From positions 10,564 to 74,563 of the IMG/VR virus record IMGVR_UViG_3300033121_001334: a stretch of 64,000 bases of DNA. One strand, written 5' to 3'. The notes under the pieces were generated by a model that worked only from the letters and a program-made list of their open reading frames with translations, did no database searches and was not told the DNA's origin. The translations under genes and the position numbers were made by a program. Within the stretch, counting starts at the first letter, position 1. Each line of letters opens with the position of its first letter. Positions 1 through 64,000 of the stretch are shown piece by piece. Origin of the DNA: a virus. Taxonomy: Duplodnaviria; Caudoviricetes.

Positions 1-362
1 GACTTGCCAACAATTGATGGGTCAACACTTCCAAACACATGCAAAAGATGAAATCGCTTTCCTGAACGAGTCTTCCGCTTCGCTTTTTCAAGCTTGCGTC
101 CAGCTTCAAAGGCCATATCAATAGCCTTCTTAATGTTCCAGACGGCAATATCATGGAAGTCGAGTCTATCCATGTTGCGAGTCTCAAGCGTCTCAAGATT
201 AAGAAGCTTGCGAATCTCTTCGGAAACGTTGTTCTTCGCAATCAATTCGGGCAGTTCCTTCTTGCCCTGCTCTCGAACCTTGTTGCACTTCACAGCTTCT
301 TCGTCAGAGAGAGGGTGCTGTCGCACAATCCGCTCAAGGCGAGTTGTCTGAAAGTTGGTCAT
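1..362 (-). CDS. Hypothetical protein, DUF6900-like; runs off the left edge; absent from the ORF track
   Basis: ATG at 362 opens MTNFQTTRLE...LETLETRNMDRLDFHDIAVWNIKKAIDMAFEAG with no stop before position 1; preceded by the ACTAAACTT motif at 382-393. Confidence 0.6.
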   Translation of the reverse strand, partial: MTNFQTTRLERIVRQHPLSDEEAVKCNKVREQGKKELPELIAKNNVSEEIRKLLNLETLETRNMDRLDFHDIAVWNIKKAIDMAFEAGRKLEKAKRKTRSGKRFHLLHVFGSVDPSIVGK

Positions 363-427
363 AGCTTTTCGATTTGCGCGAAAAGTTTAGTTCAGAAATC
401 AAAAGAAGGAGTTTTGAAGGGCTTTTT

Positions 428-471
428 GTATTCCTGAAATAGCGGACTAACCGCTTAGATAACAGGAGTAC
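428..471 (+). promoter_or_regulatory. RBS-sequestering hairpin upstream of the HNH gene
   Basis: GTATTCCTG (428-436) pairs with CAGGAGTAC (463-471), which contains the AGGAG RBS; inner hairpin AGCGG/CCGCT. Confidence 0.6.
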
Positions 472-476
472 AGGTA

Positions 477-1235
477 ATGAATCAGTGTAGAAAATGCAAC
501 AATCAAATACCAGCAACCGTTAGAATAAACAATAAGAGACGAAATCTTTGCGGAAGAAAGTTTTGCCTTGAATGCAGTCCTTTTGGTTCTCACAATACAA
601 AACCAGATGATCCTGCAAGAAAATCTGTTTATGGACAGGAAAGATACAAGAAAAATCCTTATTCAAACTGGGCTGAGCATGCAAAAGAGTCTCATAGAAA
701 AAGTACCGTAAACCGAGCAGCAAAACTAAAGCAGAAAATTGTGAATCTGAAAGGCGGTAAATGCTCTTTATGCCAGAACTCAAGCATAGACGTTTTGACT
801 TTTCATCACAGAAATAGAGAAGACAAGTTATTCAATCTTGACAAAAGTTCATTGAGGTCTTACTCGTTAGAAGAAATAGCAAAAGAAATAGAAAAATGCG
901 ATCTTCTGTGTTTTAATTGCCACATGGAAACTGAAGCCAAACACGAAGCAGTAAAAGGCTCAGGAAAGCAGAATGTTAGAGGATGGGAAAGAAAGCAAAA
1001 AGCAATTGAAGAATTGGGAGGCAATTGTTCACAATGTAAATATGACAAATGCATAAGATCTCTGTCTTTCCATCACAGAGATCCATCTACAAAATCTTTC
1101 CCTTTAGATATTAGAGCCTTCAATGGTTATTCTTGGGAAAAACTACAAAACGAAATCAACAAGTGCGATCTGCTTTGTTTGAACTGTCATCGAAGCCTAG
1201 AGAACTCTCTAAGAAAAAGCAGGTATCTGCAATAA
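477..1235 (+). CDS. Free-standing HNH endonuclease with two tandem HNH/Zn modules
   Basis: Two copies of CxxC...FHH...C..LCxNCH; the stop abuts the 3' end of tRNA-Ile2. Confidence 0.85.
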   Translation: MNQCRKCNNQIPATVRINNKRRNLCGRKFCLECSPFGSHNTKPDDPARKSVYGQERYKKNPYSNWAEHAKESHRKSTVNRAAKLKQKIVNLKGGKCSLCQNSSIDVLTFHHRNREDKLFNLDKSSLRSYSLEEIAKEIEKCDLLCFNCHMETEAKHEAVKGSGKQNVRGWERKQKAIEELGGNCSQCKYDKCIRSLSFHHRDPSTKSFPLDIRAFNGYSWEKLQNEINKCDLLCLNCHRSLENSLRKSRYLQ

Positions 1236-1522
1236 TGGGCAAACCGGGATTCGAACCCAGAACCTAGCGATTATGCCTACTGACTTGAGTTTCCCCAAGA
1301 GTCGGACTGTACCTTCACCCGTTTCACTTCCTTACGGAAGAAAAGTTAGGGTGGCTGCCGTCCAGTCTCTACACCTTCGCTTTTCAGCGCTTGGCTCGGG
1401 ATTGGCGTGAGTCTTTCGACCTTTAGCTTTCCCCGACTTTGACAGCTTACTCATACAACATTCCTATTGTATGGACCCAAGTTTTCTTAAGTCGCTTGCT
1501 CTAACCGTTGAGCTATTTGCCC
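1236..1522 (-). tRNA. trnI: tRNA-Ile2 (CAU) interrupted by a group I intron after U33
   Basis: Exon 1 (1490-1522) GGGCAAATAGCTCAACGGTTAGAGCAAGCGACT joined to exon 2 (1236-1275) CATAATCGCTAGGTTCTGGGTTCGAATCCCGGTTTGCCCA gives a full cloverleaf; D and anticodon arms are Ile2-like rather than Met-like. Confidence 0.85.
1276..1489 (-). ncRNA. Group I intron (IC3-like), 214 nt, no ORF
   Basis: P1 GACU|UAAG-AAAA-CUUGGGUC with U.G at the splice site; AAAGUCGGGGAAAGC...GCCAAUCCCGAGCCAAG core; P7 GAGACUG/CAGUC; terminal G. Confidence 0.9.
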
Positions 1523-1554
1523 TATCTTCAATCGTCTACTATCAGTATATCCCC

Positions 1555-1620
1555 TGTTTTTGAACCTGGTATTGACCGCTAACCGACTCACCCAGTCTCT
1601 AACCGCTGAGCTAATCGCCC
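1555..1620 (-). pseudogene. Degenerate tRNA relic (Val-like 5' end)
   Basis: GGGCGATTAGCTCAGCGGTTAGAG is an intact acceptor and D-arm start; the anticodon and T arms do not fold. Confidence 0.5.
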
Positions 1621-1668
1621 GCCAACTCTTTCTCGACTAACGGAAGTTTAGTTCCGCCACATTCCACA

Positions 1669-2595
1669 TTACGCAGCCTTGCAAGAAAGCTTGCGATTTC
1701 GCTCCTTCATCAGTTCCTCAACCTTGCGAACCTCCTTCGAGGAGATTTGCCGCTTCTCAGCGGGCAAGTAAGCGCCGCCGAAGAGCGACTCGCAAACCGA
1801 CCAAAGACGCTCATAGTGGTAGTCGTGACGGTAGTAACGGTAAAGATCGTCCTTCTTGCCGTCAACGATTTGGCCGACGAACTTGTTGCTGCTCAGCGGA
1901 CGCCACTTCCACTCCCACTTCATGGTCTTGTCGTTGAAATCACGAACAGTCTCGCCGAACGACTTCTTCTTCTTCTCTTCAGCCGTCGCCTCGCGGAACT
2001 TGAACTCGTACCAAACCTCGCCGATCTTGTGGTACTGCGTCAGCGGCTTCTTCGGGTCGAAGTAGCTGTCGTTGCTCACGACCGTCTCTCGCCGATAGCG
2101 AGGATTCTTCTTGGTCTTGCGCAGTGTCCCGTCTCGGGGATCGACGTAAAACTCTTCGCGACCATAAGAAGTCGTCATGCTCTCGGGGCCAATGACCCCA
2201 GAAGCCATGACAGTGTTACCTTCCATGTAAGTCTTGGTCTGGACTTCGCCGAACTTAATCAAGTGCTGCCAAACATGAAACTGAATAGCGTTATTCAGGT
2301 TGAGGCCGCTCATGATCTCGCTGTACACCTTGTCCCAAGGCTGACCAATGCGAGAATTCAAGAAACGACGAAGAGGATTGAGGTTCTCGTTCAACCGCTT
2401 CTTGTCGTCGAAGGAGTTGGGCTTCGAGGTGTGAACCCTTTTCATTCCGCGAAAATCAGGAGTGTCCCAATCTTCTTCGAACGGAATGTCTTTGCAAGCC
2501 TGGCGAGTCAAATGACGGTTCTGGCGAATCCGCTCCTTACCGCAGCCGCCAGTTCGGGGGCGCTCAACCAAAACTTTTGCCATGTCTTTACGCAT
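1669..2595 (-). CDS. Hypothetical protein
   Basis: Long ORF with phage-like codon use; start likely at 2595 or 2583. Confidence 0.75.
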   Translation of the reverse strand: MRKDMAKVLVERPRTGGCGKERIRQNRHLTRQACKDIPFEEDWDTPDFRGMKRVHTSKPNSFDDKKRLNENLNPLRRFLNSRIGQPWDKVYSEIMSGLNLNNAIQFHVWQHLIKFGEVQTKTYMEGNTVMASGVIGPESMTTSYGREEFYVDPRDGTLRKTKKNPRYRRETVVSNDSYFDPKKPLTQYHKIGEVWYEFKFREATAEEKKKKSFGETVRDFNDKTMKWEWKWRPLSSNKFVGQIVDGKKDDLYRYYRHDYHYERLWSVCESLFGGAYLPAEKRQISSKEVRKVEELMKERNRKLSCKAA

Positions 2596-2788
2596 TGGTC
2601 CTCTTATTAGAAAATTGAGGCTGTTTGGAAAAGAAACCAAAACTTTTCTTGGTTTTGAATGTTAGATCAACAGAGCAATCGGGCTCGTTAAGATCATTAA
2701 TTACAAAACGCTTGACCTTGCTAACCATCTCCTCGGTTCCAGAGATTTTGATTCTCAAGGTTTTTTGTTTCTTAGTCGCTTCCAACAT
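2588..2788 (-). CDS. Small hypothetical protein
   Basis: ATG about 18 nt downstream of the ACTAAACTT motif at 2806. Confidence 0.55.
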   Translation of the reverse strand: MLEATKKQKTLRIKISGTEEMVSKVKRFVINDLNEPDCSVDLTFKTKKSFGFFSKQPQFSNKRTNA

Positions 2789-2821
2789 GCTTTTCTTTTT
2801 CCGCGAAAGTTTAGTTCCGAA

Positions 2822-2895
2822 TGGGCGACCTGGGACTCGAACCCAGAACCTCTTCTACGTCAAAGAAGCGCGCTGGCCAATTGCGCCAGTCGCCC
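2822..2895 (-). tRNA. trnV: tRNA-Val (GAC)
   Basis: GGGCGAC/GTCGCCC acceptor, CTTCT-TTGACGT-AGAAG anticodon arm, TTCGAGT T-loop; CCA not encoded. Confidence 0.92.
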
Positions 2896-3145
2896 GTTTT
2901 GTATTGTCCCAAGCCTTTCTACTATAAACAACGTTTGTCATGCTTGAAATATCTTCAACAAGAATGGCATGGTCCGTTCTGTCTTTGAATCTATTGCAAA
3001 TCACTTCAGTTATATCATTAACTGCCTTTACTGCCGCAGCATTAGTAAGGCTCAACCCTTTTATTTGTATCTCCAAAACTGGTTCTGGTCTCAATTCTCC
3101 TTGTTCAGGAGAATGATCCGTAATGGTTATTTTGCGGATAGTCAT
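2855..3145 (-). CDS. Hypothetical protein
   Basis: Start MTIRKIT at 3145 follows the motif at 3164; the 3' end overlaps tRNA-Val. Confidence 0.5.
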   Translation of the reverse strand: MTIRKITITDHSPEQGELRPEPVLEIQIKGLSLTNAAAVKAVNDITEVICNRFKDRTDHAILVEDISSMTNVVYSRKAWDNTKRATGAIGQRASLT

Positions 3146-3179
3146 GCTTTTCTTTTTCCGCGAAAAGTTTAGTTCTAAA

Positions 3180-3205
3180 TTGGAGCGACAGGAATCGAAC
3201 CTGTC
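3180..3205 (-). pseudogene. Orphan tRNA 3' fragment (T-arm plus acceptor 3' strand)
   Basis: ACAGG-TTCGATT-CCTGT-CGCTCCA-A directly after the stop of the upstream endonuclease gene; no matching 5' half found. Confidence 0.65.
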
Positions 3206-3755
3206 ATCCTCTGTTTTCTGAAACTGCTTTACAAAAAACAATCAATTCATCATCAGAGTATCTGTTTTTGGCAAGGTTAGCCATAACTGATACAAACTGA
3301 ACATTTCCTTTAACATATCCTAAAGAATTGTCTATTCTATCTAAACTTGCACCATTTATAGGTTGTTTACCAATCCAGCCGTTAGTGTTTTGAGGAAGAA
3401 CAAGATCCCAACCTGTATAAGGACATTTGCCTTTTTGCTTTTCCCATAAAAAACGAATATATTCTAGGTCTATATCAACTTCTTTATTTGTTCTGGTTTT
3501 AGATACACTTCTTGTTTTTAGGACTGTTGAAAACCATCGAAAAGGAGTTAATTCATCTCTTTGATTTCCAGATTCTTTTTTTATGTTTGGATTGCCCTTT
3601 CTTGGATTAGCCTTATTACCAATAAGGCAAGCACAAGATCTAGAGCAACAATGTTTATATCCTCTTTTTTGCGCAAGGTTGTATTGAGAAATTGTTTTAT
3701 GAAACCTTTTTCTACATTCTTGGTTTTCACATTCAACTTCAATCAAGGTCTTCAT
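3204..3755 (-). CDS. Free-standing HNH-type (His-Me finger) endonuclease
   Basis: N-terminal Cys motifs; CPYTG...SLDRIDNSLGYVKGNVQFVSVMANLAKN. Confidence 0.75.
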   Translation of the reverse strand: MKTLIEVECENQECRKRFHKTISQYNLAQKRGYKHCCSRSCACLIGNKANPRKGNPNIKKESGNQRDELTPFRWFSTVLKTRSVSKTRTNKEVDIDLEYIRFLWEKQKGKCPYTGWDLVLPQNTNGWIGKQPINGASLDRIDNSLGYVKGNVQFVSVMANLAKNRYSDDELIVFCKAVSENRG

Positions 3756-3830
3756 GTTTATTCCGGGTTTTTGTGATAAGAGTTTACTAAATAAATAGTC
3801 TTATCGGCTAAACCCGAAAAATTATTCAAT

Positions 3831-3900
3831 CGGCCCTCCCGCGCTTGAATCGGGTTCTAACGATTATCAGTCGTTTGCTCTACCACATGAGCTAAGAGCC
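3831..3900 (-). tRNA. trnI: tRNA-Ile (GAU) with a degenerate T-arm, possibly a pseudogene
   Basis: Good acceptor, D and AACGA-CTGATAA-TCGTT arms; the T-arm CCCGATTCAAGCGCGG is short and mispaired. Confidence 0.65.
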
Positions 3901-3915
3901 GCTTTCTAACAAAAG

Positions 3916-3990
3916 GGTGATCGACGGGACTCGAACCCGCAATCCTCTGGATCACAACCAGATGCTTAAACCAATTAAGCTACGACCACC
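3916..3990 (-). tRNA. trnH: tRNA-His (GUG) with encoded G-1
   Basis: GGTGGTCG...TCTGG-TTGTGAT-CCAGA...CGATCAC-C; C73 and G-1 identity elements present. Confidence 0.93.
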
Positions 3991-4112
3991 ATCAAGCTGC
4001 TAGAACTCCTTGATTTTACAAGTCAAAACTAGCGGGTACTCATTTTTGAGCAGGTTTAGTCGCTACGCTTCTAAACATGCCTTGCAGGTTTAGCTAACCT
4101 GAGTTTTCCAAA

Positions 4113-4141
4113 TAGGCACAGCCGGACTCGAACCGACAAGC
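4113..4141 (-). pseudogene. 3' half of a split tRNA-Val (UAC)
   Basis: GTCGG-TTCGAGT-CCGGC-TGTGCCT-A; TGTGCCT pairs with GGGCGCA of the 5' half at 4848-4854. Confidence 0.7.
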
Positions 4142-4312
4142 TTACTTCTTTTCAAGTTCCTCAATACGTTTTTCAAGAGATTCAACATACTTCATAAGAG
4201 GTTCAAATGCTCTTGAAAGTCGGTTTAATCTGTCTCTTAGATTGCCACCAGAAGGAATCGCATTATCTGTTCTGGTTAGACTATCAATTTCTTTTTTAAT
4301 ATCAGAATTCAT
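4142..4312 (-). CDS. Small coiled-coil hypothetical protein
   Basis: Start MNSDIKK at 4312 with upstream GGAGG; the longer track call overlaps a tRNA. Confidence 0.55.
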   Translation of the reverse strand: MNSDIKKEIDSLTRTDNAIPSGGNLRDRLNRLSRAFEPLMKYVESLEKRIEELEKK

Positions 4313-4323
4313 TTTTCCTCCAA

Positions 4324-4398
4324 TAGGCCCTCGGGGTGACGATCCCCGTACCTCTTCGGTGTAAACGAAGCGCTCTAGCCAGCGTGAGCTAAGGGCCT
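4324..4398 (-). tRNA. trnV: tRNA-Val (UAC) with non-canonical T-loop AUCGUCA
   Basis: AGGCCCT/AGGGCCT acceptor, CTTCG-TTTACAC-CGAAG, CGGGG-ATCGTCA-CCCCG. Confidence 0.85.
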
Positions 4399-4760
4399 GT
4401 ATGTCGCTCCTGGTAGTGGAGCTTAGCATGGCAATTCCTGCAAAGAACCATGCATTTTTCTATCTCTTTCATAATGCGTTCTAGGCTCATGCCTTTACGA
4501 ACCATTATGCTAACTTCAATTTCTTTTTCCTGCGGATCTCTGTGATGAAAGTCAAGACAAGCAATATGTGATTCTCGACAAACTTCACAAGGATGATTTT
4601 TCCTGTAATCGTTTAGAAACTCCCTGTTTCTTTCAATAATCTTTTTGCGCCAGATTTTTGCATCTTTTTTCTTTTGGGCTGCATTTTCTGGATTTTGATA
4701 CCACTTCTTATTGTATTCGCTATGGTAAGCGAGTTTCTTTTCTCTTTCTTTTTGAGGCAT
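4389..4760 (-). CDS. Free-standing HNH endonuclease
   Basis: CEVC...LDFHHRDP...CMVLCRNCHAKLH; start MPQKERE at 4760 behind an AGGAG RBS in the hairpin ATAACAGG/CCTGTTAT. Confidence 0.85.
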   Translation of the reverse strand: MPQKEREKKLAYHSEYNKKWYQNPENAAQKKKDAKIWRKKIIERNREFLNDYRKNHPCEVCRESHIACLDFHHRDPQEKEIEVSIMVRKGMSLERIMKEIEKCMVLCRNCHAKLHYQERHTGP

Positions 4761-4814
4761 AACAGGTTCTCCTGTTATACCTATTCGACTACTTCTTTTA
4801 CACTCCTTCAATTT

Positions 4815-4854
4815 CCGTGTAAAGGTGGCACTCTAGCCATTGAGTTATGCGCCC
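4815..4854 (-). pseudogene. 5' half of a split tRNA-Val (UAC)
   Basis: GGGCGCA-TA-ACTC-AATGGCTA-GAGT-G-CCACC-TTTACAC-GG, then breaks into the HNH upstream region. Confidence 0.75.
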
Positions 4855-4866
4855 AAACCCTGAAGT

Positions 4867-5196
4867 TTAGTTCTGACCTTCCGGCTGAACTTCTTCAGTT
4901 TTCATTTCTTTCTGCTTCTTGATCTCTTCAGATCTTTCCTTGAACCATCGGCCAATATGGCCCTGCATTGCGTAAATGTGACCCTCGTTCTCGCTAAGTT
5001 CGCTTTCCTTGATGAACCTGGTAAGCTCAAGAGCAAGAGCCTTATTCAGGGTAATAGTGATGTTACCCTTCATATGCTCAGGGTTTGCTGCGTCAAAAGG
5101 CTGAAGAATGAACACAGGCTTCTGAAGCGGACGACGATTTCTGACAGTTTTGGGGGAGTCGGACATGGATTTGCTCCAAGTGGTAAAAGTAAACAC
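4867..5196 (-). CDS. Hypothetical protein
   Basis: ORF between tRNA-Trp and the split tRNA-Val. Confidence 0.6.
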   Translation of the reverse strand: MFTFTTWSKSMSDSPKTVRNRRPLQKPVFILQPFDAANPEHMKGNITITLNKALALELTRFIKESELSENEGHIYAMQGHIGRWFKERSEEIKKQKEMKTEEVQPEGQN

Positions 5197-5240
5197 TCAA
5201 AAGATACATCGTACCTTTCTGCTTTCCACAATCAAGTCAA

Positions 5241-5312
5241 CGCGCCGTGGGAGGTTCGAACTCGCTTTTCCCGATTTGGAGGCGGGCGTCTTACCAATAG
5301 ACGAATCGGCGC
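5241..5312 (-). tRNA. trnW: tRNA-Trp (CCA) with several stem mismatches
   Basis: GCGCCGA...CCCGC-CTCCAAA-TCGGG...GCGAG-TTCGAAC-CTCCC-ACGGCGC; one mismatch each in the acceptor, anticodon and T stems. Confidence 0.7.
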
Positions 5313-5334
5313 AGTGTTACAAGCTATTCTGTTG

Positions 5335-5372
5335 TCAAAGAAAAAACCCCTCAAGTTTTTAGAAGGGATTTT
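5335..5372 (-). terminator. Weak intrinsic terminator-like hairpin; likely the distal half of the original attenuator terminator
   Basis: AATCCCTT-CTAAAAACTT-GAGGGGTT followed by TTTTCTTT. Confidence 0.5.
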
Positions 5373-5410
5373 TCCAAAAGCTTTGAAATAACTGATAAAG
5401 GAGTTCAGTT

Positions 5411-5869
5411 ATGTCAAAGTATCAGGAAATGACCCCAGAAGAAATCGAAGAATACAGAAGAAAACGTAGAGAATATTACCAGAATCTAACAAAAGAAGAA
5501 AAAGAAAGAAGAAGAATACAAAGAAGAGAAAGACGTAGAAAAAATGGAAAACCAGAAAAAGAATTAGAAGCTAATAGAAAATGGGCTGCCAAAAACAATA
5601 TCAAGATTCAAAAGCAAGCTCAAGATTTGAAACAAAAATGTGTAGAACTAAAAGGTGGAAAGTGTTTTGCTTGCAATAATTCTTTCCCGTCTTGTGTTTT
5701 TGATTTTCACCATAGAGATGTTAATCAAAAAGAAGAACAATTATCGGTTTTGATCTACAAAGCTCACGGAGAAATGACTCAAGAACTATTATCTGAACTT
5801 CATAAATGTGATCTCCTTTGCTCAAACTGTCATAGAATACATCACCATGTGAAACAAAAAACCCCTTGA
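5411..5869 (+). CDS. Free-standing HNH endonuclease, antisense to the tRNA cluster
   Basis: CFAC...FDFHHRD...CDLLCSNCHRIHH; RBS in the loop of the hairpin ATAACTGA/TCAGTTAT. Confidence 0.85.
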   Translation: MSKYQEMTPEEIEEYRRKRREYYQNLTKEEKERRRIQRRERRRKNGKPEKELEANRKWAAKNNIKIQKQAQDLKQKCVELKGGKCFACNNSFPSCVFDFHHRDVNQKEEQLSVLIYKAHGEMTQELLSELHKCDLLCSNCHRIHHHVKQKTP

Positions 5870-5884
5870 ATAAACTCAAGGGGT
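5852..5884 (-). terminator. Intrinsic terminator of the Ile/Val/His/Trp attenuator
   Basis: ACCCCTTGA-GTTTAT-TCAAGGGGT followed by TTTTGTTT. Confidence 0.8.
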
Positions 5885-5914
5885 TCCGCAGACCTGTGGA
5901 CATACAGCAAGTAG

Positions 5915-5980
5915 TCAACAGTCGCTACCCCTTGAGGTAATGACATGCCAAATCACCTGATGTACAACTATGCTGTTCAT
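5915..5980 (-). CDS. Attenuator leader peptide MNSIVVHQVIWHVITSRGSDC (21 aa); absent from the ORF track
   Basis: GGAG RBS 9 nt before ATG; codons 4-14 are ATA GTT GTA CAT CAG GTG ATT TGG CAT GTC ATT; codons 15-18 contain CTCAAGGGGT, complementary to the terminator 5' strand. Confidence 0.8.
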   Translation of the reverse strand: MNSIVVHQVIWHVITSRGSDC

Positions 5981-6013
5981 TTCAAAAATCTCCGCCCAAC
6001 ATTGGGCTACCCA

Positions 6014-6042
6014 ACTGTATCGGCTTTTTCCGCAAAAGTCAA
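6014..6042 (-). promoter_or_regulatory. Sigma70-like promoter for the Ile/Val/His/Trp leader
   Basis: TTGACT-N17-TACAGT. Confidence 0.7.
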
Positions 6043-6180
6043 CAATCTTTTCACGCTTTCTCTAGTTTCCTAAAATCCTTCATTTTCCGCTTACGGAAAC
6101 TAGGCCATTTTGGGAAACTGCTAAATGCGATTAAGACCCCGATTCTCACCCATAACGATTATGCTTCACAAATTCCTTCT

Positions 6181-6579
6181 TTATTGCGAAACTTTTCCGT
6201 AAATTTCTGCGCTTTCAATCGTGCCTGTTGGAATAGTAATCAAAGATCTAAAACTGGGCTCTTTGTTTCCAGCTTCAAACATTGAGTCAACTCCAATAGT
6301 AACAAATTCTTTTTTTTCGCCTATAAAAGCAACAAAACCGGAAGTGCAAACCTTGCTTGGCCCGTCAGGAACTTCGCCAGGCTTGAGTACAGAATCCGGA
6401 TCGAATACTGCGCCCTTCCAAATAACCTGAACTATATTCCCAATTTCAGCCTTGGCAAAAAACTCTTCAGAGTTCATAAACTTCTCCTTTACTATCATGT
6501 CTATCGACAAGAGAGTATTACAAGGAGAAAATCCAGAATCCTCTTCAGTTCTGACTATTGAATTTACGAATCGCGCCAA
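6181..6579 (-). CDS. Hypothetical protein
   Basis: ORF in tandem with its neighbours. Confidence 0.6.
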   Translation of the reverse strand: MARFVNSIVRTEEDSGFSPCNTLLSIDMIVKEKFMNSEEFFAKAEIGNIVQVIWKGAVFDPDSVLKPGEVPDGPSKVCTSGFVAFIGEKKEFVTIGVDSMFEAGNKEPSFRSLITIPTGTIESAEIYGKVSQ

Positions 6580-6961
6580 TCAGTGTAGCGACTTCGATTT
6601 TCCAAAGCTCAGGAAACCTGACATTCTCTGGCATCCAAACATCAAAATGAACGTCCAGAATAGACTTGATATTTGCTCTACCAGCAGGATTCAAGCTATG
6701 AACAACAACAATCTTACCATGATGCTGCGTCATGTCTTTCAAGTGACGAGCAACAAAACGACCGTCCTCATGATCGTCTTTGGTAACATGATAATGCTCT
6801 TCTTCGAGATCGTGATCCAAATAGATCACATCATACTCGTTCTTTTTCAACAAGTCGATTGCTTCTTGCGCAGTGATAGCAAAGTCAACAACGCAGCCAA
6901 TAGCTTTCTGTTGAAAGACATCTCGCCTGCTCTTCATGTCGTCAAGGAACAAGATCCTCAT
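6545..6961 (-). CDS. Receiver-fold protein resembling the cyclic-phosphate-processing REC family
   Basis: MRILFLDD...AQEAIDLL...YDVIYLDHDL...VVHSLNPAG pattern. Confidence 0.6.
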   Translation of the reverse strand: MRILFLDDMKSRRDVFQQKAIGCVVDFAITAQEAIDLLKKNEYDVIYLDHDLEEEHYHVTKDDHEDGRFVARHLKDMTQHHGKIVVVHSLNPAGRANIKSILDVHFDVWMPENVRFPELWKIEVATLIGAIRKFNSQN

Positions 6962-7102
6962 TGAATGCGGCAGGCGGGCGATAAACCCGCTTGCCCCTTT
7001 AGATTGCGTTTTCAAAATGCAACCAGCGCCTACCAAACGTACAGGGCCTGCCGCACTTCATTATCGACCAACGCCGCCCTGCCTCTCTGCTGTTCAGAAA
7101 GT

Positions 7103-8296
7103 TTAGTTCTCCTCGTCGCCGCCCTCGTCGTCGTCGTTGCGGCGACCTTCGCTGGTCAGCGACCAGCCGCCATTGTCGTCTCGGTCAGCCAGGCCTTGAG
7201 CCTTGTAGTTCGACAGGTTCTTGCTCAGCTTCTCGCGAGTAAGCTCAGGGAATTCGACAAGAAGCCTGTCGTAGATACCGCCAAGGTCCAGCCGAGAATG
7301 AGTTGTGAGAATGTCTTTGACGCTGGGAAACAGTCTCAGCCTCTTGCCTCTTTGGGGCTTGGTCTGCTTTGCGGTCTTGATAGAGGGATGTCCTCCAAGC
7401 TCGGCAACTCGTTGGTCGAGGGCTGCGAACTTCTGAAAAGCAAGTTCAACGGCGATTTGCGCTGCCTTGGCCGCTTTCTTTGCAAGACCATACTCGGCAA
7501 CGGCCTTCATCCGCTCTTCTTCAGCGAGCTTGAGAGAGGCGCTGTCTTTGCCCAAAAGAACGTCAAGGTCGATGAGGTCGTCGTCGTCAAGGTCGATTGG
7601 AAACGAAGGCTGCGGCTTCGCAACCGCAAGAATGGAAGCGGGAATGGCCGGCGCAGTGGGGCGAGAAGGTTGAGCGACGGTTGGAGGTGTCGGCGGAGGT
7701 GTCTGCGGCTTGAATGGCAAGGCTTCGGGGGTAGAAGGAGCCGTCAGAACCTCAAGGAGAGCGTCATGGGCTTCCCCAATAGGCAAGAGCTTGGCGTCGT
7801 CTTGCATGGGAACCTTGTTGATTTTCCCAATCGCTCTCATGCCGTCGCCGTGGTCCCTCCACTTGTTGGCGAGATTGAAGTTCTGCGTCCAACGCCTTTC
7901 TTGCCCGGCCCAAACGGCTTTCATCTTCGCGCTGAAGATGACAAACTCGCCAGAGGGAGCGCCAGTCGGGACAATGCTCGTTGGGATAGACAGTCTCTCT
8001 CCGAGCGGCTTCCGAAAATCAACAGCAGACGGCATATTCATTACCTCCGTGATGTCAAAGTCGCAACCGCTCTTCCAAAGATAGATATTGGAGAGCTTTT
8101 CTTCTTCGTCATGTCCGTGCTTGAAGGGCCGAACGATGGCCCTTCCATTGCCCAAGACCTTCTTGAGAATGCCCCTATTGGGCTTCCCCCTTATGTCTTT
8201 GTTGATGAGCTTGATATTGCAGATTCGCCCGCTCTGTTGAGCAAGCTCAAGGAGCTTGAGGGCTTGAGCTTCTGAAATTCCTTGACGGCTTTCCAT
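7103..8296 (-). CDS. Hypothetical multidomain protein with a Pro-rich linker and possible C-terminal winged helix
   Basis: 397-aa ORF; ATG about 20 nt after the motif at 8316. Confidence 0.75.
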   Translation of the reverse strand: MESRQGISEAQALKLLELAQQSGRICNIKLINKDIRGKPNRGILKKVLGNGRAIVRPFKHGHDEEEKLSNIYLWKSGCDFDITEVMNMPSAVDFRKPLGERLSIPTSIVPTGAPSGEFVIFSAKMKAVWAGQERRWTQNFNLANKWRDHGDGMRAIGKINKVPMQDDAKLLPIGEAHDALLEVLTAPSTPEALPFKPQTPPPTPPTVAQPSRPTAPAIPASILAVAKPQPSFPIDLDDDDLIDLDVLLGKDSASLKLAEEERMKAVAEYGLAKKAAKAAQIAVELAFQKFAALDQRVAELGGHPSIKTAKQTKPQRGKRLRLFPSVKDILTTHSRLDLGGIYDRLLVEFPELTREKLSKNLSNYKAQGLADRDDNGGWSLTSEGRRNDDDEGGDEEN

Positions 8297-8349
8297 AGTC
8301 TAGAAGTCTAGGCCGAAAGTTTAGTCTTGGGCTTTCTCCGAGTGCAAAA

Positions 8350-8402
8350 TGGCCCCGATGGGATTCGAACCCCTACGCCTTTTTACGGGCTACGGATTTT
8401 TC
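8350..8402 (-). pseudogene. Orphan 3' half of a class II tRNA-Leu
   Basis: AAAA-TCCGTA-GCCCGTAAAAAGGCGT-AGGGG-TTCGAAT-CCCAT-CGGGGCC-A, overlapped by the HNH stop codon. Confidence 0.7.
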
Positions 8403-8827
8403 ACATTTCTTCCTCTCCAAGTTGGAGTCAATGCGTGGCAGTTGCAACACAAAAGTTCTAGATTTTCTTTTCGGTTATCAGTTCTATCACCATTTTTGTG
8501 TTCAATTTCTAAAGGAGCGATCTCTCCTTGCCATTCTGTTATTTTACACTTTTCACATTGATGACCTCGTTCCGAAATCAAATGTGGTTTTAAAGAAGAA
8601 AGCTTATTGTATTCTGACCAGTCTTTTAATCTTTTCCCAACGTTCCAAGCACTACCAGTCCAATGAGAACAATCCAGATTTAGCCTCTGGAGTGTTTTTC
8701 TCATATTGTTGTAGTTGCCACCTGCAACTCTGAGATCAAGGGCCTTCAAAAGCTCTGCCATCGAGTTGACTTCTTTACACTTTTGAATAATTTGTTCATC
8801 GGTGTAGCTTCTGTATTTTCTTGCCAT
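8390..8827 (-). CDS. Free-standing HNH endonuclease
   Basis: CEKC...LEIEHKNGDRTDNRKENLELLCCNCHA; start MARKYRS at 8827 behind GGAGG in the hairpin TAATCCATCT/AGGTGGATTA. Confidence 0.9.
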   Translation of the reverse strand: MARKYRSYTDEQIIQKCKEVNSMAELLKALDLRVAGGNYNNMRKTLQRLNLDCSHWTGSAWNVGKRLKDWSEYNKLSSLKPHLISERGHQCEKCKITEWQGEIAPLEIEHKNGDRTDNRKENLELLCCNCHALTPTWRGRNVKNP

Positions 8828-8893
8828 AATCCACCTCCATAGATGGATTACAATTGGCAATCGAATTATCCTTCTTCGTCTACCAATTCCTAA

Positions 8894-9212
8894 TGGACTG
8901 ACCGGGACTTGAACCCGGATGGTGTTTGAATACCTGCGGATTTTCTTACCACTTCAGCTTTCGCCGACTGCCCTTTTCCATCAAGGTACTTGGGGTCTTA
9001 CGTTTGTGGTCTGGACTGTACCTTCATCCGTTCTGCTTCTTACGAAGAGTTTTGGATGACCCAATTGCAGTCTCTACGGCTTCCTTTGTAGGTTTGCCTC
9101 GGAATTGGGATTTTACACCGTTTCCCGATACTCTGGGTTTCATTTACAAGATTACTCTTGTAACGCTCAAATTGTCTAAGTCCGCTGCGTCTGCCAATTT
9201 CGCCATCAGTCC
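8894..9212 (-). tRNA. trnL: tRNA-Leu (UAA), class II, interrupted by a group I intron after U34
   Basis: Exon 1 (9178-9212) GGACTGATGGCGAAATTGGCAGACGCAGCGGACTT plus exon 2 (8894-8944) AAAATCCGCAGG...GGTTCAAGTCCCGGTCAGTCCA. Confidence 0.9.
8945..9177 (-). ncRNA. Group I intron, 233 nt, no ORF
   Basis: P1 CUU|AGA-CAA-UUUGAG with U.G at the splice site; GUAGAGACUG and GAAGGUACAGUCC form P7; terminal G; same position as the cyanobacterial/plastid trnL(UAA) intron. Confidence 0.9.
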
Positions 9213-9219
9213 AATTATT

Positions 9220-9420
9220 CTATTCTTTGCGCGAATAATTTTGCACAGACAATTTATCTATTTGTTCTTGTTGAGATTTAATAATACTTAAGATTTTCAA
9301 AAAATCTCCAGCCATAACAAAAAAAGTATTATCTCCCTTAATAGGAAATTTTCCTCCTTTACCAGCTTTATCCATTCTTTCTTTAACGTTTTGAATAAGT
9401 TCCTCAATCTCGTTCTTCAT
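9220..9420 (-). CDS. Small hypothetical protein
   Basis: AAGGA RBS; lies between tRNAs. Confidence 0.6.
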   Translation of the reverse strand: MKNEIEELIQNVKERMDKAGKGGKFPIKGDNTFFVMAGDFLKILSIIKSQQEQIDKLSVQNYSRKE

Positions 9421-9430
9421 ATTTGTCCTT

Positions 9431-9826
9431 TCAAAAAGTCCGATGCGTCTGCCGTTCCGCCACAGGGCCGATAATCTGAGAAACAGTCATTTTGCGAACA
9501 GGTAAAATGTTGTGGTCCAAGAAGTGATTGAGGCAATCTTCCACTTCGTCCAAGAAGCTATCGCAGGCGGCAATTCTGTTAGAGGGAAGATCTTCTCTCA
9601 TTTCAAGAATCGTTCTGTAAATCGAAATCAAGTCAATAACTTTGCATTCGATTTTAGATTCTCGCGCAAAAGTAAAAGCGTCCGAAATGAGATCCAAATC
9701 GGGCTTTCTTGCGGATTTCAATGATTGAAATGCAGAAAGAGCTTTTTCTTTGCGAAGCTCGTTCTGGTTTGGAGAGTGAATATCTACTTTAATAGAACGA
9801 AAATCAAGAGTATCAAGCATCGTCAT
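9431..9826 (-). CDS. Hypothetical protein
   Basis: 131-aa ORF starting just after a tRNA 3' end. Confidence 0.6.
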   Translation of the reverse strand: MTMLDTLDFRSIKVDIHSPNQNELRKEKALSAFQSLKSARKPDLDLISDAFTFARESKIECKVIDLISIYRTILEMREDLPSNRIAACDSFLDEVEDCLNHFLDHNILPVRKMTVSQIIGPVAERQTHRTF

Positions 9827-9828
9827 AA

Positions 9829-9902
9829 TAGCTCCAGAGAGATTCGAACTCTCAACCTTACCGCCTTAAACGGTTTGCCTCTGCCGATTGAGCTATGGAG
9901 CC
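9829..9902 (-). tRNA. trnL: tRNA with Leu anticodon UAA and a short variable loop
   Basis: GGCTCCA/TGGAGCT acceptor, ACCG-TTTAAGG-CGGT, GAGAG-TTCGAAT-CTCTC, A73. Confidence 0.75.
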
Positions 9903-9918
9903 AAAGTTTAGTTCTAAA

Positions 9919-9992
9919 TGCTCTTGAGTGGATTCGAACCACTAACAACTAGATTCTGAGTCTAGCGCCTCTGCCGGTTGGGCTACAAGAGC
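9919..9992 (-). tRNA. trnL: tRNA with Leu anticodon CAG and a short variable loop
   Basis: GCTCTTG/CAAGAGC, CTAGA-CTCAGAA-TCTAG, 5-nt variable loop, A73. Confidence 0.88.
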
Positions 9993-10005
9993 GAATTTTA
10001 CTAAA

Positions 10006-10079
10006 TGCCCAGGACTGGATTCGAACCAGCACTGTATTGATTTTGAGTCAATCGCCTCCTGCCGTTGGGCTACCTGGGC
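10006..10079 (-). tRNA. trnL: tRNA with Leu anticodon CAA and a short variable loop
   Basis: GCCCAGG/CCTGGGC, ATTGA-CTCAAAA-TCAAT, 5-nt variable loop, A73. Confidence 0.88.
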
Positions 10080-10100
10080 TTTATTGAAGTATTTCCATAA

Positions 10101-10183
10101 TGCCCCTGAGAGGATTCGAACCTCCACGTCCTTTCGGACACGAGATCCTAAGTCTCGTGCATCTGCCGTTTCGCCACAGGGGC
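10101..10183 (-). tRNA. trnL: tRNA-Leu (UAG), class II
   Basis: GCCCCTG/CAGGGGC, CGAGA-CTTAGGA-TCTCG, GTCC-GAAA-GGAC variable arm. Confidence 0.93.
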
Positions 10184-10192
10184 CTATTTTAT

Positions 10193-10405
10193 TTAGGCCA
10201 TTTTACACGGACTTGTAAAATTCCAGACAGCTTTGATGTCTTCTTCAATCGGAAACTCATGCGATCTATTTCCGTCAACAATAACCTCTTTTACTGATTC
10301 AGTAACGCAAATTGCAGAAACTAATTTTTGAAGCTCGCTCAGAACATCGACCTGAAAATTGTAAGTGTCCTCAGTGGTTATAACAACGATTCTTTTTGTA
10401 CTCAT
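10193..10405 (-). CDS. Small hypothetical protein
   Basis: Start MSTKRIV at 10405 with AAGGA RBS; the longer track call overlaps a tRNA. Confidence 0.55.
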   Translation of the reverse strand: MSTKRIVVITTEDTYNFQVDVLSELQKLVSAICVTESVKEVIVDGNRSHEFPIEEDIKAVWNFTSPCKMA

Positions 10406-10424
10406 TATGATCCTTTCTTTTAAA

Positions 10425-10508
10425 TGGCCTTGACAGGACTCGAACCTGCACTCTCTTGCGAGAACCACCACCTCAAGGTGGCGCGTCTGCCAATTCCGCC
10501 ACAAGGCC
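10425..10508 (-). tRNA. trnL: tRNA-Leu (GAG), class II; first gene of the Leu cluster
   Basis: GGCCTTG/CAAGGCC, CCACC-TTGAGGT-GGTGG, long variable arm. Confidence 0.94.
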
Positions 10509-10517
10509 TTATGTACC

Positions 10518-10551
10518 AAAAGAAAAACCCCATCTTTTTAGGGATGGGGTT
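10518..10551 (-). terminator. Intrinsic terminator of the Leu attenuator
   Basis: AACCCCATC-CCTAAAAA-GATGGGGTT followed by TTTCTTTT, about 10 nt before tRNA-Leu(GAG). Confidence 0.85.
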
Positions 10552-10582
10552 CGTGTGCATCTACGCAACGACTTCCATCCCT

Positions 10583-10633
10583 TTATTCAAGGAGTAGGAG
10601 GCCGCATAACAAGCTGTTGAAGTTAGTATTCAT
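10583..10633 (-). CDS. Attenuator leader peptide MNTNFNSLLCGLLLLE (16 aa); absent from the ORF track
   Basis: Leu codons TTG TTA ... CTC CTA CTC CTT; the stop is immediately followed by AGGGATGG, complementary to CCATCCCT in the terminator. Confidence 0.85.
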   Translation of the reverse strand: MNTNFNSLLCGLLLLE

Positions 10634-10639
10634 GGTTGA

Positions 10640-10667
10640 ACTATATACCTTTTCGGCTAGAAGTCAA
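10640..10667 (-). promoter_or_regulatory. Sigma70-like promoter, probably giving a leaderless transcript
   Basis: TTGACT-N16-TATAGT; the leader ATG is 7 nt downstream of the -10 box. Confidence 0.7.
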
Positions 10668-10952
10668 AAAATCCTTCAACGAACACGAAAGAATTTTGTG
10701 AGTTTTCACCGATTGAGCTTTTTTGGTTTCCGGAAAATTACAAGGAATCTCAATCCCGCAATAAGGACAAAATATCTGTCCAAGCGTTTTTTCTCCGCAA
10801 ACAAGACAATCACTTGATCTTGTAATAGCGGATCGCTTCTTCCAAATCCAACGCCTCAAGCTCGCCCAGAGAAATAAAAACACAACCCCGCTGCTTATAG
10901 ATAAGAGGATTATGCCAGTGTCCATGTACGAGTATCCTAGGCATATGAGCAT
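10641..10952 (-). CDS. Small membrane protein with a Zn-ribbon
   Basis: Hydrophobic N-terminus; CLVC...CPYC; partly overlaps the upstream phosphoesterase ORF. Confidence 0.45.
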   Translation of the reverse strand: MLICLGYSYMDTGIILLSISSGVVFLFLWASLRRWIWKKRSAITRSSDCLVCGEKTLGQIFCPYCGIEIPCNFPETKKAQSVKTHKILSCSLKDFLTSSRKGI

Positions 10953-11469
10953 GAATCATCGAATCAAGCAAGAAAGCTGTGGAGTTACCCTTTGGTTCGC
11001 CCCAGCCCTCATTGTTGCGGTCATAAGTACAAGAAGCAGCCTTGGCAATCTGATGAAGCCTAAACGGAGCTTCATGACAAATCAGAATATCAGGCTTGTT
11101 GTTGATGTAGTCATCAAGAGCAAGCTCCATAGCCTCCCGATTAAGTTGCTCGTCAGGCCACCAATCAACTCCCTCTTTTCTCCACTTCTTATCAACAGAA
11201 TCAGCGCCAGCAACAATGTACAGCCCATTCCACATGCCATACTCAACGGCATACTGCGGATGCGCTCTGCAAATGGCTGGATTGTCATGATTTCCGCGAA
11301 AGAAACGAAAGTTCGCAGGCAGCTTTGGTTCTCGACCAGGAAAGCCAATACCAACGTCGCCAAGACCAAGAACAGTCTTGTTCGCGTACTTATCGCAGAC
11401 GTTCTTGAGCATGGACCATTTCCCATGAACGTCGCCAACAATCACAATATCATTCAGGCTTGGATTCAT
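10810..11469 (-). CDS. Calcineurin-like metallophosphoesterase
   Basis: GDVHG, GDVG, GNHD and HGHWH motifs. Confidence 0.9.
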   Translation of the reverse strand: MNPSLNDIVIVGDVHGKWSMLKNVCDKYANKTVLGLGDVGIGFPGREPKLPANFRFFRGNHDNPAICRAHPQYAVEYGMWNGLYIVAGADSVDKKWRKEGVDWWPDEQLNREAMELALDDYINNKPDILICHEAPFRLHQIAKAASCTYDRNNEGWGEPKGNSTAFLLDSMIHAHMPRILVHGHWHNPLIYKQRGCVFISLGELEALDLEEAIRYYKIK

Positions 11470-12979
11470 CTCTCAAAACTTTCTGGAACTGATACAGCGC
11501 CGCTCCTTCTAAACACTGCTTTGCAAGACCAAACAAAACGCTCAATCTGTCAAGCGTTAGTCCGGCTCTCTTTGCAATACCGCCCAGAAGAAGCTCTCGC
11601 TGTTTTTCGTCCAAAAGCTGAGAGGTGGTGTCAATCGCCACCAAAATGCGCAAGAATCCAACAAGCTCGTCTTCTTCCAACGGAGGGTCAATCTCTTCGT
11701 CATTGCCCAAAAAATCGGTCAGCTTCACAAGCTCGCAATCCTGATAAGGGTTTGCGATGTAGTTAGCGACCTCTTCCGTGAAAGAAGTATCAACGCCAAT
11801 GAAGCCGCCGTCCACCTTATGAATATCAAGATGAATAACCTGACCCGGATTATCAGGGTCAGCTACCTCGATAGTCTTGATGTACTGGCTAATCTTCATG
11901 ATTCGTCTTCTGTTCCGCCGTCGCCAAAGATTCGCTCTCGAACCCTGTCATGGATAGCATAGTCAACCTCAAAGAAGGCGTCAACTTGCCGTCCCATTTC
12001 AAGAGCTTTTTCGATTTCATTTGCGCCGCTATTGGAAAGCACAATCTTCTTGCCGGTAATCCTTTCAAGGGAAGCGATAACCCGCTTCATACCTTCGACA
12101 GGATCAACATTGGCAATCGTCCTGAACGACGGAGCCAGGTCCGCAAATGATGTTGCGTAAACTTGATTGAACGCAAGGTTTTCTCGGTATTCCGTCAGCG
12201 CCCAAGAGTTCGGCGTTGCGGAAACACCATAACGATAGCTCAAGGTCTCGCCCTTGCTGCGAGGCCCTTCAGACTTGCGAGTTTTCCAGTCGTCCGAAAG
12301 GTGACAAAGCACCTTTTCGTTCTCGGCTTGCTTCGGTAAATCAACTTTCATATGCTACATATAGTAGCAGAAAGTTTAGTCTTGGCAAACCAAACTGTGG
12401 TTTCTCAAAGAACTAGACACACTCCAACGACGAGAGTTTCTCGTTCATGTCTACCTGAACGCCTCTGTCTTCAAGAAACTGAACAAGGTCGTATAACTCT
12501 TTGTACGAGTCATGACCTAAAGATTCATTCATAAATAAAAGACCAGACCAAACAGCTTTGCCGCTACGAGGAACCTTGATCTCTTTTCCGTCGAGACAGA
12601 TAGTTGACGGATAAGTTGTGAAGCCAAAGTACACAAAAGCGCCGTTGCTAAGTTCAACCGCAAATACAGCAATACTTTGCGGATTCACAATCACAATCTT
12701 GTCATTGTGAAGCATAATCCCTTGAGACAAAAGCTTTGCGTCAAGCAAGGGATCTTCTGAACCCTCAACCAGGCACTCTTCTCCATAAAAGCGATGAATG
12801 GGGCCTACCCTAATCGCCTTATCCTGTGCTTGTTGTCGCAGGGCAACAAGATGAGCATACATCTCCTTCTTGTCGCAAACAAGCTCAAAATGAAGAGCGC
12901 CAGAATCAGTCTGATGATTCTTGAGTCGCTCGGTTTCCATAAACAATTCCCCTGAACGAACTGGACTGATTGTTGTCAT
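11450..12979 (-). other. Three hypothetical CDS (11450-11899, 11896-12351, 12413-12979)
   Basis: Tandem ORFs with overlapping start/stop codons; no family recognised. Confidence 0.7.
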
Positions 12980-13125
12980 GTTTCTTTGTTGTTGAGAATT
13001 CCCGTGCCCTCAAAGATAGTATGAACTCCCCGCATGAAAATGCAACATTTTACAAGTGAAAACGGCACAATCTAAAAGAAATACATAAAGGCTTCTTGTT
13101 ATACGACCCTGCTAGACCTTTGGAT

Positions 13126-13719
13126 TCAGAAATTCGCCAAATAAGCGGCAATTTCTGTGAAATCCGCAAGGTTGGCGCGATCCCAGGGAGTCTTCCCTGC
13201 ATTGTCCTTCACATGAACGCTTGCACCTTCTTCTTCAACAAGCCGCTTGACTTCATCAAAGTCTTGAGCGTCAACAGCCAGATGCAGGCGGGTCTTCCCA
13301 AACTGACCAACCTTCTGGTCAATGCTTCGAAAAACCGGCTTCTCCTTAAGCCTAGTCTGGAAAACCAAACTAGAAGGCTCTTCAATAACCGGCTCTGGTT
13401 GACTGTTGAAGAACTCAATGATCTCGTCAAAAACTTGAGAAGTTATGTTTTGCAAATCAATAATAGCATTGACCTGCGCCAATCGAGTCAACGCTCCAGG
13501 TTGAAGCTTGCCCTTCTCGGCCCAGGCAGGATGCTGATTCAGGATTTCTCTTTTTGCACGAGAGAAAATAAACTCTCGCAATCTAAAGCGGTCAATTGTC
13601 GAACCGTTATTCGAAGAAAGCCTCCTGGTTAGTTCTTCAATAAGAGGTTCCAGAAGGCTTTCTTCTTTTGGGCTGATTAATGGCATAAACAATCCTTTTT
13701 TCATCAGCAAATGAGCCAA
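13126..13719 (-). CDS. Protein with a C-terminal ankyrin repeat
   Basis: GKTRLHLAV...VKRLVEEEGASVHVKDNAGKTPWDRA; upstream TTGCTT-N17-TACGAT. Confidence 0.75.
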   Translation of the reverse strand: MAHLLMKKGLFMPLISPKEESLLEPLIEELTRRLSSNNGSTIDRFRLREFIFSRAKREILNQHPAWAEKGKLQPGALTRLAQVNAIIDLQNITSQVFDEIIEFFNSQPEPVIEEPSSLVFQTRLKEKPVFRSIDQKVGQFGKTRLHLAVDAQDFDEVKRLVEEEGASVHVKDNAGKTPWDRANLADFTEIAAYLANF

Positions 13720-13877
13720 GTCCGTCTAGCTCACTATCAGGAAATTTGTCGGTTCCGTTTGCCGCCCTCTCCGAGACAGCAAGAATATCGTACATGAAAT
13801 CGCCTTGAAAAGCAAGAAACGAAAGAACTTGCAATGATTTTTTGCAATCGGGGTTAGTTGTGGAAAAGTTGTCACTT

Positions 13878-15548
13878 TCAGTTGAGGCTATCAATCATTT
13901 CCCGCATCGCTTTGTAAGCTCTACGCTCGTCAAAGCACTCGTCAATTCTTGTAAGCAGGGACGCAAACTCTTCATTATGCCAGTTGCAAATTGTATGCGC
14001 AACCTCGTGTTTTGCCAAAGCCATCAACTTTTTCTGGTCTTCTTGGCTCCTGATGCCATACAACAACTTGCCGTCCTCGCTAACAGGATTCAACAACAAA
14101 GCTGAACCGCCGCTAACCGGCATATGCTTCGCTTTGGCGGTGTCCGAAAAAGTCCAACCAATCCCCCAAACAACCTGAGCAATCGATTCGTCGCCCTTCA
14201 TCATTGCGTCAACCGCATACTGACAGGCAACCTTCCACAACATCAAGAGCTTATACATAATAAAACCCTTGTTATAAGTCTTGTCTCCATGCTCCATTAC
14301 AATCCAATTCTCAGGATTGTAAGAATCAATAACCCTCCTAATGTTCTCATTCTCCGTGTCGTCGTCAATGAAAATATCAGGAAGCCCGCTATGAAACTTT
14401 TCGCCGATTCTATTCGGAAGCGTTTCAACAACGGGAGTATTCTTCAGACGATCAAGCATCTCGCCGCCGCCCAAAACCCCGCCAATAACTTCCGCAGCGC
14501 GAAAGGTCGTTGTATCCAAAATCGCTGATCGACGAACTTCCTCGCCTTCAACAGGTCTTGTATAAACCGAACCCGAAGCGCGACCTGCTGCAAAAACCTT
14601 GATTTCTTCGCCAGACTCAATCTTCGGAAGTTTAGTTCCAGCCTTCGGCGAAACCGAGAAGATAAGCCCTCGACCCTTGATCGTTGCGTCCTTCTTCTTG
14701 AAGCGAGGCTTCAGAGCCGAGACCGTATCAACCGCAAGCTCCTGCACAAATGCCTCAAGAACAGAAGAGTACAAAGAGTGCATGCCGTCTCGATTTGCCG
14801 TCAAAACCTCTCGACTCAGATTTGGCTCAACCTCAACAATGACTTGAGCCCTGGCTCCAATCGACTGACTGTACATGACCGCGCCAGCAACTCGCACAAG
14901 CAGCCGATGATTTGCAGCCGACTTGTTAACATAAACGTTCGCAAAAGGAACATTGTTAACAAGAAGCTGACGAGTAAGCTGACGACGATGGTTCCATCCC
15001 GTAAACCGAATGCCATTAACATAAACGTCGCAATACATCTGACTATTGCGAAGATAGTTATCAAGCTCGCTGGAAAGACGATCGTAACTCTCGTCCTCGA
15101 TCTCAACCTGAAGAAGACAACCATGACGAAGATCGACCGTTGCGATTTCGTAAGAACCGCCCTCGCCCTGAACCAAGTTGTCCTGCGTATGAATCGTGTA
15201 GTTCTTCATGGAGAAACAGGTCAACAGTCTGGCTCGACCAAACCCGCCAACCGTTGAGCCGCCAGTCTTGGTCGTCGAACCAAGACTGAAATAAACGTTC
15301 TCCAAAACTTCCCGACTCATGCCGGTGCCATTGTCGTCAAATGAAATCCCAATGACACCGTTGTCTTTCCTGACAATCTCAACATCAATCCGAGAAGCCT
15401 TTGCGTCTGTTGAGTTCTGGAAAAGTTCGCGCCAAAAAGCAAACTGCCAGTTCGAATACATCCGCCGCTCTTTGACGAAAAAAGACTTTGGAACCATTAC
15501 GCTAGGCATTTGGTCGGTATCTCCGTTGGTGAAGCTTACGCTTTTCAA
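13878..15548 (-). CDS. GHKL (Hsp90-like) ATPase with a C-terminal HExxH motif
   Basis: RELFQNSTDA, DDNGTGM, GGFGRA; KHEVAH near the C-terminus. Confidence 0.85.
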   Translation of the reverse strand: MKSVSFTNGDTDQMPSVMVPKSFFVKERRMYSNWQFAFWRELFQNSTDAKASRIDVEIVRKDNGVIGISFDDNGTGMSREVLENVYFSLGSTTKTGGSTVGGFGRARLLTCFSMKNYTIHTQDNLVQGEGGSYEIATVDLRHGCLLQVEIEDESYDRLSSELDNYLRNSQMYCDVYVNGIRFTGWNHRRQLTRQLLVNNVPFANVYVNKSAANHRLLVRVAGAVMYSQSIGARAQVIVEVEPNLSREVLTANRDGMHSLYSSVLEAFVQELAVDTVSALKPRFKKKDATIKGRGLIFSVSPKAGTKLPKIESGEEIKVFAAGRASGSVYTRPVEGEEVRRSAILDTTTFRAAEVIGGVLGGGEMLDRLKNTPVVETLPNRIGEKFHSGLPDIFIDDDTENENIRRVIDSYNPENWIVMEHGDKTYNKGFIMYKLLMLWKVACQYAVDAMMKGDESIAQVVWGIGWTFSDTAKAKHMPVSGGSALLLNPVSEDGKLLYGIRSQEDQKKLMALAKHEVAHTICNWHNEEFASLLTRIDECFDERRAYKAMREMIDSLN

Positions 15549-15582
15549 CCGTATACGGAAAGTTTAGTTCTAAGAGTTAAAT

Positions 15583-15613
15583 AAAAATCCCCCCGCTCCG
15601 AAGAGCAGGGGGG
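15583..15613 (-). terminator. Intrinsic terminator
   Basis: GC-rich hairpin CCCCCC-GCTC/GAGC-GGGGGG with a T-tract on the minus strand. Confidence 0.7.
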
Positions 15614-15642
15614 ACTCTGAAAGAGACGCCGACGTTGCTGGC

Positions 15643-16143
15643 TTACTCGCCCTCGACGACGATTGCGTCCTCGGGGTTGGCGAGGTAGGCGTCCATGCCG
15701 CTGCCAGCCTGGTACTGGCCGCGATCAACCCGGACGCAGACGGGCGACTTGCCCATGCGGAGGTTCGCCAGCTTGCTGAGGGACTGAGCGACCATCGTGG
15801 GGTAGTTTTCCGCGGTCGTGTTGTAGCCGTTCTTCTTGACCTTCTCGCAGATCTGCGTGGTCGTCTGCGCCCGCTTCGCAGTCAACGACTGAGCAACCGC
15901 CGTGATGAGCGAAACCTCGTTGGAAGCGCGAGACTTGCGACCGCCCTTGCGGACGGTGCCGCCCAAGCTCTTGATCTGCGCCTGGACCGTCGCCCGCTCG
16001 GCGTCGATCTCGGCAAGACGAGCCTTCGCCGAAGCGAGGCCAGCCGACCGCGCCGTCTCCAGAGCAGCCTGAGCCGCCGCCATCTGCGCCTCCGCATCCG
16101 CCAAAGAAACCGTCGAACCGTTCTGAGTGCCCTTCGTCGCCAT
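15643..16143 (-). CDS. Basic Ala-rich DNA-binding protein (coiled coil plus winged-helix-like), candidate nucleoid-associated protein
   Basis: Strong AGGAG RBS, distinct high-GC codon use, own terminator. Confidence 0.6.
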   Translation of the reverse strand: MATKGTQNGSTVSLADAEAQMAAAQAALETARSAGLASAKARLAEIDAERATVQAQIKSLGGTVRKGGRKSRASNEVSLITAVAQSLTAKRAQTTTQICEKVKKNGYNTTAENYPTMVAQSLSKLANLRMGKSPVCVRVDRGQYQAGSGMDAYLANPEDAIVVEGE

Positions 16144-16497
16144 TTGTATTTCTCCTACTTATGGCTTCCGTTGACTTCCAAGAACCGACTACTACTTTTC
16201 GTCGCCCTCAGTTGTCTATTCTTCAAAAACCCCAAGAAAGTTTAGTTCGGAGCTTTCTATTCGCCCTTGCCAACCTTCCCTTACGCCCTTTACGTTTTTC
16301 CCAAGAAAGTTTAGTCCTGGGCGGCGTTCCCCTTCTTACTCTAACTCGTACCTTTATACGAGTCAACCTTGTAAACCCCAATTTTCGCGGAAAAGTTTAG
16401 TCCTCCCCAAACTTTCTCTTTAAGGTTTGTAAACAGTTAGGGATACAAAGCCTTTATTACCCATTTCAAAGCCCGCCAAAAGTTTAGTTCTGGCTTT

Positions 16498-17556
16498 TTA
16501 CTCCTCCTTGTAGCCAAATCGAGTCAAATCTCCGACTTCTGCAACTGAAATAATCCCCTCAGCCATATGACGGAAGACGGCCCGTTTGCCCGTAGCCCCA
16601 TACCTGTTCTTCTCGTCGCAAGCAATAATGAATTCCGCAGGATCAAACTTATTCCTGTGAGCAATCATCTCAATGTCAACTTTGTGACCAGGATAAGTTC
16701 CTCCCTTTATTTTACCCTTTCCGTTGACATGCGAAATCAACCAGAAAGAAGTACCAAGAGAAGTAGCCATTGCCTTGTATGTAGTCAGAATAGTCGTAAT
16801 GCCAGAAGAAAAACGAGCCTGACGAGTATCCTGAATTGAATCAACAATCACCAACCTGGGACGATGCTCGTTAATCAACGACTCATGCTGCGTTAGATTG
16901 TCAGAGCTTGACAAAAGAATATTGTGCTTGTTCGTCCAAGATTTCCCGTTGCGACCAAGAAAAACCTCAACCTTCTCTTCGTTCTGAATAAACAGAACCC
17001 CGTTCAAATCCATCTCCTCGTCAGGAGGATAGTCAGGATGACCAACAGCGGCAGCAATCTGCACCGTCAATCGAGTCTTACCCATCCCCTTGGGAGCGCC
17101 GAAGATCAAACAGGCTCCTCTAGGAAGCCCTTCAGTTCCGCTTACGGGGTCAGTGCCAAGAACCTCGTCAACCCCCTTCAGCCCAAGACTAAAGCGAGGA
17201 CTATGAATTCTCTCAATCTCGCTCACATGACGAGCCGTACCGTCATCGTCTCTCAGCATGTCAAGAGCAGAAAGCTCCTGGCATTCGGAAAGATAACGGT
17301 GCTTGCACTTGCGGATTTGTTCCATCAGCCGCTGACGAAACAAAGCGTCATGCTTCGGGGCCACAACCCCAAACTTGTTCGCAATCTTTACCCGCTCGTC
17401 ATCTCGCTCAATCGCAGCCAGATTATGCTTGAAACGAGTCAGGTTGTACAAGATTGTATCATTGTCCGTTTTCTGATGAAGCAAAAGATTGATACGTTGC
17501 TCATTGGTGAGATTCTCTCCCTGATCGGAAGGAATAACATTACTCGACCTCGCCAT
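16498..17556 (-). CDS. radA: RadA/Sms-like RecA-fold ATPase
   Basis: Walker A GAPKGMGKT, Walker B LVIVDSIQ, HVNGKGKIKG and KNRYG (RadA KNRFG motif); lacks the Lon-like C-terminal domain. Confidence 0.8.
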   Translation of the reverse strand: MARSSNVIPSDQGENLTNEQRINLLLHQKTDNDTILYNLTRFKHNLAAIERDDERVKIANKFGVVAPKHDALFRQRLMEQIRKCKHRYLSECQELSALDMLRDDDGTARHVSEIERIHSPRFSLGLKGVDEVLGTDPVSGTEGLPRGACLIFGAPKGMGKTRLTVQIAAAVGHPDYPPDEEMDLNGVLFIQNEEKVEVFLGRNGKSWTNKHNILLSSSDNLTQHESLINEHRPRLVIVDSIQDTRQARFSSGITTILTTYKAMATSLGTSFWLISHVNGKGKIKGGTYPGHKVDIEMIAHRNKFDPAEFIIACDEKNRYGATGKRAVFRHMAEGIISVAEVGDLTRFGYKEE

Positions 17557-17725
17557 GCAGTTCCTCAGTTCTGTCCATAGAACAACCGCCTAACGTGCCA
17601 GCGGTCTGATCGTGCCTATCGGCCTTCAGCCCAAAGTTTAGTCCTACCCCAATACATACCATACAAATAAAAAGGCGTCCCAGCAACAAGCCAAGACGCC
17701 TTTACACGAGTTTTGTAGTTAGCTA

Positions 17726-18412
17726 TCAGTCCTCGTCAGAAGAGAACTCTTCCTCTTCGACCTCCGCCAAATGCTCGGCCTCGCTGATAATCAAACCCGC
17801 CGGAATGCTGTCAACCGTCTTCGTATACTTACGTTTGCGATTGGTATTCAACGGCTGAACAGGATCGCCGTCCGCAATGCCAGTTCTCAACTGAATCTTA
17901 ACTTGACGATTTGCGTCAACAACAATGTCAATGCAAGCCCCAACCTGCGCTAGCTTGAAACCATACGGATGATTGCCGCCTAAACGCTGAAGAACCTCAA
18001 CGTTCTGAAGGAAACGAGTAAAGTCGTCTCGGCCAGTCTCGACATTGCGACATGGACGCTCAGAGAATCGCTGCCACGCAGTCTTGCCAACCTTTATTGT
18101 CTCAGGCTTTGAGGTAATCTCCTGAAACTTCTTATAAACAATAGAAACAGGATGAGGCTTGCCTGTTCCTAAGGCAACAAGAGAGTCGATGATAAAACTG
18201 TATAGACGATTTGCTCCGTAAGGAGAAATAAAACGACCCTGTTCCTGCATTTGACGACGAACTTCAATGAGCTTGTCAGCCTTCAGATGATACTTGCGAG
18301 GAACCTTAGATTCTCCGCCCCTACCGTTCGCAACAGCCTTTCGCGCAGAAAGCGGAATGTTCGCATGACCCGCTATATCCATGTATAACTGTTGCTTGCT
18401 TTTTCTTGGCAT
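17726..18412 (-). CDS. Hypothetical basic protein
   Basis: 228-aa ORF followed by a hairpin terminator at about 17667-17703. Confidence 0.75.
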   Translation of the reverse strand: MPRKSKQQLYMDIAGHANIPLSARKAVANGRGGESKVPRKYHLKADKLIEVRRQMQEQGRFISPYGANRLYSFIIDSLVALGTGKPHPVSIVYKKFQEITSKPETIKVGKTAWQRFSERPCRNVETGRDDFTRFLQNVEVLQRLGGNHPYGFKLAQVGACIDIVVDANRQVKIQLRTGIADGDPVQPLNTNRKRKYTKTVDSIPAGLIISEAEHLAEVEEEEFSSDED

Positions 18413-18660
18413 AACAAAACTCCAGTTGCCAATCGGCTGCCTTGGCCTTTGCCCCGAAATATTCTAGGCTCCGACTTTTCCACCTGCACATGCAAAATCG
18501 TTCAACATAGCCTACCAAAATACAGAAATGCAGCCCCATAGCGCCCTATTGCGGTTTTTTGATTGCCATTTCTCCACTCCCAACCCCGCTCTCACACCCA
18601 TAACCATTCCGATAAACGTGTCATCAAACTCGTCAAGCAAACCCCGAAAGGCAGGTACTT

Positions 18661-19401
18661 ATGGAAGAACTTATTCCTATGACAGACTTCGACCAGAGAT
18701 ATTACCCTGAAATCTCTGAAGAAGATAAAGTTAACTTTATCATGCATTCTAATTCTTTTGAAAGAATAGTTCATAAGTATGACCAGATTCAGGCGCATCT
18801 TCTGATTCCGTCAAGAGCAGATCCAGCCGTTTCTGGTCAAATGAGATGCCTCCACCTCATTTTTGAACTTGCTAAAAATCCTGACCTCATCCCAAAACCA
18901 AATCTAATAACTCCTGCAAGTTTTGATAAACTCTTTCCCTGGGTTAGACAACTTCATAAAAACTTGCTCCACGATTTTTCGCGCAAAGGACAAGAACTCC
19001 TTAACCAAATCGATTACCCACAACCCGAAGAACTTGGTAGCTATAGAACCGAACCTAAAACCCTTGGCTCCCGCCTTATGCCCCCGCCCGACCAAATCAA
19101 AACCCTCCTCGCCACCCTCTTCTCAAATTACTCTAAAACTTATCACAAATATAAGGAAGGTATCGAAACACCTATCCTCATGGAAAAAGAACATTGGCTC
19201 GACCTAGAAAAACAAATCCACCTCGCCTCCCTCTCCTTCGCTTGCGTCAAACCTTTCAAAGAAGGCTCCAACCGTACCGCACGCCTCGTCGAAAATCTCC
19301 TCAGACTTAACACAGGCCTCAAGTTCACCTTCCATACTGATAAAGATAACTACCTCAGAGAACTCACATCCCTCCAAGATTCATCTTATAAGTTTTCTTA
19401 A
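18661..19401 (+). CDS. Fic/Doc-family protein with a degenerate active-site motif
   Basis: KPFKEGSNRTARL in place of HPFxxGNGRxxR; SNSFE and LGSYRTEP segments typical of Fic folds. Confidence 0.7.
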   Translation: MEELIPMTDFDQRYYPEISEEDKVNFIMHSNSFERIVHKYDQIQAHLLIPSRADPAVSGQMRCLHLIFELAKNPDLIPKPNLITPASFDKLFPWVRQLHKNLLHDFSRKGQELLNQIDYPQPEELGSYRTEPKTLGSRLMPPPDQIKTLLATLFSNYSKTYHKYKEGIETPILMEKEHWLDLEKQIHLASLSFACVKPFKEGSNRTARLVENLLRLNTGLKFTFHTDKDNYLRELTSLQDSSYKFS

Positions 19402-19468
19402 ACAGTGGTACAGTTTCGTTGCGCAGTGGAACGTTCTCTAATTATATTCTTCTTAAGAAGAATATAAT

Positions 19469-20143
19469 TCACCGGAGAGTCTTTAGTATCTTCTCGACAA
19501 CATTCGTGCCAGAAGAAAGTTGACGAACAGCGTCCTCGCCAATACCAGAAAGTAGCTCTCGCCGCGCAGTGCTAACAATCAACTGATTGTCCCTCTCCAA
19601 ACTCTTCTTAACCAAGACTCTCAAAAATTCCCGCGCACAAGAATCATCTAACCCTACATCAAACGAATCAACCCAGATAACACTGTTCCTAATCTCCCCC
19701 TTGTACAAATCAGTCAATACCGCCCGCGCCTTCTCTACCCCAAGCCCTCCTGAATCCAAAGCACTACCACTAATAAAACTCCTCATACACAAAGCAGAGT
19801 TGTACCCCAGTAACCCACCTAACACCTGATGCTCTTTCAAAATGGTATCAGGAAATACCAAACTTTGCACTACTCTCCCCTGCTTTACAATACCAGTAGC
19901 TATAGCGCCACCATATTCTAATTCCCCATACCCGCTCACTTTATCCCAATCTAGAAAACAAGTATCAGGATACATGGCATTACGAAATAACCTCAATGCC
20001 ATTTTTTGTAGCATGCTCTTGCCAGAACCATTACCGCCAACTATCCCAACAATAGGTAATGGACTACCAGAATCTCCTCGTAAATCTACCGTAGCCTTGC
20101 CAGAACCCCAATCCGCTTCCAAACGCCGTACTCGCATAATCAA
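19469..20143 (-). CDS. ABC/AAA-type P-loop ATPase-like protein
   Basis: GIVGGNGSGKS; IWVDSFDVGLD (Walker B-like); QLIVST. Confidence 0.7.
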   Translation of the reverse strand: MIMRVRRLEADWGSGKATVDLRGDSGSPLPIVGIVGGNGSGKSMLQKMALRLFRNAMYPDTCFLDWDKVSGYGELEYGGAIATGIVKQGRVVQSLVFPDTILKEHQVLGGLLGYNSALCMRSFISGSALDSGGLGVEKARAVLTDLYKGEIRNSVIWVDSFDVGLDDSCAREFLRVLVKKSLERDNQLIVSTARRELLSGIGEDAVRQLSSGTNVVEKILKTLR

Positions 20144-20173
20144 ACTCCTAACCGTCCCATAGGACTAAACTTT

Positions 20174-20355
20174 GTCGGTATTCCCCTCTAGAGGCCTCAC
20201 CCGCCTATTGCCCTCTTTCCTGCCCTTCGGAGAAGCACGAGGCTGCTGGAGCCGCCTAAAGGCTAGCTTTGCCCCTCCAGTCCTTCTCCGTTCTGGTAGG
20301 AGCAAAAGCTCGTAGCAGTCACCCTCTGTAGCTCGCTATGGAGGGTGATTGTCTT
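20174..20355. ncRNA. Candidate structured ncRNA or origin-associated hairpin region
   Basis: Non-coding and GC-rich; nested stems CGGAGAAG/CTTCTCCG and CTGGAG/CTCCAG; long hairpin CAGTCACCCTCTGTAGC/GCTATGGAGGGTGATTG; follows a plus-strand motif copy. Confidence 0.45.
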
Positions 20356-20663
20356 TACTGCTTCCAGAACTGCCAAGAAAACCGCTTCCCGTAAGTTCTT
20401 TTGCATGTCCAAAGCCTCAAACGCCCTATGACCTCAAAAAGAACAACTAAGAGAAATAAACTTAGTAATAGCGGCCAGAAGAAAAAGCCCAAGAGATACT
20501 CTTGAATGGAACGATCTCTTTTATCATTCTCTATTATGAACATCGTAACAACGCTCATGATAGTCCAAGCAAAAATATAATAAACGAATGGCGCAGTTAC
20601 CGGCGCAGCGGACGAACCTTGCAAAGCTAGATTCAGTGTTAGAAATCTTGCGCAGTGGACCAT
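20355..20663 (-). CDS. Small membrane protein
   Basis: Two hydrophobic segments; true start uncertain. Confidence 0.5.
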   Translation of the reverse strand: MVHCARFLTLNLALQGSSAAPVTAPFVYYIFAWTIMSVVTMFIIENDKRDRSIQEYLLGFFFWPLLLSLFLLVVLFEVIGRLRLWTCKRTYGKRFSWQFWKQ

Positions 20664-20702
20664 TTCAGTGTTACAACTTTCAGTGTTAGAGATTCAGTGT
20701 TA
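20632..20702. repeat. Four direct repeats TTCAGTGTTA (iteron-like)
   Basis: Copies at 20632, 20664, 20679 and 20693, followed by an AT-rich tract (about 20703-20755) and AAGTGGGGCA x2 (20811-20830). Confidence 0.8.
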
Positions 20703-20891
20703 GAAATTATAAGATTGTAGTTTATGTTTTGTGAATGTTAATTATTAGTTTGTAGGTCAGAGAGTCGCTAATCACCAGTTATTTGAAGCATGTCCCCATG
20801 AAATGTCATAAAGTGGGGCAAAGTGGGGCAGTCCTCTAACTCTTCCTACTACAAACCTTATTATTTCCTCACCAGAAGGGCTTCTACTCTT

Positions 20892-22972
20892 CTATTCTTT
20901 CTTAACAGCTACATCTTCTTCTAGCGGATCTTCTATCGCTACAATGTTCTGATTTTCTATTATAGTCTGGTTGTTTGCATTCTTTATATCAAGATTTGCA
21001 GGACATTGGGATTGCATGAGTTGTGATTGGAGCATTGACATTTTGACATTTTTACATTCATTCAAAGCTTCAGAAACGTCAACAAGGAGGGCATTAGTAG
21101 CGGCAGCGGCGAAGGTAAATGTCCAGCCTATAGCGACGACGAGCAGGGTTCCAACATTGAGGCCATTGAGAGAAGCGACGACGACAAAGTAGAATATAGC
21201 GAGGGGTATGCAGACCTTATAAATCTTATTCATTAGTTCTCTATTTGACTTTACCATTTTATCTGTACTACGACTTTAGTATAAGATTTGTTAGTGTGAG
21301 ATTTTCGAAGGTTTCGAAAGAGTGTGAATTATGATACTAGGTCATAACCTTTTCGTTGGAGTGTTGGTTGTGCGAGTTTGAGTTTTGTTGAGACTTGGGC
21401 TATAACTTGGAGGAGTTGTTCTTCGAATTTTGGGTCGCAGCAGATAGCTACGATTCGTCCTGGTTTGGTTTTGAGGGGGGGACCATTTTTCTTTAGCGGA
21501 CATTAGTTCAAAGTCTGCTTCTGAGATTTCTGTTATATCAGGAGCGAAGGCTATTTCGGCGATTTCTTTATAGGTTGTGAAAAAGAGCATTTTATGTTTA
21601 GGATTTTTGACGACAGCGACTGGTAGTTGAAGATAGTTTATACCTACTACTTCTAGGGAGAGTTCTGTTGGGAGGGAGGCTTTGAGTTCTTTACAGATAT
21701 TGTCAAAAGCTTTATCTCGTACTGCGAGATAATCTCTTTTGATGGTTACTTGTTGCGGGTTCTGTTGTGGGTTCTGCATTGGTTATTAGCTCCTTAGTCT
21801 TGGTGGTATTAGCGATGTTGGTGATGTTGTGAAGATTTGATTATTGCGCGAAAATATTAGGGGTTTAGGTTTTTATATCTTGGGGTTATAGAGACTGAGG
21901 GGTTAGGTGTACCGAGTCCTGTTTTGACGACTAGGTATTCTTGTTTATTATTGATATCATAGAGGACGAAGACGGAGAACTCTTGTTCTCTATTATATTG
22001 CCAGGGGGTAATAGTAAAAGAAAGGGGTTGGATAACAGGGGCATATTCTTTCTGCAAGATTTCCTGTTGTAACTTTTCTTTTTCTATAAGATTGAGTCTT
22101 TCTATTTCTTCTTCTTGTTCTTTTTGGAGTTGTTCGGCTCTACGTTGTTCGGCTCTAGCTTGAGCTTCTTTGGCGCGGACGTTGGCTCGTTCTTGGAGGA
22201 GCTTATTTTTTTCTTCTTGCAAGAGCTTCTGGGCTTGTGAAGATTTATCTTGCGCGATTTTTCCTTTTATGGGGAAATAGAAAGCGGCGAAGACGGCTAA
22301 GAGGGAGAAGGCGCATAGTATTATTTCAGGGAACGGGAAGTCTCTTGATTGTCTCATTATTTTTCTTCTTTCTTAGGTTTTGGCGAGATAGAGACGACTG
22401 TTCCGTTTTCAACGAGAACGTATTCGATATTATTTTCGATATCTTTGACAACAAAGACATATCGAGGGCTACCGATGCTTTCTATTATTTTTTGTGAAGG
22501 CTGCGGGTTATCTGTTTGGTTTATTGTTTTAGGCGGGTTAGAGAGAGCGGCGACCACGAGAGCGACGACGATGGCGATAAGGAGTCCGAAACAATGGTGG
22601 AGGTCGTTTTTTTCATATGCGCGGATTTTTAGTTCTTTGGGTGTTTATTCGTAAAAAGAGAATCGATGACGGCGAGGACTGCGTTAGACACGCCTACTAG
22701 GAGGAGGGCGGAGATGTCTACGATTCCGGCGGCGACAGAGAGGATTATTGAGCGGACGGCGTTCATTAGTGGCGATTTTTTCCGAGGCCAATAAAGGACA
22801 GGAACAGTTCAGAAGAGGCTTTTGCCAAGGTTTGCGCTGCAACGTCTTTAGGTATTCCCGATTCTATGAGATTATCATATAATCTTTTAAGGGAGGGGGT
22901 AATAAGGTCAACATAGCGGGCGGTTGCCTGGTCAAACTCTTGCATTTGTTGCGGGGTCATTTGGGGTGTCAT
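20892..22972 (-). other. Run of small hypothetical/membrane CDS (20892-21257, 21342-21779, 21857-22357, 22357-22557, 22766-22972)
   Basis: Tandem minus-strand ORFs, several with TM segments. Confidence 0.6.
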
Positions 22973-23059
22973 TTATTATCTTCCTATTACAAGAATAAAA
23001 AAGCCCTGCCATGCCGTCGTTAAGCAAAGCAGGGCCTGTAGGAGAAAGCGATTTAGGGC

Positions 23060-23443
23060 TCAATCTCGGACGTATTCGGTACGGCTGAGCAGGTGGTTTC
23101 TTTCGCGAACAATCTTGGACTTGTACTTACCCTTCGGGATATTGATGGGCTTATGTTCCTCATGTTCGATAGTCGAGTCTTCCTGGACATCGACATAGGT
23201 TTCCGCTTCTTCGCCCTTCTTGGGTTTGGATTTGAGGACGGTAGCTTTACCCTTGAGCTTATGGGAGTGTCCGGTGACTTCGCCATAAGCAACAACCGGC
23301 TCATGATGAGGGGTCAGTTTAGCGGGAAGCTTGTCAATCTTGAAGAGCAGAACGTCTCCCTGCTGGTAGTAGACTTCATTGCTAGCGGGTGTTGCGGCTT
23401 TGGTTGCGGTCTTTTTCTTCTCGGCCATTGTGTTTCCTTTCAT
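23060..23443 (-). CDS. Small beta-rich protein of the YQQGDV...GHSH...HEEH type
   Basis: QQGDVLL, AYGEVTGHSH, HEEHKPINIPKGKY; AAGGA RBS. Confidence 0.7.
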   Translation of the reverse strand: MKGNTMAEKKKTATKAATPASNEVYYQQGDVLLFKIDKLPAKLTPHHEPVVAYGEVTGHSHKLKGKATVLKSKPKKGEEAETYVDVQEDSTIEHEEHKPINIPKGKYKSKIVRERNHLLSRTEYVRD

Positions 23444-24354
23444 TATGAAACTTGGAGTTTATTTTCATCTTTTACAAGAGGTTTCTTGAAAAAATGAAAA
23501 CTTGTTTCTTGACAAAATCCTGATTTAAGACGGATCTTTTTACCATCGAATCCGGCAATATCTTCAAGCCGGAAAATAACTTGCCAAAGTTTGTCGGTTG
23601 TTTTAGGGCCGAAATATGTATGCGCGATAAACATATTAGAACAATGTAGGCCGGGTACGCATGTTAAAGAATCGTTTTCTGTTTCTGAGACATCTATAGA
23701 AAAACGTCCGGGTTTTTGTATAAAACTTTCATTATATTTACCCGAACAATCTGAGTTTGTTACTCTATAAGCTGTAAAATAACCATTAGAATCTGGAATA
23801 ATGTTTAGTATAGAGAGCATATAGGGAATTCGTTCATAAATATCACATTTCCAGTCGCCTCCCTGCCATGTACCTCCCTGCCATGTACCTCCCTGCCATG
23901 TACCATTATTCCAGATGCCATTTAGCCAGAGGCCATTTTTCCAGGTGCCGTTTAGCCAGATGCCATCTAGCCATTTGCCTCTTCCCCAGATGCCATCTAG
24001 CCATGCGCCGTTTTTCCAGGTGCCTTTTTCCCAGGTGCCGTCATGCCAAGTACCGTTTTTCCAAAGGCCATCTAGCCATGTGCCGTTTTCCCAAGTACCG
24101 CTTTCCCAGATGCCGTCATGCCAAATTAACAACCCATCATGGGTAATACTAACCGTTGCCGCTGTAGTAGATGCTTTATTTAGCCATAAAGTAGTTTGTT
24201 TTTGTTGTTCATTTGGTTCATTAACAGGAATATTTTCGCTATTTAGATAGGTAATTTTAATTGCTAAGACATTATCCATTGATGATTTCTTTATTTTAGA
24301 TAATGAAATTATGTCAAAGCGAGGGGCAGGGTCGTTGCTCCATGATTGCGCCAC
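23443..24354 (-). CDS. Protein with a G-x-W-x-x pentapeptide repeat tract
   Basis: About 18 tandem units (GIWES GTWEN GTWLD GLWKN ...) encoded by 15-nt repeats at about 23850-24125. Confidence 0.75.
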   Translation of the reverse strand: MAQSWSNDPAPRFDIISLSKIKKSSMDNVLAIKITYLNSENIPVNEPNEQQKQTTLWLNKASTTAATVSITHDGLLIWHDGIWESGTWENGTWLDGLWKNGTWHDGTWEKGTWKNGAWLDGIWGRGKWLDGIWLNGTWKNGLWLNGIWNNGTWQGGTWQGGTWQGGDWKCDIYERIPYMLSILNIIPDSNGYFTAYRVTNSDCSGKYNESFIQKPGRFSIDVSETENDSLTCVPGLHCSNMFIAHTYFGPKTTDKLWQVIFRLEDIAGFDGKKIRLKSGFCQETSFHFFKKPLVKDENKLQVS

Positions 24355-25580
24355 TTGATGGCTTCTTCAACAGTTTTGCAACTATTGTCAACGCCTTCAA
24401 GATGATGATCGTCCATTGAGGGGTTCTTCATTTGGAGGAACTTACAAGCTCTACGGGTTGTTCCGCCCCAGGGGCTTGCAACTGGTATTTCAACTTCAAG
24501 GAGCTTATAATCTCCCTGAGTGTCGATGGTTTTAGCGCCAAGGCTTCGAATGATAGACTTTGGGCCAAGTCTTTCGAGGACAACTCTGCGTTGTTCGACA
24601 TTCAATCTGAAGAAGGCGGTTTTGCGCTTCTCCATATCCTTAGCCTTGCAAGTTATCACCCATTCAGGACAATCTCTGCCTCTGAAGTAGTAATAGTTTG
24701 CCTTACCGCTCTTCTTAAAGGCGTAGGACTTTTCGTTATGAAGAACGAGTCGCTTGGTGTTGTTTGCCTGTACGACTCTTGAAGATACGAACGAGGCCTT
24801 ATGCCCTGCGTAGAAAACTCTACCAGGAACAATAGCAAAGAAGATGAAGTGGTTATTGATTTCCTCAAGGGCCTTCTTAAGATTTTCAGGCAGGGCAACC
24901 TTGCGAACGGCAATCTGGCGAACGATTGCTGACAAGAAGCCAACGGTACTTGCAAAAGACTGAGTGGAAGTGAATATCTTAGAATGTAGCTTCTTACAAA
25001 GTTCCAAGAACTGCGGGTCGAGGCATTCTTGGACTCTGCCCATCTTAAGGATATAGCAGGTTCGGGTGTTATAGTTCTCGAAGAACTCGGTAAGAGTTAT
25101 TCTGGGGAGATTTTCGATTTCCGCGAGAATTTGATCGTAGTAAGGCGCGAGGGACCAGCTTACAGCGTCTTTGTGGTTGAAGTTAAAGATAGCGTCGAGT
25201 TTGGTAACTCTTGAGATGGCGCTTTGAACGTTGGAGAGAGCGACATGGAGGCGGTCGATAGAGAGGACTTTGGAGCCTGGTATATCGCTTGGGACAGAGA
25301 AGCCCATTGCTTGCGAGTATCCGTTACTACTGCCATACTCGCTTTCAAAAGACTTAATTTGGCAGGTTGAGATTGAGGAAGTATCGAGCGGGTATCTCGA
25401 AGCCTCAACAAAGCTAAGAGCAACCTGCTTAGCAAGTTTTTCATAGCCTTCTTTACGAGCTTTCTTGACCTTCTTTTTCTTCTTACCAGAGGTCTTGTAT
25501 TTGACCTTTTCTGGTTCAACAAACTTTTTGTTGATTAGGTCTTGCTCAATGATTTGCTGGATGAGAGGGGTATCGCTCAT
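24309..25580 (-). CDS. Hypothetical protein with a DUF6745-like C-terminus
   Basis: VLHNE...YYFRG...RRVVLERLG...FLQMKNPS...CKTVEEAIKWR. Confidence 0.6.
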   Translation of the reverse strand: MSDTPLIQQIIEQDLINKKFVEPEKVKYKTSGKKKKKVKKARKEGYEKLAKQVALSFVEASRYPLDTSSISTCQIKSFESEYGSSNGYSQAMGFSVPSDIPGSKVLSIDRLHVALSNVQSAISRVTKLDAIFNFNHKDAVSWSLAPYYDQILAEIENLPRITLTEFFENYNTRTCYILKMGRVQECLDPQFLELCKKLHSKIFTSTQSFASTVGFLSAIVRQIAVRKVALPENLKKALEEINNHFIFFAIVPGRVFYAGHKASFVSSRVVQANNTKRLVLHNEKSYAFKKSGKANYYYFRGRDCPEWVITCKAKDMEKRKTAFFRLNVEQRRVVLERLGPKSIIRSLGAKTIDTQGDYKLLEVEIPVASPWGGTTRRACKFLQMKNPSMDDHHLEGVDNSCKTVEEAIKWRNHGATTLPLALT

Positions 25581-25613
25581 AAGGAATCCTAGGCTATAAA
25601 AAAGCCACTATAT

Positions 25614-27761
25614 TTATGGATTTTTCTTGATTTCTTCGACAGCGGCATTAATAAGTCTATCAATTTCCTGAAGTTGGGTTTTGTAGTGCATTCTCTGTTT
25701 GCGGATGCGTAGGTATCTCCAAAACTGGACGATTAGAACTAACAGGAACGGAGCGAGGACAAACAGGGTTGCTGCGGGCAATTGAAGATTCAATCTCAAC
25801 CTCCACTTTTATATTTCCCGTTATTTTACGAACATAGGAGTTACCAGGGCTTTCGAGATGGGCCGGCAATCCGTCTGATATAGTGCCTCTTGTGACATTG
25901 ATTGTTTTGAACTTTTGGTAATAGCCTTTGCCGGCGTTTTTAGTGTGGATTGTTTTGACAATAAAGAACTTATCTCTCAGGTCGCATTGGTAGAAGCCGT
26001 CTTGGAGCGGTTCTTTTTGTTGCGCGAAAAGAAACCAAGGTTCTTCATTTTGGAATGACACTGAGATGATCATGATCGGATTGTTTTGACTGAGCGGACG
26101 AAGCTTGGAATGCAACAGGTTAGGACAACGATTGAGGCTACAATCATAATGCCTTTATCTGTTGAGTTATACTTACTGTCCCATGTATATACTCCATATG
26201 TCATAAAGAGTATATACAAGACGAGTGCAGGCTCAAGAAAGAGAAGTATCCAGGCTGCTTTTTTAGCAGAGAGCAGGTTCGAGTTCTGAGAGTTCTTCAT
26301 GAGATTCCTCATAAGTATTTTCGCAAGGCTTTGTGGTTTTAGCATTTAGAGAATCAGCCACGGCCTTACAATCTTCGGGATCTTGGAAAGAAGCAATCCA
26401 GGTTTTATTGCTATCATTCTTGTAAAGTTCGGTTCCTTCGGAAATATAGCGCGTCATGCAGTTACCTCAGTTTGTCAAGATTGCGGGAGGAATCGTTACT
26501 ATTACGTTGCAAACGAGTCTTGAAAAGTTTAGTTCAGAAAGGGAGGTCAGAGAGATCGATGGTCGGGTATTTCTGAACATAAACAATGTACCAGGTTTCG
26601 GGAAGAAACTCCGAGGGCTCGTCGCCTGTCAAGATTATAGCTCTTAGAACTTTCACTAAAAAGAGTTCTATTTTATCGAGCCTTCTTTTTAGCTCCAAAA
26701 TGGCTTCTTCTTTGTTAGAAGTGAAGTGTTCTTTTTTGAAGTAAATATGATCTTGGTTTATCATATCTCGTACTTCAAACCTGAATACGTCGCCGAATAC
26801 GCCAAGCGCCTCTATTTCGGTAAAGGGTATTTCTTGAGGCAGTTCTATTTCAAGGTGTGTATTCATGTAGGTTTGTGACATTGCAATAACCAAGTCTTCT
26901 AAGTATATTTAGCATTGATCGCGAATATACATAGATAACATCGTCAAACGAGACTTTTGCCGACTTGAGCAAATACTTGATTGTTTTTTCTCCAATTCCT
27001 TTTCTTCGTCGGTCGTGTTTTGTGTAGGCCATGATTTCGAAGTTTGGAAACTGGAACGAAAACGCAGAGCTAAGGGGTTGCGACGGTTCGGCATCGCACA
27101 TGCCTTTTCTCTGCATATTCTTCGTTATGGAAACCAAGCATATTGGGTTTCCATTATCTCTTGTTATGGCGAACAAAGACGAGTTGAAGTCTTCTGGAAC
27201 TTCAAGTAATCTGGATAGAGTTCCGTGGTGATGGAGGCGGTGTTCCCCAAACGTTATTAGGTTATAATCTTTGTTCTTCTTGATATTTGAAGATTTTGTA
27301 ATTGCTACAGTCAGCATAAACGGCTCTGCTGTTTTGATTGAACTATTTGCGCGGAATAACTCCCCAGCAAAATGCCGGGGAGTTATTTGTCAGTTAGAGC
27401 TTGTGGTTGTTCCGGTTGTTGGCTGGGCCGTTGAAGCCGGCGTTCCAGCAGGTTGCGGGCTGTTATGATTAAGCGGGACTCTTGCTTGAGGCATTGGTAG
27501 CGGCTCGGGCTGAGATAGCGTCCAGATATACGCTCCGCCGCCTGCGCCAACGATCAAAAGAATAAACAGTATGAAATAGAAAGCATCGCTTCCAAATGAA
27601 GACTTAGGCGATGTCGGTTCCTTCTTGGGACTATCAGTCTCCGTTAGAGTGTCTGTTGGCGGGTTTGACGACAATGATTCTTTCGTATCCATTCTAAAAC
27701 TCCTTATGCGGGTATAAAGGTCCAGTCGATTTTCATACCAAAGAAATGATCGAAGATCCAA
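25614..27761 (-). other. Run of small hypothetical CDS (25614-25799, 25660-26115, 26070-26345, 26263-26457, 26534-26893, 27390-27761)
   Basis: Tandem short ORFs, some with TM segments; starts uncertain. Confidence 0.5.
26850..27317 (-). CDS. GNAT-like acetyltransferase
   Basis: AYTKHDRRRKGIGEKTIKYLL resembles acetyl-CoA-binding motif A. Confidence 0.55.
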   Translation of the reverse strand: MLTVAITKSSNIKKNKDYNLITFGEHRLHHHGTLSRLLEVPEDFNSSLFAITRDNGNPICLVSITKNMQRKGMCDAEPSQPLSSAFSFQFPNFEIMAYTKHDRRRKGIGEKTIKYLLKSAKVSFDDVIYVYSRSMLNILRRLGYCNVTNLHEYTP

Positions 27762-28114
27762 ACAGTAAATCTACAAAAAGTCAGTAGAGACAATAATAGA
27801 GAGAACATCGAAACCATGTAGACTGTTAGAGAGTATGAGAGGGGAACACCTTCTGTTGTGGTCAGCTTTTTTGCGTAGTTCAATCCGCTAGTTGCAACAA
27901 AGGCCATGAAGGCTGAAAGAGTAGCCGACGCGATTCCGACAGCTATTGCTCCAAGCAGGTTCACAAACGGAACATAGAACGGAGCAACAAGCAATACTAG
28001 GCAGCCAAGAAAGGAAGTGAAAACACAAAAAAGCTTCGACAAAATCGCCTCAACTTGCATTAGAGCGGCCTTCGTTATGGCGGACTGGTTCTCTTTTTTG
28101 TCTCTTTCGACCAT
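27704..28114 (-). CDS. Membrane protein
   Basis: Three hydrophobic segments. Confidence 0.6.
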   Translation of the reverse strand: MVERDKKENQSAITKAALMQVEAILSKLFCVFTSFLGCLVLLVAPFYVPFVNLLGAIAVGIASATLSAFMAFVATSGLNYAKKLTTTEGVPLSYSLTVYMVSMFSLLLSLLTFCRFTVWIFDHFFGMKIDWTFIPA

Positions 28115-28853
28115 GTAAATCTCGCTTTACGCTCCAATGCTTCGGCAAATGTCTTGGCTTCATCGTCTGAACAAAATGCTCTCTCCATTCTTCCACAAAG
28201 GTTTGGAAGTTTTCGGTTTTGGAAATTACAATTTGAGAGTGAGAAAGATATTCTCCAGACTGTCCGTTATCTGTTTTTACTATTTTTTCGAGATATTCAT
28301 TATCAACGAAAGAACTGTTTGTTTCTTTCTTAATTTGCTCAATCAAATATTGTTTTCTATCTTCGGGAATTTGTTCGCCAAACTTGATGAGAGTTTTAGC
28401 GTATTTAGGAGCTTGTTTCTCATTGATGTTATTTAGACCATGCAAGGGAGCATTGTATTTTTCCGCCAGATCTTGTTTCTTTTTTACGGCATGTTTCTCG
28501 TATACAACATGGCACTCTATACAGAGAGGGAGAATATCATAGTAGTTAGAATCCTTGATCTCTTTAGGAAACTCTTTGCGGTAGCAATAAGGAACAACGT
28601 GATGTTTTGTTAGCTTTTCGCTTGACCCGCAGCAGCAACACTTATTTTCTCTATTTTGAAGATAGTAATGGTCGCCAGACCAGCCAAGGCCATTAGGTTT
28701 GAACTTGAGTCTTATTGTGTTTGGAGCTTCCAGAACTGCCAAGTTTTTTCGAACATACCAGTCGAGCTTCTTCTTGTGACACTTGAACATTTCAACGCCT
28801 TCAGGCGATAGAACTGTACAGTTGTGATAGATTTCTTCGTTTGAATAACTCAT
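28050..28853 (-). CDS. HNH-like nuclease domain protein
   Basis: CCCCG...LTKHHVVP...LPLCIECH. Confidence 0.7.
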   Translation of the reverse strand: MSYSNEEIYHNCTVLSPEGVEMFKCHKKKLDWYVRKNLAVLEAPNTIRLKFKPNGLGWSGDHYYLQNRENKCCCCGSSEKLTKHHVVPYCYRKEFPKEIKDSNYYDILPLCIECHVVYEKHAVKKKQDLAEKYNAPLHGLNNINEKQAPKYAKTLIKFGEQIPEDRKQYLIEQIKKETNSSFVDNEYLEKIVKTDNGQSGEYLSHSQIVISKTENFQTFVEEWREHFVQTMKPRHLPKHWSVKRDLHGRKRQKREPVRHNEGRSNAS

Positions 28854-30712
28854 ACAAATAGCTTGTATACAATAAAAGCTATAAACACAACAACAACTGC
28901 TATTATTGTATATGTTGTTAGGCTAAGAATTAGGGGAAACAAGAAAATAAAACCAAAAGCTCCCAGAACTAGCCCAAGCGCTTTTTGCGAAAGCGAAGCT
29001 TCTTTATTCGAAATCAACTGTAACGCAAAAAACAACAACAAGCAACCAAGCACAAGTTTAAGCAAAGCGAGGATCATGTTTTTCCTTTTCTTGCGTCAGT
29101 CTCTCTTTCAGGGAGGCTGAATAATTGATATAACTGCCGTTCTTTGGACCAGGATTCTTGCTAACGCAGATAAAAACTTCATACCCTCTTATAGAAAGAA
29201 TATAAGCAAGATTGTACATAATTTTGTTATGTACGTTGTAGGAAACTTCAACGAAGTCCTTAGAGCTTAGGGCGTCAGAGAGTTCAGGATCAAGTTCTAT
29301 CAGGTGCAACTTATCCTTCCAGCCTTCTTCCGTGAAGGGGATATTTGATATTGCAAGAGCAGTCGAGTCTGCTTTTCCTACCAGATGCAGGTAAATAGCT
29401 ATGCTATCAAAAATTTCCTCGACAAGCTTATAGCGTTCAAGATTGTTTTTGACAGGGGTACAACTGCCGCTTTCGTCAATCATAACTCATTCTCGAATGG
29501 GACGAATATCTTGTTATTTAAGAATACTTCATGGCCGCGAAAAGTAAGAATTGAGCAAATAAGATTTGCCCAATGAAGAGATAGATTCGTCATGAAAGAG
29601 TTGATTTCATAGCTAAAGAAGATGTCAGCCGCAATAGCGTCAACCGGATACTTCGCTTCCAAGGTTTCGTTGTTCGTTTCAGGTTCTTTATCGCTGATTG
29701 TTACGGCAAAGTGTTTGTCTGCGCATGGATTTTCGCTTGCCACAACTCGTATATTGACGTAGAGAATTGGATACTCGCAAAGTTCTTTGAGGAACTTAAG
29801 AGTTAGATTCCGTTCTTCTTCGGTTGGTATTGAAGACATTTCTTGCGTTATTACGAGTTGCGTATTCTTATTTGAGAAAAAGGAAATACTTGACGGACTT
29901 CCTGTTGTATTACAGGATTTATAACTATTCTTCATATTTGAAGTTCTCTGGATTTCTATTTAGAGCATTATCAATCTTTCTCTGCCATTCTGCGAACAAG
30001 GGCAAAAGTTCTATAGATATTCTTGGCTTATAATCATGGCTTGCAAAGATTTCAGGTATTCTGAAGTCCTCAAGGAGTTCTTCTGCAAGCTCGTCGGTCC
30101 ATGCGGAAGCCAAGTTGGAATGAACTTCGCAGATATCTCCGCAAAACTCTCCATAGGAGTTTGTTTGACCCATTCCGTCTGGAGTTACAGATTGAAATAA
30201 AACTCCTGAGAAATGGCTCTTAGGATCGTCCCATACGTCTATAATTTGAGACGGGTTGTTTTTTAGATATTCAATAGCTTTATCGTAACTGTCCATTTTA
30301 ACCTCAAACTTATAGTGAGATTGATAATTTTGATTTTCACTATGCAAAATCAGGAAAGTTTAGTTCAGGATACGCCATTTTCGGCTCTCATCGTAATAGA
30401 GAACTTCTCTAGCGGAGGAACTATCTTTTCTCCGACTATCTTAGAACATAAAGATTGACCAATCTCAGAATGGTCTTTTACTTCTGTCAGGGCGGTGAAG
30501 ACGCCTTCTAAACAGGAATATAAATGAGCCTCTGTTTTGGCAGGATCTTCATAAGAAGCGGAGGCTTCAGCGCAAATCTTATCGGCGTATTGAAGGAGAT
30601 GCATGCTCGCCTTTATTTTTCCATGCAAAGAGGCGATTCCCAGCCGTCTGCGCTGGTCGTCAGTTACATGAATCTCATTATTAGTCGCCTCATTATTGGT
30701 TACTTTTGGCAT
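28850..30712 (-). other. Run of hypothetical CDS (28850-29077, 29058-29483, 29480-29935, 29925-30347, 30365-30712)
   Basis: Tandem ORFs with overlapping start/stop codons. Confidence 0.65.
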
Positions 30713-30735
30713 ACAGTTTCTCCGATTTAGATTTA

Positions 30736-31281
30736 TTAAGAAGTCGCACTAGCGGGCGGTTGCGAAGTCTCGGTTTCCTCTGCGCTATCAACGCTATGAC
30801 CCATTGCCCGCATAAGGGCTGTGATTTTCTCAAATCGGTTTTGAGTCATACCGCCATAAGCTTCCTCAGGTTTCACCTTATACTTGCGCGCAAAGGTTTT
30901 TTGCTGATTCCACCAACGAATAGTCTTCTGCTCTTCTTCATTTTCTGAGGCATAAGGCCAAAGTTTACCGTCATTCTTGTATTTAGCAACGACAAGGTTG
31001 TAACGGGTTTCCCAAATGCCGTCCCTTTCAAGCGCTTCATTTACGTCAATTAGACCCTTGAGAAGGGCTTCTCTTTCAAGAGAAATGCCAGGAGCCTTCT
31101 CTCCAGCCGCCTTTTTGGCAAGAAGATACTTCTGCCTGCTCCACCACTGTCCGAGTGCTTTTTCGGTTTCGTCTTTGGAGGTTGTTGAGGGCCACCTCTT
31201 ATTAGTAGCAGCGAACTGCTTCACTTGCTCAAAATGCTCGGTCCATTCTGCTTGTCTTTTTGATTCCGCCATTAGTCTCAT
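30736..31281 (-). CDS. Helicase-associated (HA-like) repeat protein
   Basis: Two units of W...F...K.F......WP.......E..LG.W...Q. Confidence 0.7.
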   Translation of the reverse strand: MRLMAESKRQAEWTEHFEQVKQFAATNKRWPSTTSKDETEKALGQWWSRQKYLLAKKAAGEKAPGISLEREALLKGLIDVNEALERDGIWETRYNLVVAKYKNDGKLWPYASENEEEQKTIRWWNQQKTFARKYKVKPEEAYGGMTQNRFEKITALMRAMGHSVDSAEETETSQPPASATS

Positions 31282-31444
31282 CCTTTGTGTCTATTGTGTC
31301 GAAGGCCCATAATGGCTCTTCTCAACACTATTTTCGACTAATGAGCGTTCTTTTTTGAGCATTCACGCAAATTTTGAACTATAAAAGCTTAAAAGAAAAC
31401 TCCCCTTGCGGAGAGTAATCTGGGCGGGTCGCTGATCCTGGTTA

Positions 31445-31900
31445 TCAGTCCTTGAGAGCTTCCTGTAACGCTCGGAGTTCCATGACTCTGCGCTGCTCAG
31501 GGGAAACGAGGCGATTGACCTTGATATCGAGTTCTTCGAGTTCCTTCTGCTTCTTCTCAATCGAGAGCATTTCAACTCGGGTCTTAAGATCTTCTTTCCA
31601 GTCGCTGATTGGATAGGCCTGCCAGGTTCCGTTGAAATCAACGCCAAGCTGTTTTGCGGCCTTGGAGAGTTCGGCTTCTTGAGTATTCAAGAATGCATAG
31701 ATTTCAACAAGTTTACGAACGTCTCTGACAGTCTGGATGTTCGTTCGGTCTGCCGTCGTCGTTTCGTCGCGCCCAAAAGTGCAGCTAGTCTTCCAGAACG
31801 GACGAGTTTTGGCTTTTTCGATTTCTCTTTTCTTCTGTTCAACCTTAACCAGCAGAGCCAAAACTGCTTGATCTACTGATTCGTCTGCTTTGTTCGTCAT
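31445..31900 (-). CDS. Hypothetical coiled-coil protein
   Basis: AAGGAG RBS; adjacent to the 370-aa ORF. Confidence 0.75.
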   Translation of the reverse strand: MTNKADESVDQAVLALLVKVEQKKREIEKAKTRPFWKTSCTFGRDETTTADRTNIQTVRDVRKLVEIYAFLNTQEAELSKAAKQLGVDFNGTWQAYPISDWKEDLKTRVEMLSIEKKQKELEELDIKVNRLVSPEQRRVMELRALQEALKD

Positions 31901-31911
31901 ATAACTTCTCC

Positions 31912-33024
31912 TTATTTCGAAACATCGTAAACTGTGTTAATGGGAATCTTCTTGCCGTTTGAGAGAACCATGTTGATCTTGAAAGATTTCTTGACTCTTT
32001 CAAACGCTTGTTCTTTTGTTATGTGCGGCTTGTTCCAGCCCCTATTCGAATAGTTGTAAACCATCGTCTTTGTATTGAGAATTCCGCTTTCTTCAATAGA
32101 GTAGGTAATCTCGTGCGGAGGTTGCCACCCTTTATGGAGCCTCAATACCCAGAAATGAAGGTTATCTCCATTCTTGTCAATAAACTCTTTGCTTTGATGA
32201 TTTTGTATCAATTCTTTTGATTCAAAAACTTCTTCCAAAGTGATTGTTTGGGGTTCGGATTCCCAACCCTGAATGCCAGACGAATGAGGATCGGTGTTCC
32301 ATTCGTCAATCAGGTCGGCGTAGTTGAGAACGGGTTCTGTGCTATTCAGCAGGGCTAAGAACTTAACGTCGCTCTTGCCGAAGAACTTTAAGCCATATTT
32401 AGTTCTTTGGGGATAAGCAAAGATATGTTGCCTTGTTCCCTTGCGAGGCTTGATTTCACTCCGGTAAGGACTCCATTCAAACCAATGGAATCTACCAAGA
32501 TAGATAACTTCTTCGCCCTTCTTTGTTGTATAGCTATGACCAGGCTTCAAGTCCTTAGCAGAGATGTTTTGATCTTGGCGCTCGGTATAGTCAACAGCCT
32601 TCTTGTATTCTTCTGAACAGCAAGGCAAAAGAACAAGTTCTGTTCCTTTCCAGGCGTAAACAAACTTGCCTTCTAGACCACGCTTGAGGCAGTCTGTTTC
32701 CGTCAGAATACCAATAAGGTTTTCTGGCGTTACCTCAAACTCAATACCGCGAGGATCATACATGCGAATATATGATCGATTAGAACCAAAATGGTCCCAG
32801 TTGAATCGTTTGACATCTTTGTTAAGGCAAAAGCCGTCCTGAGGATTGTTATCAAACTCCTGAGCGTCAATCTTTTTGTCGCGCCAAGATTCCCAGGACT
32901 TTTCCTTGCGCAAAACTCCCTTGTTATCAAAGTAGATAACATAAGCAAGCTTGCCTGTATAAGTTCCTTTACGGTCTTGGAAGCCAACCTTGATCTTCTT
33001 GGGTATAAAGAGATTGCCGCTCAT
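31912..33024 (-). CDS. Hypothetical phage protein
   Basis: 370-aa ORF beginning MSGNLFIPKKIKVGFQ. Confidence 0.8.
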   Translation of the reverse strand: MSGNLFIPKKIKVGFQDRKGTYTGKLAYVIYFDNKGVLRKEKSWESWRDKKIDAQEFDNNPQDGFCLNKDVKRFNWDHFGSNRSYIRMYDPRGIEFEVTPENLIGILTETDCLKRGLEGKFVYAWKGTELVLLPCCSEEYKKAVDYTERQDQNISAKDLKPGHSYTTKKGEEVIYLGRFHWFEWSPYRSEIKPRKGTRQHIFAYPQRTKYGLKFFGKSDVKFLALLNSTEPVLNYADLIDEWNTDPHSSGIQGWESEPQTITLEEVFESKELIQNHQSKEFIDKNGDNLHFWVLRLHKGWQPPHEITYSIEESGILNTKTMVYNYSNRGWNKPHITKEQAFERVKKSFKINMVLSNGKKIPINTVYDVSK

Positions 33025-33071
33025 TCGCTCGTTTGCCTTTCTTTTTGATTGTTGCTGGTTTCGCCGTTGTA

Positions 33072-33917
33072 TTAGAGGATACGAGCGGCGTACAGGCAGA
33101 TGAGCGTCTTGCAGTCTCGGATGAGGCCGTCAGCATGAAGTTTCTGAATCTCTTCGCGAGTCATCCACTTGGCTCGGATGTGTTCGCCTTCGCTGGCAAG
33201 GCCAGTGACTCCGCCGGGGCTGGTCTTGGGAACAATGCCAAGATAGAACGACATCTCTTCGTTCGTAATACCAGGCGTCATCATTGCCTTGTGAATCAAG
33301 CGAAGATCAGAAGACCCGATGACGCAGTTGCCCTCTTCTTGCGCTTCGCGAATAGCGGTCGCTTCGGCAGAGTCGCCAGGTTCGATGACGCCAGCGATTG
33401 TCTCATAAAGCCAACCGTCTTCATTGACTTCCTGAGGAGTCTTGGTTGCGTCCTGATTGGCGTTATACCAAGCAGGATAACGAAGCTGACGAATCAAGAG
33501 AAACTTGCCCTCAGAAGGACACATCGGGAGAACCGTCGTTGACATCTTCTGTAGATGAACGAACTCTCGATGGCCGGTATCAGGCGGGTTGCCGTCTTGG
33601 TTGTCAATCTCGTAGTCTTGCGTAATGATACGAACGTGTCGTCCTCGGGTTACTCGATTGTTTGTTTCGGTTAGCGTGAACGGAGGAACTTCAATACCAA
33701 CAATCGGCTTGGTAGCGGGCGGGTTCGCAATCTTCTTCGGAACAATAGGACTTGTTGGAGAAGAAAAAGTGGGGACGATTGGCGCTGGCGCGGGCGTCGG
33801 CGCAGCAGGCGTTGTCCCCTGTTGAGCAGGAACAAGGATCATGGTGCTGTAACCGGGATTGTTTTTTGCAGACGGAGCGCTAGTCGGAGGACGAGCGGAG
33901 CGGGGTTTGGATGCCAT
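33072..33917 (-). CDS. Nudix hydrolase (ADP-ribose pyrophosphatase-like) with a Pro-rich N-terminal extension
   Basis: AGVIEPGDSAEATAIREAQEEG Nudix box; QLRYP, TPGITNE and EGEHI motifs. Confidence 0.88.
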   Translation of the reverse strand: MASKPRSARPPTSAPSAKNNPGYSTMILVPAQQGTTPAAPTPAPAPIVPTFSSPTSPIVPKKIANPPATKPIVGIEVPPFTLTETNNRVTRGRHVRIITQDYEIDNQDGNPPDTGHREFVHLQKMSTTVLPMCPSEGKFLLIRQLRYPAWYNANQDATKTPQEVNEDGWLYETIAGVIEPGDSAEATAIREAQEEGNCVIGSSDLRLIHKAMMTPGITNEEMSFYLGIVPKTSPGGVTGLASEGEHIRAKWMTREEIQKLHADGLIRDCKTLICLYAARIL

Positions 33918-33935
33918 TGAGATATCTTGCCTTTC

Positions 33936-34472
33936 TTAGTGATTGTTCTTGTTTTCGATAGCGGGATATGGTCTATCAATATAGGCCAAAGCAAAAGTTG
34001 AAACAACAAAGATCAGATGGATTCCTACGAGAATGCCAATCTTATGCCAGCTTGCAGCGTCAACATTCGAAGACTCTGCTGTTTCGACAAACTTCTTGAG
34101 AAGATGGATACTACTCACCCCAATTAGCGAAGATCCCATCTTGACCTTCAAACCTGAGGCCGTGATGTGGCTCATGAATCGAGGTCGATTGATGATTGTT
34201 TCAGGATCGATTTCTCGAACAAAGATTGAATAACCGCCAATAGAAATCATGACAACCAGATTAGCAAGCATGGCGATATCAACAAGCCCCAACAGGCAAA
34301 GCATTGTCTGTTCAGAGCTTAGCTCGCCAATCTCCGAAGCCATATGATAGAGTTCTTGACAAAACTTGTAGGAGTACAAAGCAAGACCAATAGAAAGGCC
34401 TATAGAGGTAACAGCAAGCAGCCATCGGCTGGCAAATATGCTGCGCTCTATAAGGGAGAGAGGCTTGCTCAT
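33936..34472 (-). CDS. YqhA/UPF0114-family membrane protein
   Basis: IFASRWLLA...LVDIAMLANLVVM...GGYSIFV...LKVKMGSSLIGVSSIHLLKKF. Confidence 0.85.
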   Translation of the reverse strand: MSKPLSLIERSIFASRWLLAVTSIGLSIGLALYSYKFCQELYHMASEIGELSSEQTMLCLLGLVDIAMLANLVVMISIGGYSIFVREIDPETIINRPRFMSHITASGLKVKMGSSLIGVSSIHLLKKFVETAESSNVDAASWHKIGILVGIHLIFVVSTFALAYIDRPYPAIENKNNH

Positions 34473-36683
34473 GTTTTTGGGCTTTGCTCGGAAAGTTTAG
34501 TTACAGTCTTACCGTCCTTGCCGTATTTCGTCTCAAAACTCTTCGTTGAGCAAAGGTTCGGGTCGCCGTCGTAAGCCCAAACAGAGCCTTTGTTTTCGCC
34601 AGCGGTTTCAGGTTGAAGATTTGCGCCTTGAAGAAGAAGTTGTTCAGTCATTTCATTGACTTCCTGAACCGCTCCTGTCATTCTACCGTCAGCATATCTT
34701 CTAGCCCAGAAGTGGAGCTTAGTCGCAATAGCAAGAGGATCATGCTTTGGTGGGCTCTTTGGCATGTTTCTTCTGTTCCGCGAAATAATCCATGATAAAC
34801 TCTTCGGACAAGGCTTTTCCAATTTTAGTTATGATTTCAAAGCCTTGAGAGCTATCGTCGTTATCCAGGAAACGGTCAAAGGTTTCTTGAACTTTTTTGG
34901 CGGACTCTTCTTGAGCCTTAGCAAGAATTTCCGGCGCTATCTTTGGTGACGCAGTTTCGGTTGACTGGTAACAACTTATGCGCATGCAGATTTGCATGTT
35001 TGCAAAACACAACTGCATTAGTTCAAGAATTTGTCTAGCCTGAGCCGCTGATCTCTTGTATTCAGCCGAATTCGTATCAAGACTCATTTTTTTTATCTTT
35101 CTTGATTTGCCGCTCTAGCTCTTCTTTGCTCATCTCTATAAACTGAGATTTGTCGCCTTTTTCCTGAATGAGCTTGATAGACTCTGCGGAGATTGAGCCA
35201 GGAGATTCGTTAACTTCTTCTCCTCTGTCAATGCGTAAAGCTTCGGCATAGGAAATGATAAACCAATCAGATCCGTTAGCCTTTACTGCTTGCCTCTTAA
35301 GTTCAGGAAATGCTTCTTCTTCAGAAGACGCTTCGATCGTACCCCATGTAATGTGACAAACAGGAATACCGCCAGCGAAAAACTGAATATCTCCTTCAGC
35401 GAGATGGTTTTCCCAGTCATCGCTAGAGGCGAGCATCTTGTAGACGCTCCTATTCGTTCCTCCAGTCATGCCTTTGCGAATCATAACAAGATAAAGCTGT
35501 TCATCCATTTGGTTTCTTTCTAAGAAAAAGGAAATAAGGCTCAAAACCCTCGTCATAGCCCGGCTTATCGTATTTTACTTCCCAACCAGCTTCTTTGTAT
35601 AGTTCTTCAACGTCAAGAAGCCTCTCGTCAAAGATTCTGTTTCGAGAAAATCCTATCGCGACAAGTTGGTTTACAATCTCTCGTTGCAAAATTCTTGCAG
35701 CGCCATTCTTGTATTTTTCCGAGATTAACGAGTTGAAGACTTCAATAACTTTATCGGGAATTGAAGCTGAAGGCTTTATTTGCTCTGGTGTTATCGGTTT
35801 AGTTTTCTTTTGATTCTGTGGTTCTGACCAAGGATTGAGAGGAGGATAACCAGCGACTCTAGGCTTGAATTGATTATCCATTTCAACAGCAAAAACACAA
35901 TCTTTGAATAGTTTCCTGATTCCAGAAGAAGTAACAAGCCATTTATTGTTATCAAGTATTTCTTCAGTCCATTCCCATTTTTTACTATTGATTTTGTTTA
36001 TCTTATATCTGCGAGTAGGTCCAACTTGCAGTATATACTCGCCTTGTTTATTTTCATAGTGATGGGGAATCATATTTGAACCTGCGTTTCCTTAGCGAGA
36101 TGAATGAGATCTTTGATTAGAAGCTCTCTATCAGATCTTTTCTCTTCAAGAGATTGCGCCATCGAACAGAGAACGCCAAGTCTATGCTCGACGGCTTCGT
36201 TTCTCGTTATGAAAAAGTGAATCGACGCAAAACCAGGATACAAGATCGCTGTTCGTCCCTGAATCTCGGTAACTCCAGTTACTTCGATCTCTTTGAGGGT
36301 GCCAAAGTGCCAAACCCAAACCTTGTCGCCTTTAGAAACCATTATGCATCTCAAATAATTATGTTATCTTCGAATTCGCCTAGAAGTCTAAGAAGAAGTT
36401 CTTTATCATGCTTTTCATATGCGTTATAATGGCGCAGTTCGGCAAGATGAGCAAATTTCATTTATTCAACTTCCTGAAAAGAAGACTTCTCAAAAATTAT
36501 TGCATCGTTTATTTTTTCATTTACATCAACGTAATAGTCGCCTTGATAAACAATGACTCCAACATTGTCTCGAACTTCAACTTCTTTTATTATGTCGTAT
36601 CTAGCGATTGCAGGAAGAGGCGAAAAACCATCTTGTCGCTTGCCTGGCGGGAGAGTTCTTTTAGCGCAAAGTATGGCCTTCAT
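34469..36683 (-). other. Run of hypothetical CDS (34469-34822, 34740-35087, 35077-35556, 35501-36073, 36070-36354, 36462-36683)
   Basis: Tandem ORFs; no family recognised with confidence. Confidence 0.65.
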
Positions 36684-36686
36684 TTA

Positions 36687-37958
36687 TTACCCTTTCAAGA
36701 CAGCAACAGGCAGAAGTTCGATTTGGATATCAACCAAGTCCTTTTGGTTGTTCATAACAACGTCAATGCTTTTATATGCGCTTCCAAGTTCGTCATGAGC
36801 TTCTTGAACTCCATAAAGCTCAACAGAACCAAGCTGCGAAGCCTGCGAAGGGTCAAGCCCGTCAGCAATACGCTTCTTAGCGGTTGTTCTACTGAAGTTT
36901 CGACCCGCACCATGCGAACAAGAGTTGAAGCTGTCTGGGTTTTCCTTACCCTTTACAATGTAGCTCTTGCTGCACATCGAACCAGGAATAATTCCAACAG
37001 TCGTCTTGCGAGCGAGCGTTGCTCCTTTGCGATGAACCCATACATTCTCACCATGATGATGTTCAATCGTTGCGTAGTTATGGTGAATGTTGATAATGTC
37101 CTTGAGAGCAGCCGTCTGGTGATATTGCTCTCTAACAGCTTCCTGACAACATATCATCATGAGTTTTCTGTTTACAAGAGCGTAATCTTGCGCAGCCAAA
37201 AGGCTTGCAATGTACCATTGTCCTTCGTCAGAATCAGCGGGCAAGAATGCTAGTTCTTCATTAGGAAGGCGAGTGTAGTATCTCTTGCAGGTCTTGACGG
37301 CAAGGTGATGGAACTTCTTGGCAAGCTGAGCGCCAAAGCCTCTGGAACCGCTATGAAGCATGAACCAGGCGTTGCCTTCTGCGTCTTGCTGAAGCTCAAT
37401 GAAGTGGTTTCCGCCACCAAGAGTTCCTATTTGTATTTTTGCTCTGCACCATGCAGGATAATCAAGAGTCTTACAGAATTCTTTTGCTTCCTCAACCTTT
37501 TTCTCGACATCAGCAATATGGTCAATAATACGCTTATGACCAAGCCAGAGATCGCTTCTAGAGCGGTTTTTACCTTCGCCAACAGGGACATCAGCGGCAA
37601 TGGCTGTCATGAGCTTCTTGATATCAAGGTCTGCGACTTTGATACCTGAATTCCATGCACACATTCCGCACCCGATATCCACCCCGACCGCATTTGGTGA
37701 AACGGCATTATGAAGCGGCAGGACGCAGCCGACTGGGACTCCAAAACCTGTATGAGCGTCGGGCATGAGCGCAACATGGCGATAGACGCAAGGAAGGCGA
37801 GCAGCTTCGCTGACTTGACGAATTGCGCCTTCTTCTAGGTTGAGGATGGGCTTGCCGGTTTCTGAATCGACATCCTTCGTCCAGCACTTGACAGGAACGC
37901 CGCCAGTTTGCTCGGGCGGGATTACGACGGGTCCGAGTTTTTCTTCAATGGTTGACAT
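36687..37958 (-). CDS. rtcB: RtcB RNA 3'-phosphate/5'-OH ligase
   Basis: MPDAHTG, VGVDIGCG, GTLGGGNHFIE, HSGSRG, NIHHNYA, HRKGAT, SCSHGAGR, AYKSI; start at 37958, 7 nt after TATAAT. Confidence 0.96.
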   Translation of the reverse strand: MSTIEEKLGPVVIPPEQTGGVPVKCWTKDVDSETGKPILNLEEGAIRQVSEAARLPCVYRHVALMPDAHTGFGVPVGCVLPLHNAVSPNAVGVDIGCGMCAWNSGIKVADLDIKKLMTAIAADVPVGEGKNRSRSDLWLGHKRIIDHIADVEKKVEEAKEFCKTLDYPAWCRAKIQIGTLGGGNHFIELQQDAEGNAWFMLHSGSRGFGAQLAKKFHHLAVKTCKRYYTRLPNEELAFLPADSDEGQWYIASLLAAQDYALVNRKLMMICCQEAVREQYHQTAALKDIINIHHNYATIEHHHGENVWVHRKGATLARKTTVGIIPGSMCSKSYIVKGKENPDSFNSCSHGAGRNFSRTTAKKRIADGLDPSQASQLGSVELYGVQEAHDELGSAYKSIDVVMNNQKDLVDIQIELLPVAVLKG

Positions 37959-38025
37959 GATGTGATTATAGGATAAAAAATGGCACAAAATCAAACGTGT
38001 CTAAAGTGTTTTCATTCAAAACTTG

Positions 38026-38775
38026 CTATTTGTTCCAGAACCAATTAGGAAGAGATTCTAAAAAGTAAATTCGTTCTTGAGTTAAAGGCCGAAGTCTTGT
38101 TCCTTTGCCTTTATAATTTCTTTTTTGATTAGCAATCCACTTGCCTAATCTTTTTTCTTCTAAATCTTTGGACTTTTGAGATGGATACTTTTTATTCTTT
38201 TCTTGAAATTCTTTAACAGAATTAGCATTTTCCTGCCAAATATTATCAAGATCTACTTCCCATTTCCAACCAGGAATGGATTCGAGAAAAGAAATTTGTT
38301 CTTGAGTTAAAGGCCTTGCTCCCTTCCCTTTGTAGTTCTTTTTTTGACAAGAACACCAGCTTCCTAATCTTTTTTCTTCTTTATTTTTAGAATGATCAGA
38401 TGGATGCTTTTTATTATTTTCTTGAAATTCTTTAACAGAGTTAGCATTCTTTTGCCAAAGATCATCATCATCCCAGTACCAACCAGGAATAGATTCAAGA
38501 AAAGAAATCTGCTCCTTAGTTAAGGGTCTTAACTCTTTTGCTTTACCTTTGTAATTCTTTTTTTGATTAGCAACCCAGTAACTTAATCTCTTTTCTTCTT
38601 TGTTTTTAGAATTATGAGTTGGAAATCTATTATTGATTTCTTGAAATTCTTTAACAGAATTAGCATTCTGTTGCCAAATATTATCAAGATCTAAAGACTG
38701 CTGCCACGGGACAGTATCAATAGCGTTGAGTCGTTTAACGGCTTTAAGTTTAGTTCTTTTATTCCAGCCTAGCAT
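38026..38775 (-). CDS. Helicase-associated (HA) domain triple-repeat protein
   Basis: Three near-identical units W..NANSVKEFQE.N...P....EEKRL..W...QK.NYKGK...PLT.E.I.FLES.P.W. Confidence 0.8.
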   Translation of the reverse strand: MLGWNKRTKLKAVKRLNAIDTVPWQQSLDLDNIWQQNANSVKEFQEINNRFPTHNSKNKEEKRLSYWVANQKKNYKGKAKELRPLTKEQISFLESIPGWYWDDDDLWQKNANSVKEFQENNKKHPSDHSKNKEEKRLGSWCSCQKKNYKGKGARPLTQEQISFLESIPGWKWEVDLDNIWQENANSVKEFQEKNKKYPSQKSKDLEEKRLGKWIANQKRNYKGKGTRLRPLTQERIYFLESLPNWFWNK

Positions 38776-39458
38776 TACTTATCCTTATTCGGAATAAAAA
38801 CAAGCGTCCCCATGACAGTCTTCGGATTCGCCGCATCGCTATTAGTCTTCTTGTTCGGCTGAGTGCCATTATAGGTATAGGCAGAGTTTCCAGCAACTTT
38901 CCACTTTTTCTTGCTCCAAACCAAACGAAACATCGCATTTTTGCAAAGATTGTCAATCAACTCTTTGACGCTAGAAAAGCGATTATGAGCCTTAATCACA
39001 ACATTCAATACAAACATTGTATCTGTGTGATTGTTTTCATAAAGAAAGTTCAAAATTCTTCCAGCATGTATGGCTCCCTTGTCTGTCATGTTAATCAGGT
39101 CAGCATTAACTATTGCTGGATTGAAATTTCCATTATGCTGAGCAATCTTCATGGCTGTCAAAAAATCCAAACCATACCAATTTGATTCTTTGTATAGCTG
39201 GTTCTTTTTGTGAATTTTTTGTTCAGAATCTACTCCGTGAAATTGATTGGGAGTTATCAAGCCAGCCTTGATAACTTGATCAAGCTCGGAATCTTCTAAG
39301 ATGCCGCTTTCGTCAGCGCAAAGAGCGCACATGCTCCAGTATTGTTTGTCTTCTGGAAGAGAAGGACCAATAAATTGCTTATACACATCAATGATAGTCG
39401 CTTCTCTAGCAGCATGCTTACGAGGGCAACCTGTGTACGTTTTAGGAGTAATGGTCAT
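38775..39458 (-). CDS. Hypothetical protein
   Basis: 227-aa ORF coupled to its neighbours. Confidence 0.75.
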   Translation of the reverse strand: MTITPKTYTGCPRKHAAREATIIDVYKQFIGPSLPEDKQYWSMCALCADESGILEDSELDQVIKAGLITPNQFHGVDSEQKIHKKNQLYKESNWYGLDFLTAMKIAQHNGNFNPAIVNADLINMTDKGAIHAGRILNFLYENNHTDTMFVLNVVIKAHNRFSSVKELIDNLCKNAMFRLVWSKKKWKVAGNSAYTYNGTQPNKKTNSDAANPKTVMGTLVFIPNKDK

Positions 39459-39522
39459 AGTTTAAACCAGTCTGGTCTCAAAGATCTAATAATCTTGTCA
39501 AACTCAGTATCATATCCAGTTT

Positions 39523-41751
39523 TTATTCGCCATACAATCTTCTCTTTTCTTCAAGAAGAGATTGATTACGCTTCCAGCTATAAGCTTCTTCGTATAATGA
39601 AACCTCTTCTGGATCCGAAGATTTCTTTTGAGGATTTCGATTGTTTTTGGCAACAAATGCGTCAAGTCGATCAATGAAGTTGTTGAATCTTTCCAGAGAA
39701 TGACTTGTTGAAATTCTGGTTACAGCATTTCGGAAAGACTTGAAAGAATCAATACCAATGGCTTCCGCAGCAAAGGATACAAGCAAACCCTCTGGAGAGA
39801 TTTCTTCCGGGCTAACAAGGCCAAATTCTTCAGCCATCATGCGAACCAAAGGAGAGTCAAAATCAAGTGAAAGCCGAACGCTATTGGCTTTCATTGCAGA
39901 AGCTCTACGGGCCGTGTAGGTGGCAACCGATTCAGCATACAGGTGAACGAGTTCTTCATCTACATCAAGGTCAAGAAGGATATCCGAAACGATATCAATT
40001 CTTTCCTTCAGGCTAATTTCTCGACCTTCCATTGCAATTCTTGCAGTTACAACAGCAAGGAATTCGCTTCTCTTGTCCATTGTTTCAAACAACTCGCTCA
40101 TAAGGTCGCCGCCAGAAATTTCTTCTTTTTCTTCAGGATTGTTTCTCTTTGGAGCCGTAACCATTATGGGCTGCATAATATCAATGCACATCATGAGCGC
40201 CAAGTTCAAACTCAAAAGCGCTTGATTAAGGTCTTCCGACATTGATTCCGAATCGACCTTTGTTGAAGTCGGAAGTAGCCATGTCATTACAGCATAGCTT
40301 TTTCCAGCAACATCTCTGATCATTCGACCATTGATCTGAACAATCATGGCGAGAGACTTAACGTTGCCAATCAAAATAATCTGGTCGCAAGCAATCCAAT
40401 CAAACCCCTCTTTGCACATACCCAGAGCGATGATAACATCAACAGAGTCTTTGCCGTCATTAACTCCTCTCAGGAATTTCTTAACACTTTTGCGAATGTG
40501 ATCTTCGTCGTCAACGGCGTCAACAACGGTTATCCACTTGTTCTTGCCAACACGAAGTTGGAAAACTCCTTCAACAGTTTCACCGTCGCTGTTTGTGTAG
40601 GTTTTTTTCTCGATACCTTTTTTCCAGCCGACCCCCTCAAGTATTCCATGCAAAACGTTTTCAACGTCGTCCTTCTTGCGGCTAACAGGAAAAGCTGAGT
40701 CTTCGCCCTTTGTTCTTGCTGGAATAAAGAAGATTGGTTTGTTTAGGCCATGTTTGCGAATTGTGCTTGCAATTGGCTTGACAAAGCTTTCTTTGGTAGA
40801 AAAAACTCCAAAGTCGTAAATCAACTTGTTGAGATACTTGAAGTATTTGAAGTATTCATCGAACGGTAGTTCATAAAAAGCTCCGTCAAGAAGCTTTGCA
40901 AACTTACCAGCAAAAATGCGCCGTCTGTCGCCGCGGAAGAAGGTTGCAGTGAGGCCGCAGATATGAGTATTAAGTTGTCTGTTTTCCAGAATATAAAAGA
41001 TCATCTCTCCGAGCGTGTTGCAGGTTTCTTCTGAGTTGTCAACAAAGAGATGATGAAACTCATCAATGACTATGAGGAGATTTGAAAGAAGATGGAGCTT
41101 CTTTGCTTTCTTGAGTTCTTTGTAGACCCGAGCTAGCGTCGAATGAGTAACTATGGCGATTCTTGAGTGGGGCTCAACACCAGCCGGATCTGTAAGGAAC
41201 TTTATTGTTTCTTTAACTTTGCCTTCTTCTGAAGCGCAAGCCTTGCCTGCCGACTGGCAAAGATCAAGACAGGGACTCCATGTAACGCAATCCTTTTTGG
41301 GGAAAAGAGATTTCCAATTATGTCTTTCTTGATCAGTCAAAGCTTTAAAGCAAGCCCAGTTTTCTTCTCCAATCAAAAAGCTAGAGATTTCGCCATCTTT
41401 GGTGTGACGCCAAGCTTCGCCAATAACTTCCTGAGGTGGAGCAATAATTGCTCTAACTTTAGGATTATCAGTCAAAATTTGAGAAACAGCAATTGAGGTA
41501 GTCTTGCTTTTACCTGCTCCAGTTGAAAGAATCAAACCAGAAATAGGATGATTATTAGCATATCTGTCGCAAATATGCTTTACTGCTGGTTCCTGATACT
41601 CTCTAGGAATGTAGACCTTTTCCTCGAAATCAGGAAAATAAACACTTTCAATTTTGTGATTCGGGTCACGAGAACATACAAACAGAGGCTTTGTTTCTGT
41701 TTGATGGATTCTCTTTTTAGTCAAAGAGTGTTTCGCTAGATCTACCACCAT
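39523..41751 (-). CDS. Superfamily 2 (DExH) helicase-like protein
   Basis: LSTGAGKS (Walker A), IDEFHH, GLTAT, ALGMCKEGFDW, QINGRMIR. Confidence 0.88.
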   Translation of the reverse strand: MVVDLAKHSLTKKRIHQTETKPLFVCSRDPNHKIESVYFPDFEEKVYIPREYQEPAVKHICDRYANNHPISGLILSTGAGKSKTTSIAVSQILTDNPKVRAIIAPPQEVIGEAWRHTKDGEISSFLIGEENWACFKALTDQERHNWKSLFPKKDCVTWSPCLDLCQSAGKACASEEGKVKETIKFLTDPAGVEPHSRIAIVTHSTLARVYKELKKAKKLHLLSNLLIVIDEFHHLFVDNSEETCNTLGEMIFYILENRQLNTHICGLTATFFRGDRRRIFAGKFAKLLDGAFYELPFDEYFKYFKYLNKLIYDFGVFSTKESFVKPIASTIRKHGLNKPIFFIPARTKGEDSAFPVSRKKDDVENVLHGILEGVGWKKGIEKKTYTNSDGETVEGVFQLRVGKNKWITVVDAVDDEDHIRKSVKKFLRGVNDGKDSVDVIIALGMCKEGFDWIACDQIILIGNVKSLAMIVQINGRMIRDVAGKSYAVMTWLLPTSTKVDSESMSEDLNQALLSLNLALMMCIDIMQPIMVTAPKRNNPEEKEEISGGDLMSELFETMDKRSEFLAVVTARIAMEGREISLKERIDIVSDILLDLDVDEELVHLYAESVATYTARRASAMKANSVRLSLDFDSPLVRMMAEEFGLVSPEEISPEGLLVSFAAEAIGIDSFKSFRNAVTRISTSHSLERFNNFIDRLDAFVAKNNRNPQKKSSDPEEVSLYEEAYSWKRNQSLLEEKRRLYGE

Positions 41752-41874
41752 CTATAAACCTTTCTTTCTTGTTTTCCAGGCTTTCTTCGCAGCGTTGCTA
41801 CGGACAGAAGCCTTCTTGTTTCTGGTAATCCATGCTTTACGAGCCGCAAGACTTGACTTTTGAGAAATAGCCAT
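41752..41874 (-). CDS. 40-aa basic peptide with two KAWxTR repeats; absent from the ORF track
   Basis: MAISQKSSLAARKAWITRNKKASVRSNAAKKAWKTRKKGL; AAGGA RBS; motif at 41894; the stop abuts the helicase ATG. Confidence 0.65.
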   Translation of the reverse strand: MAISQKSSLAARKAWITRNKKASVRSNAAKKAWKTRKKGL

Positions 41875-42040
41875 ATCTCTATCCTTTAGTTGCAAAGTTT
41901 AGTCCTCTGCTTGAGGGTAAAGAATCACATGTCGTTCATACTGGTATCTCTTGTGAAAGATAGAGATTTTGAACAGTCAAAGTATATTCGAGCAAGTTCT
42001 CACTTGCAAATTTTGATGACTATTTCTGTAAGAAAAACTT

Positions 42041-42100
42041 CCTGCAACTCCTTGCAACTCCTTGCGGCTCTTTGCGACTCCTTGCGGCTCTTTGCGACTC
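42041..42100. repeat. Six tandem 10-bp repeats, consensus YTTGCRRCTC
   Basis: cctgcaactc cttgcaactc cttgcggctc tttgcgactc cttgcggctc tttgcgactc. Confidence 0.85.
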
Positions 42101-42101
42101 C

Positions 42102-42881
42102 TTACGAAGGGTTGAAAATATTCACAGAATTTGAGAGCCTACCTTTTGCTTGCTCAAAGTATTCCTGATTCTTCTCTACGCACAAATAGTCAAGCCCAAG
42201 ACCTTCGCAAGCAACCGCTGTCGTTCCTGACCCACACATTGGATCAAGAACGAATCCTCCTTTAGGACAACCAATTTCTAAACATCGCTGAACCAGCCAA
42301 ATTGGTTTCTGGTGAGGATGCCCAACCCTTTCGGAAGTTGGAGTTATAGAACTCGTCCAAACGTTCCGTAGCTGCTTACCTTGCGCAAAAGTCTTACTAG
42401 CCTCGTAGTTGAAGTAGTAATCTTTTGATTTTACAGCCCATATCAGATGTTCTGTAGATTCAATCAGACCTGATTGAGTAATGTTGAACATCGCATTGTC
42501 TTTGTACCAGACAATAGAGTTGACAATCTTCATACCTAGTTGGCGTTGAAGGATCTCTCCGCAAAGATAGAGATTATGAAATGAAGCGCAAAGGAAAAGA
42601 TTGCCAGTATCCTTCATGGCTTCCTTGATAAGAGTTAGCCATTTCAAATAAGACTGATATTGCTCTTCAATGGACTCAAACTGGTCCCAATCCTCGTCGG
42701 ACTTTTTCCAGTTCTTGTCTTTGTGGGAAAGCTTTTTGTTGCCGATTCCGTAAGGCGGGTCAAAGAAAACAAAGTCAACTTGGTTTTTGAACCGAGATAG
42801 CTCCGTCTCTGCGTCTGAGTTCAGCAACTTTCCCATTAGAGCGTAAATCGACCTTCCAGCTTTGATTCTGGGCTCTTTCAC
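42102..42881 (-). CDS. DNA N4-C/N6-A methyltransferase, beta class
   Basis: DPPY precedes HPHQKP and LDPMCGSGTT. Confidence 0.92.
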   Translation of the reverse strand: MKEPRIKAGRSIYALMGKLLNSDAETELSRFKNQVDFVFFDPPYGIGNKKLSHKDKNWKKSDEDWDQFESIEEQYQSYLKWLTLIKEAMKDTGNLFLCASFHNLYLCGEILQRQLGMKIVNSIVWYKDNAMFNITQSGLIESTEHLIWAVKSKDYYFNYEASKTFAQGKQLRNVWTSSITPTSERVGHPHQKPIWLVQRCLEIGCPKGGFVLDPMCGSGTTAVACEGLGLDYLCVEKNQEYFEQAKGRLSNSVNIFNPS

Positions 42882-42923
42882 GCTATGGTCTAAAACTAAA
42901 CTTCTGTCGCAAAATCAACAGCT

Positions 42924-43733
42924 ATGGCGAGTAAGAGCAAACACGTTGTCCTGTCGATTGACTTCGATTTCTTTATTAAAGAAGATATTTCATACGATTG
43001 GGGTCATCGAGAGAATGGGCTGTTCATTGGCCCAATCTGGCCAATTCGAGCTATGCAGCTTTTGTCGCAAGGCATCGACCCTCTCAAGGATGTTGGACTG
43101 GTCGAAGATCCCAGCGAGCTTCCTGTAAGTCTTAAAAAACTTGGTTGGAAGTTTTGTAAACAATCAAGGCTTTCAATTGCCGAATCTCATGCTTCGGCCT
43201 ACCACGCCTTGAAATACCATACAAACCTGGAAATCATCAACATCGACGCTCATCATGATATTTGCTACGGTCAAGACGAGAAGCTTGACTGCGGCAACTG
43301 GATTTATATGCTTGCCAAAGAAGGGCGGGTCAAGAAGGTAACAATCGTCTATCCTCTTTGGCGCAAGAGCGAACATGACGCCGAGATGGATAGCGACTAT
43401 CTGAGCAACGAATCGGTCAAGAAACTTACCAGTCTTGGCGTTGAGGTTGATGTTGTTTACGGCATTGACAAGACTCATCCAAGAAAAGTTCGGGAAGTTT
43501 TTATTGCTCGTTCTGGTGCTTGGGTTCCGCCTTGGACCGACGACGAATTCCTCCAGTTTATCAGCGTTTGGTCTTTAAGAACCAGAATTCAAACAATTTG
43601 GAACTATCAATCTCTTGACCAGTTCAAGAGGGAGTTTGATCTTGAAGAAGTCAAGAAGGGCGCTGAACTCATGAAGGTTCAAATGGGGGAAATGAGCAGC
43701 AAGAGACTTGTGAATAAGATTATCAAAACCTGA
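42924..43733 (+). CDS. UPF0489/arginase-fold-like protein
   Basis: LSIDFDFF, ESHASAY, INIDAHHD, DCGNW, IARSGAWVPP. Confidence 0.65.
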   Translation: MASKSKHVVLSIDFDFFIKEDISYDWGHRENGLFIGPIWPIRAMQLLSQGIDPLKDVGLVEDPSELPVSLKKLGWKFCKQSRLSIAESHASAYHALKYHTNLEIINIDAHHDICYGQDEKLDCGNWIYMLAKEGRVKKVTIVYPLWRKSEHDAEMDSDYLSNESVKKLTSLGVEVDVVYGIDKTHPRKVREVFIARSGAWVPPWTDDEFLQFISVWSLRTRIQTIWNYQSLDQFKREFDLEEVKKGAELMKVQMGEMSSKRLVNKIIKT

Positions 43734-43762
43734 TCTTTGCCGAAATAGACGATTATTCGTCT

Positions 43763-44602
43763 ATGAGCGGCAAGAAGTTTGATGTTATTCTGATGAACCC
43801 GCCTTACCAGAAGCCAAGTAAGGACGGCATAGGTCGTAATAAGCTATTGTGGCCTCTCTTTGTTGATAAAGCTTTAGAGCTTTGCAAAGAGGGCGGTTAT
43901 ATAGCTAATATTCATCCTTCCATCTGGCGCAAACCAGATTACAAGCTCTTTCAGAAGCTTGTAAAATATAACATCCTACGGCTTTGTATGAACTCCAAAA
44001 AGACTGGTAATAAGGTCTTTGGAGTCAATACCAGATTTGACTGGTATATTCTACAGAAATCGCCCTATGCTGGACCAACATTGATCGTAGACGAGGCGGG
44101 CGGAAAGTTTAGTTCTGATATTCGGAAGTTTCCTTTCCTACCAAGCGCCAATATCGAGCAGGTTATGAAGATCATGACCACTCAAACTGGAGAACGGGTT
44201 GAAGTTCTTTATTGCACAAGATATCATAGGAAATACAAAAAACTTGTTAAGGAAGAAAAGACAAGCGAGTTCTGCTACCCGCTTGTTCACTCAATTGTCA
44301 AGGGCGGACCAGTTCTTTATTACACAAATACTACAGAGCGAGGTATCTTCGGAGTTAAGAACAAGGTCATTATCAATATGGGCGAGAAGCTTTATACTCT
44401 TCTGGACCTGAATGGTGATTATGGTATGACCGAGTGCTGTTTTGCTATTGCTTGCTCGTCCGCTGAAGAGGCAATAAAAATCAACGAAGCACTGAACTCT
44501 GAAGCGTTTGCTGAAGTCGTAAAAAGCACCAAGTGGAGCAACTATAAGATTGAGTACAAGATGTTTGAATATCTACGCAAAGACTTCTGGAGGCTCTTAT
44601 GA
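43763..44602 (+). CDS. Eco57I/TaqI-like N6-adenine methyltransferase, catalytic (NPPY) and specificity half
   Basis: Begins KKFDVILMNPPY; no FxGxG motif. Confidence 0.8.
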   Translation: MSGKKFDVILMNPPYQKPSKDGIGRNKLLWPLFVDKALELCKEGGYIANIHPSIWRKPDYKLFQKLVKYNILRLCMNSKKTGNKVFGVNTRFDWYILQKSPYAGPTLIVDEAGGKFSSDIRKFPFLPSANIEQVMKIMTTQTGERVEVLYCTRYHRKYKKLVKEEKTSEFCYPLVHSIVKGGPVLYYTNTTERGIFGVKNKVIINMGEKLYTLLDLNGDYGMTECCFAIACSSAEEAIKINEALNSEAFAEVVKSTKWSNYKIEYKMFEYLRKDFWRLL

Positions 44603-45072
44603 GCAGAGAAGAGAGATATAGAACTACTGGCGAAGTCTTTACTCCGCCTTCTCTTGTTAGAAAGCTTGTTTCTTCTTTGCCTACAGAAGTGTGGAAGGAA
44701 AATAAAACCTTCCTAGATCCTGCTTGCGGAAATGGAAACCTGCTCATTGCAGTTCTTTGGCGCAAAATAGAAAGAGGGCATAGTCCTTTAGAAGCTTTGA
44801 AGACAATCTACGGAGTAGATATTATGCCTGATAATATAAAAGAATGCAGGTTGAGGATTCTTGGGCTAATCTCTTTATTTCAAGCAGTTACTAAAGAACA
44901 TATAAAGGCTGTACTAACTAATATTGTGTGGGCTAATAAAGGTTCTTTGGAGTATGATTTTTCTTTTGCGCCGGTAAATGAAATTGGCGAATGGGTTGAT
45001 TGGCAAAAAGAAAAAGAGCTTCCTATTACAGAAGCTCTTTGCGAGAAAAAGACAAGCAGCATTTTTGATTAA
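44599..45072 (+). CDS. N6-adenine methyltransferase, SAM-binding half
   Basis: TGEVFTP, FLDPACGNGNLL, IYGVDIMPDN; no NPPY. Confidence 0.8.
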   Translation: MSREERYRTTGEVFTPPSLVRKLVSSLPTEVWKENKTFLDPACGNGNLLIAVLWRKIERGHSPLEALKTIYGVDIMPDNIKECRLRILGLISLFQAVTKEHIKAVLTNIVWANKGSLEYDFSFAPVNEIGEWVDWQKEKELPITEALCEKKTSSIFD

Positions 45073-45410
45073 TCGTCGTCAGAAACGGCTTCAGTTTCAA
45101 ATCTCCACCAGAAGTCGCCATGTCCGCCATTCTTGCGAGTCCAGGTTCCTTTTAGGATCTCTCCTTTATCGTCTATGACGCAGCCTATTGGTGCCTTGAT
45201 TTTCTCTTTTTCAATCAAGATTTTCGCCATGTTTTCTTGTTGTTCTTTTGAGCCATATTTACAACATCTGCGACACCCGCCAGAAAGAACCGGATGAGCG
45301 CAAGTGCAAGTCAAAGAGCAAGGATTGCCAAACTCGCAAGGGCAGGTTTTTCTAGGCGTACTTTTCCCATTCGCCTCTGAAGACGGCTTTGAGCTTTTCG
45401 AGGTAGTCAT
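45069..45410 (-). CDS. Small Cys-rich hypothetical protein
   Basis: Cluster of Cys residues. Confidence 0.45.
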   Translation of the reverse strand: MTTSKSSKPSSEANGKSTPRKTCPCEFGNPCSLTCTCAHPVLSGGCRRCCKYGSKEQQENMAKILIEKEKIKAPIGCVIDDKGEILKGTWTRKNGGHGDFWWRFETEAVSDDD

Positions 45411-45969
45411 TTGATTTGACCTTTCTCATCCAAAGATCATGCCCTGAGCCGCCTTTAGCAATAACGCCTTCCCAAACAGGAAGAGTTCGGGTACGAACGG
45501 CCTCAATCAGTTCTTGATTAAAATTTCCTTCGTAAACGACTTGAGCGGACTTGAGATGACCGAAGTGCTTGACGAAATCTCTAGGCCCCAAGATACCCTT
45601 CTTGTGGAAGTTGATATCGAACAAGACAAGTTCTTTAGGATCGTTGTCTGGTTCCAAGTCATGAATACCAGCAAACGATTTTGGCCCAAAGAACTCGCAA
45701 TAGGCGGTTACTCGCTCATTATTGCGATACTCTTTTGTGTCTTGAATGACTTTCTCAACACCTTCGGCTTGGGTGTCAAGGAAGAGCTTTATAGCTGGTC
45801 CGAAAACAGGATCTGTATGATCAAACAGCCTTGTTCTAGTTCCGAACTTATTCCATCCCTTTTTGGGAGTCCATTCAAAGCGCAGGTTACTACCGTCATA
45901 CTTATAGAAAGCAATGCAAGGCTTTCCAAAGTCGCCAAGAGGCCCCTCAATAGACGGATATTCTTTCAT
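45352..45969 (-). CDS. ATP-dependent RNA ligase-like (Rnl2-type) nucleotidyltransferase domain
   Basis: KYDGSN (motif I), CEFFG (III), LFDI (IIIa), EGVI (IV), KVK (V). Confidence 0.75.
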   Translation of the reverse strand: MKEYPSIEGPLGDFGKPCIAFYKYDGSNLRFEWTPKKGWNKFGTRTRLFDHTDPVFGPAIKLFLDTQAEGVEKVIQDTKEYRNNERVTAYCEFFGPKSFAGIHDLEPDNDPKELVLFDINFHKKGILGPRDFVKHFGHLKSAQVVYEGNFNQELIEAVRTRTLPVWEGVIAKGGSGHDLWMRKVKSNDYLEKLKAVFRGEWEKYA

Positions 45970-46516
45970 TTGTTCTCAACAACAATCAATTCATGAAGCT
46001 CGTAACAGCTTTTTACGCCGTCACTATGCTGTACGTCAAAGCATAGGCCATGAGAATCATGATGTCCAATGACAACGCCATTAGCTTCATGCCGCCTGGT
46101 CTTCTTTGCTTCTTCTGACCAGTCTTCCGCTTCCATACCTCCATCAATAAAGGTCATCACCTTTGTTCCTGGAGCTATCGGAGGATAGACCGACGTTTGA
46201 ACCTGGTAAGTTCTCATTATATGCTCCAAAGGTAAGACCAGTTTGACTTATGACGTTCAATAATCTTTTTGTCAAACGCTTTTCTATCAAACTTGTTTTC
46301 TTTTATTGCCTGCAAGTCTTCAAGAGTTATTTCTTCAATGGTTTCATGATTTCCAACCTTAGGATTATGATGAGGAAAAGACCCGTAAAGCTTGTAGATG
46401 TATTTATTTGCGCTATACCAGGCATGGACTTCGTATCCATTTATACGGAATATTGTATATACAACACCGTTGCCTTGATTAAGTAGATCCTGTAGTTTTT
46501 TCGACTCGTCACTCAC
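45966..46516 (-). other. Two small hypothetical CDS (45966-46229, 46217-46516)
   Basis: Tandem ORFs; motif and GGAGG before 46516. Confidence 0.6.
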
Positions 46517-46546
46517 GCCCCCCTCCTTATCCCAAAAGTTTAGTTC

Positions 46547-47773
46547 TTAGGCGACTAGCTGCAACTGCTTTTGCTTCTGTTCCTTAAGGCTTGCGAAAAT
46601 TTCGGGCAAGGTCAGAATCTTCGGCTGTTCGACTTCCTCTGCTCTACCTCTTGAGGGAGCATAGCTCGGAGTGAAGACATTAGCGAGCTTCTTGAAACGG
46701 TCTTCGCTCTCCTGAATCAACAAGAGGCGCATGATGACGCTATCCGTAGGAGGGAAGTCTCCGGTAAGAACAACGCAAAGTTGCTCAATTTGCTTACCCT
46801 TCTCCCAAACAGCAACCTTCTGATGACCAGGGAAGATTTGATAAGTTCTTCCGCTATCACCCTTGAAGGTTATGAAACCTCGAACAGCAAACTTCTGGAA
46901 AGCCTGCTCTCCAATCAAGCGACGAAGGGTTTGACGAGCGCGAACCTCTCTGATATCCGTTGTTGGACGGAGTTCTTTGCTCTTGACAATAATGTTGGGA
47001 GCAATTCTAGAACGCAAGATTTCCTTCATGCGCTCAACAGGATCAATAACGTGCTGAGCAGGAGCGCCGCCATACCAGTAACGAAGATGATGAGCATATG
47101 CGACATCATGTTCATTATGTTCCCATTCAACGTAAGTTGTTGTTGCCGTATTTGTGTAGTTATGGAAATACGGGCGAAGATATGTAGTCGCAGACGTTGT
47201 TATGTCTGTGTCGTTGTTATATGCTGAATAAGCATTATAGGTTGCGGTCGTTGTTGTAGCAGAAGACGTTGTGTATCGAAGAGCGCGAATTGGAGATGCA
47301 GTCGCAGTTGTTGGATATCTTATGAGTCTTCTATAGATTTCTCTTCGATAACGATCAGTCCCCATGTTATGTTCAAGAGCGTTTGTTGTTGCGTCAACAA
47401 AGCCTCTTTCGTGGGGATTAGTTTCTTGACCAGTTGCAGGAACCGGAGCGACTTGAATCACTTCGTTCTTGAATATCTTAACATGGAGCTTAGCTCTCAT
47501 GTGTTCGCCAGTTTCAGGGAAATATGGCTCAACTCTTTCAACAACGCTGACAACGGTATTACCGTCGCCGTCAACTGTTGTGTAAGGGAGTTCATACTCG
47601 TCTTGCATGCAGTAAACATTATCATTCACTGCAACGTCAATAACCTTCTCCCTGGTTCCTTTCTGATATTGAGAGGGAAACTCAATGCGTTCAACAGGCT
47701 CGTTGCCTGTAACTTCATGAGCAGGGACTTCGGTTATTTCACCAATTTCAGGAAGAACGGCTGTCTCTGGCAT
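46547..47773 (-). CDS. Hypothetical protein with a Thr/Tyr-rich linker and a compact C-terminal domain
   Basis: RARQTLRRLIG...QLCVV...DSVIMRLLLIQESEDRFKKLAN. Confidence 0.75.
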   Translation of the reverse strand: MPETAVLPEIGEITEVPAHEVTGNEPVERIEFPSQYQKGTREKVIDVAVNDNVYCMQDEYELPYTTVDGDGNTVVSVVERVEPYFPETGEHMRAKLHVKIFKNEVIQVAPVPATGQETNPHERGFVDATTNALEHNMGTDRYRREIYRRLIRYPTTATASPIRALRYTTSSATTTTATYNAYSAYNNDTDITTSATTYLRPYFHNYTNTATTTYVEWEHNEHDVAYAHHLRYWYGGAPAQHVIDPVERMKEILRSRIAPNIIVKSKELRPTTDIREVRARQTLRRLIGEQAFQKFAVRGFITFKGDSGRTYQIFPGHQKVAVWEKGKQIEQLCVVLTGDFPPTDSVIMRLLLIQESEDRFKKLANVFTPSYAPSRGRAEEVEQPKILTLPEIFASLKEQKQKQLQLVA

Positions 47774-47774
47774 T

Positions 47775-48137
47775 TCAGCCTCCGGCGACTAGCTTGATAG
47801 GAAGAAACAAAACTTCTTCTGCGGTTGGATCAAATTTATCCATTGGAGCGCCTTGCTTACCATCTCCACCGACTCGATAAGCGCTAAGGCCCTCTTTGAT
47901 AAATTGATCAAACATTCGACCGGCTTCAGCAATATCTCCCATGCTCATTCTGTTCCAAACAAGGCGCTTATCGCCTTCTCTTTGGTCAAGAATACGGAAA
48001 ATGCCAAAGCCCTTATTACCTTCGATAAGAGCAAACTCTTTATCGTCAGGAGCCTGTAGGCCTGTTTCAAGCTTGCAGAGTGGACGAGCCTTTGAGAATG
48101 GAGAAAAATCAATAATAGTTGCTGCGGTCTGCGTCAT
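47775..48137 (-). CDS. Small protein ending in -VAGG (ubiquitin/ThiS-like C-terminus)
   Basis: ...FDPTAEEVLFLPIKLVAGG-stop. Confidence 0.65.
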   Translation of the reverse strand: MTQTAATIIDFSPFSKARPLCKLETGLQAPDDKEFALIEGNKGFGIFRILDQREGDKRLVWNRMSMGDIAEAGRMFDQFIKEGLSAYRVGGDGKQGAPMDKFDPTAEEVLFLPIKLVAGG

Positions 48138-48493
48138 ACTCTGTCTCCGAAAAATTCAACCCAATGACTGATATCTTTGCCAACTTGGTCTGGCTTTGTT
48201 ACAACAACAGCATCTCTTTCATTTGTTGAACCTGCTCTGTCTTTCATCTGAATAGTTCGAGCATTCCAAGTAAATGAGGACTTAGGAGCATATATCTCGT
48301 CAACAGGTTTACCGCTGTATCGACGGTCTTCAACGATTTTGCCGTCTTCAACCCGTCGTTGATGATCGTGTTTGCAATTAGGACAAATGATCTTATGAAC
48401 ACCGTTGAGTCCCATGTTCATTTTGATCATAAAGTATCCGCCGCATCCACCACCGGATTTAGTGCAGTAGAATTCTTGTACAACTCTCGACAT
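48134..48493 (-). CDS. Zn-ribbon protein
   Basis: CTKSGGGCG...CPNCKH. Confidence 0.7.
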   Translation of the reverse strand: MSRVVQEFYCTKSGGGCGGYFMIKMNMGLNGVHKIICPNCKHDHQRRVEDGKIVEDRRYSGKPVDEIYAPKSSFTWNARTIQMKDRAGSTNERDAVVVTKPDQVGKDISHWVEFFGDRV

Positions 48494-48515
48494 ATTCCTG
48501 TTTACCTCTATTGAA

Positions 48516-48547
48516 ACAACAAGACCGCCGCTAAGCGGTCTTGTTGT
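48516..48547. terminator. Bidirectional terminator-like hairpin
   Basis: ACAACAAGACCGC/GCGGTCTTGTTGT perfect inverted repeat. Confidence 0.75.
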
Positions 48548-48552
48548 GTTAT

Positions 48553-50882
48553 TTAGTCAACGCGCTCAGCAGAGAAGGAGTGAAGAGCCGTATTCTTGGC
48601 AAAAGTGTACCAAGTATTTTCTTCACCAACCAGAGAAGCATGCTCGTCATGACAAATTTCAAAGTTGCGAGCATAAATTCCGCTACGAGCAAAGATTACT
48701 TCGCCAGAAAAGAAATAATGGCGATTTGAGTCTTCGTCCTCAATCCCAAATGCAAGGCCAGAGATTTCACCATCTTTATTGTCTGCGAACATAAGGGTAT
48801 CAGGAGAGTAGCGGTCAGGAACCTGCTTCTGATTCTTGACAGGAATAGCGAACCATTCGCCCTGACGGAGAACGCCCTTTAGTCCGCGAGCAGAAGCGGG
48901 CATAAGCGAAACGTAGGCGCTTGGAATATCCTTCGGATTATCAGCAAGAACGCAACCAAAATAGGTTCCCTCGTCCTGCCCGAGAATGTAACTTTCCTTG
49001 CCGTTTCTCAAAAGAACGGTTGAAGACTTATGCCATTCAATCGGATTGCTGTCAATCAAAGAGAAACCAGCTTCGGGAGGAGTCTGGTTAGCTGCCCAAA
49101 TGTCAAATCTAAACTTGGACGACTTGCGAGCATTGCTGCAAGCGGTTCGCAAAGCTTTGCTTGCTTCTTTTCTCTGCTCAGGAGTGAAGTCAACAACCTT
49201 CAGCTTCGCCTTGCGAATAGTTTCGTTTGCCGCGCTCTCGTCAAGAACCTTCTTAGCAATAAGATTGCCAAGGCAGTTGAAGCTCAAAGTTGGATGTTCG
49301 TCAAACTGACCAGACGAAACAAACTCATGCTCGTTGTTTGCATTTTCGTCAGCGTTGATTAGGAGATGGCCGTCAACAAGAAGAGCGCCGATAGTGTCGA
49401 AGTGGGGAATAAAATCAGTATCGTCAATGAACCAGTCATTATCGCCAACAGAATCCTGGCTTTCATTGAAATAGTCACGAGCATTAACCGAAAGACAATG
49501 GAAAGGCAGTCCATATTCAGGACTGAATCTTGTTACGAATCTTGTTACTTCGCCAGTTTCGGGATTGATTGCAAGGAGAAAGCAGTCGTAACTGCAAACT
49601 CCATCAACGGCTCTTGTTTTCGAAGAATCACAAAGATCAACACAAACAAGATGAAGGCCTTCAAAAGTGACAGGGGACTTTCCTGTTTTGAGGTAATCAT
49701 CAACTCCTGGCATGGCGTCAATGATGTCGTCTTCGCTTGGGCGCTGAGCTTTTGGATTCTTCGCAACAGAGGTAATCTCATAAGGCTTGTTGAGAGTACC
49801 CTTAAAAGGAACGATAAATCGCTCCTTGAATTCGTTGATGCGGGTTTGAGAAACGGAAGATTTTTTGTTTAAAGTGGTTGTCATTTGAGATTCCTTGTAT
49901 CTAGAACTTATTTCGGAGCTACAGTAACGCTTATTGCGACTTTCTTTTCGATTACTGGTCTATTTGCATGAAGAGGGACGAATTTTTCGTCTTTCAACGT
50001 TTTATACTCAATCGCTTGTTCCCATTTTTCACGATTGGCATAAACTTCATAACTCCATGTTTCTTCTGTTGAGGCTGGATATCCATGACCGGGATTAGTT
50101 CTTGATCGCTCGTCCCCAGGGATATAGATAGTTCTTGAACAAAGAATGGCGAAGTGTTCACCAGTAGGAATGTCTTCTGGTTGAGAAGCAAACTTTTGAG
50201 GATATGCAAACCTGGGAGACATGGTTATTTTCCGCTAACAAAGGCGTCAATCTTTTCAAACGTGTCACCAAAAGAGAGCGGCTCCAGCGAGACGGAAACA
50301 TCAACTTTACCGCCTACAATAACCTTCTCAAAAAAGGCGGTAAGATAATTTCCTGCGCCATCATGCCCCGTTATAACCAAAGGAGTTGAGAACCCGCTTT
50401 CTTTGGCTTGCTTCCAGTTTTGGTAAAAATAGGCGACAGGACAAGCAAACTTTTTGCCATTTGCGTCGTCATGAAGATGGACTTCTCCTTTATTTTCATG
50501 AATGCGGAGTCTTGTGATTGGTGTTGAACCAATCTTAGGCGTTGCCGCTGGCGGGGGAGTCAAGATTTTTTCGTTCGTTCCACCCATTTTCTTCTCCTGG
50601 TTTTGGAAGCTGATCAAGAGTAGGTTTACCAGCATACTCCCAATCGCCATGAATTCTTTCACTAAAACCTTCGGTAAAGCAGCATTGAAACTCGCCATGC
50701 CAAGGTTGAGACTCATCGTATTGCAGATAATGACCGTTTTCAAGCTTTTTTGTGATTGTACGATATATGTACTCAACGTGCGTAAAGCTCTTGCCGTAAA
50801 AATCGACCCCTACTTCTTTTACAAGAGGGATTCTTACTCTAGCAGGTAATCCAAACTTGTCTGCTATTTGCTTAACGTTCAT
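48553..50882 (-). other. Hypothetical CDS (48553-49884, 49908-50222, 50225-50587, 50535-50882)
   Basis: Tandem ORFs; the 443-aa ORF has RQGEWF and HDEH motifs near its C-terminus. Confidence 0.65.
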
Positions 50883-52075
50883 CTATTGAAGCCAGGAAAT
50901 TTTCTTGGATAGATTGACGGTTCATGAAACTCGTTATTAACAATCCAATACGAGATTCCAACGTTGAGACCAATAGTGAATAGGAAGGTTAGAATTACCG
51001 CCCAAGTAGGCGGAGCGACATCTAGATAATCAAAATCCTTTTCAAACTCTTTTCGCTTCCAAAAAGTCGGGACAGCTTCTTCGATCCAGTCGAGAATGCT
51101 ATCAAGTTCAACTCGCTTACCAATTTGATCATTAACAATGTTTCTTCCCTGAACATTGATTTCGCTATTGTCGCACCAAGAGAACGCATGCCCCCAAGTA
51201 ACTTTGTAATCCTTATCAACGCCAACACAGATGACAAGTTCATTCATGTTACCGTTGATCCAGTAATTCTGTTGCGCATATCCAGCGTCTAGAGTTTGCT
51301 CTTTGAAGACGAGAAGCCAAACTCGAAGCTCTTTACTAGCCCCATAACGAGCATTGAAGACGGATAGCCGCCGTTCTGCTTGAGCAAAACCAGGAACATT
51401 ATCGCCCAAGACAGAAGGTATTACCCATTTATCAACAATAGAGGGGTAATCGTAAAGGCCTAATCTTTTGACATCTTCTTCTTTGACGGGTTGCAGCTTA
51501 AATACTGATCTTGAAACGGCAACTTTGTTTTCATAAGAATGAACGCTGCTAATAACCTCCATATCCTCGTTTCTGTTGTTGAACAGAACGTTGTATCTGT
51601 CGCCGTCTTTGTTATAAAAATTCCGGTTCAGTTCTTCAAAAGACTCATTACCCCAACGACGAACAAAGTCTTTGTATTCTGAAGAACTAATGCTGTAGCT
51701 TTCTCCGTTGCTACCGCATGCAGACCAGCTAGGAGGATGTTCATCAATACGAGATTTACGAACGGTTTTGTATTTCGTTCTTGAATGTCTTTTGCCGTCA
51801 GAACCCGTATATTTCTCGGTTCCGTCAGCAACTCTAACATTGTAATAGACTTTTTCATTCCATGCTTCTGTATAACTAGCTTTAGTAATCCAGCCAGTCC
51901 AGTATTCGTCCCTGCTTGCTTGAAAAAAGGACGTAGTAAAATGCATTAGCAGCGCAAAGACAAATGAGCCGCCAAATGGGATAAAAAACTCCCACCACTT
52001 GGTCTTATGCTGGAACTTGAACCACAAAACTATTGCAGTAATGAAGGGGACAAGCATTGCTAGGAAAATGAGCAT
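50879..52075 (-). CDS. Membrane protein with N- and C-terminal TM helices
   Basis: Two N-terminal TM segments, a large soluble domain and a C-terminal TM. Confidence 0.8.
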   Translation of the reverse strand: MLIFLAMLVPFITAIVLWFKFQHKTKWWEFFIPFGGSFVFALLMHFTTSFFQASRDEYWTGWITKASYTEAWNEKVYYNVRVADGTEKYTGSDGKRHSRTKYKTVRKSRIDEHPPSWSACGSNGESYSISSSEYKDFVRRWGNESFEELNRNFYNKDGDRYNVLFNNRNEDMEVISSVHSYENKVAVSRSVFKLQPVKEEDVKRLGLYDYPSIVDKWVIPSVLGDNVPGFAQAERRLSVFNARYGASKELRVWLLVFKEQTLDAGYAQQNYWINGNMNELVICVGVDKDYKVTWGHAFSWCDNSEINVQGRNIVNDQIGKRVELDSILDWIEEAVPTFWKRKEFEKDFDYLDVAPPTWAVILTFLFTIGLNVGISYWIVNNEFHEPSIYPRKFPGFNR

Positions 52076-52155
52076 ATTTCAATCCACTTTCTTTCAATCT
52101 AATCAACCCTTCCAAAACAACAGTCTCGCCGATTCCGCCGAGGCTGTTGTGAAGT

Positions 52156-52707
52156 TTACTTGTTCGGCTTAAACAAATCGGTATCGTCGTCCTTGCCAGT
52201 TTGGAATGCGTTGTCTGTTCTAGTTGAAGTCACAAGCTGAATTGCCAGTTCTTTTCGACCCAAAAAGCCAAGATACATAGAAGAAGGGAATCGGCGGAAG
52301 AGGCGGGTATGCTCCGCATGAATATCAATAAGAGTCTTCTGCTCTCGCTCAAAGTCTCGACGATTCGCCTCGATGCTTGTCATAAGCTGTTTAAAGAGGC
52401 TTGAATCGAAGTTTGGATTAGATTCCTTGACAAACTTGATCAGTTTGGCTTGTCCGTCAGGATTCCGAGCGTCCATGATATCCTTATAGATACCACGGAA
52501 GCTTTCCTGATACTTGTCAGTAACGCCAGCTTGCTGCTGAATCGTTTTCCAAACTCGGTCATAAACGACCTGATTGGCTTTCTGCGAAGCCTCAACGCTG
52601 GTTCTCAGGTCGGCCTCGTTATTGCCATAGCTAATAAGAGGGACCACCACCATGAAGATGGCGACAAAAGCGAGAACACCAAGAACGATCCATCCTTTGT
52701 ACTTCAT
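52156..52707 (-). CDS. LemA-like membrane-anchored coiled-coil protein
   Basis: N-terminal TM; NNEADLR...FPSSMYLGFLG. Confidence 0.6.
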   Translation of the reverse strand: MKYKGWIVLGVLAFVAIFMVVVPLISYGNNEADLRTSVEASQKANQVVYDRVWKTIQQQAGVTDKYQESFRGIYKDIMDARNPDGQAKLIKFVKESNPNFDSSLFKQLMTSIEANRRDFEREQKTLIDIHAEHTRLFRRFPSSMYLGFLGRKELAIQLVTSTRTDNAFQTGKDDDTDLFKPNK

Positions 52708-52718
52708 TTACTGCTTCC

Positions 52719-53318
52719 TTATCCAACAGGGGTTAGGAGTTTCGGACTGAAATGGAAGATTGAGTCTTCCCCGATCTGGACTTCCTTGTCTTCCTTTGCG
52801 CGAGTTTCGTCAAGGACTCGGTTGCCTTGACTGTCCTTGATTATAGGCGCAGTATAGGTTGTGGCAAGAGCCTTACCGTCTCTTGAGTAAGAAAGCATGA
52901 TCGAAAAGCCCTCAATAGACGAAGGCATTTCCCGAACGCTGCCATATTTCTCTAGATTCTTGCTATAGTCTTCAATTGTCTTTTCTTCTGTGTACCAACA
53001 CTCGCAGATCTGAACGACAGCGATAGGTTTGAATTCAGCGCATGCTCTTTGAATAAGAGAAGCGATAAGATTCTTGCTTGGCAATCTCTGGTATAGAAAA
53101 CTTGGAATGTCAACAATTTGATTATCTTTCAAAACGAGCTTAAAGAGCATTGGTAGTTCTTCCTTAGAAACTTTGAGATATGACTTCATGGTTTCAACTG
53201 AAGAACTAATAATGTTTTTGAAAAGCTCTGTATGTTTCTTTGTTGGGTCCAACATATTACACCCCGATTGTTTCAGGTTCAGTTTCTTCGACTTCCTGAG
53301 CAACAGGAGAAGCAGCAA
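52719..53318 (-). CDS. Hypothetical protein
   Basis: ORF downstream of gyrA; true start probably MLDPTKK. Confidence 0.65.
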   Translation of the reverse strand: MLLLLLLRKSKKLNLKQSGCNMLDPTKKHTELFKNIISSSVETMKSYLKVSKEELPMLFKLVLKDNQIVDIPSFLYQRLPSKNLIASLIQRACAEFKPIAVVQICECWYTEEKTIEDYSKNLEKYGSVREMPSSIEGFSIMLSYSRDGKALATTYTAPIIKDSQGNRVLDETRAKEDKEVQIGEDSIFHFSPKLLTPVG

Positions 53319-55821
53319 CAGCTTCGTCTCCGTCGCTAAGCTTCATGATTCGAACGCCATTAGTGCCTCTGTGAGTAATGCGGATTGAATCAGCGGGAAT
53401 GCGAATCATCTGTCCCTGTTTGGTAATAAACACAATGTCTTTACCGTTCTTGACAGGAATGACTCCAACGCTTTTTCCTGTCTTGGACTCGATATTCATA
53501 TCAATGCGACCCTTGCCGCCTCTGGATTGTTGATGAATCTTTCCTCCGTCAACGGGAGCCACAAGATACTCGTCTACGTCGGTTCTCTTACCAAACCCCT
53601 TATTGGTAAAAGTCATCATTGTAAGTCCGCTTTCGCTTGTTACAGTATGACCTTCGTTGTCAAACTTCATGGGTACAACGATCCCGCCAACAACATAATC
53701 GCTTGTTCCCAATTTCATACTTGTAACACCAAGCGAAGAGCGACCGCCAATGCGAACCTCAAGTTCGCTAAATCGAATAGACAGGCCTTCATGAGTAACA
53801 AGAAGCAGGTCGTCAATCCCCTTTGATGGAAGAACCGCAATTATCTTGTCGCCGTCCTTGACTTTCGTTGCAATGACTCCGCCGCGATTGATACTGGCGT
53901 ATTGCTTCAAAGCGGCTCTCTTCACAAGACCATTGCGGCTAATGAAGTTCAAGAAAACATGCTGCTTTCCCAGTCCCTTGATAGGAAGGTAAGCGCAGAT
54001 CTTTTCTCCGTCTTTTAGATTGATGAAATTAATGATCGGGCGGCCTCTGGCGGTTCTGCTGGCTTCGGGAAGCTCGTAGACCTTGATAGCGAACGCTCTA
54101 CCAGTGTCGGTAAAGCAAAGCAGGTCGTCGTGCGTGGAAGCAGAGAACATAGACTGCATATAAAGATCTTCTCCGGTGTTACCAGAGTTGACTCCAACGC
54201 CGCCGCGACCGCGCTGACGGTATTCCTTGAGAGGAACCCGCTTAATGCAATCGTCAGTCGTAATGCAAACAACAACGTCTTCGACCGGAATCAGGTCTGC
54301 ATGGCTAAGATTCGTAACTTCGCCAGAAATTTCCGTTCTACGCTCGTCGCCAAGTCGCTGAGCAAGTTCTTTCTGTTCCTGAACGATAATCTTCATGATT
54401 TCGTTCCGGTCGCCAAGAATCTTGCGAAGATACGCAACTCGATCTTCTTTCTTCTTCTTTTCGTCGTTCAGCGCGTTCTGCTCAAGCTTCGTCAGCTTGG
54501 CAAGCGTAATAGCAAGAACAGCCTTCGCTTGGCGCTCGGTTCGAACGATCTTAGCTTCGATAAGCTTTTGACCAGCAACTTCAGGATTCTCGCTTGCGCG
54601 AATAATCTTGATTGCCTCGTCAATTCGTGTCGCAACAGAAATCAAACCCTCAAGAACCTCAATACGATCAAGAGAGTCAGAAAGCTCGGCGTTGAACTTA
54701 TTCGTCAGAACCTTCTCTCTGTGATCAATGAAGGCCTTGATCAAGAGAGTGATAGGAGCCTGAGCGTGAAGCTTCCCGTCAACAAGAACAGTTGAGTTGA
54801 CGGAATAGGTTGCTCTGAGGCAGGTATGCGAGAGAATCTGATTGAGGATAACCTGCGTATTACCGTTACGGCCAATCTCAACAACAACTCTCGTTCCGAT
54901 CTTGTTGGAAGAGTAGTTGGCGATATCAGAAAGACCGCTAATCTTGCCTTTCTCAACAAGGTCTTTGACTTCTTCTCGGAACTTTTCAGGAGCGCCGCCC
55001 TCAGGGAACTTAGTGATAATGATCTTATCATTACCCTTGGAGTCTTCCTCAATCTCGTAAATTCCTTCAATCTTGAGGGAACCTCGACCAGTTTGGTAAT
55101 ACTCAAGAACGCCGTCCTGTCCAAGAAGCTTACCGCCAGTTGGGAAGTCAGGACCGGGCATGATCTTGAGAACGTCGAGAGGAGTCATATTGGGGTTAGC
55201 AATAAACGCCTCAAAAACGTTTGCCAATTCTCGAAGATTGTGGGACGGGATATTGGTTGCATAACCAACGGCAATACCAGAACAGCCGTTAGCAAGCAAG
55301 TTCGGAAGCATTGCGGGAAGAACCGTTGGCTCGGTTCTCGAATCGTCATAGTTGCTCTTGTAGGGAACAACTCGATCAGAAAGGTCTTCGAGCAACGCTG
55401 CGCCAGCATGGGAGAGCCTTGCTTCTGTATAACGGTCAGCAGCGGGCGGGTCACCGTCAACTGAGCCGAAGTTACCTTGCGACTCAATGAGGGTTGTTCG
55501 CATGGTCCAAGGCTGCGCCATACCAACAAGCGTTCCATAAAGAGCGAGATTGCCGTGAGGATGGTAGTTACCCATCGTTTCACCAACAATCTTGGCGCAC
55601 TTCATATGCTTCTTGCCAGGACTCAGACCAAGCTGGTCCATCGCAAAAAGAATACGCCGCTGCGAAGGCTTCAAGCCGTCGCGAGCGTCAGGGATCGCTC
55701 GGTCTTCGATGACCTTATACGCATAGCGAGTGAAAGATCCGTCAAGAACCTGAAAGAACTCTTCTTTCAGGACAATATCAGGAGCTTCCGGTTCAATAGG
55801 TTGATTCTTTTTCTTCGACAT
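53257..55821 (-). CDS. gyrA: DNA gyrase subunit A
   Basis: RAIPDARDGLKPSQRR, YHPHG, AADRYTE catalytic Tyr, GyrA-box-like QRGRGGVG and a pinwheel CTD. Confidence 0.96.
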   Translation of the reverse strand: MSKKKNQPIEPEAPDIVLKEEFFQVLDGSFTRYAYKVIEDRAIPDARDGLKPSQRRILFAMDQLGLSPGKKHMKCAKIVGETMGNYHPHGNLALYGTLVGMAQPWTMRTTLIESQGNFGSVDGDPPAADRYTEARLSHAGAALLEDLSDRVVPYKSNYDDSRTEPTVLPAMLPNLLANGCSGIAVGYATNIPSHNLRELANVFEAFIANPNMTPLDVLKIMPGPDFPTGGKLLGQDGVLEYYQTGRGSLKIEGIYEIEEDSKGNDKIIITKFPEGGAPEKFREEVKDLVEKGKISGLSDIANYSSNKIGTRVVVEIGRNGNTQVILNQILSHTCLRATYSVNSTVLVDGKLHAQAPITLLIKAFIDHREKVLTNKFNAELSDSLDRIEVLEGLISVATRIDEAIKIIRASENPEVAGQKLIEAKIVRTERQAKAVLAITLAKLTKLEQNALNDEKKKKEDRVAYLRKILGDRNEIMKIIVQEQKELAQRLGDERRTEISGEVTNLSHADLIPVEDVVVCITTDDCIKRVPLKEYRQRGRGGVGVNSGNTGEDLYMQSMFSASTHDDLLCFTDTGRAFAIKVYELPEASRTARGRPIINFINLKDGEKICAYLPIKGLGKQHVFLNFISRNGLVKRAALKQYASINRGGVIATKVKDGDKIIAVLPSKGIDDLLLVTHEGLSIRFSELEVRIGGRSSLGVTSMKLGTSDYVVGGIVVPMKFDNEGHTVTSESGLTMMTFTNKGFGKRTDVDEYLVAPVDGGKIHQQSRGGKGRIDMNIESKTGKSVGVIPVKNGKDIVFITKQGQMIRIPADSIRITHRGTNGVRIMKLSDGDEAVAASPVAQEVEETEPETIGV

Positions 55822-55824
55822 CTA

Positions 55825-57756
55825 TCAATCCTTGATTGGGACAAGTCTGTTATTGACATTGTTTGTAATATGCTGACGACGAAGCTGTACGTTCTTACCC
55901 ATGAGAACAGTAAGAATGCGCTCTGCTTCCGCTGCGTCGTCCATAGTGACCTGCAAGAGCCTTCTCTTACCCTTGCGCATGGTCGTCTCAGCAAGCTGTT
56001 CAGCTTCCATTTCACCAAGACCCTTGAACCGCTTGATATCAGGTTTTGAACTAAGCTTAGCCAGGTTTTCCTGTAACTCGGTATCGCTCCAACAGTAAAT
56101 CGGGTCGCCTTTTTTCTCAATCATGTAGAGCGGAGCCTGAGCAATATAGACATGACCGTGATCGATCAACGGACGCATGAAACGATAGAAGAAAGTCAAC
56201 AGGAGAGTGCGGATATGATATCCGTCGTCGTCGGCGTCCGACATGATGATGATTTTGCCATACTTCAACTTGCTAAGATCAAACTGGTCTCTTACACCAG
56301 TACCAATACAAAGCATAAGGTTGATTATTTCGTCGTTCTTGAAAAGGTCGTTCAACGTACACTTCTCGGCGTTGATGATCTTGCCTTTATTAGACAAGAT
56401 TGCCTGAACTTCGCTATCTCTTCCGCCGCTAGCAGAACCAGCAGCCGAATCACCCTCGACGATGAAAAGCTCATTAACTTTTGTATCTCCGCTACGACAG
56501 TCTCGGAGTTTGCCAGGGATTCTACCGCTGCTTCCCAGGAAGCTTTTCTTCTTGAGGGCAGAAGCTGCGTCTTTAGCCGCTTTTCTTGCTCGTTGAGCAA
56601 GTTGCGCTCTCTCGAAGATTTTGGAAAGAACCTTGGGATTACGATCCAGGTAGTCTGACAAGATTTCGGAAGTTATATTACTAACAACAGCCTCAGCCTC
56701 AACGGTTCCAAGTTTAGCCTTTGTTTGACCAACAAACTGAGGCTGGGGAAGACGAATGCTTACAATAGCATTCAAGCCTTCCTGAATGTCTCGGCCTTCA
56801 AGCGGGTCGTCCTTATCTTTCAACAAACCAGCAGCCGACGAAAGTTTGTTGATGGTTCTTGTAAGAGAAGCTCTGAAACCTGAAAGATGCGTGCCGCCGT
56901 CAGTTGTATAGATGTTGTTGGCGTAAGAGAGAATAAGGCTATCGTCTTCGTCGGTCCAAGAGACAGCAATTTCGACCTGCATTCCGTCAGAGTTCTTTTG
57001 TCCGTAAATCGGAACGTCAGGATAAATTCCGTTCTTGTTCTGAAGAAGATAGAGAACGTAATCGCCGATGCCTCCGTCAAACTTGAAATCCTGCTTCGTT
57101 CCTGTTGCTTTGTTTTCAAAAGCAATTCGCAGACCTCTGTTGAGGAAGGCGGTTTCTCTCAACCTGCGAATAATGTCATTCTCGTCAAGCTTGACGCCAT
57201 GTTTGAAGATCTGGATATCGGCGCGCCAGATTGACTTCGTACCAGTTGGCTTTTCGCCCTTTTCGAGCTTGCGAACCTTCTTGACATCTCCAAGCGGCTC
57301 GCCTCGGCTATATTCCTGACGGTAGAGGCTACCGTCTCGATGAACCTCAACAGTCATCTTATCAGACAAAGCGTTTACGCAAGAAGCGCCAACGCCATGC
57401 AAACCACCAGAAGCAACATATCCGCTGGAATCGGAAGTCATCTTTCCGCCAGCATGAAGGACGGTCATTGCAACTTCCAGCGAAGACTTATGCTCCGTTG
57501 GATGCATGTCAACAGGAATGCCTCGCCCGTCGTCTTCTACAGAGATTGTTTCTCCGTCAGCCTCAATCGTGACATGGATGTTTTTTGCATGCCCCGCCAT
57601 TGCTTCGTCAACAGAGTTATCCAGGATTTCCCAGATAAGATGGTGAAGGCCTTTCTTATCGGTATCACCGATGTACATCGCGGGACGCCAACGCACCCCC
57701 TCTAAACCCTTAAGGACTTTGATTTGATTTCCAGAATATCCGCTTGATTGAGTCAT
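55825..57756 (-). CDS. gyrB: DNA gyrase subunit B
   Basis: RPAMYIG, EILDNSVDE, GLHGVGAS, EGDSAAG, DADDDG, RFKGLGEM. Confidence 0.96.
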   Translation of the reverse strand: MTQSSGYSGNQIKVLKGLEGVRWRPAMYIGDTDKKGLHHLIWEILDNSVDEAMAGHAKNIHVTIEADGETISVEDDGRGIPVDMHPTEHKSSLEVAMTVLHAGGKMTSDSSGYVASGGLHGVGASCVNALSDKMTVEVHRDGSLYRQEYSRGEPLGDVKKVRKLEKGEKPTGTKSIWRADIQIFKHGVKLDENDIIRRLRETAFLNRGLRIAFENKATGTKQDFKFDGGIGDYVLYLLQNKNGIYPDVPIYGQKNSDGMQVEIAVSWTDEDDSLILSYANNIYTTDGGTHLSGFRASLTRTINKLSSAAGLLKDKDDPLEGRDIQEGLNAIVSIRLPQPQFVGQTKAKLGTVEAEAVVSNITSEILSDYLDRNPKVLSKIFERAQLAQRARKAAKDAASALKKKSFLGSSGRIPGKLRDCRSGDTKVNELFIVEGDSAAGSASGGRDSEVQAILSNKGKIINAEKCTLNDLFKNDEIINLMLCIGTGVRDQFDLSKLKYGKIIIMSDADDDGYHIRTLLLTFFYRFMRPLIDHGHVYIAQAPLYMIEKKGDPIYCWSDTELQENLAKLSSKPDIKRFKGLGEMEAEQLAETTMRKGKRRLLQVTMDDAAEAERILTVLMGKNVQLRRQHITNNVNNRLVPIKD

Positions 57757-58550
57757 TTCAATAAACCTTTAGAACGTAGATAAGCTTCAAATTCCTGCTT
57801 ATCATAGTGCCTGTTCTTTTTCATATTAACGCCCTTATCGAGTGGTTGAAGATTTTCAAGGGCGCAAATAATTTTTGGATCTTTTATCCCATAATCTAAA
57901 AAAGCCTTGACTGGAAAAACATGATCAACATGATAGCTGATTTTGTCTGATAATTTTTCCCAGTTGGGATGATTCAGTATATAAGTTTTGAGGTCATTCC
58001 AATCATACCCAAGTATTGCCTTGATTTCATCGCTAGTCTTCTTATTTCTTCCTGAAACACCACCTCGAAGACAATTGCGCCATGCTCTCCATATCTTACC
58101 ATTTTGCTTGACTGCTTCTCTATCAGGATTCCAGTTAGGATTATTTGTTCCACTGTTGTTTATCGCAGCACATTTTGAACATCCATACCCGCAATCTTTG
58201 AATCTGGTAAGATTTGTTTTGTAGAGATGCCCCCTGGGACATAATGCTTCAAAGATTTGTCTTCCATGAGAATGATGATCGGTAAGCAGTTGGTAGCCTC
58301 TAGAAGAGAAAACCTGCCGTATTTCTTCAATCGGCGTTAGCCTCTCTTCTCTTTGTTTTTGATGATAGCATTCGATACATCGTCGTCCGCTTCGGAAGTC
58401 TGCGTATGTAGTCTTTTTCTCGTGTCCTTTGGTACATACGCATTCCAATTTTGTCTTGCTGTTGATGTATTCTGTTGAAAGCAGCCTGTATCCTGCTTCC
58501 TCAAAAACCCGCTTTACCTCTTCAAAAGTCTTTCGTGTTGTTTTTCCCAT
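57753..58550 (-). CDS. HNH-type homing endonuclease with N-terminal Zn-finger repeats
   Basis: CTKGH...CIEC and CPRGH...CSKC; YHVDHVFP...NLQPL...N; overlaps the gyrB start. Confidence 0.75.
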   Translation of the reverse strand: MGKTTRKTFEEVKRVFEEAGYRLLSTEYINSKTKLECVCTKGHEKKTTYADFRSGRRCIECYHQKQREERLTPIEEIRQVFSSRGYQLLTDHHSHGRQIFEALCPRGHLYKTNLTRFKDCGYGCSKCAAINNSGTNNPNWNPDREAVKQNGKIWRAWRNCLRGGVSGRNKKTSDEIKAILGYDWNDLKTYILNHPNWEKLSDKISYHVDHVFPVKAFLDYGIKDPKIICALENLQPLDKGVNMKKNRHYDKQEFEAYLRSKGLLK

Positions 58551-58790
58551 ACCCGGTTATCGACCAATTTCGATTTTGACAACAATCAGGTCGATGGCGA
58601 ACAGCTTCAAGCCCTTTGAGGACTTGGATTTTCGCTCCAGTATAGCTTGTACCTGTCTGGTCTGTTGTCATTGCCGTTTCCTTGGTTTCCGTACAAATAG
58701 AGAACTCTGCGAAAGTTTAGTTCTCCGCAGCAATCATAGGGGGCTGAATCGCCTCTTTTCGTTTTTGGTGGTTCTTTTAGACTTCAAACC

Positions 58791-59714
58791 CTACGAGTGA
58801 CTAAATCTTACTCGCAGCTTTTTTCTTTTTTCAAAGAATACAAGACAATCATCGACGGTTAGTGGTTTGGTTTTAGTAACAACACTAGAAGTTTTTGGCG
58901 AACTTGCTTGTTCACAAAAAGCATTTGGAACTATTTCGCTAATCCAGTTTTTGCAAGAATATGCGTCAACAAAAAAACCAGTAATTGGGCACTCAAGAGT
59001 AAGCGCTCGAATAACTCCAATAAGTTCTAGTTGCCCAAAATTATCGATAAAGACACCTCCACCAGAATCGCCAGGACCAAAAATGCCCTCCCCTTTGATG
59101 GACTGTTTTGAAACCGGATCTCGAAGATAAAAGAAATACTCAGTTTCAATTTGTATTGTTGAATCCTGTATGTAAATGGAGTTCACCAAGCCCATAATTG
59201 TGTTTTTGAATATTCGTTTTTCGCCGTAATCAATATCCCAATCTATGCTATTATATTTGGCGTTTGACGAGCTTCTACCAAAACCCGCTCCGTAGAAATC
59301 TCTGTTAACAAGATTGTTTGACGCATGAATCTTGATTGCTTTTGGACATTTTCCATTAATTTTCAGAATAGCAATATCGTTTGGATTATTGGCATAAATT
59401 TTCTCAATAGTATAAACAATATTGTCTAATATAAATATGAAGTTTGACGGGTCAAGGACCATGCCGTCTGAGCGATTGTTATGAGTAATAACATGCCTTG
59501 ATGTTAAAATAAAAGAACCGTCGCCAATGACGGTTCCAGATCCGCAAGAATAGTTGTTTATGTTTATGAGGCTCCCAACAAAAGGAAAGTCTTGCGCTGT
59601 CTTATCTTTTTGATCAAGAGGAACAATGATTACGCTAGCGTTGGCGGCAATAACTGTCGTCAGGTACGTTAGCAGACTAGTTAAGAGACATAAGATCGGC
59701 CTCATAAGTATCAC
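58791..59714 (-). CDS. Trypsin-like serine protease with a signal peptide
   Basis: LTSRHV, NDIAIL, GDSGGG catalytic triad motifs. Confidence 0.85.
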   Translation of the reverse strand: MILMRPILCLLTSLLTYLTTVIAANASVIIVPLDQKDKTAQDFPFVGSLININNYSCGSGTVIGDGSFILTSRHVITHNNRSDGMVLDPSNFIFILDNIVYTIEKIYANNPNDIAILKINGKCPKAIKIHASNNLVNRDFYGAGFGRSSSNAKYNSIDWDIDYGEKRIFKNTIMGLVNSIYIQDSTIQIETEYFFYLRDPVSKQSIKGEGIFGPGDSGGGVFIDNFGQLELIGVIRALTLECPITGFFVDAYSCKNWISEIVPNAFCEQASSPKTSSVVTKTKPLTVDDCLVFFEKRKKLRVRFSHS

Positions 59715-59776
59715 CTGCTTTTGAAATAGTTAAGAACTACTTCAAAGATTTCGCAGGTGTACTTATTTTCTCCTTC

Positions 59777-60742
59777 TTATATGTTGTTTATTTCATTCCA
59801 CTCTTGTAAGGCAAGCTCGGCAGCTTTGGCAACAAGCTTTTCAGGAGGGGTTTTATACCAACCAGAACAGCTAAAGCTGTTAATCTCGATAAGGCTGACT
59901 TGCTCGTTTTTATAGCCGCCAATGCCTATATCCATAGCAAAAATCTCGTCAGGTCGCCATTCTACCTCGTCTAGAACAGTTTGGGCAAACTTTATTGCCA
60001 TAGAAGAATATTTCTCTTCTGAAGATAAATACATTGGTTCGGTCTTGTAGTCGCCGTTCTGGTCATAATACATCGACCCGCCAAGAATCTTCTTACCAGA
60101 GCAGAATATGCGGAACTCTGAGTTTATCTGTCTAAACGGGCCTATAACAACCGGGAGTTCGGGCTTGCCATATTGGTCTTGATGTTTGATTAGATCTCCG
60201 TAGTTGAGTTCTTGCCCAGTAAAGTTCTTTGCTCCTGAGCAAGGTCTAATAAAGAGCCTTCCATGTTTGAGTTGTAGATCGTTGAAGTGCCTTTTCACTT
60301 CATTGAGAGGCATGATACGATAATCGTCATTCCAAAGGTATTTGCCGAAATGAGCATAATATGTCATGCAATCGAAGTTGGCAAAGTTTGCAAAAGAGCC
60401 TGGTATCCAAGGCTTTTGTCTTTGAATCTGTCGAATCAAATTGATAGAGCCAAGGACAATAACGCAGTCCTTGTCGTCAAATTGATTGTATTCACCGCTT
60501 TCAAATGGCTTATAACGGACTGTCTCAACAATCATGCCTTGCCGACGAATCTCGTCAACAATGGGTTGTATATCTTCCGAGAAAGTGCCTTCTTCTATAA
60601 GCCACTTAACTATTGTTTTTGGACGGTTTCTGTACTCTTCCAAAGCTTTCATTCCGCCGGAATAAAAAGCTTCAGCCTCTTTTTCGCTAAGAGAAGTGCA
60701 AAAACTGCATGGAGGATTTATATGACAAGAACAGCCGTCCAT
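59777..60742 (-). CDS. ATP-grasp domain protein (DUF4343/R2K-like)
   Basis: LFIRP...KNFTG, EFRIF, FAMDIG, LIEINSFSCSGWY. Confidence 0.75.
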   Translation of the reverse strand: MDGCSCHINPPCSFCTSLSEKEAEAFYSGGMKALEEYRNRPKTIVKWLIEEGTFSEDIQPIVDEIRRQGMIVETVRYKPFESGEYNQFDDKDCVIVLGSINLIRQIQRQKPWIPGSFANFANFDCMTYYAHFGKYLWNDDYRIMPLNEVKRHFNDLQLKHGRLFIRPCSGAKNFTGQELNYGDLIKHQDQYGKPELPVVIGPFRQINSEFRIFCSGKKILGGSMYYDQNGDYKTEPMYLSSEEKYSSMAIKFAQTVLDEVEWRPDEIFAMDIGIGGYKNEQVSLIEINSFSCSGWYKTPPEKLVAKAAELALQEWNEINNI

Positions 60743-60751
60743 TGAGTTTCC

Positions 60752-61873
60752 TTACAGGTCAGAATCGTCTCTGGGAAGAGGCGAAAAGGTTACATTTTCT
60801 TTATCAACAACAATACCAACTTTGTTGGGCCACTCAAACTTTCGTTTTTGACGATTCTTGATTGCGGACAAAACTTGTTCAATCATGAAACTATTGATTA
60901 AATCATGTTGAGGTTGAATTGTGTGGAGCTTTGCTGTTCTGTCAAATGCGTCTCGAAGACATTCATAAACAACAATATCTTTTGCCACTCTAAGAGTATC
61001 AACAGGAATAGAAATGAACCAGGGGCCTTTGAAATCTTCGTCTCTATCAAAAGAGTCTTTCTGAAATCTCTTTAGACGGTACGCTTCATCTTCAACAACC
61101 TTTTGAGCGGAATCAACCGTTCGGGCACAGTTGTTTGACAGCGCAGCAGCATTAGGAAAAAGACTCTTCAAAACAGGAATAACATCATGACGAATTTTGT
61201 TGCGAGTGTAGTGAGTATCTTTGTTTGTCTGGTCCTCGTTATAAGGAATCTTATTGAGGTTACAGATGTCGTATGCTTCCTGCTTTGTAATACGAAGCAT
61301 AGGGCGAACGTATGTTATAATATGATACTTCCGATTATCTGCATATTCAAGAGTCTCAGAGATACCAGAAAGTCCTCTCAAACCAGAACCTCTACAAAGC
61401 TTCATAAGAATAGTTTCTAACTGATCGTCAGCGTGATGACCAGTTAGAACATATTTGATATTCTTTTTTATTGCTTCGGAAAAGATATCAAAGTGCCGTC
61501 TATCTCTGTATTCGGCTTCAGTTGACGGAGGATTATTGCCTTTCAAATTAACATTGACTTGAGAAAACGAAATAGAACTAGCTTCGCAATAAGACTTTAC
61601 CAGGTCTCTATCCTTTGAAGCCTCTTTAAGAGGCCTCATATCATGAAGAGCATGGACAACATGAAGCGGGTAACCTGCTTTTTGCGCGCAAAAAAGCAGG
61701 GCCATAGAATCGGCCCCGCCTGAGCAACAAACAAGAAGAGTTTGAGACTTATCAGGAATCAGTCGTCTCAAAGAGGCCAAAACTGTGTTGATCGCTTCTT
61801 TTGGTTCGCTCATTAGATTCGCCTTTGAGTACAAGACTCGCCCTACAGATAGTCTCAGGAAAAGAATATCCAA
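60752..61873 (-). CDS. tilS: tRNA(Ile)-lysidine synthetase
   Basis: CSGGADSMAL, TGHHADDQLETILMKLCRGSGLRGL, VRPML, EDQTN...YTRNKIRH. Confidence 0.93.
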   Translation of the reverse strand: MDILFLRLSVGRVLYSKANLMSEPKEAINTVLASLRRLIPDKSQTLLVCCSGGADSMALLFCAQKAGYPLHVVHALHDMRPLKEASKDRDLVKSYCEASSISFSQVNVNLKGNNPPSTEAEYRDRRHFDIFSEAIKKNIKYVLTGHHADDQLETILMKLCRGSGLRGLSGISETLEYADNRKYHIITYVRPMLRITKQEAYDICNLNKIPYNEDQTNKDTHYTRNKIRHDVIPVLKSLFPNAAALSNNCARTVDSAQKVVEDEAYRLKRFQKDSFDRDEDFKGPWFISIPVDTLRVAKDIVVYECLRDAFDRTAKLHTIQPQHDLINSFMIEQVLSAIKNRQKRKFEWPNKVGIVVDKENVTFSPLPRDDSDL

Positions 61874-62150
61874 GAGCTATTTCTTTCATATTCAAGAAAT
61901 CAACTTCTCTTCTTTCTTCTTCTCCAAACAAAAGAGGTTGTTCAATCCCTTTCCTGTACGCAATCCAAGCAACAGAGTTGCGCACTTTGACAATGATTAT
62001 AGATTCAAAGAGCTTCACTTTCTCGGCAACTTTCCAAGCTTCTTCAATGTCGGAAGAATATGGAGGAGGAAAAAGTTCGCAGGGTTCCTGCTCCATAATC
62101 ATGTCATGAACCATTAGATTGATTTCAGAATTGTTATGAGGGATGTGCAT
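61752..62150 (-). CDS. Phage ABA-sandwich-like protein
   Basis: PPYSSDIEEAWKVAEK...PETICRASL. Confidence 0.6.
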   Translation of the reverse strand: MHIPHNNSEINLMVHDMIMEQEPCELFPPPYSSDIEEAWKVAEKVKLFESIIIVKVRNSVAWIAYRKGIEQPLLFGEEERREVDFLNMKEIALGYSFPETICRASLVLKGESNERTKRSDQHSFGLFETTDS

Positions 62151-62778
62151 GGTCTTCCTTTCGAATTTCTCTTCCGTCTAAATGAGCAATTTTACCAGTA
62201 AACTTTGTTATTGAAATTTGATGCATTGCGCATATTAAGCAATGCAATTCAAGATAACCGTCCGCAAAAACATGAGGTCTATCTCCAATGACGATCTCCT
62301 TGATACCTTTCCTGGCGAGAAGCTTAAGACATTCATTACAAGGCAATCCCGTAACATACGCCTTGCAACCTTGTAGGCTTCTGTATTCTGCTGCCAAGAT
62401 TGCATTAGCTTCTGAATGAACAATATGCTGATACTTATAAGGCCTTGTATTTGGCATAGACTCGTCAACAGCGCCTTGCAACCAGCCGTTATAGCCCGTT
62501 GAAACAACGCTGTTGTTTTGGTCAACGATTACGCAACCATGCTGCGTTTGAGAGTCTGGCGATCTCATGGCAACAAGAAACGCAAGAGACATAAAATAAG
62601 AATCCCAGCTTAGACGCTCGTATTCTTTATTTCTGTTCTCTTCGATTGCGGGAAATCCCGTCTTATCCTGGATTCTCGCTTTTGCGTCTTCCATAGAAAT
62701 AGACGGGTCCATTGTTGTCATGCGCAAAGCTGCATTCAACATAATCTCTTTGAGTTCTATTTGATCCTTCTTCTTCAT
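62134..62778 (-). CDS. dCMP deaminase
   Basis: RSPD...GCVIV...GYNG, HSEANA, PCNECLK. Confidence 0.92.
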   Translation of the reverse strand: MKKKDQIELKEIMLNAALRMTTMDPSISMEDAKARIQDKTGFPAIEENRNKEYERLSWDSYFMSLAFLVAMRSPDSQTQHGCVIVDQNNSVVSTGYNGWLQGAVDESMPNTRPYKYQHIVHSEANAILAAEYRSLQGCKAYVTGLPCNECLKLLARKGIKEIVIGDRPHVFADGYLELHCLICAMHQISITKFTGKIAHLDGREIRKEDHAHPS

Positions 62779-63326
62779 TAGCTGAGCTTCACCGAGTTGT
62801 AAATGTCTCTAATGTTTTGATGGAAGAAACGACCTTTTGACGGCGCAATAAGGAAGGCCGAATAGATAGCAGAAGGAACATCCGAATACTCGTAAACATC
62901 GTCGTCAAGGAACTTAACAGCAAGAGTATCATTATACTTGTCGTAAGAAATAGCCTTGATGTTACTGCTTACAACTGGCGTCCAACTCCTATTGTCAGAG
63001 TTGCTAGTTTGAGGCGTCCAACTCTGCTGACCGAAAACAGCAAAACCAGGATGAACAAGATGATTTGATGGATTGGATTGCGGAACGGAAGGCGGTTGAC
63101 ATACGCCTCCGCAACAGCCGCTAGAAGCTTGAGCCATTTGCGAATCAGGCGTTGAGAATGGATCGTTCTTTGCGTTCATGATATCATGAGCAAGCGACTC
63201 AGCCAAAATAGATACCATTCTAAGCTGATTGGCAAGGTATTTTGCGTCCTGATTCAAGAAGCCAACCTCTGCTTCATGTAAATAGTGGCGAATCTGAATC
63301 AAATTGGATGCTATTATTCTTGACAT
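62778..63326 (-). CDS. KTSC-domain protein
   Basis: SSNIKAISYD...LAVKF...YEYSDVP...APSKGRFFHQNIR. Confidence 0.88.
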   Translation of the reverse strand: MSRIIASNLIQIRHYLHEAEVGFLNQDAKYLANQLRMVSILAESLAHDIMNAKNDPFSTPDSQMAQASSGCCGGVCQPPSVPQSNPSNHLVHPGFAVFGQQSWTPQTSNSDNRSWTPVVSSNIKAISYDKYNDTLAVKFLDDDVYEYSDVPSAIYSAFLIAPSKGRFFHQNIRDIYNSVKLS

Positions 63327-63339
63327 ACTATTCCTTTCT

Positions 63340-63903
63340 TTACACGTTTCCGGGTTCTTTATGACGAGACAATACTTTGTCTACGATCTTATCGGTATCA
63401 GAATAAGCAATACACTCAAAACTCGGAACAAATAAAGTGAGCATACTTTTGATATATTCGTCCATCTTTTTTGCTTCTTCTGCCGTTTCGTAACGTCCTT
63501 TTGGGACATATGGACGATCTCCTCTTTCAAGAAACACATGAAGAGAGGGATAAGCTTTTTCAAACTCTTCAACCATGCTAACTAAGTTTTCCCAGCACGG
63601 GACGCTGTATTTTCTTGCATAAGCGCATTGCATTAGAAGCGGCGAGTCTGATACAATAATATCAACTCCGTTCCTTAGAGGAATCTCTTCCCTTCTCATT
63701 TGTTGGGCGCAAATATAAACTTGGTCAAAGCCCGTTGGTTTTCTGCCTTCCCAAGCCCAAGACTTTACATACTCTTGAACAAGCTCAACTTGAATATCAA
63801 GCTTTTCATGTATGATTTTATTCTTTAGTTTTGCGAATACGTCGCAAGCTGTTGTGGTTTTACCAAGGCCGGGGCCTCCGTAGAAATTGACTCGTCTAAT
63901 CAT
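63340..63903 (-). CDS. NadR/AAA_28-like P-loop kinase
   Basis: NFYGGPGLGKTT, VQEYVK, VSDSPLL. Confidence 0.8.
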   Translation of the reverse strand: MIRRVNFYGGPGLGKTTTACDVFAKLKNKIIHEKLDIQVELVQEYVKSWAWEGRKPTGFDQVYICAQQMRREEIPLRNGVDIIVSDSPLLMQCAYARKYSVPCWENLVSMVEEFEKAYPSLHVFLERGDRPYVPKGRYETAEEAKKMDEYIKSMLTLFVPSFECIAYSDTDKIVDKVLSRHKEPGNV

Positions 63904-64000
63904 GATTTCTTCCCTATTTTAGCTGCTTCTTTTTTACATTTATTTGCTTGCGATAACAAATAAGAAGCTCTTTGTAATAAGAAAGCCTTTTTAGTCGTCT

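Follow-up and report, generated by a model that had tools for sequence, protein, structure and literature searches.

Is the transcription of phage tRNA genes gated by the decoding of the very codons that these tRNAs read? The question is raised by a 64,000-nucleotide stretch of DNA (hereafter the window), a fragment of a ~500-kb wastewater phage, in which two tRNA blocks are each preceded by a candidate attenuator. The analysis below makes it probable that two ribosome-mediated (leader-peptide) transcription attenuators gate these tRNA genes. An earlier note on this DNA had proposed one layout common to two cassettes, and this was borne out: in cassettes A and B, with all elements on the minus strand, a sigma70-like promoter is followed by a short ORF, alternative hairpins, a strong intrinsic terminator and the tRNAs. 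The match between leader codons and downstream tRNAs, also proposed there, was confirmed for both cassettes. Since the leaders are written in the amino acids of the downstream tRNAs, the latter are probably made only when those codons are read slowly.

A sorting of tRNAs according to their leaders, also proposed in the earlier note, applies to cassettes A and B only, as the other ~55 tRNAs in a 494-kb relative have no such leader. Among ~45 upstream gaps before tRNAs of this relative, two contain a cognate-rich short ORF, and these two are cassettes A and B. In the window, the folding z-scores of the two attenuators are about -3. Counts of promoter and terminator patterns alone showed no excess over shuffles region-wide.

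Cassette A and the tRNA-Leu block

Promoter A (10640-10667) consists of a -35 box TTGACT (10667-10662), a 16-nt spacer and a -10 box TATAGT (10645-10640), with 10 of 12 consensus matches; its hexamers and spacing are unchanged in the related genomes L001 and L002. The Leu leader ORF (leader A, 10583-10633) has 16 codons plus a stop, including six Leu codons of five kinds (TTG, TTA, CTC twice, CTA and CTT). This Leu content, 6 of 15 codons, is higher than expected from the amino-acid usage of the same phage (binomial P 1e-3). No Shine-Dalgarno sequence precedes leader A, and its ATG lies 6-7 nt behind the -10 box in all lineages (6 nt in the window), so that its start, judged from this promoter spacing, is probably leaderless. 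The L002 counterpart encodes a different peptide of 15 codons, seven of them Leu.

The last Leu codons (segment 1, 10589-10598) pair with segment 2, AGGGAUGG (10575-10582), in the terminated form, which is the MFE structure of the full leader. Segment 2, the antiterminator strand, lies immediately 3' of the stop codon and in folding pairs with 10547-10540 (segment 3) once the terminator 3' arm is absent. Intrinsic terminator A (10515-10552) has a 10-bp stem and an 8-nt loop (10552-10525) followed by a U tract (dG -12.7). The tRNA-Leu block (9828-10508; ARAGORN, with Rfam scores of 50-63 bits) begins 16 nt past the terminator stem. It comprises tRNA-Leu(GAG) at 10508-10425, tRNA-Leu(TAG) at 10183-10101, tRNA-Leu(CAA) at 10079-10006, tRNA-Leu(CAG) at 9992-9919 and tRNA-Leu(TAA) at 9903-9828, with an ORF of ~70 codons inserted behind the first tRNA. 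In L002, seven tRNA-Leu genes stand in a row that begins 25 nt past the terminator, with 6-17 nt between them except for a 272-nt gap before the last. Downstream of the Leu block of the window, the ARAGORN intron search found a further tRNA-Leu(UAA) with a 233-nt intron (8893-9213, minus strand).

Cassette B and its HNH insertion

Promoter B (6014-6042; -35 TTGACT, 17 nt, -10 TACAGT) is kept in four lineages, and the 5' UTR that follows ranges in length between 19 and 41 nt. Leader B (5915-5980) has 21 codons plus a stop and a modest Shine-Dalgarno sequence, GGAG at 5993-5990, 9 nt upstream of the ATG. Its codons 4-14 specify Ile, Val, His or Trp at 10 of 11 positions, the other being Gln (binomial P 5e-4 against the amino-acid usage of the phage). 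The antiterminator strand (segment 2, 5927-5936) lies within codons 15-18 and pairs with 5884-5875, and intrinsic terminator B (5852-5887) has a 12-13-bp stem (5887-5858) and a U tract (dG -15.1). Block B (2822-5313) contains tRNA-Trp (5313-5240), tRNA-Val(TAC) (4398-4324), tRNA-His (3989-3915), tRNA-Ile(GAT) (3901-3830) and tRNA-Val(GAC) (2895-2822), all called by ARAGORN, with HNH/endonuclease genes between them. The order Trp, Val, His, Ile, Val is unchanged in L002, L037 and L038, where some of the tRNAs are doubled.

The order of promoter, leader, terminator and tRNAs given for cassette B in the earlier note stands, but in this genome a mobile HNH cassette of 513 nt (5361-5873) separates the attenuator from tRNA-Trp. 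It sits in the loop of terminator B and carries an ORF with PHROG HNH matches on the plus strand (5411-5869). The 3' arm and U tract of terminator B are here a replacement supplied by the cassette; the original ones were left behind at 5341-5355 on the minus strand, and this leftover arm forms a second hairpin with the cassette end (-14.8 kcal/mol). Attenuator B and its tRNAs are thus 513 nt and a second hairpin apart. The insert is absent from the relatives and also from a wastewater variant (DNA run X2), in which 5360 is joined to 5874, and the joined form folds to an intact 14-bp terminator. In the relatives and in this variant tRNA-Trp begins 10-40 nt past the terminator, which indicates that the tRNAs are the target.

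Alternative structures of the leaders

Across the attenuators the terminators have stems of 10-14 bp, dG values of -12.7 to -20.5 and U tracts. In every lineage the MFE structure of the full leader contains an anti-antiterminator, in which segment 2 is paired with the Leu codons in A and with codons 7-15 in B. In silico, the antiterminator overlaps the terminator 5' arm, and a ribosome that has reached the leader end masks it. When folding was performed with a masked ribosome footprint, the behaviour of a classical attenuation switch emerged: the probability of terminator A, otherwise 0.98, dropped to 0.05-0.13 when codons 8-13 occupied the A site. For B and four leaders of another huge phage (LR756501.1, described below), the 5' arm was sequestered with the ribosome on the regulatory codons and released once the ribosome reached segment 2. 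At equilibrium, terminator B is favoured at every ribosome position, which suggests that B would need kinetic control, as trp does.

Complementarity between the upstream RNA and the terminator 5' arm exceeded all 1000 of 1000 shuffles for A, whose 2:3 duplex reaches -23.4 kcal/mol (0/1000 shuffles as good), and all but 2 for B; of 11 sequences examined in this way, 10 surpassed at least 95% of their shuffles. A cmscan of window positions 1-12000 with the Rfam leader families (Leu, His, Trp and Thr) and T-box gave no match at E up to 1. Besides tRNAs, the scan yielded only a single group I intron and two chance matches below threshold.

Conservation and occurrence in other huge phages

Both cassettes were found again in three further lineages, namely G002 (L001/L024), G001 (L002, identical to L003 and L037) and L038. 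Conservation of the leader ORFs, one of the checks named beforehand, was observed: ORF length and regulatory codons are preserved, and leader B has 21 codons in all four lineages with codons 7-15 identical at the nucleotide level. Around the conserved leaders, the 5' UTR and a neighbouring protein (49% identity) diverge. Helices 1:2, 2:3 and 3:4 are all present, and 2:3 co-varies with 3:4 across lineages. Three haplotypes of attenuator B (the window, L002 and L038) show coordinated changes in segments 2 and 3; among these compensatory changes are the replacement of a U-A by a C-G pair and a matched indel of one base. In L002, the 2:3 and 3:4 helices of attenuator A follow the same logic but are built from wholly different sequences. 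In L004 and L006, which are more distant phages, no leader of this kind was found.

This design recurs with different specificities in two other huge phages, LR756501.1 and LR756511.1, whose leaders are directed to Leu; Met/Gln/Ile; Trp/His/Phe/Lys/Ser; Arg/Thr/Val/Ala/Gly/Pro; and Ser/Leu/Tyr. A leader/anticodon correlation in related genomes, set beforehand as the refutation check, was found for seven leaders from three huge-phage lineages. In each of the seven, the amino acids of the tRNAs downstream of it are over-represented (P 5e-3 to 6e-6), and none of 5040 permutations scores better than the true pairing of leaders with tRNAs (2/5040 reach it). A test on leader/tRNA cells gave an odds ratio of 23 (P 1.6e-8). 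By folding and shuffle test, the Ser/Leu/Tyr leader of LR756511.1 has no clear antiterminator.

Proposed mechanism and rival explanations

In the proposed mechanism, host RNA polymerase would start at the sigma70-like promoter and a ribosome would translate the short leader. With ample cognate charged tRNAs the ribosome would reach the leader end and cover segment 2, whereupon segment 3 would pair with segment 4 and transcription would stop 10-40 nt before the first tRNA. If the Leu codons of A or the Ile/Val/His/Trp codons of B were decoded slowly, the ribosome would stall within segment 1. Segment 2 would then sequester the terminator 5' arm and the polymerase would enter the tRNA block. As the product is the sensed tRNA itself, the circuit would regulate the supply from each tRNA block by negative feedback.

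What would slow decoding during infection? The same attenuators could serve a starvation programme in which the signal is host amino-acid starvation and the tRNA block is one of the outputs. A stalled ribosome reflects the level of charged tRNA, which means that starvation, too, must open the switch, as is established for the trp, his, leu and ilv attenuators. Leu, Ile, Val, His and Trp are also the amino acids for which attenuation is classically known; the attenuators themselves cannot distinguish starvation from tRNA loss. Loss of host tRNA function during infection is nevertheless favoured as the trigger, because a missing amino acid cannot be made good by more tRNA and the output of a starvation sensor would be mismatched to its input. 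Moreover, the Lys, Ser, Gln, Arg, Gly, Pro and Tyr leaders of LR756501.1 and LR756511.1 track tRNA sets and not biosynthetic logic, and RNA-repair genes in the neighbourhood also speak against starvation, which we consider unlikely. These RNA-repair-type genes encode a cREC receiver-domain protein (6545-7036), a metallophosphoesterase (10810-11469) and RtcB (36687-37994).

Alternatively, the terminators could insulate the tRNA blocks from host polymerase as a general translation-status or timing device, with read-through following ribosome availability or infection stage and not codons. Zero translation would indeed let helices 1:2 and 3:4 form and stop transcription, and phage-specific motifs point to another mode of transcription, by which the tRNAs may be expressed at a later stage. 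One of these, ACTAAACTTT, has 21 copies in the window against 0.27 expected. Recurrent motifs are located between attenuator and tRNAs in both cassettes, ACTAAACTTT abutting tRNA-Leu(UAA) and TTTGACAA-GAATAG lying 3' of terminator B, and could be extra promoters that bypass the switch. This reading seems improbable, as it leaves unexplained why seven leaders are each written in the amino acids of their own tRNA block and why regulatory codons are fixed while other leader positions vary. That there is no switch, merely ordinary terminators with chance short ORFs or tRNA-precursor processing hairpins, is disfavoured as very improbable: the unremarkable pattern counts and the antiterminator-poor Ser/Leu/Tyr leader would fit it, but leaders kept in four lineages despite diverging flanks, the co-variation of segments 2 and 3 and the permutation, binomial and 2:3 shuffle tests oppose it.

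Comparison with known systems

Attenuation of the tRNA blocks, the preferred reading, resembles enterobacterial leuL, ilvL/ivbL, hisL, trpL, thrL and pheL in its promoter, short ORF of regulatory codons, mutually exclusive 1:2, 2:3 and 3:4 helices and intrinsic terminator, and in an antiterminator that is blocked by a ribosome at the leader end. Multivalent leaders such as ilv and thr mix several amino acids, and so does cassette B. Unlike in the enterobacterial systems, the targets are tRNAs in a phage and not biosynthetic enzymes, the leaders share no sequence homology with the Rfam families, and leader A is seemingly leaderless. Different synonymous codons also occur side by side in the phage leaders, their number reaching six out of six for Leu or Ser in the other phages, although this is a trend only.

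In E. coli, pheM-pheST is a leader-peptide attenuation system acting on a translation component for the sensed amino acid, with feedback on charging capacity. Its target is a synthetase and it is cellular, whereas the phage cassettes target tRNA genes; the E. coli tRNA-Phe genes pheV and pheU have plain promoters and no leader. T-box riboswitches likewise sense the state of a specific tRNA upstream of translation-related genes and choose between terminator and antiterminator, but they bind uncharged tRNA directly, with no ribosome or ORF, whereas the phage codons sit in a conserved ORF.

Phage tRNAs can replace host tRNAs destroyed by nucleases and so counter tRNA-targeting immunity (PMC10264068, PMC11555353, PMC11464382), and the phage studied here likewise has RtcB and other RNA-repair-type genes. 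The full-text literature search that returned these papers gave no mention of a sensor, attenuator or leader that switches on phage tRNA genes. In line with the suspicion voiced in the earlier note, no published description of leader-peptide attenuation of tRNA genes was found in the literature. Tentatively, huge phages may carry modular, re-programmable ribosome-read sensors, one per tRNA block, each monitoring the decoding of its amino acids. Destruction of host tRNAs, whether through anticodon nucleases or in the course of host shut-off by the phage itself, would switch the replacement tRNAs on, and restored supply would switch them off. If so, the sensor family would be a virus-encoded tRNA homeostat and a counter-defence alarm, and the attenuators would thereby be linked to defence.

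The low end of the region described in the earlier note (1236) is the end of an intron-bearing tRNA (1236-1522, minus strand), a candidate Leu(UAA) according to ARAGORN, with an Rfam group I intron at 1283-1498 (61 bits). Under a splice model ending in G, it would give a 73-nt tRNA(CAU) that might read the leader ATA codon.

Organization of the two tRNA cassettes

The window belongs to a 74.6-kb virus contig; closely related contigs measure 494-506 kb and bear ~70 tRNAs. The phage is present in wastewater metagenomes and also, as contigs for which DNA carry-over is possible, in four wastewater RNA libraries. Between positions 1236 and 10667, ARAGORN detects 10 tRNAs, every one on the minus strand: five tRNA-Leu (10508-9828) and, in that order, tRNA-Trp, Val, His, Ile and Val (5313-2822). 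When introns are allowed, two additional intron-bearing tRNAs appear in this range. The one at 1236-1522 (minus) contains a 214-nt group I intron (Rfam, 61 bits); it is called Leu(UAA) by ARAGORN but tRNA(CAU) with a splice model ending in G, and shortly upstream of it is a broken tRNA 5' half (1585-1625). Genome C1, the contig holding the window, also contains an unusual tRNA whose anticodon is called with four bases (C1 8776-8846). The tRNA blocks are surrounded by RNA-repair-type genes, encoding a cyclic-phosphate-processing receiver (cREC) domain protein (6545-7036), a calcineurin-like phosphoesterase (metallophosphoesterase, 10810-11469) and an RtcB ligase (36687-37994), all on the minus strand.

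The earlier note had described two minus-strand cassettes of common layout, and promoter, short ORF, alternative strand, terminator and tRNAs were all found at the places claimed. Its match between leader codons and downstream tRNAs was also borne out: Leu in the first cassette (A), Ile, Val, His and Trp in the second (B).

In cassette A, a sigma70-like promoter (10667-10640, minus) is followed by a leader ORF of 16 codons (10633-10583, minus), six of which are Leu codons of five kinds. Directly 3' of the stop, an 8-nt strand (segment 2, 10582-10575) has its complement at 10547-10540, in a stretch overlapping the terminator's 5' arm and loop; the terminator is a 10-bp stem with a U tract (10552-10525, minus). 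The tRNA-Leu(GAG) gene starts 16 nt past this terminator. The ATG of leader A is kept 6-7 nt downstream of the -10 box across lineages, which suggests that its mRNA is leaderless.

Cassette B has its promoter at 6042-6014 (minus) and a GGAG 9 nt upstream of the ATG of a 21-codon leader ORF (5980-5915, minus). Codons 4-14 all specify Ile, Val, His or Trp except one Gln. Here segment 2 is a 10-nt strand within codons 15-18 (5936-5927, minus), perfectly complementary to 5884-5875 in the 5' arm of the terminator, a 12-13-bp stem (5887-5858, minus). A small hairpin just 5' of the GGAG (5994-6007, minus) has equivalents of differing sequence in loci L024 and L038; it occurs in three of four lineages.

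Conservation and covariation in related phages

Relatives were traced via the phosphoesterase gene upstream of cassette A and a small gene upstream of cassette B. Three further lineages were obtained: G002 (loci L001 and L024, about 86% protein identity), G001 (L002, here identical to L003 and L037) and L038. All share the gene order Leu block, Trp/Val/His/Ile/Val, tRNA(CAU). Other routes were unproductive: megablast of the region against INPHARED gave no match, a 131-aa neighbour protein retrieved no relatives from IMG/VR, and a 17-nt promoter pattern in IMG/VR hit nine loci by chance, none with tRNAs. Bacterial genomes contained no match to a degenerate leader-B pattern, which therefore gave no clue to a host or prophage.

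The leader ORFs are conserved. Leader B is 21 codons long in all four lineages, with codons 7-15 identical at the nucleotide level; its surroundings are less constant, with a 5' UTR of 19-41 nt and just 49% identity in the neighbouring protein. Segment 2 and the arms of terminator B co-vary in three haplotypes: for example, L002 and L038 differ by a U-A to C-G exchange, and the window has a matched one-base insertion on both strands. Since the amino acid encoded at the covarying site changes (Ser, Phe, Ser), this pattern points to a constraint on the RNA and not on the peptide. For cassette A, the L002 leader has 15 codons and a different peptide with 7 Leu, and segments 2, 3 and 4 are very different in sequence while still forming the three helices. 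The tRNA-Trp gene starts 10-40 nt past terminator B in the relatives, which identifies the tRNAs as the target.

The phosphoesterase gene also occurs in L004 and L006, two phages at greater distance, where the tRNAs are preceded by plain promoters or lack a cognate leader. When ~45 gaps upstream of tRNAs were scanned in a 494-kb relative, the combination of terminator and short cognate-rich ORF was found only at the Leu and Ile/Val/His/Trp cassettes. Most tRNAs of this lineage are ungated.

An HNH cassette within terminator B

A 513-nt HNH cassette (5361-5873), its gene on the opposite strand, is inserted in the loop of terminator B. A substitute 3' arm and U tract come with the cassette and overlap the C-terminal codons of HNH; the old 3' arm remains at 5355-5341 and forms a second hairpin with the cassette end. 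In a wastewater DNA run, position 5360 is joined directly to 5874, and in this HNH-less form the 14-bp terminator is intact and tRNA-Trp follows 38 nt further on. Because of the insertion and the second hairpin, attenuator B may be less well coupled to its tRNAs in this genome. The presence of this and two other HNH cassettes (4140-4814 and 394-1596) varies among wastewater strains, with contigs spanning the joined sites.

Folding and ribosome-position models

The complete leaders A and B fold with 1:2 (anti-antiterminator) and 3:4 (terminator) pairing, with the regulatory codons within segment 1 (z about -3); without the 3' arm, both adopt the 2:3 (antiterminator) fold. Complementarity between the upstream RNA and the 5' region of the terminator was better than in 1000 of 1000 shuffles for A, and better than in all but 2 of 1000 for B. 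When a ribosome footprint was masked on A, terminator probability fell from 0.98 to 0.05-0.13 with the A site at codons 8-13 and returned to about 0.9 with the ribosome at the leader end. For B, equilibrium folding gave no switch, the terminator being favoured at every ribosome position; switching was seen only in a truncated, kinetic-type model. In that nascent transcript, the 5' arm is sequestered with the ribosome at codons 1-11 and released once it reaches segment 2, a kinetic logic shared with the trp attenuator.

The same design in other huge phages

Two other huge phages, LR756501.1 and LR756511.1, resemble the window phage at the tRNA level only and show this design too, with different specificities. 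In LR756501.1, a Leu leader with all six Leu codons precedes five tRNA-Leu; a Met/Gln/Ile leader precedes tRNA(CAU), Gln and Gln, with more tRNA(CAU) and Ile(UAU) further on; a Ser/Lys/His/Phe/Trp leader precedes Trp, His, His, Phe, Lys and Ser tRNAs; and a Thr/Gly/Ala/Pro/Val/Arg leader precedes Arg, Thr, Val, Ala, Gly and Pro tRNAs. Each has a 7-10-nt strand complementary to its own terminator 5' arm and a ribosome-dependent switch in silico. In LR756511.1, a Ser/Leu/Tyr leader with all six Ser codons precedes four tRNA-Ser, five tRNA-Leu and two tRNA-Tyr; folding and complementarity tests gave no clear antiterminator for it.

Cognate codons are enriched in all seven leaders relative to the amino-acid usage of their own phage (P 5e-3 to 6e-6). 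The correlation between leaders and anticodons, whose lack the earlier note had set as grounds for refutation, is present: the real pairing of leaders with tRNA sets has the top score among 5040 permutations, reached by 2 of them because two sets are both Leu, and a cell-wise test gave an odds ratio of 23 (P 1.6e-8). That leaders sample each isoacceptor, as synonymous-codon diversity, was significant in some leaders only. The Ile/Cys/Asp/Asn/Tyr and Glu clusters of LR756501.1 have no such leader. In LR756511.1 (L055), an array of 23 tRNAs is preceded by an ORF of 35 codons that includes nearly all amino acids of the array; this ORF was not counted as a leader because its stop lies 24 nt upstream of segment 1. 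Anticodon-CUA tRNAs (amber suppressors, 'Pyl' per ARAGORN) occur in the relatives and in the two other huge phages (G001 206506-206579; LR756501.1 690585-690737; L050).

Interpretation and relation to known attenuators

Taken together, the layout is confirmed and, within the reach of sequence analysis, leader-peptide attenuation acting on tRNA genes is supported. The cassettes would work in the same way as the leu, ilv, his and trp attenuators and, like pheST, would regulate the translation apparatus. Rfam leader and T-box models gave no match, which places them outside those sequence families. An attenuator at the E. coli tRNA-Phe genes was not supported, pheV and pheU having plain promoters and no leader. 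In agreement with the earlier note, which knew of no phage case, full-text literature searches and the huge-phage paper PMC7162821 yielded no account of tRNA-gene attenuation in phages or cells. The mechanism is known; its application to tRNA genes would be new.

As the output tRNA would itself be the sensed quantity, the circuit would behave as a negative-feedback supply controller. Amino-acid starvation is one conceivable trigger, and extra tRNA is no cure for it. We favour tRNA loss during infection for this reason, and because the leaders track tRNA sets rather than biosynthetic logic and the cREC protein, metallophosphoesterase and RtcB genes are nearby.

The purpose and use of phage tRNAs have been debated for fifty years, and recent work shows that a single tRNA from a phage can be enough to overcome defences that cleave tRNAs. 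If our reading is true, decoding speed at chosen codons is sensed and the same tRNAs are made, so that phage tRNA supply is regulated on demand, and leader-peptide attenuation reaches beyond metabolic operons to tRNA genes themselves. The role of phage tRNAs would then become directly testable, since each leader names the shortage expected by the phage. Short, portable and apparently re-programmable via codon choice, the leaders are also candidates for building synthetic sensors that respond to a given tRNA or codon.

Recurrent motifs near the tRNAs

The motif TTTGACAA-GAATAG lies directly after terminator B and also before other tRNA or ncRNA genes (window 5323-5338; L002 9413-9430; L038 about 5985-6003; genome C1 about 9475-9495; minus). 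It was ruled out as a sigma70 -35 box, being too near the tRNA 5' end. The window contains the 10-mer ACTAAACTTT 21 times, whereas 0.27 copies would be expected, and 20 of these sites are on the coding strand (for example 2806-2815, 3164-3173, 7098-7107, 8316-8325 and 9903-9912, minus). It is usually located 15-30 nt upstream of a start codon, often with the stop of the previous gene inside it, and probably serves as a promoter or start-site motif specific to the phage; one copy adjoins the 5' end of tRNA-Leu(UAA). Some tRNAs are separated from their attenuator by recurrent motifs, which might be further promoters.

Follow-up and report, generated by a model that had tools for sequence, protein, structure and literature searches.

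What interrupts a tRNA(CAU) gene on a viral contig, which tRNA do its two halves specify, and could the virus itself supply what that tRNA would need to read AUA codons? We addressed these questions in a stretch of 64,000 nt (hereafter the window), corresponding to positions 10564-74563 of a 74.6-kb IMG/VR record (IMGVR_UViG_3300033121_001334) classified as Caudoviricetes. In the reading that we prefer, and to which we assign a probability of roughly 70%, a compact, ORF-less, IC3-type intron that is predicted to self-splice splits an elongator-type tRNA(CAU) gene of a phage, most likely tRNA-Ile2, at U33|C34.

The initial annotation had placed an ORF-less group I intron of 214 nt after U33 of a CAU tRNA. 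When introns were allowed (ARAGORN -i), ARAGORN returned one gene of 287 nt on the minus strand (1236-1522) whose anticodon loop is split by an insert of 214 nt; these are exactly the coordinates first given, and the site, the length and the lack of an ORF were all confirmed. The tRNA is 73 nt long (minus strand, 1522-1236) and is split between U33 and C34 by the insert at 1489-1276. Its 5' exon (positions 1-33; window 1490..1522, minus strand), delimited by ARAGORN -i and splice-site refinement, comprises the GGGCAAA acceptor strand, the D arm, the AGCGA stem strand, C32 and U33, and reads GGGCAAA-UA-GCUC...GAGC-A-AGCGA-CU. The 3' exon (positions 34-73; window 1236..1275, minus strand), taken from ARAGORN -i and the sequence, carries CAU, A37 and A38, the UCGCU strand, a 5-nt variable loop, the T arm, UUUGCCC and A73, and reads CAUAA-UCGCU-AGGUU-CUGGG-UUCGAAU-CCCGG-UUUGCCC-A; CCA is not encoded. 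Spliced together, the exons form a flawless 73-nt cloverleaf. The intron itself, IC3-like according to the Rfam model RF00028 and our alignment (1276..1489, minus strand), begins with U1489 and ends with omega-G1276, and no ORF longer than 45 aa overlaps it. This gene escapes detection by ARAGORN with default settings and by the Rfam tRNA model.

The exact insertion site was set according to the placement rule of Williams 2020 (bioRxiv 10.1101/2020.01.27.920355), that is, U or C at position -1 and G at omega. All eight placements within the loop were tested, and only one of the eight, U33|C34, combines U-1, omega-G and a 7-nt loop (CUCAUAA). ARAGORN -i shifts the insert by 3 nt in the 3' direction and therefore calls tRNA-Leu(UAA). 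Taken at face value, this output would make the gene a tRNA-Leu(UAA) with an insert after position 36, a reading to which we give virtually no weight. With that insertion point the intron would be preceded by A at -1 and would end in U, against the rules for group I introns, and the 5-nt variable loop means that the gene is not tRNA-Leu, as bacterial tRNA-Leu belongs to class II and has a long arm. The U33|C34 placement also has intronless counterparts: tRNAs in which the arm AGCGACU-CAU-AAUCGCU is contiguous were found in 99 IMG/VR stretches. On one metagenome contig (L344), an intronless tRNA with G3-C70 is identical to the 5' exon of the window over positions 8-33 and continues directly with CAUAAUCGCU, which matches the product expected of the predicted ligation.

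Splice signals are in place at both ends of the intron. P1 (1474..1493, minus strand; from sequence and fold) pairs exon residues G30-U33 and intron UAAG with the internal guide CUUGGGUC across an AAAA loop. Its pairs are G1493-C1474, A-U, C-G, U1490.G1477, U1489.G1478, A-U, A-U and G1486-C1481, so that U33 (1490) forms a wobble pair with G1477 at the 5' splice site. The 8-bp P1 with a U.G splice pair, which had been described at the outset together with a terminal G, was thus recovered in full, and G1276 is indeed the last base of the intron. A covariance-model search (cmscan) matched RF00028 (Intron_gpI) at 1283-1498 on the minus strand with 61.2 bits, above the gathering score of 50 (E = 4.4e-13 for the window), which answers the check for a group I intron that the initial annotation had proposed.

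Every helix of the catalytic core (1304..1446, minus strand) forms in the window sequence, bearing out the earlier description of the core as recognisable, and the core shows covariation in the viral intron family. Its helices are P3 (1446-1441/1359-1354), P4 (1436-1431/1401-1396), P5 (1427-1426/1406-1405), P6 (1395-1393/1375-1373), P6a (1389-1386/1381-1378), P7 with a bulged A1368 (1369 and 1367-1363/1309-1304) and P8 (1353-1349/1320-1316). They are followed by a P9 hairpin (1284..1299, minus strand; CUUGGG-GAAA-CUCAAG), identified from the RF00028 match and the fold, and then by UCAGUAGG, which ends in omega-G. The P3/P7 pseudoknot is present, as is the G-binding G-C pair beside the bulged A in P7. 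A minimum-free-energy fold of the single sequence gave P1, P2, P3, P5a, P6/P6a, P8 and P9 (z = -3.2). We further aligned 39 short viral tRNA introns, including this intron and a second one from the window that is described below. The intron of the tRNA(CAU) gene keeps 37 of the 37 invariant columns. RNAalifold recovered P2, P3, P4, P5, P6, P6a, P8 and P9 from the alignment, with compensatory changes in 31 of 41 predicted pairs. With P2 to P8 and the P7 pseudoknot imposed, standard base pairs occupied 95.0% of pair positions, versus 32-41% with slid partners; compensatory double changes affected 27 of 38 pairs, and none of 500 shuffles reached the observed values. The last P7 pair is a compensated G-C (GAGACUG/CAGUCC) in both introns of the window and A-U in 32 of 34 distinct sequences. 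The intron is a structurally intact member of the IC3 type, and its intact structure suggests that it would be catalytically active and able to splice.

One could argue instead that the intron is decaying and no longer able to splice, and that the tRNA is a pseudogene in a locus rich in selfish nucleases. Fragments of tRNAs and several HNH genes do occur on the contig, a degenerate piece resembling a 5' half lies just upstream (approximately 1620-1591), and the intron has no close relative that could reveal purifying selection on it. However, a score above the RF00028 gathering value, the retention of all invariant core positions and all helices with the P7 pair compensated, the perfect cloverleaf formed by the exons, and the intact U-1.G and omega-G all argue against decay, and we regard this explanation as very unlikely.

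Given an intact intron, the identity of the interrupted tRNA becomes the next question. The tRNA is not an initiator, because positions 1 and 72 are paired (G1-C72) and position 11 pairs as C11-G24. It has an elongator body with U12-A23 and the anticodon stem AGCGA/UCGCU, and lacks both A11-U24/G12-C23 and a GGG/CCC stem. According to Silva 2006 (PMC1635315), G3 or A3 with C70 or U70 marks tRNA-Ile(CAT), as Met and fMet carry C3-G70, and C4-G69 and C5-G68 occur often in Ile2; the separation of Met from Ile2 is nevertheless hard and lineage-dependent. In the acceptor stem of the tRNA studied here, G3-C70 and C4-G69 agree with these marks, whereas position 5 pairs with 68 as A-U, the state seen in E. 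coli tRNA-Met. The tRNA also has U12-A23, C29-G41, A37, A38 and A73, which together with C4-G69 reportedly make up the E. coli IleRS identity set that Nureki described in 1994. Furthermore, its arm AGCGA-CUCAUAA-UCGCU is the same as in E. coli tRNAs annotated as tRNA-Ile (PGAP), whereas E. coli metT and metU have the anticodon stem CAUCA/UGAUG, C3-G70 and U4-A69. Identity over the whole sequence does not discriminate (55/73 to E. coli tRNA-Ile(CAU) and 56/73 to E. coli metT), so the determinant positions carry the Ile2 call. On their strength the tRNA is quite probably Ile2 rather than elongator Met. The initial assignment to tRNA-Ile2(CAU) therefore holds for the CAU elongator body, G3-C70 and C4-G69, and is likely rather than proven in view of A5-U68 and the equal overall identity to Met.

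The same intron could alternatively reside in a gene for elongator tRNA-Met ('Met.2Ug' in Williams 2020), with TilS serving another tRNA. Such an arrangement has a precedent in the Met.2Ug seed of Williams 2020, and besides the near-equal overall identities and the lineage dependence noted by Silva 2006 (PMC1635315), the 5-68 pair (A5-U68) and the T arm GGUUCGAAUCC are similar to those of E. coli tRNA-Met. On the other hand, G3-C70 is reported as never occurring in Met or fMet (PMC1635315), C4-G69 and GCGA/UCGC fit Ile2 and differ from the corresponding pairs and stem of E. coli Met, and the arm shared with annotated tRNA-Ile points the same way. We consider a tRNA-Met host unlikely. If it were correct, the substrate of TilS would be the Ile2 of the host or a tRNA elsewhere in the unsampled 85% of the phage genome.

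With tRNA-Ile2 as the preferred host gene, the insertion site can be compared with the known classes. The classical bacterial tRNA introns fall into Leu.3Ug, Arg.5Ug, fMet.2Ug and Ile2.5Ug, to which 17 more classes were added by Williams 2020, whose seed alignment includes Gba28.Ile2.2Ug, Sba135.Met.2Ug and Aol6.Ile2.5Ug. Since the classical Ile2 class in that scheme is Ile2.5Ug, the Azoarcus-type intron lies after U36 (position 5). The window intron follows U33, and the earlier statement that its position is that of the Azoarcus tRNA-Ile(CAU) intron has to be withdrawn. Both are IC3 introns of approximately 200 nt that split a tRNA-Ile2 gene, and both have GNRA loops and a short P9. They differ in that the Azoarcus-type intron is inserted at CAU|AA and its guide pairs with CAU, whereas the guide of the window intron pairs with GACU; the Azoarcus type also has viral examples (e.g., L173). 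Position 2, U33|C34, is the site of the cyanobacterial tRNA-fMet intron and is already catalogued for bacterial Ile2. Like the bacterial Gba28.Ile2.2Ug, the window intron lies between loop positions 2 and 3 of tRNA-Ile2(CAU), has U-1.G and omega-G, is small and lacks an ORF. In contrast to the bacterial Ile2.2Ug introns, which come from bacterial assemblies, it sits on a huge-phage contig, has other P1, P2 and P9 sequences, and carries the 'GAGACUG/CAGUCC' variant of P7. With the cyanobacterial fMet.2Ug introns (Biniszkiewicz et al. 1994) it shares the CU|CAUAA site, the IC3 core and the G-C last P7 pair, and these introns are among its best-scoring relatives (e.g., L229, L241, L249 and L264). 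Their host, however, is an initiator tRNA with a mismatch at C1, A11-U24 and a GGG/CCC stem, as opposed to an elongator-type tRNA with G3-C70. The locus adds no new kind of mechanism.

The predicted course of maturation is as follows. A cluster of tRNA genes on the minus strand ends with this gene, which would be transcribed together with the rest of the cluster; a scan of the vicinity for promoter or strong terminator consensus sequences gave none. The intron would then fold, the guide and exon residues G30-U33 forming P1, and free guanosine would attack after U33 at the U.G wobble pair. Omega-G1276 would subsequently enter the G-site in P7 and the exons would be joined, with the predicted junction ...GCGACU|CAUAAUCGC... 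The product would be a 73-nt tRNA with the loop CUCAUAA, to which CCA would be added post-transcriptionally. As C34 sits in the anticodon loop only after splicing, lysidine formation by TilS and reading of AUA would have to follow splicing.

Is a suitable modifying enzyme available? A tilS gene in the same genome had been proposed, and a TilS-like tRNA(Ile)-lysidine synthetase gene does lie on the same contig (60752..61873, minus strand), with matches to PF01171, to TIGR02432 and to the N-domains of PDB entries. The match to PF01171 has an E-value of 1.1e-41 (Pfam), that to TIGR02432 scores 161.2 bits against a cut-off of 93.6, and the PP-loop motif SGGADS occupies residues 51-56 in the N-terminal domain; the true start is likely an ATG 60 nt into the ORF. 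The top PDB matches are three solved TilS proteins, 3A2K (3e-21), 1NI5 and 1WY5, all over the N-domain only. In the C-terminal portion of approximately 100 aa (about 270-373), the tRNA-binding domains represented by Pfam TilS and TilS_C gave no match at E <= 5, and the model of the full-length E. coli type of TilS scored 90.7 against a cut-off of 606. Annotated phage TilS genes, for example that of PA5oct, encode proteins with 26-35% identity to the TilS of the window. AUA accounts for 11.4 per 1000 codons and 18% of isoleucine codons in 93 ORFs of the contig. Since these ORFs use AUA and the contig holds both the tRNA and the TilS-like gene, both could serve phage translation. TilS would presumably act on the spliced tRNA(CAU), and AUA decoding could reasonably be supposed to be fully phage-supplied, although the contig represents only approximately 15% of the genome. 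In three further viral contigs that carry intron-split CAU tRNAs, the sequence available yielded no TilS; as each of these contigs is incomplete, this result carries little weight.

The virus-like context noted at the outset was borne out by several lines of evidence. The IMG/VR record is rated 15% complete by CheckV. The top matches of hypothetical proteins on the contig fall in an uncultured phage of 595 kb, in Lak megaphages and in jumbo phages, and its proteins match PHROG families, many of them PHROG-only. It has a dense tRNA array and encodes GyrA and GyrB, RtcB, methyltransferases and many HNH proteins. The contig is a fragment of a huge phage. That it might be a piece of a cellular genome or another mobile element, and the intron an ordinary bacterial Ile2.2Ug case, seems extremely unlikely to us. 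Bacterial Ile2.2Ug introns do exist, gyrase and TilS are typically cellular genes, and capsid, terminase and tail genes were not identified in the parts examined. Against this stand the viral classification by IMG/VR with its CheckV estimate, the huge phages as top matches of the hypothetical proteins, and the jumbo-phage-like combination of PHROG-only families, HNH genes, a dense tRNA array, methyltransferases and RtcB.

A second intron-split tRNA gene lies in the window at 8893-9213 on the minus strand (ARAGORN -i and alignment). It encodes tRNA-Leu(UAA) and is interrupted at U34|A35, the site of the classical Leu.3Ug class, by a group I intron of 233 nt. A local search with the Rfam model gave this intron 21.8 bits (E = 0.003), below the gathering score; the intron lines up well with those of the viral Leu.3Ug class, however, and its P9 region is enlarged. 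Leu(UAA).3Ug introns belong to the same family as the Ile2 intron of the window, and the copy at 8893-9213 shares the rare G-C P7 pair; they differ in tRNA and in site, and this copy has 60% global identity to the Ile2 intron. An intact tRNA-Leu(UAA) gene is also present, at 9828-9903. Default ARAGORN skipped both intron-split genes of the window. As standard tRNA finders miss such genes, the tRNA repertoires of phages, and with them arguments about codon supply, are undercounted.

[quoted passage not shown] Although phages have many tRNA genes, every phage group I intron then known lay in a protein-coding gene according to Hausner et al. 2014 (PMC3984707). The tRNA introns of Lak megaphages, stated to be the first in phage tRNAs, were called 'enigmatic' and left unclassified (Devoto et al. 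2019, PMC6784885), and our literature search turned up no account of group I introns in the tRNA genes of phages. They are nonetheless common in phages by our survey. A degenerate IC3 core pattern matched at least 116 stretches in IMG/VR, and at least 70 IMG/VR contigs have IC3 introns in tRNA genes (70 of 119 listed matches lie inside ARAGORN intron-tRNA calls; L105-L222). Among the matches listed, approximately 49 are Leu(UAA).3Ug, two are CAU.2 and two CAU.5, with Arg, Lys and others in addition. About 16 of the listed introns are 680-880 nt long, and introns of this length probably encode nucleases. Ten viral introns whose tRNAs at first sight read as tRNA-Ile(UAU) belong to Leu(UAA).3Ug, as the tRNA bodies are of class II, the tRNA-Leu kind, and the ARAGORN intron is 2 nt too short. 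A cultured example comes from the complete genome of Agrobacterium phage Atu_ph07 (490 kb, MF403008.1; L343), in which an unannotated tRNA-Leu(UAA) at approximately 112.9-113.25 kb has a 278-nt group I intron (48.9 bits, Rfam); the record has only a small 'hypothetical protein' there. Predicted self-splicing introns of the classical IC3 type are therefore frequent in the tRNA genes of large phages, as judged from their sequences, and go unannotated.

Relatives of the Ile2 intron itself are distant. Its closest global identities, 65-68%, are to introns of several tRNA types, and it is approximately 60% identical both to two other Ile2.2 introns (L105 and L329) and to the tRNA-Leu intron at 8893-9213; repeated independent insertion and long divergence would both fit these low values. 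A blastn search of GenBank phages for close relatives of the intron and tRNA returned only two short core matches, and a strict core pattern had no match in IMG/VR. A pattern for the 5' exon had no match in IMG/VR and one, intronless, in metagenomes, and the 3' exon had no match in E. coli genomes. A GTDB scan for the G-C variant of P7 recovered 120 loci, including approximately 48 Arg(CCU).5, 26 Leu.3 and 20 CAU.2. Cyanobacterial initiators make up most of the CAU.2 cases; the others are Ile2-like genes in Saccharibacteria and on a 12-kb contig binned into a Fimbriiglobus MAG (L329, DASSAT010000488.1). The latter has a tRNA(CAU) at 2423-2706 with a 211-nt intron at U33|C34; its exons are much like those of the window, and CCA is not encoded. 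The second viral Ile2.2 case is on an 85.7-kb IMG/VR contig (L105), where a CAU tRNA with G3-C70 (11776-12049, minus strand) carries a 200-nt intron at U33|C34 on which Rfam is silent at E < 0.01.

What might move these introns is suggested by the neighbouring genes. In the window, a free-standing HNH gene with two tandem CxxC..HH..CxxCH modules (477..1235, plus strand; phrog_2255 1.7e-47, phrog_3106 1.1e-37) encodes a protein of 252 aa; it is convergent with the tRNA(CAU) gene, and its stop codon abuts the 3' end of the tRNA. The double-HNH protein is probably either a mobility partner of the tRNA/intron locus or a neighbouring selfish element. No remnant of a tRNA 3' half was found beyond the HNH gene, at 1-476, and a 'replacement cassette' layout is therefore not evident. 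On the L105 contig, an HNH gene (11273-11713, minus strand) lies 63 nt downstream of the intron-split tRNA, and a second HNH nearby is 38-45% identical to the modules of the window. By a crude motif test, an ORF with an HNH motif lies within 1.5 kb of 7 of 38 viral tRNAs with short introns and 10 of 16 with long introns among the matches listed, versus 0 of 76 intronless viral CAU tRNAs and 0 of 81 bacterial intron-bearing tRNAs. Fisher's exact test gave p of approximately 3e-4, a statistic that ignores phage clade. This suggests that HNH nucleases, whether free-standing or encoded within introns, accompany tRNA introns in phages. Free-standing homing endonucleases are known in phages, for example F-CphI at cyanophage psbA and SegB in the tRNA cluster of T4. 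The window resembles these systems in having a free-standing HNH gene that abuts an ORF-less, intron-bearing gene, and differs from them in the unusual tandem double module and in being known from sequence alone.

A more speculative possibility, which we rate as improbable, is that the intron and the double-HNH gene form a collaborative unit. The nuclease would cut the anticodon-loop DNA of intronless tRNA-Ile2 genes in co-infecting phages or the host, the intron would protect the copy carried by the phage itself, and the phage TilS would confer a monopoly on AUA decoding during infection, with splicing gating lysidine formation. In any case, an intron-split Ile2 tRNA together with a phage TilS and a link to HNH nucleases could offer a bench system for intron mobility and for the order of tRNA maturation in phages.

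Several further features of the contig concern its RNA genes and enzymes. A degenerate piece like a tRNA 5' half (GGGCGAUUAGCUCAGCGGUUAGAG...), at 1591-1620 on the minus strand and approximately 70 nt upstream of the intron-bearing tRNA, resembles the 5' exon of that gene and is without a matching 3' half nearby. Upstream of the window, two tRNA calls were made on the minus strand at contig positions 8919-8996 and 8776-8846. One is an initiator-like CAU tRNA with A11-U24 and a U.U mismatch at 1-72, whose stem is not GGG/CCC; the other is an odd call whose anticodon loop is 8 nt long (UUCA). Genes for full-length GyrA and GyrB occupy 53257-57756 on the minus strand of the window. An RtcB-type RNA ligase gene (36687-37994, minus strand; phrog_1075, 1.5e-111) lies on the same fragment as the intron-split tRNAs; RtcB is dispensable for group I splicing and relevant to tRNA repair.

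Follow-up and report, generated by a model that had tools for sequence, protein, structure and literature searches.

The locus examined here raises the question of how a block of phage tRNA genes is switched on, and in particular whether the short open reading frame (ORF) that precedes the block takes part in the decision. This ORF contains a run of isoleucine, valine, histidine and tryptophan codons, and the tRNA genes that come directly after it are those for precisely these amino acids, an arrangement that the initial annotation interpreted as a codon-matched leader-peptide attenuator in front of the tRNAs. The anatomy of the leader, its conservation, compensatory changes in relatives and footprint-constrained folding all support this interpretation, and the locus is probably a transcription attenuator of the ribosome-mediated (leader-peptide) type that controls a phage tRNA operon, with all of the evidence being computational.

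The window, by which is meant the whole 64,000-nucleotide stretch of DNA that was analysed, is part of a 74,563 bp viral contig with a G+C content of 44.7%. The CheckV completeness estimate for this contig is 15%, which implies a phage of the order of 500 kb. Nearly all of the genes and all of the tRNA genes of the contig are on the minus strand, and the encoded proteins include topoisomerase II subunits, a helicase, an RtcB ligase, a cREC receiver protein and a TilS-like enzyme. A tblastn search with the topoisomerase subunit produced best matches of only 48% identity or less, indicating that there is no cultured relative, and a blastn search of positions 5200–6300 against a phage collection produced no match. 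The stretch was found in wastewater and sludge sequencing runs. Four metatranscriptome runs also contain it, as contigs only; these could arise from DNA carry-over and do not constitute evidence of expression.

Three other versions of the locus were available for comparison. The first is an IMG/VR contig (L001/L003, referred to below as L001) with flanks that are approximately 85% identical to the window; the second is a metagenome contig (L013) with protein-coding flanks that are 73–76% identical; and the third is a 2,655-nt contig from wastewater run X7, which represents an empty-site allele as described below. Further scans of viral contigs returned the same IMG/VR contig and no other, a scan of genome contigs for relatives found nothing, and runs X6, X9 and X10 contain only short pieces that are identical to the window. 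A neighbouring 98-residue protein has six further homologues; a metagenome scan with this protein found nothing.

The promoter TTGACT-N17-TACAGT, the GGAG ribosome-binding site and the 21-codon ORF that had been proposed are all present on the minus strand. The σ70-type promoter occupies positions 6042–6014, with TTGACT at 6042–6037 and TACAGT at 6019–6014. The pattern TTGACT-N16–18-TANAGT occurs three times in the 74.5-kb contig, each time on the minus strand, and two of the three occurrences precede the two leaders described in this work. The promoter is kept at 28 of 29 bases in L001 and takes the form TTGACT-N17-TAGAGT in L013. Its use is assumed rather than observed, as the host is unidentified and there are no transcript, 3′-end or ribosome data. 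The 5′ untranslated region (5981–6007, minus strand) has a hairpin at its 5′ end (6007–5994) that is followed by GGAG (5993–5990), located 9 nt before the ATG at 5980. This ribosome-binding site is modest and is not kept in the relatives. The untranslated region cannot be aligned among the three phages, being unrelated sequence in L001 and L013, with conservation restarting 2–3 nt before the ATG; in each case a small hairpin and an A-rich run precede the start codon. The leader ORF itself (5980–5915, minus strand) comprises 21 codons and a TGA stop (5917–5915) and encodes the peptide MNSIVVHQVIWHVITSRGSDC. A short ORF with a start signal is thus positioned close behind a promoter as judged from sequence, and its translation is inferred.

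The regulatory codons 4–14 (5971–5939, minus strand) are ATA GTT GTA CAT CAG GTG ATT TGG CAT GTC ATT, which translate as I V V H Q V I W H V I. The codon run that had been reported is therefore borne out, with Ile, Val, His or Trp at ten of the 11 positions and each of the four Val codons present once. Among the 96,020 stop-free 11-codon stretches in the six frames of the whole contig, the leader alone reaches ten of 11; the only stretches with nine of 11 overlap the leader, and the next best value elsewhere in the contig is eight. At the proteome frequency of these four residues (0.164) the binomial probability of such a run is 1.3 × 10−7. Val codon usage in the phage is skewed, with GTT strongly favoured (0.61) and GTG rare (0.06), so that the occurrence of four different Val codons has a probability of 0.021. 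The remaining codon of the run, CAG (Gln), is conserved and has no cognate tRNA in the cluster.

The full leader of the window is predicted to fold as a long protector hairpin followed by a terminator (−54 kcal/mol, z −3.2). In the protector (segments 1:2; 5901–5966, minus strand), positions 5966–5935 pair with 5930–5901; the 5′ strand is the regulatory codon run and the tip contains CTCAAGGGGT, so that the antiterminator strand is held there. The protector is found in the minimum free-energy folds of the leaders from the window, L001 and L013, all of which fold as protector plus terminator (z −3.2, −6.0 and −3.7). The alternative antiterminator (segments 2:3; 5875–5936, minus strand) is formed by pairing of CTCAAGGGGT (5936–5927) with ACCCCTTGAG (5884–5875) through ten Watson–Crick pairs (−27 kcal/mol, z −3.5). 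The 10-nt complementarity between a strand inside the ORF and the 5′ arm of the terminator is exact, as stated in the initial annotation. An intrinsic terminator (segments 3:4; 5852–5887, minus strand) is present between the leader and the regulated genes and consists of 13 pairs within 5887–5858 followed by T6-G-T3 (−17.5 kcal/mol, z −4.15). The protector, antiterminator and terminator are mutually exclusive hairpins.

The effect of ribosome position on these structures was modelled by placing a 29-nt ribosome mask at each codon and folding the RNA up to the point where the 5′ arm of the terminator ends. All ten antiterminator pairs can form while the A site is at any of codons 1–11; seven of them remain at codon 12 and four at codon 13, and there are none from codon 14 to the stop codon. 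The loss of antiterminator pairs from codon 12 onwards suggests that the effective sensing codons are approximately 4–11, and the reservation made earlier that stalls at codons 13 and 14 could still mask the antiterminator is justified. The window, L001 and the empty-site allele all give this outcome, and the Leu unit discussed below behaves alike in its own register. In this model, which is not a measurement, stalling leads to read-through and completed translation leads to termination, in agreement with classical attenuator logic. A departure from that logic is seen in the absence of a ribosome, where the minimum free energy of the nascent RNA favours the antiterminator by 9.3 kcal/mol in the window but by only 1.3 kcal/mol in L001; the default state is thus ambiguous, and termination would therefore depend on the kinetics or order of folding and on masking of segment 2 by the ribosome.

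A possible course of events can be proposed on this basis. Host RNA polymerase would initiate at the σ70-type promoter and a ribosome would translate the leader of 21 codons. Rapid decoding of its Ile, Val, His and Trp codons would bring the ribosome to codons 14–21 or the stop codon, where it would cover CTCAAGGGGT; the terminator would then form and transcription would stop before tRNA-Trp. If charged cognate tRNA is scarce and decoding of codons 4–11 is slow, the stalled ribosome would open the protector and leave CTCAAGGGGT free to pair with the emerging 5′ arm of the terminator; terminator formation would be prevented, and transcription would continue into the tRNA genes for Trp, Val, His and Ile. 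The new tRNAs would relieve the stall, producing negative feedback on tRNA supply. The stalling in this scheme is inferred.

The first regulated gene would be tRNA-Trp(CCA) (5240–5313), followed on the same minus strand by tRNA-Val(UAC) (4398–4324), tRNA-His (3989–3915), tRNA-Ile(GAU) (3901–3830) and tRNA-Val(GAC) (2895–2822), all identified by both ARAGORN and Rfam. A further tRNA(CAU) is split by a group I intron (1522–1236, minus strand; Rfam 61 bits) and may be either Ile2 or Met; a TilS is encoded in the window at 61187–61738 (PF01171, 145 bits). The claim that only Trp, Val, His and Ile tRNAs lie downstream fits the window, in which the Trp, two Val, His and Ile(GAU) genes and the intron-split CAU gene, a putative Ile2, were all found, but not the contig beyond it, where Met(CAU), an odd tRNA and Lys(UUU) are encoded further downstream on the same strand. 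The set and order of the tRNAs that follow tRNA-Trp are unchanged in L001 and L013. The extent of the operon is inferred.

Both L001 and L013 keep the promoter, the frame and length of the ORF and all of the regulatory codons. Codons 1–18 specify the same peptide in the three phages, with synonymous changes only (GTT>GTC and TCA>TCC), while codons 19 and 20 vary and the stop is fixed at codon 22 as TGA, TAA and TGA. The identity of the leader is 96% in the comparison with L001 and 90% between the window and L013, a level that resembles that of the tRNA genes and is unlike that of the neighbouring proteins; at a background identity of 85%, the probability of at least 53 of 54 bases being identical is 0.0016.

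Compensatory changes were also found. In L013 the 5′ arm of the terminator is ACCCCTGGGA in place of ACCCCTTGAG, owing to a T-to-G change in segment 3. Two A-to-C changes compensate for it: one in segment 2, which converts an A-U pair to C-G and is synonymous in the ORF (TCA>TCC), and one in segment 4, the 3′ arm of the terminator. Across the three phages, three terminator pairs have changed on both sides and 33 of 33 cells (100%) are paired. For the protector 98.8% of cells are paired, compared with 32–48% with slid partners, and there are five one-sided changes that preserve pairing and no two-sided changes. A base with two alternative partners, both of which have changed with it, is what an attenuator predicts, and the covariation thus appears to back this interpretation. 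It rests on only three distinct sequences, a depth at which shuffle controls are weak (165/500 and 36/500), and must be regarded as supportive and not statistically decisive.

The region between the leader and tRNA-Trp contains a 513-nt HNH endonuclease cassette (5361–5873, plus strand). Its 152-residue ORF (5411–5869, plus strand) carries the motif CX2C..HH..N..CX2CH and matches phrog_2255 in PHROGs (E = 9.7 × 10−19); a Pfam search did not recognize it. The contig from run X7 does not differ from the window at 5200–5360 and 5874–6500 and has a single base in place of 5361–5873, and the cassette is likewise absent from L001 and L013. An HNH ORF combined with a presence/absence polymorphism with precise boundaries is as expected for a homing cassette, nuclease activity and homing being predicted only. 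In the empty-site allele the terminator consists of AACCCCTTGAG, a 7-nt loop, CTTGAGGGGTT and a T-run. The start of tRNA-Trp follows the T-run by 27 nt in this allele and by approximately 9 nt in L001 and 35 nt in L013. Comparison with relatives that lack the HNH gene, which had been recommended as a check, therefore places the terminator directly before tRNA-Trp in all three cases and indicates that the cassette sits in the terminator loop.

Although a terminator is indeed present at 5887–5852, its 3′ arm and T-run (5870–5852) are borne by the cassette and are not ancestral. They are supplied by the opposite strand of the last six codons of the HNH ORF (KQKTP and the stop codon), and the new arm pairs better than the ancestral one, with ten Watson–Crick pairs and one G-U pair compared with nine and two. 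The ancestral 3′ arm and T-run (5355–5341) are now paired with an arm supplied by the cassette in a second, weak hairpin (5335–5372, minus strand; −14.7 kcal/mol) with a 6-bp core that includes a G-U pair and a 9-nt loop; its arm CTTGAGGGGT and T-run form the 3′ arm of the terminator in L001 and in the empty-site allele. The two complications that had been noted, an HNH gene in antisense orientation and a further weak hairpin, are thus real and have a single cause, namely the insertion of 513 nt into the loop. The leader is identical in the cassette-free contig, indicating that the insertion is recent, and no decay is visible. The switch appears to be intact despite the cassette, although the tRNAs may be coupled to it more loosely or more tightly than in the cassette-free relatives.

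A second unit of the same kind is located at positions 10518–10667 (minus strand) of the window, upstream of five Leu tRNA genes (10508–9828), and is conserved in a relative. Its promoter is TTGACT-N16-TATAGT, with an ATG only 7 nt past the −10 element, and its 16-codon ORF (MNTNFNSLLCGLLLLE) contains six Leu codons of five kinds. The strand GGGATGG is complementary to the 5′ arm of a terminator that lies 17 nt before tRNA-Leu(GAG), and in the predicted fold the terminator comes after a helix between the Leu codons and the antiterminator strand. Both units have the same layout, a terminator core of GAACCCC ... GGGGTT with a T-run and a peptide that starts with MN(S/T). They differ in that the Leu unit would sense one amino acid, its mRNA is seemingly leaderless and its antiterminator strand lies just past the stop codon, whereas that of the Ile/Val/His/Trp unit lies within the ORF. 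These similarities suggest that the two units may be diverged copies of one module.

The tRNA cluster also contains a repeated signal, as had been cautioned in connection with independent expression of its later genes. The motif (a)G(A/G)ACTAAACTT(t) is present in 40 copies on the minus strand and two on the plus strand, often exactly 19–21 nt before an ATG and also directly before or after tRNA genes, and is a real, strand-specific phage signal. Within the cluster it occurs at 4871, 3173, 2815 and 1652; no copy was found between the attenuator and tRNA-Trp. L013 has GGCTAGACTTT in place of this motif, in seven copies, and the lineage and strand specificity of the signal are most simply explained by a putative phage-specific promoter or processing site. 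Were it a promoter, tRNA-Trp alone may be strictly dependent on the attenuator here, with the later tRNAs also being expressed independently. No phage-type motif is present in L013 from the attenuator to the last Val tRNA, which fits a single Trp-Val-His-Ile unit. Against this, a hairpin with a T-rich tail directly follows the pair of Trp tRNAs in L013. The same contig has a promoter-like site upstream of tRNA-Trp and downstream of the terminator, the start of which would fall inside tRNA-Trp.

One alternative dispenses with translation of the ORF, which would then be a structural by-product of a conserved RNA element; this element might be a constitutive terminator, an insulator of upstream genes or a structure for processing or stabilizing the tRNA precursor. 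Codons 6–18 are inside the protector, so that their nucleotide conservation could be structural, the ribosome-binding site is not conserved and evidence of translation is absent. Such an element would not, however, account for the match between the most Ile/Val/His/Trp-rich stretch of the contig and the tRNAs downstream, nor for a second unit that spells Leu before Leu tRNAs. Codons 1–5 are conserved outside the hairpin, yet the untranslated region 3 nt upstream has been replaced; the stop codon shifts in identity while its position is fixed, and the changes in the ORF are synonymous. This explanation is considered unlikely. A translated ORF might instead matter for its product, a small hydrophobic peptide (such as a membrane peptide) that has its own role, with the terminator ending a tiny gene and the match to the tRNAs being coincidental. 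That both leader peptides are hydrophobic and start with MN(S/T), and that the peptide is kept in three phages, would be consistent with such a role, but hydrophobicity predicts neither His nor Trp codons, and the use of all four Val codons (P = 0.021), the split of the units into Leu and Ile/Val according to the tRNAs that follow and an antiterminator strand within the ORF that covaries with the terminator would all be unpredicted. It is very improbable that the peptide alone explains the locus.

It could also be argued that the attenuator was functional in an ancestor and became a relic in this phage after insertion of the HNH cassette, with the phage-type ACTAAACTT signals now the main source of tRNA expression. 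The cassette is found here but in none of three other alleles, read-through has to traverse 460 nt of the HNH gene in antisense orientation as well as the second hairpin, this −14.7 kcal/mol hairpin with its T-run stands before tRNA-Trp, and the ACTAAACTT motif does occur inside the cluster. Against this, the cassette brings a well fitting 3′ arm and T-run that leave the switch intact, there is no ACTAAACTT motif between the attenuator and tRNA-Trp, and the identity of the leader in the cassette-free contig points to a recent insertion without visible decay. Loss of function in the window is therefore possible but has little to recommend it.

A functional leader-peptide attenuator is thus the preferred interpretation, and it can be compared with known systems. 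Among the multivalent leaders of enterobacteria are ilvL of ilvGMEDA (Ile/Val/Leu) and thrL (Thr/Ile), with trpL, hisL and leuL as further leaders of this type of organism. The phage unit resembles ilvL and thrL in having a promoter-proximal short ORF with a codon run for several amino acids and mutually exclusive protector, antiterminator and terminator hairpins, the choice between which would, according to the folding model, also be set by ribosome position in the phage. It differs in that the enterobacterial leaders control biosynthetic enzymes, whereas here phage tRNA genes would be regulated and the tRNA output would act directly on the sensed step. The codon runs also differ, those of the enterobacterial leaders being long runs of a single codon and that of the phage consisting of single codons of many kinds, including all four for Val. 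There is no sequence or structure homology: a cmscan search of window positions 1–14000 with E up to 1 identified no match to the Rfam leader families Leu_leader, His_leader, Trp_leader and Thr_leader or to the T-box riboswitch model, and returned only tRNAs, the group I intron and two weak plastid-UTR matches on tRNAs.

The pheM leader attenuates pheST, an aminoacyl-tRNA synthetase operon, and is similar to the proposed phage attenuator in that a leader peptide controls part of the translation machinery that serves the amino acid being sensed; unlike the phage unit, it is found in a cellular genome, responds to a single amino acid and regulates protein-coding genes. The Escherichia coli tRNA-Phe genes pheU and pheV were considered as a candidate with a Phe leader and rejected, both loci having a plain promoter directly before the tRNA. 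T-box riboswitches bind uncharged tRNA directly, without translation. They share with the phage unit, as proposed, the sensing of tRNA status by a terminator/antiterminator switch upstream of genes for the cognate amino acid, while the phage unit would sense it through ribosome speed.

Leader-peptide attenuation is a textbook mechanism that is known for amino-acid biosynthesis and synthetase operons, and the same logic apparently governs tRNA genes here, forming a feedback loop in which the speed of decoding acts directly on the supply of tRNAs. A literature search found no description of leader-peptide control of tRNA genes. If correct, the mechanism would explain when large phages that are rich in tRNA genes express them and would provide a sequence-readable hint of which codons limit the phage in its host. 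The hypothesis can be tested directly, given the comparison of three phages, the additional Leu unit and the naturally occurring allele without the cassette.

The output of a hisL reporter shifts when tRNAs are overexpressed or deleted (PMC8129111), and this response to tRNA gene dosage makes sensing of tRNA supply by a leader plausible. There are host defences that deplete or cleave tRNAs and that tRNAs encoded by phages can neutralize (PMC11464382, PMC11555353, PMC13056530). The attenuator touches on the current interest in these tRNA-targeting defences, which could, as a matter of speculation, be the selective reason for its existence. A more far-reaching proposal, which is conceivable but doubtful at present, is that large phages carry a general and undescribed class of codon-matched sensors of tRNA supply that switch on blocks of tRNA genes when ribosomes stall on the matching codons and that may act as an inducible counter-defence. 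Such units would detect the loss of tRNAs via translation and answer with replacement tRNAs, alongside the RtcB ligase and TilS.

Free-standing homing endonuclease genes occur in phage tRNA clusters, an example being SegB of phage T4. The HNH gene described here is similar to those of the SegB type in being present or absent between near-identical phages inside a tRNA region; it is unlike them in being inserted in the loop of a regulatory terminator, where the last codons of the cassette encode the replacement arm.

A second attenuator lies on the minus strand at positions 10518-10667 of the window and comprises a promoter (TTGACT-N16-TATAGT), a Leu-rich open reading frame that is apparently leaderless, an antiterminator strand (GGGATGG) and a terminator. 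Six of the 16 codons in the reading frame specify leucine, and five Leu tRNA genes start 17 nt past the terminator. The unit is kept at positions 1000-1150 of L003, an IMG/VR contig of a relative with flanks about 85% identical to the window.

For the attenuator upstream of tRNA-Trp, the 5' untranslated region of the leader is wholly dissimilar among three phages (window 5981-6013, L001 7236-7279 in the same relative and 5810-5851 in L013, a metagenome contig of a distant relative), whereas the flanking promoter and reading frame are conserved in all three. Even so, no version lacks a small hairpin or an A-rich stretch ahead of the ATG. Window positions 5300-6100 occur in their entirety as contigs in four wastewater metatranscriptome runs from one study, in which RNA cannot be distinguished from carried-over DNA. 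Between the attenuator terminator and tRNA-Trp, L013 also contains a promoter-like sequence (TTGACA-N17-TATTTT, positions 5987-6015), the predicted start from which would land within tRNA-Trp, and a nine-pair hairpin with a T-rich tail follows its two Trp tRNAs (positions 6169-6193).

Across the whole contig, the minus strand carries 40 copies of the motif (a)G(A/G)ACTAAACTT(t) and the plus strand two; minus-strand examples are found at window positions 9912, 8325, 7107, 4871, 3173, 2815, 1652 and 391. In many cases the motif precedes an ATG by exactly 19-21 nt, and copies also adjoin tRNA genes. In L013 its place is taken by GGCTAGACTTT, which is present in seven copies. The motif is probably a phage-specific promoter or an RNA-processing site. 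Four minus-strand copies spaced by about 70-90 nt occupy window positions 16246-16488, with the third σ70-like promoter of the contig (16366-16338) situated among them. The segment has the appearance of a dense regulatory region and is not followed by a tRNA.

The part of the genome that precedes the window (bases 1-10563) encodes additional tRNAs on the same strand: Met(CAU), a tRNA whose anticodon loop is odd, and Lys(UUU). Neither the Met nor the Lys gene was seen to follow a leader-terminator unit; they are preceded by ACTAAACTT motifs instead. Within the window, a CAU-anticodon tRNA on the minus strand (1522-1236) has its anticodon loop split by a group I intron; the segment ahead of it (approximately 1625-1560) resembles the 5' portion of another tRNA. 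A TilS-like gene (60752-61873; PF01171, 145 bits), an RtcB tRNA ligase gene (36687-37994) and a gene for a cREC receiver-domain protein (6545-7036), all on the minus strand, constitute a tRNA modification and repair set beside the tRNA clusters.

Follow-up and report, generated by a model that had tools for sequence, protein, structure and literature searches.

Leader-peptide transcription attenuators of enterobacterial amino-acid operons, such as trpL, leuL, hisL, pheL, thrL and ilvL, contain a short ORF near the promoter that is rich in the sensed amino acid, a stop codon next to segment 2, mutually exclusive 1:2 + 3:4 and 2:3 pairings among segments 1-4, and an intrinsic terminator; the description of pheL gives this logic (PMC3082878). 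The mechanism is known for amino-acid biosynthesis and a few synthetase genes, and in the pheST (pheM) leader of E. coli it is applied to phenylalanyl-tRNA synthetase, a component of the translation apparatus that serves the sensed amino acid. T-box riboswitches also switch between a terminator and an antiterminator in a 5' leader according to the charging state of one tRNA species and raise expression of genes serving that amino acid, but they bind uncharged tRNA directly, need no translation, are 200-300 nt long with conserved stem I and T-box motifs, and control synthetase or biosynthesis genes. In mycobacteria, leaderless polycysteine short ORFs use ribosome stalling at codons for one amino acid as the sensor for downstream operon expression, and these act on translation (bioRxiv 10.1101/834739). 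In the full texts that we searched, which do not cover the whole literature, no description of leader-peptide attenuation of tRNA genes was found, in phages or in cells.

We analyzed a 64-kb stretch, hereafter the window, of a 74.5-kb IMG/VR record that is estimated at 15% complete, that is, a fragment of an uncultured phage of roughly 500 kb. Nearly all genes and all ten tRNAs called by ARAGORN lie on the minus strand. A preliminary description, based on the sequence alone, had noted a promoter followed closely by a Leu-rich 16-codon ORF using five different Leu codons, an antiterminator pairing that overlaps a terminator, and a protector hairpin formed by the Leu codons themselves, all upstream of six tRNA-Leu genes. 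When the minus strand was read directly, every one of these sequence details proved correct. The sigma70-like promoter at 10667-10640 consists of TTGACT (10667-10662), a 16-nt spacer and TATAGT (10645-10640), and the A of the ATG at 10633 is the seventh base after the -10 box. This was the best promoter-like site in 8500-12500, with 10 of 12 matches, and although a loose scan found 6 promoter-like sites against 5.1 expected, the stricter pattern TTGACW-N16/17-TANAGT occurs only 3 times in 64 kb against 0.10 expected, and two of the three precede leader-like ORFs. The ORF at 10633-10583 (ATG AAT ACT AAC TTC AAC AGC TTG TTA TGC GGC CTC CTA CTC CTT GAA TAA) reads MNTNFNSLLCGLLLLE followed by TAA, with the Leu codons TTG, TTA, CTC, CTA, CTC and CTT. 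Of 587 short ATG ORFs of 10-30 codons in the window, 7 have at least 37.5% Leu and 2 have a run of four Leu.

Segment 1, the protector strand, lies at 10605-10589 and covers Leu codons 12-15. Segment 2, AGGGATGG (10582-10575), starts 1 nt after the stop codon and is the exact complement of segment 3, CCATCCCT (10547-10540); this 8-bp antiterminator encloses a small inner hairpin at 10571-10552. Segment 3 overlaps the 5' arm of an intrinsic terminator at 10552-10518, the best terminator-like site in 8500-12500, and the 2:3 helix shares CCATC with that arm. The terminator has a 10-bp G+C-rich stem, GAACCCCATC / GATGGGGTTT, with an 8-nt loop; its arms include AACCCCATC (10551-10543) and GATGGGGTT (10534-10526), and the T tract TTTTTCTTTT spans 10527-10518. 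The duplex between the 30 nt around the stop codon and the terminator 5' arm was better than those of random 30-mers from the same DNA (p = 0.0005).

The first gene, tRNA-Leu(GAG) at 10508-10425, starts 9 nt after the T tract, and is followed by tRNA-Leu(UAG) at 10183-10101, tRNA-Leu(CAA) at 10079-10006, tRNA-Leu(CAG) at 9992-9919 and tRNA-Leu(UAA) at 9903-9828, all called by ARAGORN. The CAA, CAG and UAA tRNAs have a short variable arm, and the CAA and CAG tRNAs carry A73. The sixth gene, tRNA-Leu(UAA) at 9212-8894, is interrupted by a 233-nt intron (9177-8945) between U34 and A35 and was found once introns were allowed or the intron was removed. A 70-codon ORF with a Shine-Dalgarno sequence lies between the first two tRNAs, at 10405-10193. 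A GAACTAAACTTT motif directly abuts the 5' end of the tRNA-Leu(UAA) at 9903-9828 and could be a second promoter independent of the attenuator.

To determine whether the leader can adopt the alternative structures, we folded the 124-nt RNA. The minimum-energy fold contains the protector hairpin 1:2 and the terminator 3:4 (-34.8 kcal/mol, z = -2.7 against shuffles). Folded alone, the 1:2, 2:3 and 3:4 helices have energies of -14.9, -20.9 and -14.9 kcal/mol, so that 1:2 plus 3:4 is better than 2:3 while 2:3 is better than 3:4 alone, which is the relation a leader-peptide attenuator needs. We then masked the RNA as a ribosome would. With a ribosome at the stop codon, segment 2 is removed and only the terminator can form, whereas a ribosome with its A site at Leu codons 8, 9, 12 or 13 leaves the full 8-bp antiterminator, which in the window replaces the terminator even in the full-length RNA; codon 14 leaves 6 bp and codon 15 leaves 3 bp. 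The four productive codons (UUG, UUA, CUC and CUA) are read by four different anticodons of the cluster, although CUG, which is read by the CAG tRNA, is absent from the leader. Folding during transcription had been proposed as a test in the preliminary description, and in the absence of a ribosome the thermodynamic minimum of the nascent RNA at 95-100 nt was already the antiterminator, so the untranslated default depends on folding kinetics. These folds are in silico only, and the response of read-through to the supply of charged tRNA-Leu was not measured. The stop-codon and Leu-codon masks gave the expected geometry in the window, in two related contigs (L002 and L003, below) and in the Leu leader of an unrelated phage.

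The gene upstream of the leader encodes a metallophosphoesterase, whose close homologues led to three related phage contigs. In L002, the neighboring gene is 86% identical in protein and 88.6% in DNA, the leader is 95% identical, and the only change in the ORF is synonymous (ACT to ACC); L025 shows the same change but is cut by the contig end. The promoter is kept in L002, L025 and L003. The informative case is a sister lineage, L003 with its duplicates (L004, L033, L034; represented by G002, a 494-kb record that is 98% complete). Its leader is only 68% identical, thus differing at 32% of positions, more than the neighboring gene (25%), yet each functional part is retained with a different sequence: TTGACA-N17-TAGAGT with an ATG 7 nt later, the ORF MKNASLLSLSLLLLS with seven Leu codons (TTG, TTA, TTG, CTA, CTA, CTC and CTC), the antiterminator GAGGGGCAG / CUGCUCCUC across its TGA stop, and the terminator ACCCUGCUCCUC / GAGAAGUAGGGU. 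The inner hairpin is present with a changed sequence in L002 and L003. Helix energies in L003 are -13.1 (1:2), -25.3 (2:3) and -16.2 kcal/mol (3:4), which follow the same order of preference, and the stop-adjacent duplex gave p = 0.025. In L003, however, the full-length minimum keeps the terminator even with a stalled ribosome, so read-through there must be kinetic. The non-Leu residues differ between the two peptides while the pattern SLL..LLLL-x-stop is kept, and we infer that helices of 8-12 bp would not survive 32% divergence without selection. The 70-codon ORF is absent from the compact cluster of the sister phage.

Only these two diverged lineages of the leader were compared, too few for formal covariation statistics, and because MAFFT did not align their stems in register, we compared independent folds instead of counting covarying pairs. 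The phosphoesterase has a graded series of homologues at 65-85% identity, but a metagenome scan, a scan of genome contigs, a second viral scan with an alignment and a tblastn search of GenBank phages gave no further orthologues of the Leu leader, and pattern scans for the promoter spacer and for the Leu-codon stretch returned known relatives plus chance hits.

Compared with the enterobacterial leaders, the locus shows each sequence-level feature of the mechanism, namely a short ORF near the promoter enriched in Leu (6 of 15 residues after Met, binomial p = 8e-4), an intrinsic terminator between that ORF and the downstream genes, mutually exclusive helices, and the masking geometry. It differs from them in that the downstream genes are tRNA genes and not biosynthetic enzymes, so the loop would sense and correct the tRNA supply itself, in that the element is in a phage with a probably leaderless start, and in that the Leu codons are of five kinds, whereas leuL has one repeated rare codon. 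It is not a homologue of these leaders: no leader family of Rfam, Leu_leader included, was reported in 1-20000 at E <= 1, and in 10480-10700 at E <= 10 there were only sub-threshold hits driven by the hairpin. The pheST leader controls a synthetase gene in a cell and not tRNA genes in a virus. A Phe leader before the E. coli tRNA-Phe genes was considered as a precedent and rejected, since pheV has a plain promoter and no such ORF. The stem I, specifier loop and antiterminator bulge of T-boxes were not detected by the same Rfam searches, and the leader is only about 116 nt long.

With regard to the mycobacterial short ORFs, the output here is transcription termination through an intrinsic terminator, and the downstream genes are tRNAs without ribosome-binding sites, so the locus does not share their mode of action. 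Neighboring genes have clear Shine-Dalgarno sequences, for example AAGGA before the 70-codon ORF and GGAGG before the HNH gene, while the Leu leader has none within 15 nt of its ATG, and the -10 box ends 6 nt (window) or 7 nt (L003) before the ATG. This fits a leaderless or nearly leaderless mRNA in both lineages, but as no 5' end was mapped, promoter spacing and the missing Shine-Dalgarno sequence do not settle whether the transcript begins at the start codon, and translation of the leader therefore depends on an unproven leaderless start. The sibling Ile/Val/His/Trp and Ser leaders described below do have a 5' UTR and a Shine-Dalgarno sequence, so a leaderless start is not essential to the concept.

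To see whether analogous leaders occur elsewhere, we examined two GenBank huge-phage genomes that were picked up only because their tRNA-Leu genes resemble those of the window. LR756501 (735 kb), an unrelated phage, has a block of tRNA-Leu genes, five called by ARAGORN plus a weaker tRNA-like match first. Before it lies a 22-codon ORF, MNNILHINLLNSLCLLGIKLIG (ATG AAT AAC ATT CTA CAT ATT AAC CTT CTG AAC AGT TTA TGC CTC TTG GGT ATA AAG TTG ATT GGG TGA), in which seven Leu codons cover all six synonymous codons. Its last codons, UUGAUUGGG, pair with the 5' arm CCCAAUCA of a following terminator, and the duplex test gave p below 0.0006. The same genome has a leader containing SKHSKHFSSSSKWF, with an antiterminator and a terminator, before Trp, His, His, Phe, Lys and Ser tRNAs. 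LR756511 (595 kb) has MHTFSASLRLSSYSLSSLLYSNVRRGT, with all six Ser codons, a Shine-Dalgarno sequence, a TTGACA-N16-TAAAGT promoter and a strong terminator, before four tRNA-Ser. The window itself has a second cassette, MNSIVVHQVIWHVITSRGSDC at about 6042-5852, before Trp, Val, His, Ile and Val tRNAs, which is conserved in G002 and in a 57%-identity relative, L036 (MTQIHAHHIVVITHWTAGGA). Each leader is mostly richest in the amino acids of its own downstream tRNAs; the exception is the Ser leader, which scores 0.38 on the Trp/His/Phe/Lys/Ser set, which contains Ser, against 0.31 on Ser alone. Binomial p-values were 8e-4, 5e-5 and 1e-3 in the three Leu leaders and between 1e-3 and 5e-5 for all leaders but that of L036 (p = 0.14 against the tRNAs in the part of the sequence that was obtained).

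Taken together, the locus is likely, in our view, a leader-peptide transcription attenuator that gates transcription by host RNA polymerase into the phage tRNA-Leu cluster, and the interpretation given in the preliminary description is supported as far as sequence analysis allows. In this model, transcription starts at or within a few bases of the ATG at 10633 and a ribosome translates the 16-codon leader. If charged tRNA-Leu is plentiful, the ribosome runs to the TAA and covers AGGGAUGG (segment 2), or may already have been released, leaving segment 1 free to pair with segment 2; either way, the terminator would form and the transcript would end near 10518. If the ribosome stalls at Leu codons 8, 9, 12 or 13, segment 1 is masked, segment 2 pairs with CCAUCCCU, the terminator cannot form, and polymerase would read into the tRNA-Leu GAG, UAG, CAA, CAG, UAA and UAA genes, resulting in negative feedback on the tRNA-Leu supply. 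What the analysis demonstrates is the sequence elements, their alternative pairings and energies, and the conservation of their design, while the start site, translation of the ORF, ribosome-polymerase coupling, and the direction and size of the response are inferred, no expression, 5'-end or termination data having been examined. If the model is true, the ribosome would report a shortage of a decoding capacity and the phage would answer by making those tRNAs, which would explain why tRNA genes of huge phages are sorted by amino acid, give a direct read-out of what phage tRNAs are for (supply on demand, possibly against tRNA depletion or tRNA-targeting defences), and offer compact, codon-specific sensors for synthetic biology, the element being small (about 150 nt) and self-contained.

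Among other explanations, a plain promoter followed by a leaky terminator or insulator survives best, though we consider it unlikely. In this case the tRNAs would be made by constitutive partial read-through, and the Leu codons of an untranslated ORF would be a by-product of a pyrimidine-rich strand (CUCCUACUCCUU) needed for RNA pairing. The missing Shine-Dalgarno sequence, the location of four of the six Leu codons in the paired C/U-rich segment, and the terminators found directly before tRNAs without leaders in the sister phage are consistent with this view. However, the UUG and UUA codons lie outside the hairpin and are conserved in L003, the LR756501 leader spreads all six Leu codons along 22 codons, the reading frame, ATG position and stop-adjacent antiterminator are kept at 68% identity, and the leaders before Ser, Ile/Val/His/Trp and Trp/His/Phe/Lys/Ser clusters match their own tRNAs, which pairing constraints cannot explain. 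Less likely still is a translation-independent RNA element, either a small RNA of about 116 nt with its own promoter and terminator, an anatomy that the locus shares and whose fold is more stable than shuffles, or a riboswitch-like leader that senses something other than ribosome position, such as uncharged tRNA. Against this, no Rfam family, T-box included, comes near its threshold, sequence conservation is low while the codon content is kept, and the alternative pairing is anchored on the stop codon in three independent leaders. A gene for a small hydrophobic peptide, for example a type I toxin-like or membrane peptide, is improbable despite the hydrophobic LLxxLLLL stretch, since 15-16 residues are too short to span a membrane, the non-Leu residues are not conserved between lineages, and analogous leaders before other clusters are polar (Ser, His, Lys). 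Chance juxtaposition of a short ORF, a promoter-like site and a gene terminator, each common enough in the case of short ORFs and promoter-like hexamers, is very unlikely given the joint conservation of the parts at 68% identity, the statistics above and the independent analogues.

A broader reading, which we regard as only slightly more probable than not, is that large phages carry a general and so far undescribed class of regulators in which leader peptides are written in the codons read by the tRNAs behind them, often covering all synonymous codons, and turn on a block of phage tRNA genes when ribosomes stall on those codons. Such an on-demand supply could compensate for loss of host tRNA during infection or for tRNA-cleaving host defences, and the Leu element would be one clean single-amino-acid member. 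The suggestion in the preliminary description that many synonymous codons let one leader monitor several isoacceptors remains an inference, as the diversity of codons gave p = 0.12 (window), 0.67 (G002), and about 0.05 and 0.11 in the two other phages, which is suggestive only.

The design is specific and not universal. Among more distant phages, L005 has a terminator-like hairpin but no Leu-rich ORF, L007 has tRNA-Ala with a plain promoter, and L036 has no Leu cluster next to the phosphoesterase gene. The Glu cluster of G002 has the same promoter type and a short ORF but no terminator and little Glu, and was not counted. A terminator before a tRNA is not in itself evidence, since the Gly and Ala heads of G002 simply follow the terminator of a protein gene. 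G002 has 72 tRNAs sorted largely by amino acid, and of its 47 cluster heads, six have a terminator-like hairpin within 170 nt, among which only the two strongest hairpins, those of the Leu and Trp/Val/His/Ile clusters, are preceded by a cognate-rich short ORF.

In the window, the 12-mer RRMCTAAACTTT occurs 20 times, against 0.14 occurrences expected, for example at 16490-16237 (four copies), 9914-9903, 7109-7098 and 8327-8316. Of these copies, 19 are on the coding strand and mostly lie just upstream of genes. One copy ends exactly at the 5' end of tRNA-Leu(UAA), and this arrangement is kept in L003, a contig of the sister phage lineage. The motif is probably a phage-specific promoter or a processing site, and it could give part of the Leu cluster an expression that is independent of the attenuator. 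In addition, the third sigma70-like promoter of the window, in the region 16366-16144 on the minus strand, opens a 5' UTR of about 190 nt ahead of the gene at 16143-15643, where two copies of the CTAAACTTT motif are located inside the UTR and two more just upstream of the promoter.

A second cassette was found at 6042-5852 on the minus strand, which consists of TTGACT-N17-TACAGT, a Shine-Dalgarno sequence, the ORF MNSIVVHQVIWHVITSRGSDC, the segment CUCAAGGGGU pairing with the terminator arm ACCCCUUGAG, and a terminator. This cassette lies upstream of Trp, Val, His, Ile and Val tRNAs, and it is conserved in G002, the genome record of the sister phage, and in L036, a more distant relative. Analogous leaders were also observed in two unrelated huge phages. 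In LR756501.1, a Leu leader with all six Leu codons is present at positions 2193-2335 of the retrieved segment L178, and a Ser/Lys/His/Phe/Trp leader is present on the reverse strand of the segment L195, at about 207.3-207.6 kb of the genome, whereas LR756511.1 carries a Ser leader with all six Ser codons at positions 1058-1295 of the segment L179. Each of these leaders sits before a terminator and the matching tRNAs. The Ser leader of LR756511 ends in TAG, and both this phage (segment L198) and the sister phage (G002:206506-206579, locus L117) carry a tRNA with the amber-reading anticodon CUA, which ARAGORN calls Pyl.

When we compared the window with L003 and with the closer relative L002, an insertion of about 110 nt was found at 10705-10815 on the minus strand, at the 3' end of the phosphoesterase gene. 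The insertion changes the C-terminus and opens a CxxC...CxxC frame, which is zinc-ribbon-like and runs into the -10 box. Within the Leu cluster, the three tRNAs with the Leu anticodons CAA, CAG and UAA, at 10006-10079, 9919-9992 and 9828-9903, respectively, are only 74-76 nt long and have a short variable arm, in contrast with the usual bacterial class II tRNA-Leu, and all of them have A73. Similar short tRNA-Leu genes are annotated in Streptomyces and Caulobacter phages.

In the region 8350-8893, an HNH endonuclease ORF (8860-8390) is flanked by tRNA-like halves, namely a D-arm-like start at about 8890 and a T-arm/acceptor end at 8400-8355, and the arrangement looks like a tRNA gene split by an endonuclease cassette. 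Furthermore, a group I intron was detected at 1283-1498 on the minus strand with a score of 61.2 bits, above the Rfam gathering score.
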